Of a DNA stretch of 64,000 nt, positions 1-64,000 are shown one piece after another; position 1 is the stretch's first letter; each line of letters starts with the position of its first letter. Origin of the DNA: Naegleria gruberi. Taxonomy: Eukaryota. The stretch lies in NCBI GenBank assembly GCA_000004985.1, contig GG738861.1. One strand, written 5' to 3'. Below the pieces are notes generated by a model. The model did not search any database, had not been told where the DNA came from, and worked only from the letters and a program-made list of their open reading frames with translations. The position numbers and the translations under genes were made by a program.

Positions 1-554
1 ACCCAAACCCAAACCCAAACCCAAACCCAAACCCAAACCCAAACCCAAACCCAAACCCAAACCCAAACCCAAACCCAAACCCAAACCCAACCACCCAAAC
101 CCAAACCCAAACCCAAACCCAAACCCAAACCCAAACCCAAACCCAAACCCAAACCCAAACCCAAACCCAAACCCAAACCCAAACCCAAACCCAAACCCAA
201 ACCCAAACCCAAACACAAACCCAAACCCAAACCCAAACCCAAACCCAAACCCAAACCCAAACCCAAACCCAAACCCAAACCCAAACCCAAACCCAAACCC
301 AAACCAAAACCCAAACCCAAACCCAAACCCAAACCCAAACCCAAACCCAAACCCAAACCCAAACCCAAACACAAACCCAAACCCAAACCCAAACCCAAAC
401 CCAAACCCAAACCCAAACCCAAACCCAAACCCAAACCCAAACCCAAACCCAAACCCAAACCCAAACCCAAACCCAAACCCAAACCCAAACCCAAACCCAA
501 ACCCAAACCCAAACCCAAACCCAAACCCAAACCCAAACCCAAACCCAAACCCAA
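1..554. repeat. Telomeric repeat array (CCCAAA)n, TTTGGG on the G-rich strand, about 92 units
   Basis: Strict 6-nt periodicity from base 1 to 554, with a few variant units (about 86-96 CCCAACCA, 214-219 CACAAA, 304-309 CCAAAA, 370-375 CACAAA). The C-rich strand reads 5'->3' inward from the window edge, as expected for a left chromosome end. Confidence 0.95.
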
Positions 555-1861
555 TGTAACTTTCCATGCTTCGCTGGCTGGTAGTAGTAATCTTTGAGAA
601 TGCATATTTGTTAACCCTAATATTACTTGATGCTGTTAAACTAAAATCATAATCGAATTGAATCTTGAAATTACCATTTGCCTTATCAGTCCAGAAACAT
701 TTTGGCTCAGTACCAAGCAATGCCAAGTCATCACCGTGAATCAACTTGGAGCATGGAACTGTATTTGCACTGTATGAAGGTGGAGCAAATAATTTGAGGG
801 TAACTCCATCAAATAGTTCATTAATTTGAGCATAAATTTCATTGACATAGCTTGAATTGAATGATCCAAAGTATGTTGCACAGTCACCTCCAAAGTAGCC
901 ATTCATACAATCATTACAAGAAGTTCCATTCCAGTGGCCATTATCTCTATCTTGATAGCAAGAGCATTTTCCAGTAGCGTCACAATTACCATTACCATTA
1001 CAAGTTGTTTGATCATTACAATACATATCACAATTTGACCCATAGTAATTAGTCTTACACTTTTCACAAATAAATCCATCAAAATTGCCTGTACAAACAC
1101 AAGTATTGTTGCTTCCACAAGATCCACCATTCAAACAAGTTGAGTCGGTACAATATCTCTCAGTACATGTTGTACCAGTGTAGGCAGGATGACATGTATT
1201 ACAATCAGATCCATAATAATGGCCATTTATGTGATCATTAACACATGAACAAGTATTGACATCTACACATTGACCATGTCCTGAACAAACATTGGAGCTA
1301 CTCTTTGAAATAGAATTACAATCAAATTGATCACACTTTTCACCATAGTATCCTGAATCACATGCGCATTTTCCAACACCACTTGTAGAATTGATAAAAC
1401 ATTTACCATGATTTGAACAAACTCTAAAATCAGTACTTGAGTAATAATCTTCAACGCCATTATAAATACCTATACAAAGTAAGTTTTCACAAGAATCACC
1501 TGTAATCTTGACTCCATAAATTGACAAGCAGGAACACTTATCAATATCTAAACAAGTACCTCTTCCTGAACAAACTTTTGCATCCATAGAAGAAATGCCA
1601 TAACAAGTTGTGTCTTGATAATCTTGACAATCTTTACCTCCATATCTCAACTGGCATATACACGTGTCAATATCAGTACAAACACCTCTTCCTGAACAAA
1701 CACTTGGATCGAGTGAAGTTTTACCAAAACAAGTTTTAACCTGACAATCTTTATCTCCATATCCATAAGAGCATTGACAATGACCATCTTCAAAACATTT
1801 GCCCTTTCCACTGCAAACAGTTGGATCATCTTGTCTCTTTCCATTACAACTTGTGATATTA
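555..1861 (-). pseudogene. Telomere-truncated paralogue of the giant EGF-repeat gene at 2770-10271 (internal fragment, about 435 open codons, no start and no stop)
   Basis: Hand translation of the minus strand is open across the whole segment (NITSCNGKRQDDPTVCSGKGKCFEDGHCQCSYGYG ... CNDCMNGYFGGDCATYFGSFNSSYVNEIYAQINELFDGVTLKLFAPPSY ... [34 protein letters not shown]). It is collinear with the part of the full gene encoded at about 5390-6481. The upstream end is lost in gap 1862-1911 and the downstream end abuts the telomere. Confidence 0.8.
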
Positions 1862-1911
1862 NNNNNNNNNNNNNNNNNNNNNNNNNNNNNNNNNNNNNNN
1901 NNNNNNNNNNN
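1862..1911. other. Assembly gap (50 N)
   Basis: Run of n. Confidence 1.
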
Positions 1912-2512
1912 AATTAGAAAAAAATTAAACTTTAATGGTCCACTTATTATGAAAAATATGTTGGAAGGATCAAAAGAACTCTTTGTTTCTGCAAACAACA
2001 ATATTAATATTATTTCAAAATTTCAATCAATATTTATTTATTTAAATAGTGGAAATGAAAAATTAATGGATGATTTAGGAATAATTTTAAATTTAACAAA
2101 AGACAAAGTAAAACAAAAAGGTTATGTTGGATATCTTTATCATAACTATCCAATGTTATTATTTACTAAGAGAAATATTAATTATTCTTCATTTACAAAA
2201 GAAAATTTTAAAGATGTGAAATTATTTTGTGAAAATTATTTTAAATTTAAAATTGACGAATTCGATGGTATTAATGATTGGTGGAAAACTTTGACCACTC
2301 CTGCAGAATACGATGAAGACAAAGATTTAGACGAACACTGTTTTTGTGGAAACCAATTAAATCTATCCAATAGAAGGACTTGTTGTAATTGTCTTGATGG
2401 TATTTGTGAAGGTTGTGTAATTACAAGATTTAATAATTGTATTTATTGTGAGCCAGAGTGTTTGGAAAAGGATCACTTTAATACTCAAGTAGATGAAGAT
2501 GAAAATCAATAA
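1912..2512 (+). CDS. 3' part of a hypothetical protein with a Cys-rich C-terminus (5' end lost in the gap)
   Basis: Open frame from the gap edge to the stop at 2512. The C-terminus CFCGNQLNLSNRRTCCNCLDGICEGCVITRFNNCIYCEPEC looks like a zinc-binding cluster. I recognise no family. Confidence 0.45.
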
Positions 2513-2769
2513 ATGGTATTTCAAATAAAGATTGACCTTGAATTATTTGCAACATTTCAAAAGCAATTCTTTTTTAACAAGAAATTGATTGTCTAGACAC
2601 ACTGAATAACAATGAAACTGTGTGTGACTTGTTGTTTACCACCATCACATTAAATTATACAGAATATCAATCATTCATATATTAATTCAGAAGTACAATT
2701 GTTGTCCGAATATTGATTATTCCGAAAATTGCTGAATATTTGGCTAAATAATAACAATAAAGAATAACA

Positions 2770-5700
2770 TTATGATAGGTTGGCATAATAAATCACATTC
2801 GGCACTAGATTAAGCCAAAAAAAAAAACATCGGGAATATTCCTCAACAATCATAGAGTAAATTATTGCAACATATTCCGTGGTTTCCATTGTTATAAATG
2901 ATGGAATGCTGATATTAACAAGAATAGTTTTGCTTACACCTTCCATTTCTGTTGGAATGGATGAAATGACAAAGTCTGAGAGATCGGTGAAATAAATCTT
3001 GTCCACTTGGACAGATAAAGAAGAAGTTTGTAAAACAACCGGATCAGCACTCACAGTTTGTTCCTTAACAACTGAATAAGCAAGTTGTTCAGTCACATTA
3101 ACCAATTGATCGTAAATAATGAGTTGTTCAAGAGTTGATGTAATATTTTCAACAGTCTTTTGCAAATTCTCAACAATTGACAAGACAGTTTGACTTGTTT
3201 CAGTTGAAATTTGAAGATTACTCTTAAGTGCTTGGTCAATTACTTCATTCAAAATAGAAATTGACTTATCAATAACTACTGGAACAATAATTTCATCGCA
3301 CTTAATCACAGAATAAACAGCATAAACAACCATTGATAAAGTTGACTCAATTGAGGTTTCCACTCTTGTAGTTTCCACAGCACTTGTAAGTGTACTAAGA
3401 AGTTGAGTTTGAATTTTAGTAATTGTTTCAGAATCTTGATGTTGAACTTGTGGTAAACTTTGCAACAATTGACTTGTTGAAACGATTGTATTAACAGTTT
3501 GTGAAATACTTTCAATTGGATTACCATCTTGAATGATGGCTAAAATGATTTCGGTTGTTTGATTGGACACCCGTTGCCAAATCTCTTCGACTGTGTTTAC
3601 CACAACTGTTGTCACTGTAATATTTGTGAACATGATTCTTGATTCTCCAGATTGGGTATCAGTCAATTCAACGAACCATTTAACAGGTGCAGATTGTGGA
3701 GTATTTGAACAAGAGGATACCACAGCAGGGATTTTAACAGTATCCTCCTTTGAGACTGGTACTTGAATTTTGATTCCAGTGTCACTATCTACATATCCTT
3801 GGGTGATTTGGATAGTATTTCGTTCATTTTGACAATTTACACATAAAACTTTGAATTCTGTTTCCATGGAAACGCCATTAGAAGGTGTAATACTACATGG
3901 ACATTTTTGTGGTTGAGTTCCTTTTGTAATTGTTGTTGAAATTTCGGTAGAAGCAATTTCAATACCATTAACAATATTAGATTCATTTGTTTGAACATAC
4001 GAAACTTTCAATGCAATACTATTTTCAGTTCCTTCATCAAATTCCCTAGCATCAATAATAATAGCACTTTGTGTATTCTTACTCACAACTTGAACATAAC
4101 TTGAAGTTGATAACATTGTGGTTGTCAAAAAAGAATCTCTTGATTCTATTCTTATAGTTTTACTCTCAGAAACAATGGAGTTGTCAATCTTCCATTCAGT
4201 TTTAATAGAAAGTGATGAATCTGATAAATCCTGTTTTGAGTGAGAGACTTCAATGGAAAACTTCTCATCACTTTTGACAACAGATTTAAAGTCTGGAGAA
4301 ATGTCAATAATATTGAGAATCGGAGGAAAATGAACAAAATTCAAAGTAATAGAACATGAAACCTTTCTTTCTCCTTTTGTAATGCTTAGAGTAAAAGTTG
4401 GTTTCTGTAAAGTTGAAACGGAAAAGTCAGATTTGTCAACATTGAAGAGAGTTAAATGATTCTTGGAATGGAAAGACATTTTGTCAACAACACCATCTCC
4501 ACAATAACCACCAGTTTCAGAATTGACACACGACCATTGCCATAATTCAGATTCGTCTGTGTTGTTTTCTGGATCTTGATAATTGACTTGAATTGTTGAT
4601 GAATAATTACTCACTCTCTTCAATGAAAGATAAAGTGAAAGGTCAGGTTGTTCTGTGTAAATTATCACATAATCGCTCGATGATAAACTTGAATTTTGTG
4701 CAGCTGTAATTGAAATTTGGAAAACGAATTTCCACTTTCCCTTAATGAAACTGTCAATAATCAAATTATTGTAAGCGTCCCTCTTGAATGAAAGGGATGG
4801 ACCCTCAATTTGTTCCCATTCAATATTAATTGTTTCATTCTTCAAATGGTCTGGAATTGTAGTTGTCTTTTTGATATGAACCGACTTTTCAGTTGACTTT
4901 TGTCTAATAATCTTACTACCTGAAATTACCACTGAAGGAACTTGATATTCAATAATTTGGAATGTGAAAATATTAATCGAACTGAATTCATTTGTTACTG
5001 TACTTCTCACAACTAGTGTCAACTTGTAAACTCCCAGTTTTAGTAATCCCTTATCAATCTTAATGGTTGCTTGCTTGTTGGATTTTAAGAAATTTTCAAT
5101 AGTTGAATTGATAGAGTTTCCCTCAATCTTCCAAGTATACTCCAGTTCTTTCCTATCTCCAGAGAAAGAGTATGATCCACTAAATATTATATCTTCTGTT
5201 TCACTGTAAATTCTTTTTGATGACTTCACATCAGCAACTGGACTTTTGACAGTATTTGGAGGCATTAAATAAATAATAGTGTCATCTATGATGGTTCTTG
5301 TAGAAAAAGCTCCAAGTTTGTTCAATCTTCTTGTAAGTGTAGTAAATAGATTTCTGTTCACTCTAAACTGGTTTCCTATGACTGACGAAGAGTTTAGAGT
5401 AAAATCATAATCGAACTGAATCTTGAAATCACCGTTTGCCTTATTAATCCAGAAACATTTAAGTTCTGTGCCGAATAATGGTTGATCATCTATGTAAATA
5501 AGTTTTGAACATGGAACAGAGTTTGGTAAATAGGAAGGTGGAGCAAATAGCTTAAATATCACACCATCAAAGTAATCCGTAACCTGAGAATAAATTTCAT
5601 TGACATAGGTTGAGTTGAATGATTCAAAATAAGTAAAACAATCGCTTCCAAAGTAACCAGTCTGACACGAGTTGCATGAGCTACCATTCCAATAACCATT

Positions 5701-8700
5701 CTTGGAATCTGAAAAACAAATACATTGTCCATTGGATCCACATTGACCATGTCCATTACAAGTTGATTGACTATTACAATAGACATTACATTGTGATCCA
5801 TAACTATTGGATTTACAAGTTTCACAAATCAATCCAGTAAAGTTTCCAATACAATCACAGCTATTATCAGTTCCACAAGAGCCACCATTCAAGCAAGTTG
5901 AACCAGTACATGTTTTAACATTACAATTTGGACCAGCATATGCAGGATGACAAATGTTACAATCAGATCCAGAATAGAAACCATTAGCACTATCTCTAAA
6001 ACATGAGCAAGTGTTAATTCCAACACAGTTACCATGTCCTGAGCAAACATTTGAGTTATTCTTGGCAATAGAGTTGCAATTAAACATTTCACACTTATCT
6101 CCGTAATATCCCGCAACACAGGAACATCCTCTTGTTGAGCAGTTACCATGCTTTGAGCAAACTCTATAATCATTGCTTGAATAAAAATCTTCAACATTAT
6201 TGTATACTCCTTTGCAAAGTAAGTTTTCACATTCATCACCAGTAATCTTTATACTGACACCGTTTGATGAAAAACATTGACAGGTGTCAATATCAGTACA
6301 AACACCTCTTCCTGAACAAACACTTGGATCGAGTGAAGTTTTACCAAAACAAGTTTTAACCTGACAATCTTTATCTCCATATCCATAAGAGCATTGACAA
6401 TGACCATCTTCAAAACATTTGCCCTTTCCACTGCAAACAGTTGGATCATCTTGTCTCTTTCCATTACAACTTGTTATATTACATTTAGATCCAAAAAATC
6501 CAATTAAGCATTTACATAAATCATTTCCTATACATTCACCTTTTCCAGAACAAACAACTGTATCTTCAAGACTTGAAATGCCAAAGCATTCAAAAGTTTG
6601 GACTGTAACAGCCGCATTCAATGAACAGTCTGCTCCAAAGTATCCAGCTGTACAATTACACTTATTTAATGAAAGACAATCACCATGTCCACTACAGACC
6701 TGTGATGAATTATATTCAACTCCTGAACATGTGTGGAATTCACATTCCATTCCAAAATATCCGACATTACATGCACATTGATCCACTTGAGAGCAATTAC
6801 CACGGTTTAAACAAGCACCATTTAGACCTTTTCCAAAACAAATTGGTGATGAACAATCTACACCTGCCCAATTTTGATTGCACGTACAATTATTTGGAGA
6901 GTTACATTGACCATGTGAGGAACAAACCAGTGATGAGTTTGAAAGAATATTGAAACATTTTGGGAGAGCACACCAATCTCCTCCGTACATAGTGTTGCAT
7001 TGACAAATACCACCCACACAAGTGCCATTAGATGAACATACTGATGGGTCATCCTTTGAAATGCCATTACATTTGAGTAGTTGACATTGGTTTCCTTCGA
7101 AATTAGGAGAACAGGAACATGTATCAACACCAGAACATGTTCCATGTCCAGAACAAACTGATGTTTCGTTTGACAATTTTCCAAAGCAATATGGGTATTG
7201 ACATTGTGGACCTCCATAGTCTGAGTTACATTGACATGAATCCAATCCAACACATGAACCATGGGAATTGCAAATAGATGAGTCGTTTTGTAAAGTCCCA
7301 TAACATGTTGTAATTGAACAATTAGATCCATAATAATTTGAAGAACATGAACACGAATTATAATCCATACAAATACCATGCCCTGAACAAACACTGGAAT
7401 TGGTTTTTGCTACAAAGTAACAATCAAAATCTTCACAATTAGATCCATAATAATTTGAAAAACATGAACATGAATTAAATGTTGAACATGTACCATATCC
7501 TGAACAAACCTGACTTGAATTAGAAAAGACTCCATTACATGTTGTAATTGAACAATTAGATCCATAGTAATTTGAAGAACATGAACACGAATTATAATCC
7601 ATGCAAATACCATGTCCTGAACAAACACTGGAATTGGTTTTTGCTACAAAGTAACAATCAAAATATTCACAATTAGATCCATAATAATTTGAAAAACATG
7701 AACATGAATTAAATGTTGAACATGTACCATATCCTGAACAAACCTGACTTGAATTAGAAAAGATTCCATTACATGTTGTGACTGAGCAATTGGCACCATA
7801 ATAATTTGATGAGCAGCTACAGGAATTATATGCTGTACAAGTGCCTTGATTAGAACAACCAGTGGTAATAGAGTTTGAATATCCATTACATGTCCAAGAA
7901 GAACAATTTGAATTGAAATAACCAGTTGAACAGAGATTACAATAACCTCCAGCATAATTCACATCACATGCAAGGTAAATTTTTCTGAGTTCATCGATTT
8001 CTGCAATTACCATCAAATTGCTATCGCTGGCAAAAGCTAAGCCTACAAGTGTATTGAACTTGGTATTGGCCAGAGTTTCTCCATCATTAAATGTGCCAGC
8101 ACTATTGCCAGCATATGACGATATTGTGCCCGTGTTAGCATTGGCAGCAGAGGGTGTGAAAAGTTTAAGCGCACCACTGTCAGTGTAGTATACATTACCG
8201 TTGTCGTTTACAAAAAAGTCTTTGATTGATACAGAAGAGGTCTTAATTAAGTTAGTTTAAACATTTGACCCAAAACTTACAGTACAAATTGTTGTAACTG
8301 TTGAAGCTGTGAAAACTTTTAGATAAAAAGTTGAACCGATTTGTTGAAAGTAATATATCTTTCCGTCAGAAGGTCTTATATTAAAAGAAACTAAAAGAAT
8401 TAAAAGAAAATGTCCGATAACTTACATAGTGATGCAATATTTGCTGATGAAGATGCACCATCAGAAGTGGAAGCACCCCCTCCCAAAACAACTTCAATCT
8501 TGCCAGTTAAAGAGTTGATTTTGTAAATGTAACTGTCTAATGCAAAATAGACCTCACCATTGTAATATTTTACATATTTGACAGACTAGAATAAATTGGA
8601 TATTCATTTAATATTCATTCATTTCAATATTATAAAAATACTTACAATAATAGTACAAGCAGTTGGAGTGTTTCCATTAGCACATACTGGTCCAGCTGAT

Positions 8701-10271
8701 ACACCAGCTACAACCGTTACTAAACCAGTGCTTTTAGAAAGTAATTTGATATATATTCCAGTAGAATAAGAATCGACTGTTATATGAAAAATGTAACCTC
8801 TAAAATTCCATAATATAAAACTTACTCAAATAGATATCTCCAGTTGGAGTGCATGTCATAGATATAATGTTAGAATATCTAGCAGTCACATATGAACCTC
8901 CAATATTGTCAGATCCACTTGGGGCTTTGTTATTATAAGGAAGATAAAAAAATCCTGCGTAATGCTTAATTGTTGAACTTGTTAAATTGTAAAACTTAAT
9001 ACTGGTTGAGTCAGCCATATAAAATCCATCGCTGTATAAAGCAATTGCACTTGGAGCCAATTTAAGAGTTTTGGCATTTCCTTCATTCAACACGTTTCTG
9101 TAGTGCAAAAAAGAAGACAAAGTAGTTCCAACAAGTTTTCTAATGTTGTAAGAATTTTCAGCAAAGTAAAGATCACCATTTGTTGGATCAATAGTTAAGT
9201 ATTCAATGAAACCAATTATTGAAGATGGTGTAATAGTTCCATCTGCTGACTCACCTCTATATCCATTACCCAAAACTTGTTGCACAATTCCATCGGTTGT
9301 TAGTTTTCTAATGCTATAATCATATGCATTCCAATAAAGCTCATTATTGTAGCAGTCCATCTTGGTAGGATAGTTAGTTGTATCCATTAGATACGAGGTT
9401 CCAGAAATACCTGTACTTTTTGAAGCACCATTTCCAACAACTGTTGTGACATTAATAGTTCCTCCACTTTCAGTCAATTTTTGAATATAGTTTTTACTGG
9501 CAGATACATAAACATAAAGACCTCCATTACAATATTTGATTTGCATTGCAAAACCTATTAAACCAGTTTTGTAAACACTAGCTGCATTGGTTGTTCCATC
9601 AATTTTTCTAATCAGCCGATTGTCTTTTCCAATAGTCAAGGAACCTCAAACAATTAATACTTACTATAATCTGCATAATAAATGTTATCTGAAGGATCTA
9701 CAGTTATTGAGGAAGAAGAACCGGTTTGAACCAAGAGAGGATTTGAAACAGTATTGTCAGAGTTTCCAATTCCAGCACCAAAAATTACCGAAACTTGACC
9801 AGTGGATGAATCTAATTTTCTAATTCTAACTGTTCCATCAATCCAAATTAAGTCTGTTTTCCATCTTATTAAGCTTTTTGGTGTACTCATTTGAGTCGTT
9901 GTGGGATCAGTTGTGTATGTTGATCCATATGTACCACTTCCAACCTTTACATAAAATTAACCAATAAAAACTTCTAGAAAACCTACAACAGTTGAAATAA
10001 TACCTGATGAAAGAGTAATCTTTCTAATTGTTGCTGACTCGGTCGTGTACAATACTCCGGCCGTAGCATCTAAATAAATATATCCAGGAGAAACTTGATT
10101 ACTTGAGATTGGTACATTGTTCAAAGCACTAGACATTCCTCCAATTACCATGGATTTGTAGGTTCCTGTGCACGCCACATTATTATTGCTAATATTCAAA
10201 ATAATTATCAAAAAACAAAGTAATAAGGCTATGACCTCATTCTTTGATGTTGTTGAATAGAAGCACCACAT
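2770..10271 (-). CDS. Giant secreted or surface protein (about 2400 aa): signal peptide, NHL-like beta-propeller repeats, about 25 EGF-like modules, PKD/REJ-like region
   Basis: ORF 2770..8016 extends upstream through six short GT-AG introns that I placed by hand, all frame-preserving. Minus-strand exons: 10271-9987, 9944-9665, 9623 (or 9644)-8826, 8776-8646, 8585-8426, 8390-8281, 8241-2770. Introns: 9945-9986, 9624 (or 9645)-9664, 8777-8825, 8586-8645, 8391-8425, 8242-8280. The N-terminus VIALLLCFLIIILN is signal-like. Repeated blades of the type xYxAD..N.IRKL. Then CSGHGxC...CxCxxxYxGxxC modules, followed by LEYTWKIEG-type PKD/REJ-like repeats. Confidence 0.85.
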
Positions 10272-10807
10272 GTTATTTTTTTGTTAGAGAGGAAACTCGT
10301 ACGGTATAAATACTCCTATTTCTTCACAATCCGTTAACCAGGCTTCACCAACATCTTCATTTTGCGCCTCGTCAAAAAGATGCAACATCCAAACTCGGCA
10401 GTATTACAAGCTGAGCAGAGTACTCTGCCCGGAACACTGTTACAAATAAAGAAGTAACCGTAAATTTAGAGGAGATACTAATTGACGGGTCAAACGGGAC
10501 AAGGCAGCATTAAGATACGGAGCAAGAAAAGTGTTTCAACGAGAATTTTCCTCGCTGTAAGTCAGTCACTTTTATTAAGGATAATACGGCAACAAAGAGC
10601 CAAACCAAATACAACATTCTAAACAATCTTTTATATTTGATATCACACTTATCACTTTGTAAAATTATGCTTCCATCTCAAAGGATAGCAGAGTGTTATA
10701 CTTGGTAGTGTCCCTACTCATGTTAATCAATGTTGTGAATGTTATTTACACTACTCTATTAAGGATTCTTGTAATATTCTCGAACAGGTTAATTTGCTGT
10801 TCAAATC

Positions 10808-12016
10808 ATTGATAAGAGAAAGTTCTCCTATTCCGCAAGTTTATTTGGCCCCAAAGTAGATTTTCATCAAAATCTTCAAAATCGGCACATCTACTTGGTC
10901 ATCACAAAAACCATCTCCAATTAATTGGAGATTGTTCACTGATCAATAGTGTGTGGGGTTGAATTTTGGAAACTTTCTTCGGGTAATTCAGCAAGGCATC
11001 TTCATCATTACTTTCTTCAATAACTATATCATTGTGGAGGTTTCACACTGGCCAGGGCACTAGGAAGATTGTCATAATTATGTGGGGGTGGGTGGGTCGT
11101 GAAAAAAGGATGTCCATAATTACGTGGTCCAGAGTGGGTCAGAAAGTAGAGCAGAGCAAAAACAAAAATTGGCAAAAGTAGAGCCGAAGGTTTATTAGCC
11201 AAGAGTGAGACAGCGTTCAAAGTATCAATTATCACTTGTTCTGCTAGCAACAAGTACTTCTGGGTTCTTGATTGTTTGTGTACCAACAACTTTGGGCAGG
11301 CATTCATCTGGATTGTTATGGTTGAATGTGCTATGGCTGATGTGGAAGGAGGCAAAGGGAGAACTCTCCTCCTGGTACTGATGTTGGTAGTTAGCAGGGT
11401 GGTGATGAAATCATGGGTAATTGTTGTTTGTTGTTTTTTTTGTTGAATATTTAACGGTCAGAACATTCAACTTTCAGCGGTAACATGTGTGAAAAAGCTC
11501 ACATGCAGTGGCCAGGATTTGTTGGGACGATCTTACAGTGAGGTTGGGTGGGTCAAAAAGTGAGGGTCGTAATTATGACAATCTTCCCTAGACCAAGATA
11601 AGAATCAAAAAATATTCACCAAATGGTCCTCTATGGGCATGATGATTTTCGGAGTGGTTTTACATCATGAAACCACCAAACTTTCACATCATCATCTCAA
11701 CATGATCTATATAGTAGTAATAATAGTAATTTTTATTGGTGGATTATCATCATGAAATTGGAATTTATTTTTCATGATGGAAAATCACAATTTGGTGTTC
11801 CATCATCGGATCATTCACCAACCATCATTATTGTTTTCCATCAATATAATAATAGTATTTGTGGAAATTAATTTTTAGTAATGTAATTTTGGTGAAATGT
11901 AAAAATTTTCACTAAATTCATCATCACTGCTGGATCTACTGGACAAGTTGGAAAACTGTCAATGTAGTATTGTTCGGAATGGTCAATAGTAGGTAGGAGA
12001 ACTTTCTCTTATCAAT
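10808..12016. mobile_element. Candidate 1.2-kb composite element bounded by a perfect 23-bp inverted repeat
   Basis: ATTGATAAGAGAAAGTTCTCCTA at 10808-10830 is the exact reverse complement of 11994-12016. The interior carries the nested 525-bp TIR element and part of the dispersed repeat. No clear target-site duplication was seen. Confidence 0.35.
11063..11587. mobile_element. MITE-like non-autonomous TIR element (525 bp)
   Basis: Terminal inverted repeats GGAAGATTGTCATAATTAYG sit at 11063-11082 and, reverse-complemented, at 11568-11587. They are flanked by a direct CTA (11060-11062 and 11588-11590), consistent with a 3-bp target-site duplication. The sub-terminal GGTGGGTGGGTC motif occurs near both ends. 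The only internal ORF (108 aa) has no recognisable domain. Confidence 0.5.
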
Positions 12017-12180
12017 TTTGGTCAAGTTATGATAGGGATAGGTAGATGTGAATTTTGAAAAAGTACATGGATCATAACTCAACATGTACTTCACCAACTT
12101 GAATCATGTCTTTTAGTACTACTATTTAAATAGATAATAAACATCATATTTATTATCAGATTTTCGTCATGTTGTCAATT
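11620..12180 (+). repeat. Dispersed intergenic repeat, copy A
   Basis: Aligns by eye over about 450 bp with 32145-32610, for example CCATCAATATAATAATAGTATTTGTGGAAATTAATTTTTAGTAATGTAATTTTGGT and CTACTATTTAAATAGATAATAAACATCATATTTATTATCAGATTTTC. Copy A has about 107 extra bp at 12009-12116. Confidence 0.7.
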
Positions 12181-13197
12181 TACCAAATTCCGATATTTGA
12201 TGCTACCAGAGTTGATTCATAGCCCAATTACAAACCAAACAACAATAAAACAACCATTAATAATGTTTATTATGTTATTAAATGTATAATTTCGAGTCTT
12301 GTAGCATAATTTGTGAAAATCATGGATATCTGATATTTTCATGATTTTATTGTTTTTCTCATGATGTGGATATTGTCTTCTCACTGAAACGTCACGAATA
12401 GCATGTAATTCATCCATTCTCTACCAGATAATTATCTTTTCCTGTAATTTTCACAATTAGACATTTTACTTTTAATAATTGTGATACTTTACTATTATAT
12501 TCAATGAATAAGAGATGAGAGACATTCATTAGAAGTAGATAGATTTCCAGTGATATATTCTCTCTCTATACAATTTATTATTTCAATATCTGTTAAATTA
12601 ATTGATATAGAAGGTATTTCATCAGACAATGATCTCATATCAAAAATAGCAGGAGATGTACTAGCTTGAAAAAGAAAAATCTCTTACCGGCTACACGTTT
12701 TACACCACAAATTACTAATAGCTGGAGGGTGACCAATTAAATGATTTGTGTTTGAACTGGATATGTTTCATGAATTATTTAACAGATTGTGCGAGGAGAT
12801 ACTACATCTTCCATCCACTTTTCATCAAAACATTACACACTAGTTGAGCCTTTTTTTCATCTCGAAGAGACACAATCTCAAGAAAAGAGATTTGTTTGCC
12901 TTTTCATAGAGACGCAGTCTCACCAGCTAAGACGAACAAAAATTAAGGTTAGGTTTAATTTTCTACAGCAAATAATATATTGGTATTCAATTGTCTTTAT
13001 TAAGCTTAATTGAAAATACATTCGCACGATTCGGCAATATAGACCTTATTCATACAAAAAAATTAGCGAGCACATTGTTAAACCGCCAGGATTAATTGTA
13101 AAATGGTGATTTAAATTTTACCTATTACTAAGGTGCCCTCATTCAGCGTTTCGGAACAAAACACTTCGCTAAAGAAGCTGTTGTGTGAAGAAAAAAA

Positions 13198-16100
13198 ATG
13201 GCAATAATACAAAGAAGGACTGCAACAATTGCATCCTTGTTGATTATTGTATTATGGTATTGCTTCTGTACTCAACACAGCATTGAGGCGAGTAACCCAA
13301 AAGTAGTGGGTGTCGTATCAACTATTGGAACTGATCAAGATAATGTGAAGACTTTGTATGACTTTGGACCCGATTGGAATGAAGGTACATACGCTTACTG
13401 GGGTGTTTTCAATGGTTTTCAATCAGGAACAATCTTCTTTAATGGTGACACCACCCCATTATTGGCTGGGTTGAATCCATCCAACTATATGTGTGTGGTA
13501 ATGTATTCGTCAAACAAACCCTCAAATGAAATTGTTCAAAAGGGTTGCCTCTATTCATCAAAGCAATTAGATATATTCTCAGCGACTGCATCAGCATACG
13601 GCTTTTATGTTACTGTTAGAAATTTAGGTTCGGTAGTGATGGCTGAGCAAGAATTTCCACCAGGAACATTCATTACAAGATTAAACCTAGAAGCAATAAC
13701 AGTTGAAAATGGGGCCAAAGTTGTTCATTCCAATGCAACCAATTACGTTGCATGGAGTGGTATGGCACGTTTAGATTTCAAGGAAGCTGATTTTTTGGTT
13801 GTGGTTGGTAATGCTCAATGCTCTCTCTCAAGTCAGGATACTGACAAATTAATCTTTGAAGATTCGTCCGAGTTGACTCTTCCACATACATGCGAAATGA
13901 CTTCTTTCGCTGCTCTATACACTGCAACTTATGATTCAATGACCTTGGGAAAAAAGCAAATGATAGAACAAATTAACCAAAGAAGTACATTCATAAAGAA
14001 GGTTATCAAGTCATCTACTACTTCCTTCTGGGTATATGGTAATTTTGTTGACTATACTTTATTTGATAATGAGAGACGCTATGGAAAACAAGCTCCTTTC
14101 TTTAGTTATTATGAAATTGACCCAAGCAATACCCAACCTTTCACACGGAAACACAGTACGTATATTTCTTCGTTTCAACCAACATACTCGGCTGAAGCAA
14201 ACGATATGAAAATAATTCCAGCTGACGGACAAATTGAAATATACATTGTTGGTTATGTGGAAATACCAAGCTCATTTTTATGTTGCTTCTTGAAGATTGG
14301 TACTGCCGAGCCATATCGAGCTAGAAAGCTAGAAATTGAAGGTGATGTAGTATTTACAGGAATAGATACCAACACAAATACTCAAGAAGTAATCGTTACG
14401 GGTCACTTTGCAGGTACAATTCAAATTGGTTCCACCAAATTGACAAGTAGTGGAGGACGAGATATTGTGGTTGCTGCTTTCAAAAGAGTTACTTTAGATG
14501 CTGTTTGGGCTATTAAAGAAGGAGGCTCAAACGATGATTATTCATATGGAATTAAGAATAATAATAATGAATTCATATCAATTTTTGGCAAACTTGGCTT
14601 GAATCCAAAATTTGATGGTAAGAATGTATCTGTTTCTGTGTCAACTGCATCAAACGGATTCATTGCGCATTTATCAGATCCTAATTATTGTTATGGAATT
14701 GCTAGTAATACTGAGACTGTTTGTAATGGTCATGGTCAATGTCAAAAAGATGGCAGTTGCCTTTGTAGTTCAGGTTTTGGAGATCAGTGTGAATTCCCAA
14801 CTTGTAACGAAATACACTTTAATGAAACAAATGTTTGTAATGGGCATGGTAACTGCACTGATTATGATACTTGTTCCTGTAATGATGGATGGACTGGTGC
14901 TAATTGTAATATACCTGTTTGTTTTGGTGTTAGTGAAGGTGAAAGTTGCAGTCAACATGGTTCCTGCATTTCAAATAATACTTGTCAATGTAATAATGGA
15001 TGGTTTGGAAGTAACTGCTCAATTCATTCATGTAATGGAACAAGTTCACAAGATGAGCAAAATATTTGTAATAATGGCAATGGTATATGTGTATCTGCAG
15101 ATATGTGTTCATGTAACCAAAATTGGACAGGTCAATTCTGTGAAATTCCTAAATGTTTTGGATTGAATTCAAGTGATATTTCAGTTTGTTCAAGTCATGG
15201 GCAATGTATTAATGCTAACACTTGTAGTTGTAATAAGGGATGGTTTGGAGCTGATTGTTCAATTCATTCATGTAATGGAACAAGTTCACAAGATGAGCAA
15301 ATCGTTTGTACTAATGGCAATGGTAAATGTGTATCTACAGATATGTGTTTATGCAATCAATATTGGACTGGACAATTCTGTGAAATTCCAAAGTGTTTTG
15401 GATTACCAGCAAACGATTCAAATGTATGTGCTGGTCATGGTAAATGTCTCTCCCCTGATGTTTGTTCTTGTAATCCTAAATGGTTTGGGGCTAAGTGTAA
15501 TTTCCCATCTTGTTTTGGAATTCCATTTTACAATTCTTCAGTTTGTTCCTCCCATGGCCAATGCATAACCTTGGACACATGCAAATGTCTAGATGGATAT
15601 GATGGAGAAACTTGTTCCTCTCATTCATGCTTTGGTTTTAAATCCAATAATGACTCGAGAGCTTGTACGAATGGTCAAGGAAAATGCACAGGTGCTAATC
15701 AATGTACTTGTTTGGAATCCGAAAGTGGAAGAGCAATAGGTCCACAATGTGAAACGATTTTATGTAAGGCAGGAGTTGATATGTGGTTACCACAAAAAGA
15801 TCCAAAAGTTTGTTCTCAACATGGTATATGTAAATTCAACATGTCAACTGTTGGATGTTTTTGTGAGGAAGGTTACGAAGGGCCAATATGTCAGTATCCA
15901 ATCTGCTATGGAATTTCATCGAATTCAAAGAAAGTTTGCAATGGAGTTGGTAAATGTAATGCTCCAAATAACTGTTCATGTTTTGATAATGATATTGATG
16001 GTCACTTTGTTGGAACAAATTGTGACAAGTGTAAAATTCCATACTCTGGAATTAATTGTACTGTTATTGAAAAGTGTAATGCTACATTGAAATGCAATTC

Positions 16101-19100
16101 ACATGGTACATGTGATGACTATGGTTTCTGTACTTGTTTCCAAGACGAAACTAACGGTTATTGGAATGGAACTAATTGTAATACTTGCAATGATGGATTT
16201 TATGGAGAAGATTGCATGACTCAATTGTCCAATGTACATTTCAATAATGAAGGAAATGGATTACTTTTCCAAATGACCTCTCCAAATCATTTCACATCCT
16301 TAAATGTTGATTGTAACAATTTATTAGATTCTTCAAGTATTTCCTCATTTGGTTCAAATGTAGTTTGTAGATATTCTAATAAGACATCCAATGATTTTAT
16401 TATTGAATTGGGAACTGATAATTCTATTCAAGTTGATCAAGAAATTTTATTGAATAGAAATGTGTTTAATAGAAACAAATTAGGAAATGATTATCAATCA
16501 TTCAAAATTGGAAATGCTGAAAATCCCATTCCACCAACAATTTTAATTTCTCAAAAAACAACATATTCAAGTTGTGAAAATATTCTATTGGATGCAAGTG
16601 AAAGTTATTCCACAGATGGAAAACAAATTTCCTATAAATGGGAAATTGTATCTTCCAACATGATGACACTTCCAAACAATAATTCAAGCAAACTGTCAAT
16701 CACCTATGACAGTATAAATGCTGGAAGTCATACTTTCAAACTGACAACTACAAGCCAAAGTTTGAAAACATCCTCATCCAAGCAAATCACATTCCAAAAG
16801 TTGAATTATGCAACACCTGTCATTTCTATTGAAGGAAGTGACAGCCTTTCACTTTCAACAAGCTCATTGCCTTTGATTGTAAGAAAATTAATCACCTTAC
16901 CTTCTTGTTTACCTTCAAAATCTGAAATTATTGTAAAATGGGAATATTTGAGTGGAACTGGAATGGAATATCAAGTTGACTCTACNNNNNNNNNNNNNNN
17001 NNNNNNNNNNNNNNNNNNNNNNNNNNNNNNNNNNNGATGGTTTGGAGCTGATTGTTCAATTCATTCATGTAATGGAACAAGCTCTCAAGATTTACAAAAT
17101 GTTTGTAATGGAGGAAGAGGTCAATGTATTGACACTGATATTTGCTCATGTAATGAAACATGGACAGGTCAATTCTGTGAAATTCCTAAATGTTTTGGAT
17201 GGAATTCAAGTGATAATTCAGTTTGTTCAACTCATGGTCAATGTATTAATGCTAACACTTGTCAGTTGTAATAAGGGATGGTTTGGTAGTAACTGCTCAA
17301 TTCATTCATGTAATGGAACTAGTTCACAAGATGTGCAAAACGTTTGTAATGGAGGAAATGGTCAGTGCATTGGAACAGATTTGTGTTTGTGTAACCAAAA
17401 TTGGGCTGGTCAGTTCTGTACTATTCCTAAATGTTATGGCGTTATTTCTACAGACGCTACAGTTTGCTCTACTCATGGTAACTGTACTGATATTAATACT
17501 TGCCAATGTAATACAGGTTGGTTTGGTCCATTATGTAGTATTCACTCCTGCAATGGAACTAGTTCACAAGATTTAAAACACGTCTGCAATGGTGGTAATG
17601 GAGTATGCATTCAAATGGATAAGTGTGATTGTAAATCTGGTTGGACAGGCCAGTTCTGTGAAATTCCGAAGTGTTTTGGTTTAGCTTCAACTGATAAAAA
17701 AGTGTGTGCTGGTCATGGAGGTTGCATGAGCTCTGATAAATGCTCTTGTAATAATGGATGGTTTGGAGCTGATTGTTCAATTCATTCATGTAATGGAACA
17801 AGCTCTCAAGATTTACAAAATGTTTGTAATGGAGGAAGAGGTCAATGTATTGACACTGATATTTGCTCATGTAATGAAACATGGACAGGTCAATTCTGTG
17901 AAATTCCTAAATGTTTTGGATGGAATTCAAGTGATATTTCAGTTTGTTCAACTCATGGTCAATGTATTAATGCTAACACTTGTAGTTGTAATAAGGGATG
18001 GTTTGGAGCTGATTGTTCAATTCATTCATGTAATGGAACAAGTTCACAAGATGAGCAAATCGTTTGTACTAATGGCAATGGTAAATGTGTATCTACAGAT
18101 ATGTGTTTATGCAATCAATATTGGACTGGACAATTCTGTGAAATTCCAAAGTGTTTTGGATTACCAGCAAACGATTCAAATGTATGTGCTGGTCATGGTA
18201 AATGTCTCTCCCCTGATGTTTGTTCTTGTAATCCTAAATGGTTTGGGGCTAAGTGTAATTTCCCATCTTGTTTTGGAATTCCATTTTACAATTCTTCAGT
18301 TTGTTCCTCCCATGGCCAATGCATAACCTTGGACACATGCAAATGTCTAGATGGATATGATGGAGAAACTTGTTCCTCTCATTCATGCTTTGGTTTTAAA
18401 TCCAATAATGACTCGAGAGCTTGTACGAATGGTCAAGGAAAATGCACAGGTGCTAATCAATGTACTTGTTTGGAATCCGAAAGTGGAAGAGCAATAGGTC
18501 CACAATGTGAAACGATTTTATGTAAGGCAGGAGTTGATATGTGGTTACCACAAAAAGATCCAAAAGTTTGTTCTCAACATGGTATATGTAAATTCAACAT
18601 GTCAACTGTTGGATGTTTTTGTGAGGNNNNNNNNNNNNNNNNNNNNNNNNNNNNNNNNNNNNNNNNNNNNNNNNNNCCAAATGACAGCTAGACCACTAGT
18701 TGTTAACTTGATCCAAATTGAATCAACAATTGACCAAGTAATAATTGAGATTGAAGAAATTGATTCTGATTTGCAAACTATTCCATTCGAAAGAGAATGG
18801 TCCACCAATAATTTGAATAACAATGACAACATATTACAATATCTATCATCTATCAAGAATAATACATTAACAATTACAAAATCATTAGTGAACGGTGCTT
18901 CTCAATTCGACATTTCATTAAGGTCAAGTAAGGTTTCCAGATATTCCACTTCAACTCTCTCCATTTTATTCCCAGAATCTCCTGAACAAATTCCACCTTC
19001 AATAACACCAGCTAACTCGCCTCCATCAAAATTGAATAAGGGAACTTTATTAAGCGTACAAAGTATTGTTTCGAGTGCAAGTAACAATATTATTAGAGAA

Positions 19101-20900
19101 TGGACAATGAATGGTCAATCTATTCCTTCAGAATTGACAAGAAATATGAGAATGCAACTTTCTGAGTCTGACGAATTAATTTTGGACACATCTTCTTTGA
19201 CAGAAGGTGCAACTTATCAAATTTCTTTCAAAGTTACTAATGTTGATTCTTTGTTATCTGCTTCATTGAATCATTCATTTGTAATCAACAAATCACCAAA
19301 ACCATGTGACTGTCAAGTGTCACCTTTGAGTGGTATTGCAATGACAACAATATTTACTTTCAATTGTCCAAAATGTCAAAACGATCAGAATAGTAATACT
19401 TTTGAATATGGTTTTATTGATGACTTTTCAAAATCCAACTTTCCACTTTCTAAAACAGAAGAATTATATCAAAAACTTCCAATGCCAAATTCTGGAAACA
19501 AATTAGATCTTTATGTCAAGGTAATTGATTCATTGACAGGATCTAGCTCCATAACAACCAAACAAGTTACCATTTCTCTTCCGGTTGTCAAAAGTTTAGC
19601 AGGAATCAAAAAGTTAACAGCCTCATGGAACCAAATAGCAACATTGGCTCCTGTTGGTGATTATCAACGAAGTGTTTTCAATACTGCAACCATTTCTAGA
19701 ACAATGAATTTATTATTTAAGAGTATAAGTTCAAAGAGAGATTTTTGTAATGGAAATGGACAATTTAAAGATGGGAAATGTGTTTGCAATTCTGGATTTA
19801 CAACAAGTAATTGTAAATGGTCCACTGAAGATTTTGAATTTATTCAATCTTTAATTAGAGATTTATTGAATGATTTTATGGGTTCAAGTCAAATCATGAC
19901 AACCGCTTCAGAATCAACAAATAGAAATTACATTACAAATTTATTATTTGGATTGAATTCAATTTCACAAAATTCTGAATATCTTTCTAACCAAATGGTC
20001 AACTCTAGTTTAATTTTATTGAGAGATGCTTTGGTATCAGTTCAATCAAGTACCACCTTTGTTCTGTCTAGAGGAGATTTGGTCAACTTGCAAAATATTT
20101 TGAACTTACAAGAAAATTTAATGGATGGTGAAAAATTATTGGAAACTGTTGAATTATTAGGGCAAGTTTTATTGAGAAATGTTTTAATTGGTCAAATACC
20201 ATTTAAATTTGAAACTAACAGTTATTTGACAGTTTTAAACAAACATTTCAAGAATCAAATGAATGGAATGAAATTCGAAAGTGAGATGGTGAATATCACG
20301 TTACCATGGAACATTTCATCTCTCTTGAAAACTAATTCAATCAAGTCACCAATCAAGTACAGATGGAATATTCAAAAAAATACAGACACCATTGCAATTG
20401 CAAATCAACCTGGAAAGATAATATCAATCAATTCAGTTGTGAATAGTTTACAACTTGATCCTTCACCTCAATCTTATTCGAAATACTTATTCGACATTGA
20501 GATGAAACAATACGACAGTCAGGCAGCTTATGTTTGTGCTAACATTGGATCAGCATCATTGGAAACTGATTGTTCCATTTCTATCAAGAATAACCAAATA
20601 GCAACTTGTGAATGCTCTTCATTAGGATATAATCTTGTAATTCTTGAATACAAATCCATTGAAAATCATGTATCAACCTCCTCTTCATCAAATTCAAATA
20701 TAATTGTCAAAAAACCTCCAACGAGCAATCCATTAATGTGGTTATTATTGTTACTAGTCCTCATTCCACTTACTGCCCTACTAATTGCAGTAATTGTATG
20801 GTTTGTAGTAAAGAAACTGGGTAAAGATAAGAATAATACAAGAAATCCATACATGCAAACACAAGAAAGCAGTTCTACAATTGAATTGAAGCATGTTTAA
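13198..20900 (+). CDS. Giant type I membrane protein: signal peptide, beta-propeller-like N-domain, EGF array, PKD/REJ-like region, GPS-like motif, single TM, short tail
   Basis: One reading frame from an ATG in an A-rich context (13198) to the stop at 20900. It is broken only by two 50-N gaps and one 1-nt frameshift at about 17263. N-terminus: IASLLIIVLWYCFC. About 80-aa EGF double modules: WFGxxCSIHSCNGTSSQD...WTGQFCEIPKCFG. REJ-like: ILLDASESYSTDGKQISYKWEI. GPS-like: TCECSSLGYNLVIL. TM: LMWLLLLLVLIPLTALLIAVIVWFVV. Confidence 0.85.
16986..17035. other. Assembly gap (50 N)
   Basis: Run of n. Confidence 1.
17036..18626 (+). repeat. Gap-bounded contig made only of EGF modules, duplicating earlier parts of the same gene
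   Basis: About 17990-18626 appears identical to about 15232-15868 (offset 2758). 17036-17270 is nearly identical to 17756-17990 (720-nt super-repeat). Confidence 0.8.
18627..18676. other. Assembly gap (50 N)
   Basis: Run of n. Confidence 1.
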
Positions 20901-21244
20901 TCTCGTTAATAATATGAAAAAGATTAGTTTGATAGGAGACGGTTATGTGATTGTGACTGAAACAACTCCGAAAGTGTCTAATTTGTGGAAATAAACACCA
21001 TTCGAGTCATTCGAGCTCGTAAACCCATGAAGTATAATTTCTGTCTATTATTATTGTATTACATTACGAATCACCACAACATTGAAAAAACACAAAAGAA
21101 TTCACTAAGAGAGCTCAAAATATCTGACATTGCGTTCCTTTCATTTTGGATTTACCTACCGGATAAGTTATAAAAATCGTTTTGGGATCACATATCATGA
21201 ATTTCGTGTCATTGTGAAAATTCTACTATCAAGTCTCATAAAAA

Positions 21245-21584
21245 ATGTTTCCACAACAAGCTCCACGGATTGTGGTAGAGATAAAACTTGGTAACACAGT
21301 TGCTCAATTGTTTCCAGATGGTAGCTTGAGTAATGGTTCAACCAGTATTACTGATTTCAGCGCAGTTGCACTAAACAAGCAAAACAAGCAAGTATGGGGG
21401 TTTGAAAATGACAAAGTTAAAATATTGTGCAATCAAAACCACGTTTGTAGTTATGGTCAAGTCAACCACTTGATAACAGGCAAGGGATTAAATAGGCTTC
21501 GTTCTCTTTACAATCTCGTAATAACAAAATATCTCCAACAACAGCCAAACATCACCGTTCCCAGAACCAATGCTGGTGACACCA
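21245..21584 (+). CDS. 5' part of a hypothetical protein (runs into the gap)
   Basis: ATG preceded by AAAAA, then 113 open codons up to the 1021-N gap. No recognisable domain. Confidence 0.4.
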
Positions 21585-22605
21585 NNNNNNNNNNNNNNNN
21601 NNNNNNNNNNNNNNNNNNNNNNNNNNNNNNNNNNNNNNNNNNNNNNNNNNNNNNNNNNNNNNNNNNNNNNNNNNNNNNNNNNNNNNNNNNNNNNNNNNNN
21701 NNNNNNNNNNNNNNNNNNNNNNNNNNNNNNNNNNNNNNNNNNNNNNNNNNNNNNNNNNNNNNNNNNNNNNNNNNNNNNNNNNNNNNNNNNNNNNNNNNNN
21801 NNNNNNNNNNNNNNNNNNNNNNNNNNNNNNNNNNNNNNNNNNNNNNNNNNNNNNNNNNNNNNNNNNNNNNNNNNNNNNNNNNNNNNNNNNNNNNNNNNNN
21901 NNNNNNNNNNNNNNNNNNNNNNNNNNNNNNNNNNNNNNNNNNNNNNNNNNNNNNNNNNNNNNNNNNNNNNNNNNNNNNNNNNNNNNNNNNNNNNNNNNNN
22001 NNNNNNNNNNNNNNNNNNNNNNNNNNNNNNNNNNNNNNNNNNNNNNNNNNNNNNNNNNNNNNNNNNNNNNNNNNNNNNNNNNNNNNNNNNNNNNNNNNNN
22101 NNNNNNNNNNNNNNNNNNNNNNNNNNNNNNNNNNNNNNNNNNNNNNNNNNNNNNNNNNNNNNNNNNNNNNNNNNNNNNNNNNNNNNNNNNNNNNNNNNNN
22201 NNNNNNNNNNNNNNNNNNNNNNNNNNNNNNNNNNNNNNNNNNNNNNNNNNNNNNNNNNNNNNNNNNNNNNNNNNNNNNNNNNNNNNNNNNNNNNNNNNNN
22301 NNNNNNNNNNNNNNNNNNNNNNNNNNNNNNNNNNNNNNNNNNNNNNNNNNNNNNNNNNNNNNNNNNNNNNNNNNNNNNNNNNNNNNNNNNNNNNNNNNNN
22401 NNNNNNNNNNNNNNNNNNNNNNNNNNNNNNNNNNNNNNNNNNNNNNNNNNNNNNNNNNNNNNNNNNNNNNNNNNNNNNNNNNNNNNNNNNNNNNNNNNNN
22501 NNNNNNNNNNNNNNNNNNNNNNNNNNNNNNNNNNNNNNNNNNNNNNNNNNNNNNNNNNNNNNNNNNNNNNNNNNNNNNNNNNNNNNNNNNNNNNNNNNNN
22601 NNNNN
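21585..22605. other. Assembly gap (1021 N)
   Basis: Run of n. The three long X-filled ORFs in the track are artefacts of this gap. Confidence 1.
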
Positions 22606-22721
22606 ATAAGAGATTGGAGTAAGAGGTATCCGAAGGTTTGCAATACCAAACTCATTTAATGGTTTTGTGAAATAATAAAATTATTATTATTCGGGTCTCT
22701 TCAAAAAAAAATCCTTTACAA

Positions 22722-23475
22722 TGTTATTAGCACCAGAGCCTGCTAAACCTCAGGATGATTGGTTTATTGATGAATGTTTACTTATGAATATTGGCAATCA
22801 ACGACCGAAATATATCTTTCAAACTAAAGAGGGAGATGACATCATTTGGGAAACATTGTTCTTTAATTTCGTTGATGAGCCAAACGTTTAAATATCAAAC
22901 TCTTTCAATGATGGATACAATTACAAAAGATACACAGCAGAGGTGGTGGAAGTGGGAGACTTTGCCAAGAAAAGGGACGACTCTAATGATTGGGCTTTGT
23001 TGAGACTTGTGACTGATGATTTCACAGAAGATTTGAACAATACAGAGTACTTCATTCCTTCTCCAATTAGAACACGTCAAAGACGAAGATGATATTCCAG
23101 ATATCTACACCACGTTAATGATTGGTTTCTTTACAAGAGGTGCCTCAAAAGGAGATCTAAGAGAAACTCAAAGGGAATTGATATTGAAGATGTTTGGAAA
23201 ATTATTCCTGAAGGTATGGCAGTTTCCTTTGGTTGGACTGTACCCTATCCATAATTGTGGAAGTACAGCCAGCTGCTCTGGAGGCCCTTTACTCAAATGT
23301 AGAATCCAAATTAAAGAGCTTGTAGATATTCTGAACCAAAAACCATCTGTTCAGCCTTATTTCCTTATTCGCAAGTAGTTTCATCTCTAGAAGAATCATG
23401 GCTCTCCACAGTGGTGGTGATAACTATTACAAAATAAATAGAAATCCAAAACTTGAAATATTTAAGAGAAATTAG
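22722..23475 (+). CDS. Possible trypsin-like serine peptidase, fragmented (several short introns or a pseudogene)
   Basis: Pieces in different frames carry chymotrypsin-fold hallmarks: DDSNDWALLRL (Asp-102 region), NCGSTASCSGGPLL (Ser-195 region) and MALHSGGDNYY. Plausible GT-AG introns lie between them, but I could not build a complete model. The His region is probably lost in the upstream gap. Confidence 0.3.
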
Positions 23476-23571
23476 AGCTTGGAATTTTCCAAAAGCAAAA
23501 GCAGATAATTGATTGAAATAAGTACTATGAAATATTGAATGAAGTGTTTATATCGATATTAGTATGGATTT

Positions 23572-26500
23572 TTAAAGCATTAACAAGCACATCATGATTG
23601 AAACCAGTAAGGAAACACTGAACGAAATCATTGCAACGTTGTTGACACGAGCTGAAACCTTTGGAATAAAAGGAGCAGGAGAAGATTTTGGAGAGACAAC
23701 AGGTGTTGGAATAGCCTTTGGTTGAGCAGTTAACAAATATTTGCCAGTTGAAGAGACAGAAACAGTTACAGAGTTACTGGTCTTGGAAATGACTGAACAA
23801 CTGGTTGAGAGTTGATAATTATTGGTTGCTGAATTGTAAACTTGACAATAGACATCATATGCAGAAACCGATCTTGCCATTGTTATATCCTTTGAGGTAG
23901 AGAAGGTCAATTCGGCAATAGAACTTGAACTAGAAACGGTAACTGCAGATTTTTCAGCAAGAGAAATATCAAGAGCATCTGAAACAGAGTTGGTGACTCC
24001 GCCACTTGATGATTTTACCTTAAGAATGAGAGTCTTGTAATTAGAAACAAGATCAGAAAATTTAGCTGCCATTTTGAACTTATTTCCATTAATAATATCT
24101 TGTAAATTATTCAAAGTTGCAATATTGACCTTTCTTGAATAAGTAGTTGTTTGATTAGCAACAATATAGTTGGCTGGAAGGTCAGCAACTGTATCCTTAA
24201 CGAGAGCGCTTGATAAACTGTCATACGTAGCTTGAATATTAGTAATATCAGAATTGGAGAATGATCTCTTTGAAACACCCTTTGCTACAATAAATCTATA
24301 GAATTTATCAGCAGCTTCCTTCGCCTTTGTCAACAGTTCAGTAGCCAATTTAACTTCATCACTCGAAGCAGCATTAGCAGCAGTTTGAGCAAGATTGGTG
24401 ATCATCTTGGAAATAATGTCATCGACAATATATTCCAAACTTGAAGTACCAGAAGAAATCATTGACAATTTAGAGGAGGCAGAGTTAGTATTTTCAGAAG
24501 CAACAGATTGAGCCTTTGCTTGATTGTCCAAATAGGAAAGAATCATATTGGAAGTCAATTTTGCAATTTCAGCTTTTTGCTCAGCAGTTGCACCAGCAAT
24601 AGAGCTAACAACCTTAATGACAGCAGATACGGAAGCAAGGGTTGGTGTTTCCTTCGCAGTTGATTCAATAGAATTCACTGCTTGAGTGGTAGTTGGTTGA
24701 GTAACAGCTACAGAAATTTCAGATTCTGTAAATGCCAACTTGGAATCATAAACTGCAACTTTAAGACGGAGTTGAGAACTGCTTGAAGAAGGTAATTTGA
24801 TTCTTGTAGATCTAGTTTCAGTTCTCTCCGTCAATGCAGTCCAAGAGGATGAAATGTCATCATAATAGAAGAATTGATAGGTAAGTGGCAACTGAGAGTC
24901 TGTCCAACCATTTCCACATTTCAATTCGAATAAGGTACTGAGAGCAACACCAGATTGTGGACTAGCTTCGAAAATACCTCTTGTTGGAGGAGAGTTTACA
25001 TTAACACTTGTTGTAGCAACACCATTCTTTGAACCATCAGTAATATTCAAACTAATAGAGTATGAAGCGCCAGCACTCAACAATGATTTTGGAATCTTGA
25101 TAAAGCTGGAAGTTTGGGTGAGTGATGATAAATCAAACTTATCAGAGAACCAGAAGAAGGTTGGAGATGATAAAACTTCAAGAGAGGAATAGGTCAAATA
25201 CAAATCAGATGATGGGCTAACAAGTGAAAGATCGCTATTAGAAGTAATTGAAGCTCTAATCAAAGTATTCTTTGGAACGGACTTAGCTTTAACAATTAAA
25301 TTAGTTGATGCAGATCTTGATCCCTTAACAACAGTAGCAGTATACTTGTATTCACCAGCAGAGAGGAATGTGGAGAAGGTTCTTTGATTTAAATTTGGAG
25401 AAGAACATGACTTAATGTTGACAATATCAAAACATGTGATAGTGACAGTTTCTGAATCAGACGTACTACTTGGATCAACAACTGCAACAGAGAAATCCAA
25501 TGAATCTTGAGTTGATTGAGTAATGTCAGAAATGTTGAATTGAATAGTCAAATCTTGAGCTACAGCAGTTACCTTGAAAGGAAGAAATGCATCGTTAGCA
25601 TTGTCAGAAACAGCCCTAAGGATAAAGTAATAATCGCCTTCCTTATTAATATCAGTGAAGGATTTACCAATAGCGAATAAATTATTACTAGATTTTGGAG
25701 TTACAACTGATTTAGAGGCTGAAGAAGTATCAACAGAATAGGTATAATCAGTTTGATAATTTCCAGAATAACACTTTGGGAATTTGATGACTGGTGTCAA
25801 TACAATAGTAGATCCAATCATGTAAGTCACAGAAATACCTTCACTGAGTGATAGAGTTGGAACTGGATTGCTAACAACATTCACGGTAACACTTGATGTG
25901 GCAACTTTAGAGAATGCAGTTGTGACAGTAACTTGAATAATGAATGATCCACCAGAAATTGCACTCAATGAAGAGGAGCTGAAATCGACAATAGCGCTTG
26001 AAGTTTTAACACCACTCAAGTAAGTATTCAAAGCATTCATTTCACCAACAGTTGGACCGTTAGTGACATACCAAGAGAATAACAATGCACGACGATCTGA
26101 TGAAACTGATCCAGAAGCATCCAAATATAGAGTATCACACTTGGAAACAGAGCTCTTATCAGAAACTAGATTAACACTTGGAGGAAGTGCAACAAATGTA
26201 CCAGAAGAAACTGTAACAGACAATGTTTCAGCGCTTCCTGGGAATTTGAATAATCTCAAAGAATTACCTGGTACAATATTTGCACTGGTTCCTAATATAA
26301 TTTCCAAAGAGGAAGTTGCAGAATTCAAAATACATTTAGCATCAGAACCTATCAATGATAAATCAGAGCTAGAAATGACATCTGAACAATCTGATTGTTT
26401 CAATAAACTTGATTTGACTTCACCAATAATTGACCCACCAGTTGAAGTGAAAACAAAACTATTAGAATTAATTTGGAAATCACAATTGCTTCCAAACCAT

Positions 26501-28425
26501 CCATTCAAACACTTGGCACAATTACTGGAAGCATCAAAGTTTCCATAACAAGTACATGAGCCATCATTATTACAGTAACCTTTAGAGGAACAATTACTAA
26601 CACTATTACAAGTAATTGAGCAACTGGAACCAACAAATCCACTAGCACATTGATCACAATATGTACCAACAAAGTTACCTTCACAAACACATTTCAAATT
26701 AACACAATTACCTCTGGAATTACAAGTTTGAACTCTATCACAAACTGGAGTGTTACAATTAGCTCCTGAATAATCAAGTGAGCAGCTTGAACAAGATTTA
26801 CCATCATTGTAATTAATTGGACATGAACACTTATTAGGAGCTGAACAAATACCACGAGATGAACAAACACTAGAGCTTGACTTGTCAATTCCATAACAGC
26901 TAAACGTTTGACAAGCTGTACCATTATAACCTTCAGAACAATGACAGATATTTGGAGCAATACATGAACCCTTTCCAGAACAAACTCTATTATCGGTAGC
27001 ACTAATTTCAAAACAAACGGGAATATCACAATTATCACCAACAAAACCATCAACACATTTAGAACAAAACTTGGATGAATCAAAGTTACCATTACAAGAA
27101 CAAACATCCTTTGAAACACATGAACCTCTATACGAACATCCTCCTTGAGATTCACTCAATCCATTACAAGTAGTGTATTGACATCTATCACCAGTGTAAC
27201 CACTATTACATTCACAAGTATTTGGGGCAGTACAATTACCTTGTTTGTTACAACCAGATGTACCTGTTTGATTGTTACAAAGTGGAATAGTACAATCACT
27301 ACCAGTATATCCACTACCACAAACCATAACACTACACTGAGAACCAGTAAAACCTGGATAACAATCACATTGATCTTTTCCTATACATTTACCCTTACTT
27401 GAACAAACAGATGAAGAATTACTCAAAGTATTAAAACATCTTGTTTCAGAACAAGATGGACCTTCCCAACCACTCTTACATGAACATTGATTTAGTGATG
27501 AACAGTTACCATTAGATGAACAAACACTTGATTGATTGGCCAAAATACCAAAACATGAAGTAATTTCACACAACTTGCCATAGAATCCACTATTACATTG
27601 GCAAGTATTTGGACCAACACATTGACCATTTCTTGAACAAACAGTTTGATTGGAGTTGGTTAAACCAGAACAAGAATATGTTTGACATTCAGAACCAATG
27701 TAACCACTCTTACATAAACAGCTATCAACAGAAACACAAGTTCCTGATCCAGAACAAACAGATGAATCAGTAAAATTCTTTCCAAAACATTGATGAATCT
27801 GGCATTCTAATCCACTGTATCCATTATTACATTGACACATATCTTGAGAAATACAAGTACCTTGATTACAAGCTTCAGCTCTTGGCTTAGTGAAACATGT
27901 GATATTCTTTGAGACACAAGTATTTGGAGCAATACATGTATCGTATTGTCCACAGGATTGAGTTTCGTTAGCCAAATAATTATTGCAAATTGGCATGTTA
28001 CAAACACCAGCAGGTCCATAACCTGATTTACATTCGCACTTGTCAAAATCACTGCAGATACCTTTCGAAAAACAAACTTGAGGTGATTGAGAATCGATGC
28101 CATTACAAGTTGTAAAAGAACAATTGTCTCCGTGGTAATTTGTTGAGCAGATACAATCATCGAGACTAGAACATGAACCATGGGATGAACAAACCTTGGA
28201 ATCGTTAGCTGGAGTACCATAACAGGAAGGAATTTCACAGAATTTTCCAATAAATCCATTAACACATATACAACCGCCATCCAGACATGTTCCATTACCA
28301 TTACAGATATTTTCCAAATGAGTAGATCCACATTTAACTGGTTCTGGTTGTGGGGTTTCCGTTGTTGTTTCATTACAGAATGTTCCATTGATATTTGAGT
28401 TACAAATACAGACACCGTTCAACAA
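23572..28425 (-). CDS. C-terminal 1617 codons of a giant EGF / PKD-REJ-like surface protein with a GPI-signal-like hydrophobic end
   Basis: Long ORF. EGF modules are followed by YLDASGSVSSDRRALLFSWYV (PKD/REJ-like), a long Ser/Thr-rich region and the C-terminus VAMISFSVSLLVSIMMCLLML. The first residues (NGVCICNSNINGTFCNETT) continue the repeat of the upstream ORF, so the M at 28425 is not a real start. Confidence 0.8.
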   Translation of the reverse strand: MLNGVCICNSNINGTFCNETTTETPQPEPVKCGSTHLENICNGNGTCLDGGCICVNGFIGKFCEIPSCYGTPANDSKVCSSHGSCSSLDDCICSTNYHGDNCSFTTCNGIDSQSPQVCFSKGICSDFDKCECKSGYGPAGVCNMPICNNYLANETQSCGQYDTCIAPNTCVSKNITCFTKPRAEACNQGTCISQDMCQCNNGYSGLECQIHQCFGKNFTDSSVCSGSGTCVSVDSCLCKSGYIGSECQTYSCSGLTNSNQTVCSRNGQCVGPNTCQCNSGFYGKLCEITSCFGILANQSSVCSSNGNCSSLNQCSCKSGWEGPSCSETRCFNTLSNSSSVCSSKGKCIGKDQCDCYPGFTGSQCSVMVCGSGYTGSDCTIPLCNNQTGTSGCNKQGNCTAPNTCECNSGYTGDRCQYTTCNGLSESQGGCSYRGSCVSKDVCSCNGNFDSSKFCSKCVDGFVGDNCDIPVCFEISATDNRVCSGKGSCIAPNICHCSEGYNGTACQTFSCYGIDKSSSSVCSSRGICSAPNKCSCPINYNDGKSCSSCSLDYSGANCNTPVCDRVQTCNSRGNCVNLKCVCEGNFVGTYCDQCASGFVGSSCSITCNSVSNCSSKGYCNNDGSCTCYGNFDASSNCAKCLNGWFGSNCDFQINSNSFVFTSTGGSIIGEVKSSLLKQSDCSDVISSSDLSLIGSDAKCILNSATSSLEIILGTSANIVPGNSLRLFKFPGSAETLSVTVSSGTFVALPPSVNLVSDKSSVSKCDTLYLDASGSVSSDRRALLFSWYVTNGPTVGEMNALNTYLSGVKTSSAIVDFSSSSLSAISGGSFIIQVTVTTAFSKVATSSVTVNVVSNPVPTLSLSEGISVTYMIGSTIVLTPVIKFPKCYSGNYQTDYTYSVDTSSASKSVVTPKSSNNLFAIGKSFTDINKEGDYYFILRAVSDNANDAFLPFKVTAVAQDLTIQFNISDITQSTQDSLDFSVAVVDPSSTSDSETVTITCFDIVNIKSCSSPNLNQRTFSTFLSAGEYKYTATVVKGSRSASTNLIVKAKSVPKNTLIRASITSNSDLSLVSPSSDLYLTYSSLEVLSSPTFFWFSDKFDLSSLTQTSSFIKIPKSLLSAGASYSISLNITDGSKNGVATTSVNVNSPPTRGIFEASPQSGVALSTLFELKCGNGWTDSQLPLTYQFFYYDDISSSWTALTERTETRSTRIKLPSSSSSQLRLKVAVYDSKLAFTESEISVAVTQPTTTQAVNSIESTAKETPTLASVSAVIKVVSSIAGATAEQKAEIAKLTSNMILSYLDNQAKAQSVASENTNSASSKLSMISSGTSSLEYIVDDIISKMITNLAQTAANAASSDEVKLATELLTKAKEAADKFYRFIVAKGVSKRSFSNSDITNIQATYDSLSSALVKDTVADLPANYIVANQTTTYSRKVNIATLNNLQDIINGNKFKMAAKFSDLVSNYKTLILKVKSSSGGVTNSVSDALDISLAEKSAVTVSSSSSIAELTFSTSKDITMARSVSAYDVYCQVYNSATNNYQLSTSCSVISKTSNSVTVSVSSTGKYLLTAQPKAIPTPVVSPKSSPAPFIPKVSARVNNVAMISFSVSLLVSIMMCLLML

Positions 28426-28509
28426 GTTCCATTATAATAGCAATTATTTTCTTCAACGGTTGATCCACAGTTTAATTGGTTCAGTGGAACAGAGTATTCT
28501 GGTGTGCTT

Positions 28510-31428
28510 TCATTGCAAATGTTCCGTTAACGTTGTATTGCAAATACAAATACCATTTACACATGTTCCGTTACCATAACAGGCATTTTCTTCCAATGTT
28601 TCACCACATTTAATTGGTTCAGGATGTGGGATAACTGGTTCTGTATTTGTTTCATTGCAATATGTACCATTAATGTTTGAATTACAAATACAGACACCAT
28701 TAATGCAAGTACCATTTCCATAACAAATATTTTCATATTCAGTGATACCACATTTAACAACTGGTTCTGGTTGAGGTGTTGGAGTTTCAGAAGTCTCATT
28801 ACAGAAGGTTCCATTAACGTTTGTATTACAAATACAAATACCATTTACGCATGTTCCATTTCCATAACAATTATTTTCCTCAATGGTTGTTCCACATTTA
28901 ATTGGTTCAGGTTGTGGAATTATTGGTTCAACAATGGTTTCATTACAGAAAGTACCGTTTGAGCCACCTAAACATGAACAAATACCATTCAAACAAGTTC
29001 CATTTCCATAACAATTATTTTCTTCAACGGTTGATCCACATTTAATTGGTTCAGGTTGGGGAATTGGAGTTTCTGGAGTTGTTTCATTACAGAATGTTCC
29101 GTTTACATTAGAGTTGCAAATACAAATACCATTTACACATGTTCCGTTACCATAACAGGCATTTTCTTCCAATGTTTCACCACATTTAATTGGTTCAGGA
29201 TGTGGAGTAACAGGTGCTGATGTTGTTTCATTACAATATGTACCATTAATGTTTGAATTACAAATACAGACACCATTCAAACAAGTTCCATTTCCATAAC
29301 AATTATTCTCATCTTCAGTGAAACCACATTTAACAACAGGTTCTGGTTGAGGCTCATGACTTGTTTCATTACAGAAGGTTCCATTAACGTTGGTAATACA
29401 AACACAAATACCATTCATGCAAGTTCCATTTCCATAACAATTATTTTCTTCAATGGTTGATCCACATTTAACTGGTTCAGTTGGAATTTGAGGTTCTGAA
29501 GCAGTTGTTTCATTACAGTATGTTCCGTTCATACCCTCAACACAGATGCACAATCCATCAAGACATGTGCCGTTACCATAACAATTGCTTTCTTCCTGAG
29601 TTGTACCACAAATAATTGGTTCAGGTTGTGGAGAATCAGAATTTGTTTCATTGCAATATGTACCATTTACGTTTGAATTACAAGCACAGACACCATTGAT
29701 GCAAGTTCCATTTCCGTAACAGTTGTTTTCTTCCATGGTTGATCCACATTTAACTGGTTCAGGATGAGGAATTGGAGTTTCAGGAGTTGTTTCATTACAG
29801 AATGTTCCGTTTACCTTTGAATCACAAACACAAATACCATTTAAACAGGTTCCATTACCGTAACAGTTATTTTCTTCCAATGTTTCACCACATTTGACAG
29901 GTTCTGGTTCTGGAGTAACTGGTTCTGTAGTTGTTTCATTGCAGAATGTGCCATTAACATTCTCAAAACATACACACAAGCCATCAACACAAGTACCATT
30001 TCCAAAACAGTTATTTTCTTCTTCGGTCGAACCACATTTAACTACTGGTTCTGGTTGAGTTGGATCTTGAGTTGTTTCGTTACAGAATGTACCATTCACG
30101 CCAATAAAACAAATACAAACACCCTCAATGCATGTACCGTTACCATAACAAGTATTTTCTTCTATAGTTTCACCACATTTGACAGGCTCAGGAACAACTG
30201 GATCTGGAGATGTTTCGTTACAGAATGTACCATTAATATTCTCGTTGCAAACACACAAACCATCAACACATGTTCCATTTCCGTAGCAGCTATTTTCTTC
30301 TGTTGTTTCGCCACATTTAATTGGTTGAGTTGGAACTTGAGGTTCAGTAGGATTAGTTTCGTTACAGAATGTACCATTAACATCTTGATTACAAACACAG
30401 AATCCATTTACACAACTTCCATTGTTGTAGCAATTATTCTCTTCCAAAGTTTCACCACATTGTAAAGGTTGTGGAATTTCAGGTTCTATATTTGATTCAT
30501 TACAGAATGTACCATTTGCGCCTTCTTTGCAAATACAGGAGCCACCAATACAAGTGCCATTACCATAGCAGTTATTTTCATCTTCTGTAAAACCACATTT
30601 AACTGGCTCTGGTTGAGTTGGGATTTCAGGAGCTGTTTCGTTACAGAAAGTACCATTAGCGCCTTCAATACAAACACACAGTCCATCAAGACATGTTCCA
30701 TTACCATAACAATTACTTTCTTCCTGAGTTGTACCACAAATAATTGGTTCAGGTTGGCTGGGAACTGGACTGGTTTCGTTACAGAATGTACCATTACTAC
30801 CTTCATTGCAAGTACAAAAACCATTCTCACACGTACCATTGCCATAACAATTATTCTCTTCTTCTGTAGTACCACATTTAACCAATTCTGGTTGTGGTTC
30901 CATGCTGAAGGTTTCATTACAAAATGTACCATTAACATTCTCGTTACAAATACACAAACCATCGACACATGTACCATTACCATAACAAATATTTTCATCT
31001 TCTGTGAAACCACAGTTAACTGGTTGAGTAGGGACTTGTGGTTCTTGAGTTGTTTCATTACAGAATGTACCATTCACACCTTCAATACATATGCAGAAAC
31101 CATCGACACATGTACCATTACCATAACAATTTTGTTCTTCCAATGTTTCACCACAAGTGGTAATGGTATCATTACAGAATAAACCAATGAAACCTTCTGA
31201 ACATTGACAAACACCACGAGTACAATTACCATTAGAATAGCAAGATTGTTCATCTAATGTTTCACCACAGAAAACATCCTGACATTCCATTGTACCCAAG
31301 AGGTCACATGTCTGGGACAATAAACATTCAGTGTCTGAACTGCATGTTGCTGATACGAGACCAACAGCAGCAATTACAGAAAGTACAATTAAAAGTATTG
31401 TTGTTTTGAACAGCAAGTTACTTGCCAT
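28510..31428 (-). CDS. N-terminal 972 codons of the same gene: signal peptide plus about 20 tandem 41-48-aa EGF-like modules with Pro/Thr/Glu linkers
   Basis: MASNLLFKTTILLIVLSVIAAVGLVSA is a signal peptide. The reiterated unit is KCGxTxEENNCYGNGTCxxGxCxCxxxVNGTFCNETT + PxPxPEPV. The frame ends inside a degenerate unit at about 28510. Confidence 0.8.
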   Translation of the reverse strand: MASNLLFKTTILLIVLSVIAAVGLVSATCSSDTECLLSQTCDLLGTMECQDVFCGETLDEQSCYSNGNCTRGVCQCSEGFIGLFCNDTITTCGETLEEQNCYGNGTCVDGFCICIEGVNGTFCNETTQEPQVPTQPVNCGFTEDENICYGNGTCVDGLCICNENVNGTFCNETFSMEPQPELVKCGTTEEENNCYGNGTCENGFCTCNEGSNGTFCNETSPVPSQPEPIICGTTQEESNCYGNGTCLDGLCVCIEGANGTFCNETAPEIPTQPEPVKCGFTEDENNCYGNGTCIGGSCICKEGANGTFCNESNIEPEIPQPLQCGETLEENNCYNNGSCVNGFCVCNQDVNGTFCNETNPTEPQVPTQPIKCGETTEENSCYGNGTCVDGLCVCNENINGTFCNETSPDPVVPEPVKCGETIEENTCYGNGTCIEGVCICFIGVNGTFCNETTQDPTQPEPVVKCGSTEEENNCFGNGTCVDGLCVCFENVNGTFCNETTTEPVTPEPEPVKCGETLEENNCYGNGTCLNGICVCDSKVNGTFCNETTPETPIPHPEPVKCGSTMEENNCYGNGTCINGVCACNSNVNGTYCNETNSDSPQPEPIICGTTQEESNCYGNGTCLDGLCICVEGMNGTYCNETTASEPQIPTEPVKCGSTIEENNCYGNGTCMNGICVCITNVNGTFCNETSHEPQPEPVVKCGFTEDENNCYGNGTCLNGVCICNSNINGTYCNETTSAPVTPHPEPIKCGETLEENACYGNGTCVNGICICNSNVNGTFCNETTPETPIPQPEPIKCGSTVEENNCYGNGTCLNGICSCLGGSNGTFCNETIVEPIIPQPEPIKCGTTIEENNCYGNGTCVNGICICNTNVNGTFCNETSETPTPQPEPVVKCGITEYENICYGNGTCINGVCICNSNINGTYCNETNTEPVIPHPEPIKCGETLEENACYGNGTCVNGICICNTTLTEHLQ

Positions 31429-32144
31429 ATTTTTTTCAATTCGAATAGTTTTAGCATGGTAGCTAATAAGATTTTAATGGCAAGGGAATTGTTGTGTGAA
31501 ATGAGCCAACAAGTCACGTTACAATTTCATAGGATATTTGTTGAACAGTGCATTTGCCAAGTACCAACAAGATTAAATTGCTTAAATAAGCCAACAACAT
31601 GTCAACAATCCTCGTCACGGAATTTTCACAATTACGAATTCGTCTTGCATCATCATTCAAGTTGCAATTCCTCACTAAATCACGGGAAACACAGTTTCCT
31701 CTTCTTGCCATAAAGTGACCACATCTTTCACACCTTCTAACATTGGCATTTCCACTTCTGTCCTCACTAAACGAACAAAAGGAAGTTTCCAATGTTTGTG
31801 GATGTAAAATTTCGATGGAGCAAAATTAACTTCCTATTAAGAGTCGTTTTAAATCATGATGAACTTGTCTCATTTCATGTTCAGTATTCATTAGCAACAT
31901 TCAATTCCGAAACGTGATAAAAACTGTAAACTTTTCATCTACAGTTTCTTACTTACTTTCCGAGCCAAATTTTCTCATCAATTCTCCTGGTTAAAGAGGG
32001 GTGGCCGAAGAATTATTGAGGCAACACCATATTTCATCCAACAAACGACAACTACAGTACGGCTCAAACAACAATTATTGGCTGGAAAGAAAGCACCCCT
32101 CAAGATTTAAATGAATTTCAAAGCCGAAAAGATGAAAAAAAAAA

Positions 32145-32610
32145 TATTCAACAAATAATCCGTTGTGACTTGCTGATTTTCAGAGTGATTTCACATCATG
32201 AAAGCACCAAACTTTCACATCAGCATCTCAACATCATCCGAATAGTAATAACAATCATTGTTTTTTATTAGTGGATTATTATCAGCAAATAGGAATTTAT
32301 TTTTAAAGTTGGAAAAATACCAGTTGGTGAACCATCATATGAGCACTCACCAACCATCATCATTATTGTTTTCCATCAATATAATAATAGTATTTGTGGA
32401 AATTAATTTTTAGTAATGTAATTTTGGTTGAAGAGCCAAAATTTTCACTAAATCCATCATCACTGCTGAATCTACTGAACAAGTTGGAAAACTGTGAATG
32501 TAGTATTGTTCGGAATTGTCAATAGGAGGCAGGAGAACTTTCTCTGATTCTACTACTATTTAAAATAGATAATAAACATCATATTTATTATCAGATTTTC
32601 ATCATGTTCT
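32145..32610 (+). repeat. Dispersed intergenic repeat, copy B
   Basis: See copy A (11620-12180). Same orientation, roughly 85-90 percent identity by eye. Confidence 0.7.
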
Positions 32611-32751
32611 ATTGCCCTATCATCATTGCAATAATATAATTAATGAAAGACTTCCAATACGGCCCAAACCATTTGCACCACCCAAACAATCAAGTTTGCG
32701 ATTGAAAGATTTTCAAGTTTGCGATTGACTCTTCAACACATAAAGTAAAGT

Positions 32752-34310
32752 ATTCAGATTGATTTTAATTTTACATAATAGTTTTATTACAAACAAGTTT
32801 TTGTTGTTTGTTTGGGAGAATTGAATTGTTTCAAAATCAATAGATTTAGAAACACTTTCTGTGGACAATACCTGGACCGGCATCCTCATATTCTTCCTTG
32901 GTGATCCACATTTGTTGGAAAGTGGACAATGAAGCCAAGATGGAACCACCAATCCAGACAGAGTACTTTCTTTCAGGTGGAGCAACAACCTTAATCTTCA
33001 TGGAAGCTGGAGCCATAGCAGTCAATTCCTTGGTCATTCTTTCAGCAATACCTTCGAACATAGTAGTACCACCAGACAAGACAACGTTACCGTACAAGTC
33101 CTTTCTGATATCAATATCACATTTACCAATAGAGTTGAAAGTAGTTTCATGAACACCAGCAGCTTCCATACCAATGAAGTTTGGTTGGAACAAAACTTCT
33201 GGACATCTGAATCTTTCATTACCAACAGTGATAACATTACCGTCTGGCAATTCGTATGACTTTTCAACAGATGATGATTCAGCAGCAACCTTCATTTCAG
33301 CTTCGAAATCCAAAGCAATATAACAGAGCTTTTCCTTAATATCTCTGACGATTTCTCTTTCAGCAGTAGTATTGAATGAGTAACCTCTTTCCATCAAAAT
33401 CTTCATCAAGTAATCAGTCAAATCACGGCCAGCCAAATCCAATCTCAAAATGGCGTGTGGCAAAGCATAACCTTCATAAATTGGAACAGTGTGGGAAACA
33501 CCATCACCAGAGTCCAAAACAATACCAGTGGTTCTACCAGAAGCATACAAGGACAAGACAGCTTGAATAGCGACATACATAGCTGGAACTGAGAAGGTTT
33601 CAAACATAATTTGAGTCATCTTTTCTCTGTTTGCCTTTGGATTCAAAGGAGCTTCAGTCAACAAGACTGGGTGTTCTTCTGGAGCAACTCTCAATTCATT
33701 GTAGAAAGTGTGATGCCAGATCTTTTCCATATCGTCCCAATTGGTAACAATACCGTGTTCAATTGGATACTTCAAAGTCAAAATACCTCTCTTTGATTGA
33801 GCTTCATCACCAACATAGGCATCCTTATTACCCATACCAACCATAATGGACTTTTGCTTTGGTCTACCAATAATTGAAGGGAAGACAGCTCTTGGAGCAT
33901 CATCACCAGCAAAACCAGCTTTACACATACCAGAACCGTTATCGACAACGAGGGCTTGAACGTCTTCACAGAATGACATTTTATAGATTATTTGAATGGA
34001 TTTGTTTTTTTTGATTTTTAATTGATGATTTGTGTGTTAAAAAAATATTTAAATGAAAAATTAATGAAAGAATGATTGATGTGATTGATGGCAAGTCAAA
34101 TTGAAGTTTTAAAAAACTATTTTAGAGGTCATTTTTTAAATGTGGAAAGTCAAGTGAAGAAGAACAACTTTACAATATGACTTTTCATTCTTTTCATTCA
34201 ACACATCATCAAAATTACTAGCAATCAACTGTAAAATTTAACACATCAAACATTGCTTTGTCAACTTACTGTAATTTTCAACGTGGAAAAAATTCATCAA
34301 GTTTGAATGA
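32752..34310. repeat. Left arm of the actin inverted duplication
   Basis: Reverse complement aligns with 40167-41707 across the CDS, about 330 bp of 5' flank and about 95 bp of 3' flank. Confidence 0.9.
32846..33979 (-). CDS. Actin (conventional, 377 aa), intronless
   Basis: Full-length ORF with canonical actin sequence throughout ([23 protein letters not shown] ... [40 protein letters not shown]). Confidence 0.97.
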
Positions 34311-35072
34311 AACCAACTTCGTCATCATGGAGGAACTAACAGCAACCAGGAATTAATTTATTGTTAGGATTGTGGTCAAGAGACGAAATTAACAAAATTG
34401 TCTCACCCTATATATTCATTGATGCATCAGTGATTCGCATTCTTGTTGTGGTGAGTCCTCTATGGACTTTGATTGGATTGATACTTGGTAATCGGATTCT
34501 CCTTCTTAATACCTCACAAATGGGAATAAGTTTTCTTCTGATTTTCAATTCCCAAGACTAGTATTTATTGTGGTCAGTCTTTTTGGCCTTACACTTGATA
34601 AGTGTGATCTACTGGATTTGGCCAAAATCATCAATAACACTGCCTCGTATCTGCTTGTTGGAATGCCAATTTTTTTAAGTTGGAAGTGCTTGTTGTTATT
34701 AAGAGAGTAATCCAAACAATAATCATTCCTCAATGGTTGTGATATTTTTGATATTTTAGACACAAAGTGGAATTTAATTTGGCTTCAGGTAGGCCTAATT
34801 GCTCTTTTTCCCAACATGAAGATTGTTGGAAACAATACTATGGAGAAAGAATAATAGATTTGGAATTGACCTATTTGGTCCTAATTGCTTGTGGATATTA
34901 TGAGTTTTTTATTGTTTTCTTAAAATTTGAGTTTCACCAATATTTGGATATTTTATTTATTACAAAGCCATACTACGGGGCAAAACATCAATCAACAAGT
35001 GAATGTTCAAGTAATTTCAATAATTGAGCAAAGTTCATCCATCACAATAAATTATTTACAATTCATAAAAAA

Positions 35073-35975
35073 ATGTCTCAAACAACAGTAAAGAATCGTT
35101 GCCCTCACAGAGTTTGGTATCGATTGTATGAATCCGATGATGTAAACTTTACAGGAAAAGACATTGCATCAGGTGAACAGCAAACTGTGGAGGGTGAATT
35201 TAAATCAGTGAAGGGATTCAAGTGGGAGAGAGGAGAGGATGAAGTTTGGGAACCAACTTTTAAAAGTCTATTAGAACCACAAGATGCTTGGAATTATCAC
35301 GTTGATTTGACTTCATTGTTTGGATGTAGACCTGCTAGCTCAATCAAAGTGTTCATGGCATGTTTGGCTGGTCCAGCAGATCCAATGACAAGGAATGACA
35401 TTATTCTCATCGATAAATTACATAAAGAGATTGGTGTACCAAGGGAGAATATTTGGATGTTTTTGGAGAGACAATGTACACCAAATGCAATTTATGAATC
35501 ATTGAAGGTGGCTGCCGAAATTTGTAATGATGAAAATGATATCCTATTTGTTTATTTGGGAGGACATGGAAGCAGAAAACAAAGTGAAGTTTATCAAGAA
35601 AGTGGAAACAAGTTTGAATATAATTTGGGAACTTGGGGAGGATCTACTCCTAGCTCACTTGTTTTGAAAGCAATTCAAAATGTAAAGTGTCCTGTTTTTA
35701 TGGTAGTGGACTCGTGTTATAGTGGCCAAATGATTGATGATGCAAAGAGTTATTTCCTTCATGCACCTCTTGCTCATGAGTTGTATGTTTTAACTTCAAC
35801 TCAGAATGACAAGTCAGCTCAAACTGGCTGGAGACTAATTCAAATGTTGATTGATATCATGATTGAAAGATCAAAGAGTATTACAATTACTCCTACTCTG
35901 ATAGGAAAGACAATTTCAGAAAATTTGAGAACCCCCTATGAAGAACAACGATCTCAATTCCAAATTATTGAATAA
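35073..35975 (+). CDS. Caspase-fold (metacaspase-like, C14-type) cysteine peptidase candidate, 300 aa
   Basis: ORF with an A-rich start context. His/Cys dyad motifs have the expected order and spacing: ILFVYLGGHGS (compare xSGHG) and FMVVDSCYSGQ (compare D[SC]CHSG). The N-terminal region of about 90 aa is unassigned. Confidence 0.55.
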   Translation: MSQTTVKNRCPHRVWYRLYESDDVNFTGKDIASGEQQTVEGEFKSVKGFKWERGEDEVWEPTFKSLLEPQDAWNYHVDLTSLFGCRPASSIKVFMACLAGPADPMTRNDIILIDKLHKEIGVPRENIWMFLERQCTPNAIYESLKVAAEICNDENDILFVYLGGHGSRKQSEVYQESGNKFEYNLGTWGGSTPSSLVLKAIQNVKCPVFMVVDSCYSGQMIDDAKSYFLHAPLAHELYVLTSTQNDKSAQTGWRLIQMLIDIMIERSKSITITPTLIGKTISENLRTPYEEQRSQFQIIE

Positions 35976-36366
35976 GTAACTGGCCCACAACAAATCTCCC
36001 AAAATCATATTCGAATGATGAACGAGATCTACAAAATGAGAAATAAACATTAGTCTCCATTATGTCTGTAAACTGTCCCATTCAAGGAAGGGTTCAGAAA
36101 GATATGGAAAATTTGTCAAACAGTCAAACTGCATTATTGCAATGTATTTCAAGCAATTTATTTCATGTTCATTTCTTGAGATATTTGGTAGTAATGTAAA
36201 ATGTGTTTCCAATTATTAAATATCTATGTAACATTATAATTATGAACGAAATCACTTCAGTTAAATTTTGACGATGAAAACAATTCTGAAAATAGCATAA
36301 CTTTAAAAAACATAAATTTTTGCCATCAACTTTTAATGTCCAACCATCAAATCAACATAAAAAAAA

Positions 36367-37116
36367 ATGCAACCCATTCAACCACCAAACAAACAATCAT
36401 CATCAGCAACACCTTCTTTCCTTAATTCTCAGCAACGGAACCAACATGATGAAAAACAACCTGTGAATGATAATGAAGAACAAGATGAACTAAATTTATC
36501 AATTTATGAAGAGGATAATATCAGCACAGATGATGAATGTCATGATAATGGAATTTCCAATTTATCTTTGCATTCCAATCATCAAGAAGATGAAACAGAG
36601 GATGCATCTCCACTTGAGGAATTGAACAAATTCGTCTTCAACATTCATGCTTTCAGAGGTGAATTGTTAATGAATGAGACAAGTAATAATGCCACTATTC
36701 AAGTTTACAAAAATACAAATTATAGCTGTAGAAATTCAAATTTCAAGTTACATGATATTCCCTTGATATTCTTGGATGGTTGTAAAGATAATGTATTTTA
36801 TTGTAAGAAACATTGTGAGAAAGTGTATTCACATTCGAATCTCCATACCACAATTGACAGATTAGGTGGATCCACAACAAGAATTACAGCATTTGGACTT
36901 TCTTTATTGAAGAAGGCAATGGTGCTGATAAACAAGGAATCGAATAGTTTTGATACACTGCTATCTAATCATGCTCAACAGCTGGCTTTGGTTTCGTATA
37001 CAGGATTGATGCTAATGGCTAATAAGAAGAAGAATCAACCTGAATGGGACGAAACTGAATTATCTTCCTTTTACAAGCACAAGTTTATTATTGTATTGAA
37101 GGGAATTACTTTATAA
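36367..37116 (+). CDS. Hypothetical protein, acidic N-terminus, 249 aa
   Basis: ORF with AAAAAAAAA before the ATG. No recognisable domain. Its stop lies only 37 nt before the next ATG, so linkage to the next gene is possible. Confidence 0.5.
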   Translation: MQPIQPPNKQSSSATPSFLNSQQRNQHDEKQPVNDNEEQDELNLSIYEEDNISTDDECHDNGISNLSLHSNHQEDETEDASPLEELNKFVFNIHAFRGELLMNETSNNATIQVYKNTNYSCRNSNFKLHDIPLIFLDGCKDNVFYCKKHCEKVYSHSNLHTTIDRLGGSTTRITAFGLSLLKKAMVLINKESNSFDTLLSNHAQQLALVSYTGLMLMANKKKNQPEWDETELSSFYKHKFIIVLKGITL

Positions 37117-37153
37117 CTCAAATTGTTGTAATCATAAATTCGAATATTAAAAA

Positions 37154-38180
37154 ATGTCATATCTTCAACTCCCCACAGAGATGCACCACCAGATTCTATC
37201 CTATTTATCACCTTTTTGTGAATTATTCCACAATCAAATTGGTGGAAAACACTTGGATCCATTTATAAAGTTCATTCCGATAATATTGAACTTTCGATTG
37301 ATTCATCCAAATTATTCGAAATTAATTTCAAAATATGTAGATGAATTTTGTTGGAGTTTATTTGGAAATATGATGGATACTTATTCGATAGAACCCAAAG
37401 AAATTGATTTATTGAAAATTAAATTCACCAAAATTGGAATTGTGAAAAGTTTTGGTTCCTTTATTCATCTGATTCGAACAAGAGAAAAACAAATCCGATT
37501 CATCAGAAATTAAACTCTTTCTACTGGGAAGTGTGTACAGTGGCAAAACCTCAATTATTAAGAGATTTGTTTATAATCAGTTCACACAAGGTTATGAATC
37601 ACCTTCCTGTTTTTATGAAGAATTCAAACAAACAATTTCTATAGATCAAAGAGAAGAATCCATACTCTTAATAGATTCATTTGGGATCCTTAGTCGTTTC
37701 CTTCCATTTGAAGAACGTTATTATTGTAAAAAGATTAATTTCAATGTTTTGGTAATTGTTTGCTCAATGACGGAATATGAAAGTTTGCATGATTTGAAAC
37801 AAATATTGAGGAGATTTGTGGATGATAAGGGATTGAATGCTCCTTGTGTTGTGGCCATTAATAAGTGTGATCTTTTTCATCATTGTGTGGTTGATATAAG
37901 GGAGGTTAATGAAATTGTGGAAAATTTTGGATTGACTGATTATAAAATTATGGAGACGAGTGCAAAAACAGGAAAGAATATTGAAGAATTAGTGGAAGAA
38001 TGTGTTAGAAAGTTTAGAGAACGATTGAGAGATGTAAAAAGTGTTGTAGAACAAGTTCTGTTATTGGATCAAGAGGAGAAAGATGACAGAATGAGTATTT
38101 ACAAGATGGTGTTTATACCTCTTTGCTTTCTTTGGAATTTGATACTAAACTCGATTTTTCTCTGGAAGCTTAATGAATAG
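37154..38180 (+). CDS. F-box-like N-terminus joined to a Ras/Rab-like small GTPase with a hydrophobic C-terminal tail (2-exon model, 330 aa)
   Basis: Exon 1 (37154-37448) carries LPTEMHHQILSYLSP (F-box-like). A 34-nt GT..AG intron at 37449-37482 joins it in frame to 37483-38180. The GTPase P-loop LLGSVYSGKTS begins upstream of the track's GTG 'start' at 37533. G3 is LIDSFG, G4 is NKCD, G5 is ETSAK, and the tail is MVFIPLCFLWNLILNSIFLW. Confidence 0.5.
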
Positions 38181-38627
38181 AATCTCACCGACACGGAATT
38201 CACTAGACAAGTTTTCATTATTTTATGAAACAGAAAGGATAACCTTCTTAATGTTTCAAAAGATGCTAATCAAATAATTGGAAATGTTATAATCTATCAA
38301 CATTTCATTCTGTGGATCATCTTCTGAAATTCTGAATTGAATAGCAATGGAGCTTTGTTTAAAAGATAACTTGATAAGATTTGTTAATTAATTATAATTT
38401 ACAATTTTTCATGACTAACGTAATTCTCAACAATAACATACCAATTTGAAATTTGGTAAAACTGCAAATAGAATATTTTATTGGAAAGAAAAATAAAGGA
38501 GTCTAACCTTTGACTATTTTCTCGATGGAATTAGGAGATAAGGTTTTGAAAATTGGCAGATATGTTGATTACATACCAGTCTTCATATTATGAAAAAAAT
38601 TTTAAATTAAATAGTGAAGATAAAGTT

Positions 38628-38632
38628 AAAAA
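38628..38632 (-). terminator. Pol III terminator (T5) downstream of the tRNA-Asp 3' fragment
   Basis: In minus-strand sense: ...CACTCGA G ATTAATTTTTAAC. Confidence 0.6.
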
Positions 38633-38637
38633 TTAAT

Positions 38638-39092
38638 CTCGAGTGCCGGGAATTGAATTTCCTAATTTGGAAGATGACTTCAACAACCAAATAACAATAA
38701 TAAATTGGGTTATTAAATTAATGTTTATTAAATAGTGACCGTTAGGTCACTGATTGTTAATTAATTATTGATGATGATTTGTTGTTGAACAGATACTAAC
38801 CACCACCGATTGTTGTCATAATATTAAACACAGAGTAATCACCGTGTCGCCAAATTCCTTGATAATTATTCATAACTGTAACTTCTTGATCAAAAGGCAC
38901 TCGAGCAATAAACAATTTGATTTCACACAGCCAAAACTCTCGTTCATACTTTGGGTACCGGGAATGAAATTTCCAAATAAGGAATGACCGATATCATTCA
39001 ACTATTACTAACTCATACTCACACTAACAAAACAAATTGAACCCGGGTCGCCAGAGTGACAGTCTGGAATGCTACCACTATACCACACCCGA
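38638..39092 (-). tRNA. tRNA-Asp(GUC) gene split in the T-loop by a 377-bp insertion
   Basis: 5' part, 39092->39035: TCGGGTGTGGTATAGTGGTAGCATTCCAGACTGTCACTCTGGCGACCCGGGTTCAATT (A box, anticodon loop CTGTCAC). 3' part, 38657->38638: TTCAATTCCCGGCACTCGAG. Joining them at the duplicated TTCAATT gives a 71-nt cloverleaf with a 7-bp acceptor stem (one G-U) and the T stem CCGGG/CCCGG. Confidence 0.85.
38658..39034. mobile_element. Insertion in the T-loop of tRNA-Asp (377 bp, non-coding)
   Basis: Flanked by a direct TTCAATT on both sides. Its ends are homologous to those of the tRNA-Gly insertion. It contains the pseudo-T-arm motif GGAAATTTCATTCCCGGTACCCAA (38952-38980, minus sense) and the hairpin AGTGACC-GTTA-GGTCACT (38734-38751). 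Confidence 0.7.
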
Positions 39093-40166
39093 TTTCATAT
39101 TAAGTGATAAATATTATTGAATATATAGACGTATTTTCAACAATTTTAAATAATTCTACCAACACCAATCCTGTGGTGAGATCCAGTTTCAAACCCTTTT
39201 AAAGGCATCCATTGCCCATCAGTAATTATAAACGAGTTGATCTCACAATAGTTCCTCGGACAATATTCCAATTTCCTTCAACACGTATTCTTCTTCCAAT
39301 CTCTCAAGCCTTTCCATAAATTGCAATACAATAATGATTCAGAAGTATGAATAAATTCAATAGTATCACATTTACATATAGTACATTTAGAACATGATCA
39401 GCACAGCCATTAGTTTCCCAAATTCCACTCTCTGAAAATCTTAAAGATTCAGTACTATCAGTCTCGTGTAGAAATTAACAAGAATACTGTGATAATTCAT
39501 TCACTCACAGAATTCAATTCAGTAGGTGAAAAGACAGGAAAGTTAATTTGATCTACCTTAAAATTGGTTTCCATCTTTGTCTAGAATATCACCTTAATTC
39601 ATTGAACAAGGGAATTTTCTAGAATATACATGTTAACTTTGCAAGAGCTTATTTCAAAAGATCAACTCTTGACACAAGTGGAAAATTAATCAACTCAAAT
39701 TAACAATGCTGTTCAATCACTGATGTCAAATATTAAAGGGTTCATCCCTATCCCCAATTACTATTCTCTTAAAATCACATAACTTTATCCAAAATGATTT
39801 CCAGTGTTTTCCCTTCTTCATTCCAGAATTAACTGAAGAAATATCATCCACTCAACTAATCATCTCAATAATACATGTGTTTATCTCAAATTATAATGTA
39901 AATATATCCACAGCACACAATGTTGCAACTTGAATTGATTGGAAGAGTAGAGTCACTTTGGGATGATTAAATTTGTTGTAGCCTCTCCACTAAATGTTAA
40001 ACCAACAACAACAATAATACCATCCAATGATAATCAACAATTGACGGCCCTCCAACTAGAAAGGGACAAGAAATAACGATGTGATATTACTATCAATATG
40101 TATGTGGTGGGAATTGTGTGAGCAGATGCAAGAATATTGTAGATGAAGGTTTTCTATTTTTTATCA

Positions 40167-41707
40167 AACTTGATGAATTTTTTCCATGTTGAAAATTACA
40201 GTAAGTTGTTAATTGCAATGTTTGCTGATTGTTTGCTCGTAATGTTTGATGATGTGTTGAATGAAAATAATGAAAAGTCATATTGTAAAGTTGTTCTTCT
40301 TCACTTGACTTTCCACATTTAAAAAATGACCTCTAAAATAGTTTTTTAAACTTCAATTTGACTTGCCATCAATCACATCAATCATTCTATCATTAATTTT
40401 TCATTTAAATATTTTTTTAACACACAAATCATCAATTAAAAATCAAAAAAAAACAAATCCATTCAAATTCTATAAAAATGTCATTCTGTGAAGACGTTCA
40501 AGCCCTCGTTGTCGATAACGGTTCTGGTATGTGTAAAGCTGGTTTTGCTGGTGATGATGCTCCAAGAGCTGTCTTCCCTTCAATTATTGGTAGACCAAAG
40601 CAAAAGTCCATTATGGTTGGTATGGGTAATAAGGATGCCTATGTTGGTGATGAAGCTCAATCCAAGAGAGGTATTTTAACTTTGAAGTATCCAATTGAAC
40701 ACGGTATTGTTACCAATTGGGATGATATGGAAAAGATCTGGCATCACACTTTCTACAATGAATTGAGAGTTGCTCCAGAAGAACATCCAGTCTTGTTGAC
40801 TGAAGCTCCTTTGAATCCAAAGGCCAATAGAGAAAAGATGACTCAAATTATGTTTGAAACTTTCTCAGTTCCAGCTATGTACGTCGCTATTCAAGCTGTC
40901 TTGTCCTTGTATGCTTCTGGTAGAACTACTGGTATTGTTTTGGACTCTGGTGATGGTGTTTCCCACACTGTTCCTATCTATGAAGGTTATGCTTTGCCAC
41001 ACGCCATCTTGAGATTGGATTTGGCTGGTCGTGATTTGACTGATTATTTGATGAAGATTTTGATGGAAAGAGGTTATTCATTCAATACTACTGCTGAAAG
41101 AGAAATTGTCAGAGATATTAAGGAAAAGCTCTGTTATATTGCTTTGGATTTCGAAGCTGAAATGAAGGTTGCTGCTGAATCATCATCAGTTGAAAAGTCA
41201 TACGAATTGCCAGATGGTAATGTTATCACTGTTGGTAACGAAAGATTCAGATGTCCAGAAGTCTTGTTCCAACCAAACTTCATTGGTATGGAAGCTGCTG
41301 GTGTTCATGAAACTACTTTCAACTCCATTGGTAAATGTGATATTGACATCAGAAAGGACTTGTACGGTAACGTTGTCTTGTCTGGTGGTACTACTATGTT
41401 CGAAGGTATTGCTGAAAGAATGACCAAGGAATTGACTGCTATGGCTCCTGCTTCAATGAAGATTAAGGTTGTTGCTCCACCTGAAAGAAAGTACTCTGTC
41501 TGGATTGGTGGTTCCATCTTGGCTTCATTGTCCACTTTCCAACAAATGTGGATCACAAAGGAAGAATATGAGGATGCCGGTCCAGGTATTGTTCACAGAA
41601 AGTGTTTCTAAATCTATTGATTTTGAAACAATTCAATTCTCCCAAACAAACAACAAAAACTTGTTTGTAATAAAACTATTATGTAAAATTAAAATCAATC
41701 TGAATAC
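40167..41707. repeat. Right arm of the actin inverted duplication
   Basis: See the left arm (32752-34310). Confidence 0.9.
40478..41611 (+). CDS. Actin (conventional, 377 aa), intronless; protein identical to the 32846-33979 copy
   Basis: The ORF translation is identical residue for residue to the other copy. The nucleotide differences I counted are all third-position and synonymous. Confidence 0.97.
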
Positions 41708-42004
41708 TTTTTGTGTTGCGAAAGAGAAATTGAAATCTTTAACAAACTTCGAATAGGTTCAAAGTTATTATAGACAAAACTTGGAAATGAACTAAATTAA
41801 TCTTCCCTTAAATCAAAAAGATTCTCATTTACTCTCAAGCCCTTAAATAGTCATCATCAACATGTTGACTCTCTCTCGAATATTCGTCATCACCAACAGC
41901 ACGGAAGTTTAGGATGACGCACAAAAAGATATTATTCGTAAATAATGTACTTATGAATAAAATATATTTGGATCTATTCAAAAGGATCTAAAATAGAAAA
42001 AAAA

Positions 42005-44138
42005 ATGAGCAAACAAGAATTGCAGGAAACCATTGAAAAATCAACTAGCAAGACTGCTGCTGATGAGAGCAGTTTTGAAGAGGAAGAACATGAGGATATC
42101 ACTGCAGATGAACAAGTATTGCAAGATTTTTACAAGAAGGAAGCTCAGATTAAACAAGCTACTAAACCAAAGGAAGAAAAGCCGGTTGCTGCTTCTACTT
42201 ATGAAGATCAGGGAGAAGGTGCACATATGATTGAAATGCCATTAGATAAAACTAAGCTTTCCAAGACTGATATTAGGTCATTGCACAAAGATGAAGTAAA
42301 ACAAGCTAGAAAGGAATTGGACAAGCTTCCGAAGCCTCAAACTTTCCCAAATCATGCTGAAATTAGTTTCTTTGGTGCTTCAGGTACTGTTACTGGTAGT
42401 AAGCACATGATTACTTATGGATCTTTGAATGCTTTGATTGATTGCGGAATGTATCAAGGTTTGAAGGAACTTAGGTATGTTTTTTAATTCTTTCATTTGT
42501 TTTAATTAGATTAATTATCAAAGAGAGAGAAACTGGAAATTAATTTCATCATCAAAACCTGTTGAAACAATGTGTGATGCCATCATTATTACTCACTCTC
42601 ACTTGGATCACACTGGTTATCTTCCAAGGTATGTTTTTTATACAATGTTTTGATACAAATGAAAATTAAAACTATCAAAAATCATCAATCGGAATGAATA
42701 ATTTAATCTTCAATCATCATAATAATATCAAAATAGAATGGTTGCTCTTGGATTTACTGGACCAATCTACATGACAGAACAAACATTTAATTTGACCAAA
42801 CTAATCTTGTTGGATTCTGCTCGTTTACAAGAAGAAGATGCTCACTATGCCAATCACAAAGAAACTACTAAACATGAGGTTGCCCTTCCACTCTATTCCG
42901 AAGAAGATGTTCTCAACTGTTTCAAGTTGGTGAGAACTGTCAAGTATGGAGAAAAAATTGTTGTTAAAAGTAGATTGGATGAAGACAAATTCAGCTTTAA
43001 ATACTTTAATGCAGGACACTTGTTGGGATCATCGTTTGTTGAAATTACTCTTGACACAAAGGAAAAGATTATCTTTTCAGGAGATTTGGGAACTTTCCAC
43101 ACCTCCACTCCAATGCAACAACAACCTCAATTACCAATGGGAGCTGATTATGTTATTTGTGAAGCTACTTATGGTGGCAAGTCACACATTGATTTTGCAA
43201 CTGGTAGAGCTGCTGAGGATCAAGATTACATTATTGAAACTAAGGTTAAACCAGCGTTGAAACAAGCTGTTGAACATATTGTGGAAAATGATGGTGTAAT
43301 TCTTATTCCAGCTTTTGCCATTGGTCGTTCTCAAACTATTGCTTATCACTTGTTAAAGATGATGAGAGAGAAGGAAATTCCAACACTTCCTGTCCACATG
43401 AACTCTCCAATGTCAGTTGAAGCTCTTGATTTTTATCAACAATATTTATTGGACGAACATCAAAAGGATGCACACGAAATTTTGAGAGATGTCATTTGCC
43501 ATAATAGTGCTAAGGAATCTAAGGAACTTCACAAAAAGCTCAAGGATGGTTATTCTAAATGTGTCATTATCAGTAGTAGTGGTATGATGACAGGTGGTCG
43601 TTGTTTATTCCACTTTGAAGAATTGGCTCCTCATGAAAAGAACGTTCTCTTATTGAGTGGTTTCCAAGCTGAAGGTACAAGAGGTAGAGACTTGCTTAAT
43701 GGTGTCAGAGATATCAAATTATTGGGCAAGACTGTCAATGTTAAATGCCAAGTCATGCAAGTCCAAGGTTTGTCTGCTCACGGTGATACTGATGATGTTA
43801 TTAAATGGATTGAGGCTGCCAAAAATCCAAAACCAAAGATGGTTTTCGTTGTCCACGGAGAACCAACCTCACTCCGTAGTATGGCTAGAGAAATTTGTGT
43901 TGAATTGGATGTTAATGCTCTCGTTCCAAAGAGAGGTACAACATTCCACATGAGAACTGAACTCTCCTTCAGTCACAGTAGAAGAGCTAGTGTTGTTTCA
44001 ACCAATAACAGTTTACAAGATGTCATTTCAAGCAATATGCCTGATATTCCAAAACTTGGAAAGACCAATATGGTTCACGTGATGTATGCTGGTATTATTT
44101 TAATTGCCTTTATTGCCTTCCTTTTAAGATTCTTTTAA
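42005..44138 (+). CDS. Beta-CASP metallo-beta-lactamase-fold nuclease (bacterial-type), 658 aa, 3 exons, C-terminal TM anchor
   Basis: join(42005..42474, 42524..42628, 42737..44138), with both junctions in phase. Motifs: FFGASGTVTGSKHMI, DCGMYQGLKELR|ERNW, IIITHSHLDHTGYLPR, FVVHGEP. The acidic/Lys-rich N-extension is about 120 aa. The C-terminus is MVHVMYAGIILIAFIAFLLRFF. Confidence 0.8.
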
Positions 44139-44403
44139 ATTATTTGTAAATATATTTGACTTGTAAATTTCATTTGAATAATAATAAATTAAGTTATCCA
44201 CAACAATAAATAGGATGCTTCTCATTATTCTCTCTGCAGAGAGTTTCATCATCCATTGCACAATTCTTACTTTTTGTTCAACGGTAATGATACAAGTCAC
44301 AATCCACGCACTGATGATGACAAACACAAAAAAATTCCCTCTAACCTAATACAACGTGCTTTCATCACAACAAATAGAGAGGAAATTTTCATCATCAAAT
44401 AAT

Positions 44404-45781
44404 ATGGTCTCTAAATTATCATCAACAAGGAGTCTGTCGTCCTTTGCGATTGTACTCACCATTTTGTTCTCCATACTCGTATTGTGTAGTGCCGCAGATG
44501 AGAAGAAAACAGTTACCAGACAAACAAAAACCAACTCTGTCTATGAAACTCATGATGTTATCGATTTAGTGGTTGAAAAGTTGTGGTCTAAATACAACCC
44601 ATCAGAAACTTATAGTTATAAACAATTACCATTTTGCGATGCTAAAGGATCAACAGATACTTCATTGGGTGAAGAACTTACTGGTAGTGCTGATTCTGTC
44701 ATTTCAAATTATGATATTAGATTTGAAGGTTTGTTATTGCTTGTGTTAATTCAATCCCACTTACTATTAATTCTTTTCAACAATTTACTTTGATTGTATT
44801 ATTTTCTTTCTAATAATAATAATACCTAACAACAATAATACAATAATTAACATTAATAATGATAATGATAATAATAATTGATAATGTAAAATTCTAGTCG
44901 ATGTTCCTGCCGAGACTGAACTTTGCTCCAAGTCATTGAACAAGGAAGATTTGTCACTTTTACGTTCCTCAATCAAGGAAGATTATCTCATGCTCATGTA
45001 TTATGATGGTATTCCAATGATTGTTCACATTGGTTATTATGACACTGTTGAACACAAGTATTATCTTTACAATAGCTACAAATTCTCTTTGACTTACAAT
45101 GGTAATCATGTTATTACTGCTGTTGCTCAACCTTCTTCCAAGGTTGATATTTCTTCCGATGATGTTACTCTCATCAAGTTTAAATATTCAGCTGAATGGC
45201 AACAAACAGCCAAACAATACGTTACACGTGTTAATTACTTTATTGGTATGAACTTTAATAGTGATGAATTGGAAATCCAATGGTTCTCAATTATTAACAG
45301 CTTGATCTTTATCCTTGTTTTGACATCATTCTTGACATTTATCATTATTCGTATGCTCAGAAAGGATTATGATGCTATGGATTTGGTAATACACTATATT
45401 GAACTCCATTATTTGTATTTGAGTATGTGGGGTCAATATGGTCACGTTCCATTCCCAATTGTTTTGATGGTTGTCTTGATTTTGATTGCTGTCACTAGTT
45501 GCATTACCATTTCTCTCATTTATTTGACTCTCTCACAAGAAAACCACAATTGGTGGTGGAGAAGTATCAAGTTTGGTGGTACTAGCAGTATTTTCGTTTT
45601 TGGTTATTCCCTCTATTACTACATTATGGAAAGTGGCATGTCAGGCACTCTCCAAACAACCTTCTTTGTTGGTTACAACTTGGTTATTGCCTTTGCTGTT
45701 TTCTTAATGATGAGTACTGTTGGTTTCCTCTCTAGTTTGACCTTTGTCAAGAATATTTATAGTTCTATTAAGTGTGAATAA
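44404..45781 (+). CDS. TM9SF (nonaspanin/EMP70)-like protein, unusually short (402 aa), 2 exons
   Basis: join(44404..44728, 44898..45781). The intron is 169 nt, AT-rich, with GTTTGT...TAG ends. Signal peptide: FAIVLTILFSILVLCSA. N-domain: YSYKQLPFCD...LGEELTGS. C-terminal hallmark: LSQENHNWWWRS...VGFLSSLTFVKNIYSSIKCE. Confidence 0.75.
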
Positions 45782-46008
45782 ATTTGATAATTTTTGTAAA
45801 ATTCAATTAGTTTTATTCATTAATGAACGGAGCAATCTCTGTTGTTGTCAATTAGGTTGATAAGTTTGACCTTGCTCTCATTGTAAAGGAAAAAAAGATT
45901 TGAAAAAGATTGTGGAATTTCCAACATTCATCAGATAACATTCTCCGTACAACCAACTGGTGTTGATGTTTTAATAATCACACGATAAAAAACCAGCACA
46001 CACACAAG

Positions 46009-48755
46009 ATGACATCACGGGGGATCAGCAAATTGTCATCCTCATCATCGTGCTCTTTCCTTTTATTTGTATTGCTATTATCATTGGCATTACTCTTAAT
46101 TAATTGTCATGCTGTTATCGGAGGTGAGTAAAATTATCATCATTATCATATCTTTACCAAATCTAAATATTGTACATTATCAATGACACAATACAATTTC
46201 ATCATCATAATCTTCTAATAGCCACTTACAAATTCCAGAGTGAATTGAAACAAATTGAAAACGGCAAAATTGTTGGTTTAGCTCAAGTGGAATATTCCTT
46301 TGAGAAATCACAACTTTTAATCAAGACTTCCTATTCATCAGAAGAAGAAGATATCGATGAAGAAGAAGCAGATAATTTATTGAAATATCAACTAGTACAT
46401 TCCAATTCATTATATTTAAATTATACCAAGTCGTTGATTGGTATTGAGGAAACCAATGATGAACCATTGAAGAATTATACACTTCCGATTGTAATTGAAT
46501 TGGGAAATTCAATTGATGGTTCAATAATAGTTGTAAATAATACGAATTATTATGTGAAAATTCCAGATTTGTTCAAGGGAAAATATGCTTTGCAAATTGT
46601 GAATCATTCTCGTGGTGGTGTTGCTTTTGGAATTTTACAAAATACTTGTGGATCTTTATCTCCAATTCAGGATTATTCAATTACTAGTTGGAAATTGTGG
46701 TTTGTTTTGGTAACTGTTTTGGGAATGTTGATTGGTTTGATTTTTGACTTGTACAGACCTTATTTTGTAATTTTTATGGCTCTTGTTTTCTTTTTATTGA
46801 GTGGAGTTTTGACATTGAAGGAGGCATTGAATGGGTTCTCAAATGATGGATTGTTGGCTATTGCATTTCTCTTCCCAGTTGTCCAACCTCTTTCTACCAA
46901 TCCAATTTTGTTGAAATTGTCAAGTATCATGTTTGGAAAACCTTGGCTTACTCCAAGATTATCCTATTTGAGAATGTTTCTCCCAATTGCCATCTTGTCC
47001 TCAATTTTGAACAATACTCCAATTGTTGTCTTGTTTTTACCAATTATTAAGGATTGGTGCAGAGCTAATGGGTTATCTCCTTCCAAGTTTTTAATTCCAT
47101 TGAGTTATTTCACTGTTGCTGGTGGTTTGTGTACATTGATTGGTACTAGTACTAATCTGGTGGTTTCAGGATTGATGGTCAATTATGGATATAGATCCTT
47201 CTCATTCTTTGAATTTATTTATATTGGTGGAATTTTACTCGTGGCTACCTTTATTTACATGATGACATTCGGATATAGTTTATTACCTAATAAGAAGGGT
47301 GGTTTATTCAAGTATGCAACTGAGAGGGCTGAAAATTTCCTTTCCCAATTGACTGTTACGGATCCACAATCTCCTCTCTTGAGAAAGAACAAGACTAAAT
47401 TATTGGAACATTTACATTTACCTAAATTGGAAATTATTGAAGTGATTCGTCCACAAGGTCGTTTTGAAGAAAGCGCCGAATCTTTGGATGATAACATGAC
47501 GGAAAAGATTGTTCCAGTTCCAGATGATTATATTGTTCAGTTGGGAGATAAGATTTTCTTCAAGGGAAGTCCAAAGGATATTATGGCCTTGCACTCAGTT
47601 ACTGGACTTTCTGATAAATTTAAGGATACTAGTATTTTCAAAGTGATTGGTACTGAAGAATTGAGAAAATCTTTGGATGAAACTACAGTCAATTTGGATC
47701 AAAATGAAGTCACTGAGGAAAATGCTCAAGAAGAAGGATCTCAACCGCAAGCAGGTGAAAATTCCCTCACTAGATTCCCAGTTCCAAAGAGTCAATTGAA
47801 ACAAGCTTTAGGTCAAGAAGAATCAGAGCCATCCAATGATCCAGAATATTTTGAAATTGTTGTAGGAACCAGTAATCCATGTTGTGGACAGACCTACAGT
47901 GAATTCTCTCAATTCTATCAAGTTGCATTATTCGCAGTGAGACATCGTGAGTCAATTATCAAATCAACCACTGATGCCAGTGACTTTTCTGAACTCAAAG
48001 TTCAAGTTGGTGATACAGTTCTCGTTTTATGCAAGGCAGATTTCTATGAGAAACATAGAGAAAGTCTCGAATTTTTCAGCATTTCTAGATGTAGTGTCAA
48101 TCCAAAAATCGATCACAGACCATTCATTGTGAAATTTAGAGGAAGAGAGTTTAACTTGTGGTGGTGGGAATATTTAATCTTTCCAATCTTTATGGCCATG
48201 ATTATTGGAGCTAGTGCTGGAATTCCAATGGTCATTTGTGCAATGGTTGCATTTGGATTGATGGTCATTTTGAAATTGCTCTCACCAACCAAAGCTATAG
48301 CCTCTGTCGATTGGGAATTAATCATTCTGGTAGCATGTTCTTTAGGTGTTGGTACTGGTATTAGAAATTCAGGCATTTCTGAAGCATTTTCTGAACTCAT
48401 CAATGCCATGAATATTCCGGATATTATTTTGCCAGCCATCATGTTCTTCATTACTCAAACCATCACTCAGGTCATTACCAATAACAGTGCAGCAGCCACA
48501 ACTCTCCCACTCGCTCTAGCATTGGCTCAATCAAGAAATTTAAACTCTCAAATGTTTGGAATTATTGTTGCTGTTGCCTCCTCCAGTGAATTTGCAACTC
48601 CAATCGGATATCAATGCAATTTAATTATTCAAGGACCTGGTGGATATGGATTTTTGGATTATGTAAAGGTGGGTCTTCCTCTCAATATGATTTACTTTGT
48701 GCTGTGTAGTGTGTTTATTCCATTAATTTGGGGATTGAGAGAACCAAACTTTTAA
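46009..48755 (+). CDS. SLC13/ArsB-NhaD-superfamily permease with two central TrkA-C-like segments, 882 aa, 2 exons
   Basis: join(46009..46123, 46222..48755). Exon 1 encodes the signal peptide MTSRGISKLSSSSSCSFLLFVLLLSLALLLINCHAVIG. Two polytopic halves flank soluble segments containing IIEVIRPQGRF...QLGDKIFFKGSPKD and FEIVVG...VQVGDTVLVLCKADF. Confidence 0.7.
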
Positions 48756-48813
48756 TAAATCCTTAAATAATATCGTTAACAAGTTTGAAATTTAATTAAA
48801 TCTCATATTCTCT

Positions 48814-50001
48814 TTAAGGTTGAAAACAATCGAAAAATCGTTTCTTTCTCTGCAATGCTTCACATCCATATTCCTCATAATCCGCCATAGCAACAGCCAT
48901 TTCTGCGAAGGACTCAAGGGAACCAGCAATACTTCCTCCAATCCATGATGAGTAACGTCTCTCAGGAGCTGCCACCACACTTAATCTCAATGATTTTGGT
49001 ATTAATTGTGCCAAATCATGTCTAATTCTGTCTGCCAGTCCAGGAAGGAGCGAAACTCCTCCCGAAATGATAATATTATTGTAGAGACCGTAGCGAGTGT
49101 CAATGTTTGATGCTTGCATGCTGTCTTGAATAATATCAACAATTCCTGGATATTCAGAATTAATTATTTGAGGATTGAAGAGAATTTCATTACATGTGAA
49201 ATGTTCATGAGATAGATTTAACACTTGACCATCAGGTAGCTCATACTGTTGATGTCCTTCACTAGACATTCGACTATTTTCATATTCTCTATCATAATCC
49301 TCTGCAACACGACCAATTTTCCTAATCATTTGATCCACAATTGACCTATTCCCTTCCAAACAAATTCCATGATTTTCACTCAACATTTTAATCATGTAAT
49401 CTGTAACATTGGCTCCTCCAAAATTAATCCTCCTCGTTGTATTATTATCTACAAATCCCCAATAACATGGCACTATCTGAATCACACCCTCTCCCAAGCA
49501 TAAACTCAGTGCCGTCGTTGTTCCACATGCATAGACAGACATGAGAGGTTGTGGAGAGCAGGCAAACGATCCAAATCCATACTTTTCAAAGAATAATTGC
49601 ATTAAATGATTCTTCTGTGAGGAGGGTTGTAAAATTGAATCAATGAATAGTATTGATCTCGATTCATTGTCTGAAATTTCACATTCAGAATTTTGAGTAT
49701 TTTTTGAGAGAATTTCTTGAAAGGTATAATCAAGTAAAATTTCCATCAAATCCCAATTTTTAATAATTCCATTTCGGATGGGATAGTTTAGATTGAGAAT
49801 TCCTTCTCGTTTAATTGCCTGATCACCAATATAACCTGATTTCATAGTGCAATCACTAATCATGATGGGTGAATATTTAGGTGTTCCGATACAGGAAGGA
49901 AAGACACAGCTGGGTGCATCTTCTCCTGCTATGCCTGCATAGAATGTGCTTGAACCGCAATCTAAAACGAATACTTCTGGCCACTCATCACTGAATGACA
50001 T
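48814..50001 (-). CDS. Divergent actin-family (actin-related) protein, 395 aa
   Basis: VFVLDCGSSTFYAGIAGEDAPSCVFPSCIGTPK aligns with the actin N-terminus and VVAAPERRYSSWIGGSIAGSLESF with the actin C-terminus. It is too diverged for me to assign an Arp class. Confidence 0.75.
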   Translation of the reverse strand: MSFSDEWPEVFVLDCGSSTFYAGIAGEDAPSCVFPSCIGTPKYSPIMISDCTMKSGYIGDQAIKREGILNLNYPIRNGIIKNWDLMEILLDYTFQEILSKNTQNSECEISDNESRSILFIDSILQPSSQKNHLMQLFFEKYGFGSFACSPQPLMSVYACGTTTALSLCLGEGVIQIVPCYWGFVDNNTTRRINFGGANVTDYMIKMLSENHGICLEGNRSIVDQMIRKIGRVAEDYDREYENSRMSSEGHQQYELPDGQVLNLSHEHFTCNEILFNPQIINSEYPGIVDIIQDSMQASNIDTRYGLYNNIIISGGVSLLPGLADRIRHDLAQLIPKSLRLSVVAAPERRYSSWIGGSIAGSLESFAEMAVAMADYEEYGCEALQRKKRFFDCFQP

Positions 50002-50093
50002 TTTTTTTAAATTATTCTCTTATTGGAGAGATTACAAAAAAGGTATTACAAAATCAAAATATCAATGTGAATAGTTGTGTTGTTAAAATATAT

Positions 50094-51242
50094 TTACAAT
50101 TTTTGATACAAGACTACTTGAACTAATTCCTTTCCATCATTGGCATTGGAAATTTCAATAACCTTAATTAAAGATGAATAGGAATTGAGCCACAACTTGA
50201 CCTTTTCAGTGAGTGAAAGTAAAGAGCTAATTTTTTGACTCTTTGAAGTATATGGAACTGTGAATGCCTTTGAAGCAAAGAAACCAGATGGAAGACTATT
50301 GACGTATTGATAATCGGAATAGGCAGTAATGCTCAATCTAACACCCAATTTACCGACATGTTCTCTCAATTGTTGATCCTTGAATAAATCGAATGAATAC
50401 ATTGGTTGTTGTTGTTGTTCGGTGCCTGTCTTTAAAAAGTCAGCCAAAGTAAAACATGGTGAATAAGCAATAGCAGTCTTTTGGACATCCAAAAGGTTAA
50501 CCTTGGTCTTTTTCACAATAACATAAATAAAAAAGTTGTGCAATGATTTTTGTGGATCAGAATTGACAAGAGCTTCAATTCTCTCAGTGAAGGTGGATAC
50601 CTTATCTAAGGCAGTAATGTGAACCTTCAAGTCAGGTCTATAAGTGGCACTTCCTCCAATTTCATTCTTGTTAATCTTTTGAGAAATATTTGGAATTGTC
50701 TTGTGTTGGATGATCATTTCAAAAGTAATTCTTGAACTGACTTGACCCAATGCAGTTGGATGAACCAATTGGCAATCCAAAAATCCAGAATCAATAGTAT
50801 ATTCATATAAAGTTTGAGGATTTTCAATATTGCCAATTGGATTATACTTTGGTTGGAGATAGGTATTATTTCTAGTGGTTGAATTTGTGGTTGGTGTGGA
50901 GGAAATGGACATGCTATTTACAAGACTACTCAATGAATCATTAACCGTCTCGATAATACCACGGGATGGTGGTGCCTGATTGTTAGTATTATTATTATTA
51001 TCATTGGTCATAATGGTTGATTCAACTAATGGTTGTTGTTGAGAAGGGGATGATCCGACGACAACTGGTGGTAATTGTTGTTGTTGATACATTGGTTGTT
51101 GTGGCTGTTGTTGGTTATATACAGATCCACTCATGGTAGTATCAATGGATGAATACATCAGACCATTACTTTGATCATGATCATCCAACTTGACGTAGTG
51201 TTCAGTGCTTTGTGGAGGCAAGTTATTATTGTTATTGGACAT
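50094..51242 (-). CDS. Hypothetical protein with an N/Q-rich N-terminus, 382 aa
   Basis: Long ORF in a gene-dense region. No recognisable domain. Confidence 0.6.
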   Translation of the reverse strand: MSNNNNNLPPQSTEHYVKLDDHDQSNGLMYSSIDTTMSGSVYNQQQPQQPMYQQQQLPPVVVGSSPSQQQPLVESTIMTNDNNNNTNNQAPPSRGIIETVNDSLSSLVNSMSISSTPTTNSTTRNNTYLQPKYNPIGNIENPQTLYEYTIDSGFLDCQLVHPTALGQVSSRITFEMIIQHKTIPNISQKINKNEIGGSATYRPDLKVHITALDKVSTFTERIEALVNSDPQKSLHNFFIYVIVKKTKVNLLDVQKTAIAYSPCFTLADFLKTGTEQQQQPMYSFDLFKDQQLREHVGKLGVRLSITAYSDYQYVNSLPSGFFASKAFTVPYTSKSQKISSLLSLTEKVKLWLNSYSSLIKVIEISNANDGKELVQVVLYQKL

Positions 51243-52233
51243 TGAGCGGGAAAGATTTTGAGATATTTTTTAAGAGTTTTGATTTTGAATAGAGATTGGA
51301 AAAGGCTCAAAATAAAGTTTGCTTGAATTTGAAGGGAATTGGAAAGAAGATAAGGATGGAAGGTTTTGTTAAGTGAAAAGGAAGAGGAATCCAAAATGAT
51401 GATAATTGCAAATATGGATTAAGGGTGTTTGACACGTGTAAATTACATATTTTAATATTTCTTAATGATGATGATGAACATTATTGAATTTTTGTGAAAC
51501 TTTCTGATGAATTAAAATTCCTTCAAGCGTATGTATGGACAATGTATTAGAATACCACATCTCTGTAATGTGATTGGAATTGTACAATGAAACAATCAAT
51601 CTATGGAATATTCCAAACCCTACCCAGAATCCTTAATCGTCATACTGTTATTCTAACTGTATTCAGTTTATATAACTACTGGATAGGAAGACTTAATCCT
51701 AACAAACTCAAAGACCTTTATATCTCTCAATGAGCGTGCAACTTGACGATATTGATGGATGTAAAAATCGATTGATAATCAAAAATACTACAGAAATTTC
51801 CTAACTGTGTGCATTCTCACCTGTTGAAAGAGATAAAACAGTGACCTCTGCTTTATATAATTGTTATAAACATCTGTGCCGATCAATCTCTCTTGATGAT
51901 TTTAAGGATAATTCACAGGATTGATGTATAGCAGCACAATATTAGCAGAGTTTACAAAAGTATTAGTGTGAAAGGAATATTCTCCATAGCCACTGTTGTT
52001 GATAATTTCTTCAAATAGTGGTTTTTTGGCCAAAATAAAACATCTTTATATTCTTCTCAAATTATAGATTCATCCAAAAAAGTCAAAAAGACGAAAACGC
52101 GATTTTATTTGGTATCCAAAACTCATTTTTAGGCAATTTTATACTGTACTATATTTGAAAGACTCGCTATGCACTTTGTGTTCTCTCTCCAAACACATAC
52201 AAAGGCTACCCATGAAAAAAAAGCCTAAACATC

Positions 52234-54782
52234 ATGTTGGCGGCAAATTATCAAAACAACAATAGCAAGCTGAACATTTCGAAGGCTTCGTTTTCGTCTT
52301 GTGAACCAAACAAGGAAGAAGTAAGCAGCATGCTTGAACAACAACAGCAACAACAACAATCATTGAATGATTCATTGGGTGTTCTCTTGTTTCATTCCTC
52401 ATCATCAACAGCACCTCCTCCTCATACAAACAATAATTCTTCTTCACCATCCACTCCAACAAGGAGACAACCATCTGCAAGAAAACAACAACAAATTACT
52501 GAATATGAAGATGACATTGTATTCGGAAAGGCTTTGGAAGTGTTGGATCTCAAACAAGGAGTTAACAAGTCAATTGTATCATCTGCTTCTGGTTCTGTTC
52601 ATTCACCTTTTAGTGTTGTTCAACAACAACAACAGAATAAGGAATGTTTTGGAGTAAATACAAGTTCTCAATTGAATGGTGGTGGTGATCCATCAAGGAG
52701 GGCAGAGTTTAATTCACCACTTCCTTCACTCTCTCCAAAGCCATTTACTAAATTAACGAGTCAGCTCTCTTCGTCATCATCCAATTCGTCATCTTCGAAT
52801 GGATCAGAAGAGACGTTATCTTCCAATTCGAATGAGGATGGAAACTGTCTGTATGGCAGTCCAAAGAAACCAAAGACACCCACCAAAAAGACATTTGCAA
52901 CCTATGATGGTTATTTGACATCTCAATCTTTCAATTCTTGCAATTCTTCAATGAATTCAATTAGTACGGGTGGTAGCAGAATTTATGATCCATCAACTTC
53001 ACCATCCATTGTTGAAAGGAGAAGGAGTAGAACACTTGCCTCGTGTGATGCCTATCAAAAGACAATAGATGACTATCTCCATATTCAATGTATTGAGAAT
53101 TATATTCCAACCATTACTAATAATTCAACGAAATGTATACAGGTCACTTTGAAAATTGATTCCTACATTAAGGGATTCGAGAGTGAGGTACTGACTGATT
53201 GTCATCCATTAGAGCACGAATGTGTTTCTCCAACATTAAGCAAGACAAAGAAGAAGGAAAAGCCACAATTTGCGAGTGTGGTTGTTTACAAAAAGAATTG
53301 TAAAAATAAGAAACATTTAGAAACAATGTTCAAGACTATGATTCTTCCACCCAACTCTACCATCAATCTTACTCCAAACAGTTGTCAAGATACAATGTCT
53401 TTGACTGACGACTGTCATAGCCCAGACTGTGTAAAGAATGTAAAAAAGCACTATAGTTACGAGATTATATCCAAAGGATTTGTCAAGGGAAATTCGAGCC
53501 CTTCCCAATCAGATTTATTTATTCCATCACCATCTAGCAATACATACGAACAAGCAGATGGCATGATGACTAGTAGCTCTTCAGAGAGCTCGTCCACCTC
53601 CTCACCAACACAATCATTCTTTGGCAGTAGCCATTCCCTGAATAGAAACCTCTCTGTAAATGAAGAAACAAGACAATGCACCACACCACCTCCAGGTTGG
53701 AATCTAGAAAGATTGAAATTCCTGTCAATAGCAGACCACGTCGATTGACCATTGGAAGTGTTCATTATGCTGGAGAGCCTTACATACCACCTGTCATTCA
53801 TCAAATTATTCTCACCATGAAGCAACGAAGAAATATCAGAGACTTGATTAATATCATTGATAACAATATTAGAAATGATTCATTCTCAATAGAAGGTGAT
53901 TGGAGACAACGATTGGATTTTCTAATCTATTCTCCAGACTCCTTCGTGTTGATTAGAGATCAAGAATTTTTACACATGATTGGAGAAGAATTTGTTGGTT
54001 TTAGCTGTTTCACTTATGCTGCCAAGAAGAGAAGAATTGACATTCTGAAAATGCTCTGTAAGGCACAACCAAGCAAGGTATATGAAAATATTCTCCTTGA
54101 TATTGAGCAATTAGAAAAGATTATAGAACTGAAAGACAATGATGTGATTAAAATCTTGATCACTGCCCTCCAGTTCCACATTGAAAATGAAAGAAATCAA
54201 AATCTCAAATTGGAAGAAGAGGGTCAAAAGAAGAAGAAACCATCCCTTTCAATCTTATTGAAAAGACCACATCACCACCACGAAGATGATGGTATTGAAA
54301 CTGAGGCATTCATTAGAAAATATGTTGCCAGAAATTTCATTTTCATTGACAATTTGAACGCAGTGAAGGTTATTTTGGAAATGAATTTAGTCACAGTCCA
54401 AATGGCAGCAAAAATTGCTGCAACCATGTCCAAGGTTAACACTTTAAGATTCCTTCTCTCTAGAGAATACATCAAGCCATGTGATTACTTTGAGGGAGGT
54501 AATGTACTCCACTGGAGCGTTCTCAATAGAGCTTCAGATGTCATACAACTAGTTTGTGGAATGAGAGCTACCAAGAAGGGCCACCGTGTTAATGTGAAAC
54601 GAGGTAGCTCCAGTCGACTTCAACCATTCAATGGCATGACAGCATTCGAAATTGCCAAGACAGTCTATGATCAAAACAAATTGTCGGATGAGGAAAAACT
54701 GATTTATGAACATTTACAACCAACCAAAGCAGAGCTTATTAAGGGTGTTGTAGAAATTGTTGTACATAAAGTTATTCATTAA
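52234..54782 (+). CDS. Ser/Gln-rich protein with an ankyrin-like C-terminal region (two overlapping frames joined by one short intron)
   Basis: ORFs 52234..53748 and 53676..54782 overlap in different frames. A GTAAAT donor at 53656 with an acceptor at 53711 (56 nt) or 53672 (17 nt) restores one frame. The C-terminal part has weak ankyrin-type repeats (GGNVLHWSVLNRASDVIQLV, NGMTAFEIAK). Confidence 0.55.
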
Positions 54783-55237
54783 TTTATTGTCAATTTAACT
54801 CCAACATGTCCATATTCGCAATTCAAAATTCAAATGAGGTGAATGTGAGCCAAATTGGGGTAACAATTAATATTCATCTTTTTTGATCATTACTTAACTA
54901 TATTTGTACATAATAACCTGGGTTTAGAACTATGAGAATTGCGGAAGAGGTCCTCTTCATTGCTTGTACGATTATGTACAGTAATTGAGTTTGGGTACTG
55001 TCTTGTCCTTAATTAATTGATAAATTTTGCAAACAAATAAAATCGAATTCCAATTCTATTCTGGGTAGCCAAACTCACGCTGCATTACCCCAACTCTAAT
55101 ACTAATTGGTTTAAAAAAAATTAAAAATGACCCATTCTCAAAAAGAATTGGGATTAGAGGTAGTAATATTTGGATGGAAGATAGTAATTAATGTCTGGTT
55201 TTAGTGATAATCAAACAAAATGTAAAAGGAGGCTAAG

Positions 55238-55241
55238 AAAA
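55238..55241 (-). terminator. Pol III terminator (T4) downstream of the tRNA-Gly 3' fragment
   Basis: In minus-strand sense: ...TCGACGCA AACCAGTTACTTTTCTT. Confidence 0.55.
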
Positions 55242-55271
55242 GTAACTGGTTTGCGTCGACCGGGAATTGAA

Positions 55272-56605
55272 ATTTCCTTTTTTGGAATTCATTTAACTTT
55301 TAATTTTATGATGAAATTATGAATTATTTATTTTAATATTATTCATGATGTGAAACATCATGTTGAATTCTGTTCATTATTTTTAATTCATGATGTGAAA
55401 CATCATGTTGAATTATTAACAAATGTTGTTCTTCAATTTTTCATTGAATGTTGTTCTTTCAATGAATGTTGGAATAAGTGTCCAGTATATGATAGAATTG
55501 TTAATACAAGTAAGTTTTCTATTATTTTATATTTATTAATTGACTCACGGGTAATGGAATTTCCTTTTTTGTAAATCATCATGATTGATGATGATTGATG
55601 ATGATTAAATAATAATAATTTATTATTTTATAGATGATGGTACAATTAGATTTGTTAGTACATATCCTAATTGTATTTTAAAGAAAGAAAATTCACCAAC
55701 TAAAATTGAAGATATTATTCGTGAATATGAAGATGTAAAAGTTGTTTTAAATGAATTAGGTAAATCAACAACAAAAATTTATTCATCAGATACAACAAAA
55801 CATATGAATTTCCTAAAAGTTTTATTTATTTATGTAATGGTAATATTAAATATGATCAATCATTAAATATATCACAAGGAATTTATACAATTAAAATTCA
55901 AGATGATGAACATGATCACAAATATTATTATTTATTCGGAAGAGGTTTATTATTTCTATCAATTACATTACAAATGATTCCAACATTTAGTTTAAACAAG
56001 TATTATTATGAAATTGTATTGAATGATTTAAGTAACACATATTTTGATAAGAATGAAATTATTCAATATAAAATTGAAATTTTGCCATCAAATATTATTC
56101 AACAATATTCTAAACGAAAGTTTCTTGTTAGAAAAGATAGTCAAAAGAACTCAAGATTTATTACATATCAACCTGACGCTCAATCACCATCAAAGAAAAC
56201 AAAGAAGAATAACATTATTGAAAGTGATATTGAAGATTTCGATTGCAATATTAAAGATATTGATGATTGGGTATAGGGAAACGGAATTTCCTAATTGGGA
56301 ATGTCATCACACAATAAATTAAATTTATTATTTATTCATTGATGTTCACAAACTGTGAATTAACACATTACATGATGAAACAATTCAAACATTTACTCAA
56401 ACTTTAAACATTAACCATCGGGTAACGGATTTTAATACATGTACTAGTATGTTTATTAATTGGTCGACGCACATAAATTTAAATAAACAAAATTAACAAG
56501 ATTTTAAACAAAATCCTACATAGAGTTGGAGAACGGGAAATGAAATTCCCAAATTGAAATTGAGAAACAACTATTCATTTCACAATAATTCATACTATCA
56601 AAATG
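55272..56605. mobile_element. Compound insertion in the T-loop of tRNA-Gly (1334 bp)
   Basis: Flanked by a direct TTCAATT. The 56277-56605 part is homologous to the whole tRNA-Asp insertion. Extra copies of the pseudo-T-arm motif start at about 55546, 56274, 56416 and 56530. It contains AT-rich open frames on the plus strand. Confidence 0.7.
55764..56276 (+). CDS. Longest open frame inside the tRNA-Gly insertion (171 codons, first ATG at 55974); function unknown
   Basis: Open frame ...LCNGNIKYDQSLNISQGIYTIKIQDDEHDHKYYYLFGRG...KKTKKNNIIESDIEDFDCNIKDIDDWV. A possible upstream exon at 55634-55759 follows a GTAAGT...TAG intron at 55510-55633. No transposase, integrase or RT motif is recognisable. 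Confidence 0.25.
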   Translation: MNNKNLFIRYNKTYEFPKSFIYLCNGNIKYDQSLNISQGIYTIKIQDDEHDHKYYYLFGRGLLFLSITLQMIPTFSLNKYYYEIVLNDLSNTYFDKNEIIQYKIEILPSNIIQQYSKRKFLVRKDSQKNSRFITYQPDAQSPSKKTKKNNIIESDIEDFDCNIKDIDDWV

Positions 56606-56969
56606 AATTGAACCCGGGTCACGGCGATGGCAACGCCGTATTCTACCACTAAACCATCGACGCTTCTTGTTAAGATATTAAGGTTCCTTAATTTAATATA
56701 AGGAATATCCAAAATGCTTAAAGTACAACACAACAAGAATTGAGTATTCGTTTGAACATGCTGTAAAATATTTCAAATTATGCTAAGATCATTTGATGTA
56801 TTTAATGCCATAGGGCATTGAGAGCCATCATTTGAAGATTCAAATAGTATGTTCTTGATTTTATCTGATAAAGCACAAGAATAACATTTCATCCACTAAA
56901 TTTTATAAATGTTGACTGTGTTACATAATAGTATTTAATTATTATTGAAATGAGGATAACAATAAATTA

Positions 56970-58609
56970 TTAGAAACCATCTCTCATTACATAATACTTT
57001 GAAGATGAAGAGTCCATCATGGCAATTGAAGGATTATTAATATGAGCTGCCTGTCTCTTCATTCTCCACTTTGAAACAAGTACAAAAACAATGGTAATGA
57101 CAGCTGCCAACAATAAACCACCAAACACAACTCCAATTGACACATAAAGCCATGTGAAATCTCTTTTTTCAGAGATTATATTTCCATCATTACTACTTGG
57201 ACTTCCAATAGTTGGATTACTGTAAGAGGGAGAAATAGGCATCATGAAAGCTGACACGTCAATATAATTAATGGCATTCTGATTTGCAAATAATTGAAAG
57301 TATGCTGTACGAGCCAATGTTTCATTATTGGAAATTGTAATACTTTTCATAGTTTTTGAAATTTCTACAACATTCTCATAATTTTGACTATTTGGAGTTT
57401 CAGATTTGAATGATTGATAGATTGTAAAGGTGGATGCATCCTTTCCAAATATTCTTGGAATTTTCAAAATAACTTGTTGACCAGCAGGTAAGGAAATTTG
57501 ATATAAATGTGAAATTCCATTAGAAATTGGTTCCAAATAGAGTTTTGAATTGTTTCTCAATGTAACTCCATGGGCAGTGTCCTCTCTCTCGTGATGTGGA
57601 GGTGGTGGAGTATTGTCAATGACACCACAAATTGTGACAAGTCTGCCAGAAATCACACTACTTGTCAGTTCACAAGTTTGTTCATTACAAACTAATTTTT
57701 GATCAGGTATCCAATAATCATTGACCCAAGTTGCAATACTCAAGGTATCTTCTTTGATATTAAATGACTTTCCATTTGTGGCATTGTAAAATGTGAAATT
57801 TGAATTGAAAGAAAAGACAACATTAAAAAAGCTTGGATCTGATGTGTTGGTTTTTGTTGAAAATAAATAGAGTGGTACATAATCATCATAATCCAACTTA
57901 ATTTTTGAATATTCCCCTTGCCTATTTTGTAAATTAACCGAATATGGAAAGTTAAAAATATCTTTAAATTCCATTTTTAGATTTTCATCCATTGGCGAAT
58001 ATTGTTGACGAAAATTCAAACTTCTCTTAAACTCAATCGTGTAAGGAACATCAAAATCAGCTCTAACATTCTCAAATGTCTTTCCCACCAATCCAAACAT
58101 GAGTGTCTTATTATTTCCAATATAATCTCTTTCCAAATTTAGAACAGTAAATGTAAATTCATTTCCTTTTTGAGAAAGAGCTTTAACTGGCACCACCGTT
58201 TGACTATCCTTAAATACGACACATCTATAACTTTTTGGATCCGTGTCCATCACATCCGTTCCTACAATTGCCATTGTAATATCAAGTGTTGGAATAGTTG
58301 CCATTTCTGGTATAAAACTTTTCGATAAATCCAATTGAAAAACATTGTAAATATTCATGGTATCATATGGTAGAAAGGGTAAATTTGAAACAACTCGTGG
58401 GAAGGAATTTGACACCAACTCGAGATTGTTAATTTTTGCCATTCCGCTCATGTTTGTAAATTTCACAATCATACTCGAGTCAACGCCAATTCCTGTTAAT
58501 GTAAATGAAGTAAATGATGTTTTTCTGATGGTAAAATATTCATCGAATGAGAAACCACAAACGGCGGACGCGAGAAGTGTCAAAATGAGAAGGTGTTTGA
58601 GTAGTGACA
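56970..58609 (-). CDS. Hypothetical type I membrane glycoprotein, 546 aa
   Basis: The ATG at 58609 is preceded by an A-run and followed by the signal peptide MSLLKHLLILTLLASAVCG. A single C-terminal TM is WLYVSIGVVFGGLLLAAVITIVFVLV. Many NxS/T sequons. Confidence 0.7.
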
Positions 58610-58748
58610 TTTTTTTAAATAACATTAAAAGGGGTTTCATAAAATCTTTGTAAAGCCAATAAGAAGGTTTAATTGGCAACAAGATCGATAATTGGAAATG
58701 TTACACGGAGTTTCGGCTAGAATAGTTTCGGTGAAACACGCAAAAAAA

Positions 58749-61491
58749 ATGAAAAGAAACAGTTCACCCACATGGCTCACAGCAGCATGCTTGTTGATTT
58801 TCTCATTGTTTGGCAGCTTCTGTTTAGTTTCTGCCACAGCAGTGAACGAAGGAATCTTTAAAAGCGAAACTAATATTCAGTTTCTTTCAGAATATTTTCA
58901 TGTGGAAACTAAACTTGCAGCAACAGGTAGAAGAAATGGCATGTATAATTTATTTACACAAAATGAGAAGAGAAGAGATATGAATAGGTTTCTTCATGAA
59001 TCTAATCCATTTCTTTTGAATGAACCTTTACTTTCGTCTACTTTAAATCATCAACGAAATATTCAACAAGAAGACGAAACTCAATTTTTCAGTGTCTTGT
59101 TGAAAGTGAAAGATATCCAAAAGTTTAAAAAGGAAAACACTAACTTGAATATCCAACCAATGGCCAAAAATGTAATTTCCACAAGAATGGACATGGATTC
59201 AATTCAATCCTTATTAGGAAAAGATTACATTGAATGGATTGGACAAATTGACCCAATTTTCAAGTTTGATATTCAAGATTTCATGGAAAATAAGCAAGAA
59301 ACAGTTGAATTGTTAATTCAGTTTGCAAGTGGCATTTCTAATGAAATGAAACGAATGATGGAAATATTCGAAACTCAATTTGGCGTTTCACTTTTAAGAA
59401 TTGAAAAGCAAAATCTCATGTTATTGACAGTGCCTAGAAGATATGCCCTCGGAGTTTCGTATGAAATTTCCAAAGATTCTTCAGTAATTTGGATCGAACC
59501 AAAACAAGAAATTTCACTCACCAACAAATTTTCCAAAAGTATCATTGATGATGGAAGTGAGAGAATTCAAGAACGTGTGAATTTTGGTGGATTGACAGGT
59601 GAAGGTGAAACAGTAACAGTGGTCGATGGATCTTTTGATGTCACTTCATGTTTCTTTGCTGATCCAAATGTTCCTGTCACTCAATTTAAAACCTACAAGG
59701 AAGGAATGAAGTTGACTTCACAACAAGTCAATTCACACAGAAAAATCAAAGCTTACTATGCATTTGTAGATAATAGAACAAGAGATAGTGATCATGGTTC
59801 ACATGTGGCTGGAAGTGTTGCAGGAAATTCCATTTATAGTAATAGTATTGGTGATACGTTAGTTTCTGATTATAATGGAATAGCTCCAGATTCAAAAATG
59901 GTATTTATTCAACTTGGATGTACATCACCAGTATGTATTTCAGAAAATGGTGAGAAATTTACTTCAAGTCCTGGTTCACTTTTTCCACCTTCTGATCCAT
60001 ATAATTTCTTTTCCTTCTCCAAGGAGATTGCCAATAGTAGAGTGCAAACGAATAGTTGGGGAGGAGGTAGTTCCTATAATTATTATGCCTCCTCTACGGA
60101 TGAGTACATTTTTAATAATAAGGATATGGTTACCTTGTTTGCAGCTGGTAATTCTGGAAGAAGTGGTTTTAAAACTATTGGAGGTCAAGCGCACGCCAAG
60201 AATGTTATCACTGTTGGAGCTAGTCATAATTCCTTTGGAGCACGTACAGTTCAGTATGCCAACTTGACATCCTCAACAAATTCAGTTGTGAGAGAGTATA
60301 TTGTGGCAGTTTTACAATGTTCTCCATATTCTACCAAGTACATTAATCAATGTACATATTTCAATGATTTGAACAATATTGTGGATGCATGTGATGAGAG
60401 TGGATATTGTGCTAAAGGAACTATGTCCGTTTCGACTGGATCTTGTGGATGTGCCATTGGAGGAGTTGGACAATTGTATTGTGGAAGATGTGTCTATCCG
60501 AGTCTTGCTGTTAAGGATATTCAACCTGATTCAGTGACCTCTTTCAGTAGTAGAGGACCAACTATGGATGGAAGAATTAAGCCAGATATTATGGCTCCAG
60601 GTGATCAAATTATTAGTGTGAGATCTTATCCGACTCTGGATGATGTTGGAACTCAATGTTCTCAAAGAAAAAACCTAATTGACCATGTTACTGCTAAACG
60701 GGGAACAAGCATGGCAACACCAACTTTAGGTAAGTTTAATTCACCATTCATATTTACATTATTCTATGATTTGTAAAGCTGGCTTGACTGCGATCGTTAG
60801 ACAATATTTCAGAGATGGATACTATGTGGATGGTGTGAAGAATGCAAAGATTGCATTTAATCCATCAGCATCACTTGTAAAAGCTACAATGATTAATTCT
60901 GCTGTTGATTTGGCATCTCTTTCTGAGGATACTCAATTTTTGGAAAAGCTAGCACCAAGAAATTGGAATTCCACTCGTTATCAAGGATTTGGTAAAGTTC
61001 AAATTGATAATGTGTTCCAATTTGGTAAAAGTGAAAGAAAATTGTGGATTGGAAGAACTGAAAACATTCAAAACATTGCACAATTATCAAATGTTGAGAC
61101 TGAATTTGGTGATCCAGTTCTTTCAAGTGTCGAGGATGAACATGTTTATTACATTGCTCCTACTAATGCTAATTTGCCAATGAAGAATGTTAAAATTACA
61201 CTAGTCTGGTCAGATTACCCTTCAAATCCTCTTAGTCGTCTCAATATTGTCAATAATCTTGACTTGGAGGTGAATGTTTTTAGAGATGTGATTTTTGGAA
61301 ATTCTCAATTGTATGGTCTTTCACAAGATAACATGGCCAGGGATACTTTGAATAATGTTGAACAAGTTTGGCTCGATAGTACTGATCACGGAGTGGTAAT
61401 TAGAGTTTATGCAGAGTATTTGTTTGTTCCACAAAGTTATTCACTCGTAGTTTCTGGAGATAATGTTTCCATGCACTTACTGAAAGAGTAA
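58749..61491 (+). CDS. Subtilisin-like serine peptidase (family S8), 897 aa, 2 exons
   Basis: join(58749..60729, 60779..61491), with a 49-nt GTAAGT...AAG intron in phase. Signal peptide: TAACLLIFSLFGSFCLVSA. Catalytic motifs: VTVVDGSFD (Asp), DHGSHVAGSVAG (His), LFAAGNSG (Asn), GTSMATPTL|AGLTAIV (Ser). Confidence 0.85.
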
Positions 61492-61540
61492 CTTGTAATT
61501 ATATCAATACACCATTTTGAACATTTAATCTAGATGAGTC

Positions 61541-63049
61541 TTATATAATTCTCTTTTTATTGAGCAATACATCTTCAGATGATTCAGTTCTTCCTCTCTT
61601 CAGGCTGCTGTTGCTGCAATGAGATTGGAGGAAGGTATCAAAACTGCTAATGGAAGGCAAAATTTGTTGTGAGGAGGAATGATATTGTACAGGGGAGGTT
61701 GTTGGCTTTTCATCAAAGAAGGTTGAAATATTTGGAAGAGATTGATGAGCTGATTGTGATCCAACATGGTGGCAGCAATTGGATGCTGAATGTTTTTGCT
61801 GAGAATAAGCCAAACCAGAAGAACCTGTAGGTTGTTGAGCTGGATAATATTGAACTTCACACTTTGCTTGATAGGAATAAGTATTTGCCAAATGATTCTG
61901 TTGAACTGTTTGATTGTAAGCTTGGAAAGCTCCCTTTGGTTGTGACTTATTCTTTGGACTTCCCATTAGAGTGGAATTTTGTTGCACATTGAATGAAATA
62001 TTGCTTGCTGTGGATGGGCTTGATAGGCTACATATGGAGCCATTATTCGGAGACAAGCATGCTGGATTCTTCTCGACGTTTCCTGTAATCTTGACAATTT
62101 TGTTTGGTTTCTTGTTTGGCTTATTGGTAGCCAATGGTGATGATTGCTGCTGCTGACCAACACAATTCGAATTATCCACAATGACCATTGAATTGCTGTG
62201 TGGCTGTGGTGTTGATCTGAACTTTTTCCTTTGTTGTGGTGGATAGCAGGTTAGTGGTGGACAACCCGTCTCAATAACAGAACACAACTGTTCAAAGTGA
62301 GAAGTAACTGTATTGAATTGGGTAACCTTCTTGGCATTGGTTTTTGGCCACCTGGACACACCCAATACATTCAAACGTTCCTTCAAATCCCTCCATGAAA
62401 CCTTCAGAGCAGTACAAGCATCTTGTCTCGTCAAGTGGTAATGTCTAGATATTTCCTCGAGTGTGAGTGAGGCAGCAATGTTTCTATAGCTCTCAGATGG
62501 ACATGGTCTCTTATACTTTTCCTTTGTGAGGCCATTGATATTGGTTGGACTTGGAGAGGAATCATCTGAGGAGGAGTTTGTGCAATACACTGTTTGATTG
62601 TAAGAATTAATTGTATTGTTATTGTTATTATTTTGAGTAGTATTAGTATTAATATTGGAAGTTGTTCTTGATGGAGAGGAGGTTGATTGTGAGTGATTAT
62701 TGTTATTATTATTATTATTATTGTTAACCATCTTTGTATGAATGACCATAGGACGAGCCTTAGTCGATGATGAATTAAAGTAATTATTATGAAGTGTATG
62801 AAAGGAAGCTTGAACTGAAGGTGTATTATTATTCACAACAACAGAATTAGTAGAAGGAGCCAACACTCCTTCAGCAGATTCAGAGCAGCACTGATTAGAA
62901 GAATTTACAGGACATGTAGAGTCATGGGAGGATGGTTGCTTAGTAGTATTGGTCTGTATTGGAATGACGGTATATTCTGGTCGATGAGAATGGTATTGCT
63001 GATTATAATTGTGGGCGAAGTGCAGCTGTTGTTGTGGATTGTTATTCAT
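61541..63049 (-). CDS. RWP-RK domain putative transcription factor with poly-Asn tracts, 502 aa
   Basis: LTLEEISRHYHLTRQDACTALKVSWRDLKERLNVLGVSRWPK matches the RWP-RK signature. The rest is low complexity (N9 run, S/Q-rich). Confidence 0.7.
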   Translation of the reverse strand: MNNNPQQQLHFAHNYNQQYHSHRPEYTVIPIQTNTTKQPSSHDSTCPVNSSNQCCSESAEGVLAPSTNSVVVNNNTPSVQASFHTLHNNYFNSSSTKARPMVIHTKMVNNNNNNNNNNHSQSTSSPSRTTSNINTNTTQNNNNNNTINSYNQTVYCTNSSSDDSSPSPTNINGLTKEKYKRPCPSESYRNIAASLTLEEISRHYHLTRQDACTALKVSWRDLKERLNVLGVSRWPKTNAKKVTQFNTVTSHFEQLCSVIETGCPPLTCYPPQQRKKFRSTPQPHSNSMVIVDNSNCVGQQQQSSPLATNKPNKKPNKIVKITGNVEKNPACLSPNNGSICSLSSPSTASNISFNVQQNSTLMGSPKNKSQPKGAFQAYNQTVQQNHLANTYSYQAKCEVQYYPAQQPTGSSGLAYSQQKHSASNCCHHVGSQSAHQSLPNISTFFDEKPTTSPVQYHSSSQQILPSISSFDTFLQSHCSNSSLKRGRTESSEDVLLNKKRII

Positions 63050-64000
63050 CTTGTATTGATGATGAGTATTATTAGGTTTATAATAATTATTGATTGGATG
63101 ATTGGATGGATGGTATTACTTATTAATTGAATAGGATCTTCTTAATAGTAGTTATATTCAAGCTGCTTATTGATCAGAGAATATCGAAATAATTAAGGTA
63201 GAGTTATCAATACAGAGAAGGTTCTATATATAATGTATCTTCTTCTTCTTGTTGTGTTGTGGTTGTTTTTTGTTGTGCGTGAGAGTACTTTACTTTATAG
63301 AGTGATGGGTAAACACAACAAAAGCAAAAACAAGCAGCCTTATTCAGATAAACAAGCAATGGTCTCTGCACTTAATAAATATCATCACCGCACCCGCCCT
63401 TTTTTGGGAACACACACACCACAAATACAAACACCCAAGGGAAAGCAAACATTTGCACAAGAAAGCAAAAGGAAAACAGTTTGAAAAACAAGGCAGCAGA
63501 AATAAGGGTAAAATAAAGTGGTTGGTTTTTGTTGATAAATATTACATGGATCGGATGATTAACAAATTTGAGAATGCAAACACATTTTGAGGAATATGTT
63601 ATTGAATACAAGATTCGATCAAGTCACCACTTGTATTGCCTTGATTTGATTTGGTTTTTTATTAAGGAATAATAATCAAATTTGTTGAAGAGAAGAATCG
63701 ATTCTTGAATAATCAAATAATGTTGGTTAGAATGCTCTTCTAGTAATGAGATTTGAAAGATTTCACATTAAAGAACTGACAGAATAAAGACAAGTATGTA
63801 TCGAATCATCCTCAAAAGCGTCTTTCCCACCATTAATAGTAAACAACCAACATTTACAATTGATAAACTTATTCGCCTTTAATGCTTTCTGAATATGGAA
63901 CACGTACAAGCTTTACATTAATACCCAAAATACGATTCACAAATATGAGAAAGTAATCCATTTTTGAACAATAGATACCTTAATATATAATTTGAATAAC

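Follow-up and report, generated by a model that had tools for sequence, protein, structure and literature searches.

Related insertions at the same T-loop position of two Naegleria gruberi tRNA genes, pointing to a T-arm-specific element family

Two tRNA genes divided at the T-loop

The window, the whole 64,000-nt stretch of Naegleria gruberi contig GG738861.1 (assembly GCA_000004985.1) analysed here, carries a tRNA-Gly(GCC) gene and a tRNA-Asp(GTC) gene on its minus strand, each of which is divided into a 5' part and a 3' part by an insertion. The features of the two loci are as follows.

56663..56606, minus strand: tRNA-Gly(GCC) 5' part, 58 nt, standard positions 1-60, ending in CCGGGTTCAATT
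56612..56606, minus strand: left T-loop copy TTCAATT at the Gly locus, the final 7 nt of the 5' part
55272..56605, minus strand: Gly insertion, 1334 bp
55271..55252, minus strand: tRNA-Gly 3' part, TTCAATTCCCGGTCGACGCA, with the right T-loop copy at 55271..55265
55241..55238, minus strand: T4 run, 10 nt beyond the Gly 3' part
39092..39035, minus strand: tRNA-Asp(GTC) 5' part, ending in CCGGGTTCAATT
38658..39034, minus strand: Asp insertion, 377 bp
38657..38638, minus strand: tRNA-Asp 3' part, TTCAATTCCCGGCACTCGAG
38632..38628, minus strand: T5 run after the Asp 3' part

The geometry of the two loci is identical, with a perfect 7-bp TTCAATT repeat at both junctions of each (at the Gly locus it reads AATTGAA on the plus strand, at 55265-55271 and 56606-56612). 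The duplicated heptamer is exactly the 7-nt T-loop, and at both loci it lies between the 5-bp inverted T-stem arms CCGGG/CCCGG; the interrupted T-arm of both genes is CCGGG-TTCAATT-CCCGG (CCGGGTTCAATTCCCGG), and the insertion point is the same T-loop position in tRNA-Asp and in tRNA-Gly (n = 2 loci). Within the window TTCAATTCCCGG was counted twice against an expectation of 0.25, a number attained in 0 of 100 shuffles. The T-arm is among the most conserved of tRNA sequences and overlaps the B box of the RNA polymerase III promoter. The initial annotation had described a Gly gene split by a 1334-bp insertion, with TTCAATT duplicated and with the geometry of the Asp gene, and every one of these features is present in the sequence. 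It had also placed both breaks after the same nucleotide: the position is indeed the same, but the target is a symmetric site, made up of the T-loop and the 5-bp inverted repeat of the T-stem, rather than a mere point after one nucleotide.

Excising each insertion together with one TTCAATT copy gave a 71-nt tRNA with a perfect cloverleaf, identified by ARAGORN as Gly-gcc and Asp-gtc, respectively. When the unedited window was analysed, ARAGORN called the Gly 5' part only, which reached 21.2 bits against Rfam (cut-off 29), and Rfam at its gathering score detected no tRNA anywhere in the window. Relaxing the Rfam threshold revealed no additional tRNA-like pieces within either insertion, and no other B-box-like tRNA remnant was found in the window. 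tRNA finders miss split genes of this kind, which distorts tRNA gene counts in Naegleria genomes.

At both loci the left junction of the insertion into the tRNA continues with YRTTTTG, whose T4 run starts three bases past the break (insertion bases 3-6 in the Gly gene). Transcription by RNA polymerase III should end at this run, leaving the genes dead. We considered whether the two genes might still function as split or intron-containing tRNA genes whose insertion is removed from the RNA; the halves carry no substitution and their acceptor ends are able to pair. This reading is nevertheless very improbable given the T4 run 3 nt past the break at both loci and the runs of at least four T on the tRNA-sense strand, which number in all 3 in the Asp insertion and 14 in the Gly insertion. 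Moreover, introns do not feature a 7-nt duplication, the break lies in the T-loop and outside position 37/38, the fold contains no cloverleaf and has no significant stability (z = -1.8), and the 3' part is without a promoter of its own. Intron-containing, split and permuted tRNA genes combine a junction at 37/38 or a bulge-helix-bulge, unduplicated exons and transcribability by RNA polymerase III, and this combination is not displayed by the two loci.

Shared ends and composite structure of the insertions

In the sense of the tRNA, the Asp insertion consists of a left module M, a decamer, a body and a right end, and the Gly insertion consists of module M, a host-specific decamer, unit B1, an ORF-bearing unit and a last unit. 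Apart from the decamers, their components are listed below.

56474..56605, minus strand: Gly left module M, 132 nt, starting CATTTTGATAGTATGA, containing fossil junction u1 and homologous to the Asp module
56534..56550, minus strand: Gly fossil junction u1, GGGAATTTCATTTCCCG (right-end-like, then loop-like heptamer, then T-stem-like)
56419..56433, minus strand: u2, a weaker junction-like motif, AAAATCCGTTACCCG
56275..56291, minus strand: fossil junction u3, GGAAATTCCGTTTCCCT, boundary between unit B1 and the ORF-bearing unit
55609..56276, plus strand: orphan ORF, about 235 aa, interrupted by one frameshift and occupying nearly all of unit 55565-56274
55548..55564, minus strand: fossil junction u4, GGAAATTCCATTACCCG, boundary between the ORF-bearing unit and the last unit
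55272..55547, minus strand: last unit of the Gly array, ending in TTCCAAAAAAGGAAAT next to the T-loop
39034..38908, minus strand: Asp left module M, containing fossil junction u1 at 38958-38974
38672..38658, minus strand: Asp right end, TTCCAAATTAGGAAA

Judged by their sequences, the two insertions are demonstrably related. They have in common a left module of about 130 nt, with the landmark sequences YRTTTTGWTAGTRTGA ... TTTGGRAATTTCATT, and a right end of about 15 nt (TTCCAAAWWAGGAAA). The alignment of the Gly and Asp left modules gave z = 8.4, a score reached by 0 of 500 shuffles, and the right-end/junction motif aligns over six copies. The ends of the element are GGAAA(T) and CAAAAYR, without a tail. 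A junction-like motif of GGAAA, loop and CCCG is almost confined to the two insertions: when up to 4 mismatches were allowed, just three sites were found outside them in the whole window, each with 4 mismatches. The initial annotation had argued from the shared breakpoint for targeted rather than random insertion, and the same 7-bp duplication at both loci, joined to this relatedness of left modules and right ends, supports that argument.

No terminal inverted repeats were detected in either insertion, and neither holds a second copy of the left module or a long terminal repeat pair. The Gly insertion contains a 29-nt subterminal inverted repeat (76% identity) that is without an Asp counterpart; target-like motifs are present in the insertions, but in direct orientation. 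RNA folds of the left modules were not significant (|z| below 1). Brief similarities of the Asp insertion to tRNA-Asp were set aside, as they were at about chance level by a rough estimate.

The 1.3-kb length initially given for the Gly insertion stands, but the insertion is not a single element: it is an array of about four units in one orientation. The right-end motif closes every unit and is followed by a loop-like heptamer and a T-stem/acceptor-like stretch, and three 32-nt junction repeats all have the same orientation. The internal loop-like heptamers TTTCATT, TTCCGTT and TTCCATT differ from TTCAATT, which argues against recent hits in place as the sole origin of the array. The last unit holds a perfect 29-nt hairpin duplication (55341-55369 and 55386-55414).

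The last 100 aa of the orphan ORF (55974-56276) are identical to N. gruberi NAEGRDRAFT_66102, and one cassette ORF is thus carried in the annotation as an ordinary N. gruberi gene. The ORF had no Pfam match, and a word-based protein search gave no homologues. A full HMMER search added no relatives beyond the identical N. gruberi protein and a 44-aa remnant on an ENA metagenome contig (L088); the predicted structure has a pLDDT of 31. Contig L088 is a rearranged relative of the Gly array, in which the internal junctions of the array are kept at 89-94% identity and u3 is conserved in both orientations. It bears a duplicated inverted segment whose breakpoints are not within the cores. The existence of this independent relative indicates that the array is real and heritable rather than an assembly artefact.

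That the split genes are assembly chimeras or chance look-alikes is therefore extremely improbable. Chimerism at both loci, which the initial annotation named as one part of what would overturn its reading, is contradicted by the 100-aa identity with a protein of the N. gruberi reference annotation and by the same junctions on an independent metagenome contig. The perfect cloverleaf restored in both genes and the single geometry of two loci likewise speak against chimeras and look-alikes, and no evidence in support of them was found.

An inverted copy of the host tRNA 3' end

At 127-132 nt from its left end, each insertion repeats positions 64-73 of the tRNA that it interrupts, as an exact reverse complement.

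56462..56473, plus strand: Gly decamer GGTCGACGCA followed by CA, sense copy of tRNA-Gly 64-73, inverted relative to the split gene, 10/10
38896..38907, plus strand: Asp decamer GGCACTCGAG followed by CA, sense copy of tRNA-Asp 64-73, inverted relative to the split gene, 10/10

Such a match has p of about 0.0015 per locus, and the distance is the same in both. The inverted copy runs exactly from the discriminator base N73 to G64 at both loci, and TG precedes it in both despite an indel in the neighbouring module. The Asp decamer is the complement of the 3' strand (TCGAGTG) and not a copy of the 5' acceptor strand (TCGGGTG); it was thus made by copying. A host-matched inverted decamer has no place in plain cut-and-paste transposition, and simple insertion gives no account of it; the initial annotation makes no mention of it. 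Several other origins were tried and dropped: hairpin opening of the P-nucleotide type, which does not suit arms separated by 250-1200 bp; template switching around the GTCGAC/CTCGAG palindromes, which would place the arms next to each other; homologous recombination of a hybrid cDNA, owing to an orientation conflict; and a guide like that of group II introns, which is at odds with the duplication, the size and the nuclear setting.

One way to account for the decamer is that the insertions are retroelements or captured cDNA, with a nicked T-loop or a tRNA priming reverse transcription. The 12 nt made up of TG and the reverse complement of 64-73 would then serve as a primer-binding site, or would record a switch of template to the host tRNA's 3' end, and the purine-rich right end would be a polypurine tract or tail. 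Several observations agree with this reading: the inverted copy begins at N73, the 3' end of the processed tRNA, and ends, preceded by TG, at G64 at both loci; its fixed distance from the left end is the size of an R-U5 region; and the right ends read AAAAAAGGAAA and AAATTAGGAAA. We nevertheless consider it unlikely. The window yielded no reverse transcriptase (RT) gene and the insertions no long terminal repeat pair, the primer-binding site should be TGG where TG is found, and the 7-bp duplication is atypical of LTR integrases and exceeds the 4-6 bp of LTR and TRIM elements. The elements lack a poly(A) or simple-repeat tail, their two ends are conserved where variable 5' truncation would be expected, and an extra assumption is needed for the primer tRNA to be of the same species as the target gene. 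Site-specific non-LTR retrotransposons (R2, NeSL, Utopia, Dewa) and their SINE-like partners have an RT/endonuclease ORF, or a 3' end in common with such an element, together with a tail; here neither an RT in the window nor a tail was found. The Mauriceville and Varkud retroplasmids of Neurospora, which are mitochondrial and encode their own RT, copy tRNA 3' ends by template switching. They resemble the present case in that a mobile element holds a short tRNA 3'-end copy taken from the processed end; here, in contrast, no RT was found and there is no full CCA copy.

More broadly, the target tRNA itself might join in integration, as primer or template for reverse transcription or as a guide to its own gene, an idea that we hold to be improbable. 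If it were true, the break in the T-loop would reflect the usable reach of the tRNA 3' end, and a eukaryotic mobile element would here be choosing its target through RNA, not through protein-DNA contact, with that choice rewritten at each new tRNA species. A host-matched 3'-end copy, if general, would bear on how such elements find their targets or prime their synthesis.

Candidate enzymes and known tRNA-gene elements

That a family of mobile elements inserted here site-specifically is very probable, irrespective of the enzyme involved. Our best explanation, to which we give, together with the enzyme model that follows, roughly even chances, is that the tRNA genes were inactivated by a family of short non-autonomous elements specific to the T-arm CCGGG-TTCAATT-CCCGG. 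The restored cloverleaves, the identical geometry, the homologous left modules, the common junction motif and the relative on contig L088 speak for it; against it, there are only two loci and one partial relative, and the enzyme class is a guess with no known autonomous copy. Neither the 20 largest window ORFs nor the ORF of the insertion gave a match to a transposase, recombinase or RT domain, and the copies are therefore read as non-autonomous; such copies would lack a transposase in any case. An enzyme provided in trans would bind both T-stem arms as symmetric half-sites and would cut or exchange strands 7 bp apart at the stem/loop boundaries, leaving the loop duplicated; the array could then have grown by repeated hits or by mobilisation of composites.

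By analogy, this enzyme may be a cut-and-paste (DDE-type) transposase that behaves like Dada and makes 7-bp staggered cuts, an assignment that we make tentatively and at somewhat less than even chances. Dada elements make 6-7 bp duplications, have no terminal inverted repeats, form tandem insertions, sometimes in several tRNA species, and carry a subterminal motif that recurs in the target (Kojima & Jurka 2013, PMC3706591; Kojima 2022, PMC8869645). The present insertions are alike in the fixed site in multicopy small RNA genes, tRNA-Asp and tRNA-Gly being among the Dada targets, and in the duplication length, found here at two loci, as well as in the lack of terminal inverted repeats and in the tandem insertions and internally deleted derivatives; the target-like motifs of the present insertions are in direct orientation, whereas Dada has subterminal inverted repeats of which one recurs in the target. 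They differ in their site, since the Dada sites known in tRNA genes are those around the anticodon and at the A box, the T-loop not being among them (PMC8869645). The hosts also differ, being animals, Perkinsus, a fungus and a brown alga for Dada and a heterolobosean here; no inverted copy of the host tRNA 3' end is reported for Dada, and the present elements are not tied to any Dada-type transposase.

A 7-bp core between inverted half-sites fits a tyrosine recombinase equally well. This is the textbook geometry of tyrosine-recombinase sites, and at both loci an identical short core, TTCAATT, lies between the perfect 5-bp inverted arms CCGGG and CCCGG. A circular element with a TTCAATT core would have recombined with the T-loop by means of an enzyme of the Crypton, DIRS-like or integrase type, the stems serving as inverted core-binding sites, and successive integrations at the tRNA-proximal junction would have produced a tandem cassette array. 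The integrative elements of bacterial and archaeal tRNA genes, which use tyrosine integrases, recombine within the T-loop in this way, with the 7-nt loop as crossover and the stems as inverted binding sites, and arrays of them build up in tandem at a single tRNA gene, their units separated by degenerate tRNA 3' fragments; Williams is said to have reported in 2002 that integrases favour the T-loop and the anticodon loop of tRNA genes. Consistent with such an origin, the array units have one orientation, a single ORF almost fills one cassette, and the units after the first begin with a mimic of the tRNA 3' part (T-stem 3' strand, 7 nt, A). The mimic at u1 has a T4 run about 12 nt on, as in elements that bring their own tRNA 3' end, and at the Asp locus this stretch (CCCGG TACCCAA A) could base-pair with 6 of the 7 positions of the Asp 5' acceptor strand. 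Furthermore, DIRS-like sequences have been reported in N. gruberi (PMC3266345).

We still rate integration by a tyrosine recombinase as rather unlikely. No gene for a recombinase was found in the window, though one could lie elsewhere in the genome, and the left junction, at which the element begins with YRTTTTG, does not restore the tRNA, 3'-part-like fossil stretches occurring only further inside. The inferred half-sites of the circle junction (GGAAA / YRTTTTG) are unlike the T-stem arms, the internal cores differ from TTCAATT, and the inverted duplicated segment of contig L088 breaks outside the cores. The bacterial and archaeal elements rebuild the tRNA gene and encode an integrase of their own; in Naegleria, by contrast, the insertion destroys the gene, the host is eukaryotic, the units are 60-700 bp long and no recombinase is present.

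The Dictyostelium elements TRE5, TRE3, DGLT-A and Skipper-2 and yeast Ty3 are guided by the RNA polymerase III machinery and insert at set distances upstream or downstream of a tRNA gene, leaving it intact (PMC5006619). Like the present elements, they land at tRNA genes in a compact protist genome, but they lie outside the gene, whereas the present elements lie inside it at a sequence-defined point. The shared breakpoint and the relatedness of the two insertions point to a previously undescribed tRNA-gene parasite that recognises the T-arm. Fixed-site mobile elements in small RNA genes are rare; they matter for genome evolution, as such genes are safe havens in compact genomes, and they offer starting points for targeted DNA insertion. 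With a family that recognises the T-arm, this group would gain both a target class and a eukaryotic lineage, Heterolobosea, that are new to it.

Our literature search brought up no report of insertions in Naegleria tRNA genes, nor of any in the T-loops of eukaryotic tRNA genes. A metagenome scan with the left junction CCGGGTTCAATTYRTTTTG gave 19 matches, 0 of them in a tRNA context, and scans of GTDB and IMG/VR with the right junction gave either nothing or bacterial matches in about the number estimated for chance. Synteny is absent in N. fowleri, where the corresponding locus is without a tRNA, and a contig of a close relative (L021) ends before reaching the Asp locus. Comparison of flanking proteins matched the N. 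gruberi protein NAEGRDRAFT_57673.

T-loop insertions in two tRNA genes

The initial annotation had described a tRNA-Gly(GCC) gene broken by an insertion into a 5' part and a 3' part followed by a T4 terminator, with a duplicated TTCAATT and the same geometry as the Asp gene. All of these features were confirmed.

Split tRNA genes and their insertions
56663..56606, minus strand: 5' part of tRNA-Gly(GCC), 58 nt, ending in CCGGGTTCAATT
55272-56605: Gly insertion, 1334 bp, between the two parts of tRNA-Gly
55271..55252, minus strand: 3' part of tRNA-Gly, 20 nt, TTCAATTCCCGGTCGACGCA, with TTTT ten bases beyond
39092..39035, minus strand: 5' part of tRNA-Asp(GTC)
38658-39034: Asp insertion, 377 bp, same layout as the Gly locus
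38657..38638, minus strand: 3' part of tRNA-Asp

The unedited window yielded no tRNA at or above the Rfam threshold. Deleting each insertion together with one TTCAATT copy left 71 nt and restored flawless Gly-gcc and Asp-gtc cloverleafs (ARAGORN). Within the window, TTCAATTCCCGG was confined to the two split loci (chance expectation 0.25). From the sequence and the cloverleafs, the duplicated heptamer corresponds exactly to the T-loop (positions 54-60) and is bordered by the T-stem arms CCGGG and CCCGG, 5 bp each. This makes the target a perfect symmetric site whose 7-bp spacer is duplicated in full. This layout would fit a symmetric enzyme pair on the two stem arms, with cutting or strand exchange at the stem/loop boundaries; an enzyme acting in trans would recognise these arms. 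At the start of both insertions a T4 run lies three bases past the break, and the tRNA-sense strand carries 3 (Asp) and 14 (Gly) runs of this type, suggesting that both split tRNA genes are dead under all mechanisms considered. A B-box-like GGTTAGACTCC was also seen on the tRNA-sense strand at 38498-38508, about 130 bp past the 3' end of tRNA-Asp; with one mismatch, such a match is at chance level for the window.

Kinship of the insertions and the Gly array

Described in tRNA-sense orientation, both insertions open with a homologous left module (127 nt in Asp, 132 nt in Gly); YRTTTTGWTAGTRTGA stands at its start, and AATAGTTG and TTTGGRAATTTCATT(T)CCCG lie further inside. The alignment of the two modules gave z = 8.4, a score reached by none of 500 shuffles. 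The right end, TTCCAAAWWAGGAAA(T), abuts the T-loop directly in both, and the bodies in between aligned no better than chance. Neither insertion has terminal inverted repeats or long terminal direct repeats, and the window's 20 largest ORFs yielded no domain of a transposase, a recombinase or a reverse transcriptase; both are therefore non-autonomous copies.

Both loci carry, at the true right junction, a motif made of the right end GGAAA, a loop-like stretch of 7 nt, NCCCK, about 7 further nt and A. Diverged copies, all motif copies sharing one orientation, were found within the insertions; when up to four mismatches were allowed across the 64 kb, three sites appeared outside them, each with four mismatches.

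Internal junction-like motifs
38958-38974: Asp insertion, u1, diverged
56534-56550: Gly insertion, u1, diverged
56419-56433: Gly insertion, u2, weaker
56275-56291: Gly insertion, u3, diverged
55548-55564: Gly insertion, u4, diverged

These junctions delimit, in the Gly insertion, the left module and units of about 240 bp, 710 bp and 276 bp. The internal heptamers TTTCATT, TTCCGTT and TTCCATT are not identical to the target TTCAATT, and the first internal junction is common to the Asp and Gly left modules. It follows that the composite, at least in part, was built elsewhere and transported as a block. The last Gly unit also holds a 29-nt sequence in two perfect copies 45 bp apart (55341-55369 and 55386-55414), each with a hairpin, CATGATG-TGAAA-CATCATG.

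One plus-strand ORF, about 235 codons long and with a single frameshift, takes up nearly all of the 710-bp unit (ORF region 55609-56276). Pfam gave no match for it, and protein searches recovered only two relatives, the identical N. gruberi annotation and a short (44-aa) metagenome sequence. The 100-aa ORF at 55974-56276 shares 100% identity with N. gruberi XP_002678484.1 / NAEGRDRAFT_66102, which looks like the tail of the longer frameshifted ORF. NAEGRDRAFT_66102 (100 aa) is listed as an ordinary gene in the N. gruberi reference annotation.

The 44-aa relative lies on a 559-bp contig from an ENA metagenome (L088), in which the ORF is shortened to this length. L088 and the Gly array are colinear, in the order last unit, u4, ORF unit, u3, next unit, u2, a host-type decamer (an inverted copy of tRNA positions 64-73) and the left-module start. 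Identity was 89-94% in four BLAST-aligned segments of 24-223 nt each and lower (65-80%) over the last unit, u4 and the u2 region; for scale, coding regions on a contig of a close relative share 86-96% with the window. L088 lacks about 520 bp of the ORF unit. Next to the decamer, the u3 region is duplicated in inverted orientation over 62 bp (202-264 and 436-497 of L088, 88% identity), the inverted copy abutting the TAATTGG ahead of the decamer. The decamer has one substitution; the five preceding bases, TAATT, are kept and a rearrangement breakpoint follows directly. The array is thus real and inherited; it is older than the divergence of two Naegleria lineages, and it is decaying. A metagenome scan with the junction pattern returned chance-level matches only, in DNA-searchable collections that hold almost no Naegleria sequence.

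Taken together, related non-autonomous elements inserted site-specifically into the T-loop, the loop was duplicated and arrays formed (two loci and one partial relative). The sequence-specific targeting proposed in the initial annotation thus holds, with related elements in the T-loop of two different tRNA genes.

Host-matched decamers and candidate mechanisms

Directly after the left module, 127 and 132 nt inward of the left junction, each insertion carries TG and then a stretch exactly reverse-complementary to positions 64-73 of the tRNA that it interrupts, beginning at both loci exactly at the discriminator base and stopping at G64.

Inverted decamers
56462, plus strand GGTCGACGCA: Gly decamer TGCGTCGACC, 10/10 match
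38896, plus strand GGCACTCGAG: Asp decamer CTCGAGTGCC, 10/10 match

A match of this length arose in only 0.14-0.16% of shuffled insertions. The Gly decamer is absent from the Asp insertion and vice versa, and within the window each is limited to its own tRNA 3' part and the inverted copy; none of the internal, fossil junctions has a similar inverted partner. The Asp decamer complements the 3' strand (A opposite T69), whereas the 5' strand has G4; it was thus copied from the 3' strand. We could not derive the decamer from a plain insertion model. It could be a sequence resembling a primer-binding site or a guide, or it could stem from a reverse transcriptase template jump onto the 3' end of a processed tRNA or from an integration event that duplicated the target 3' part in inverted orientation; a tRNA-templated decamer may mark a more unusual phenomenon. 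Insertion by a retro-mechanism is the only rival with a natural role for the decamer, but repeats, tail and reverse transcriptase are all missing.

We lean towards a DDE-type transposase that would make 7-bp staggered cuts, because the behaviour of the insertions matches that of Dada transposons. Dada elements produce 6-7 bp duplications, lack terminal inverted repeats and insert in tandem, within tRNA and snRNA genes and occasionally in several tRNA species (PMC3706591; PMC8869645). The Naegleria insertions likewise combine a 7-bp duplication, no terminal inverted repeats, a tandem array and a target inside the genes of more than one tRNA species; they lie in the T-loop, however, whereas published Dada sites are around the anticodon or at the A box (PMC8869645). 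Nearly as good a candidate is a tyrosine recombinase, since the target geometry is the classic core-site layout and the one-orientation units, each opening with a tRNA-3'-part-like stretch, resemble tandem islands at bacterial tRNA genes. Dictyostelid and yeast elements that target tRNA genes insert outside the gene (PMC5006619), unlike these insertions, which lie inside. In the literature searched, we found no paper that describes T-loop insertions in eukaryotic tRNA genes, nor one on elements of this kind in Naegleria. We therefore file the T-loop insertions with the target-specific elements of small RNA genes. The 3' acceptor regions of both targeted tRNAs also contain 6-bp palindromes, GTCGAC (Gly, 55252-55261) and CTCGAG (Asp, 38638-38647), with a joint chance estimated at roughly 1 in 100.

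Chromosomal setting

The window is nuclear Naegleria DNA of about 33% GC. At its very start (1-554) lie 92 tandem ACCCAA copies (98% matches), a telomere-type repeat; the window thus begins at a chromosome end, and both split tRNA genes are within 57 kb of it. A Beta-CASP ORF shares 80% identity with N. fowleri and 68% with Willaertia, and the gene adjoining the Gly locus has its match in N. gruberi NAEGRDRAFT_57673. With the 100% identity of the 100-aa ORF, this assigns the window to N. gruberi, to strain NEG-M or a nearly identical one. Very large ORFs that carry Teneurin-type EGF and REJ domains form a cluster (2770-31428), which includes a 2.8-kb array of coding tandem repeats of 138-426 bp (28289-31155) and an 883-bp duplicate (14989-15868 and 17747-18626, 96% identity). 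At 20000-24000, GC falls to 25-26% and long ORFs overlap on both strands (21245-22655); the sole ORF tested there, 21245-22609, had no Pfam match, and this stretch may be low-complexity or repeat DNA. The region with the split tRNA-Asp is bracketed by a 1.56-kb inverted duplication (32747-34306 and 40164-41710, 96.5% identity) that contains a pair of actin genes (32846-33979, minus strand; 40478-41611, plus strand) encoding 100% identical proteins.
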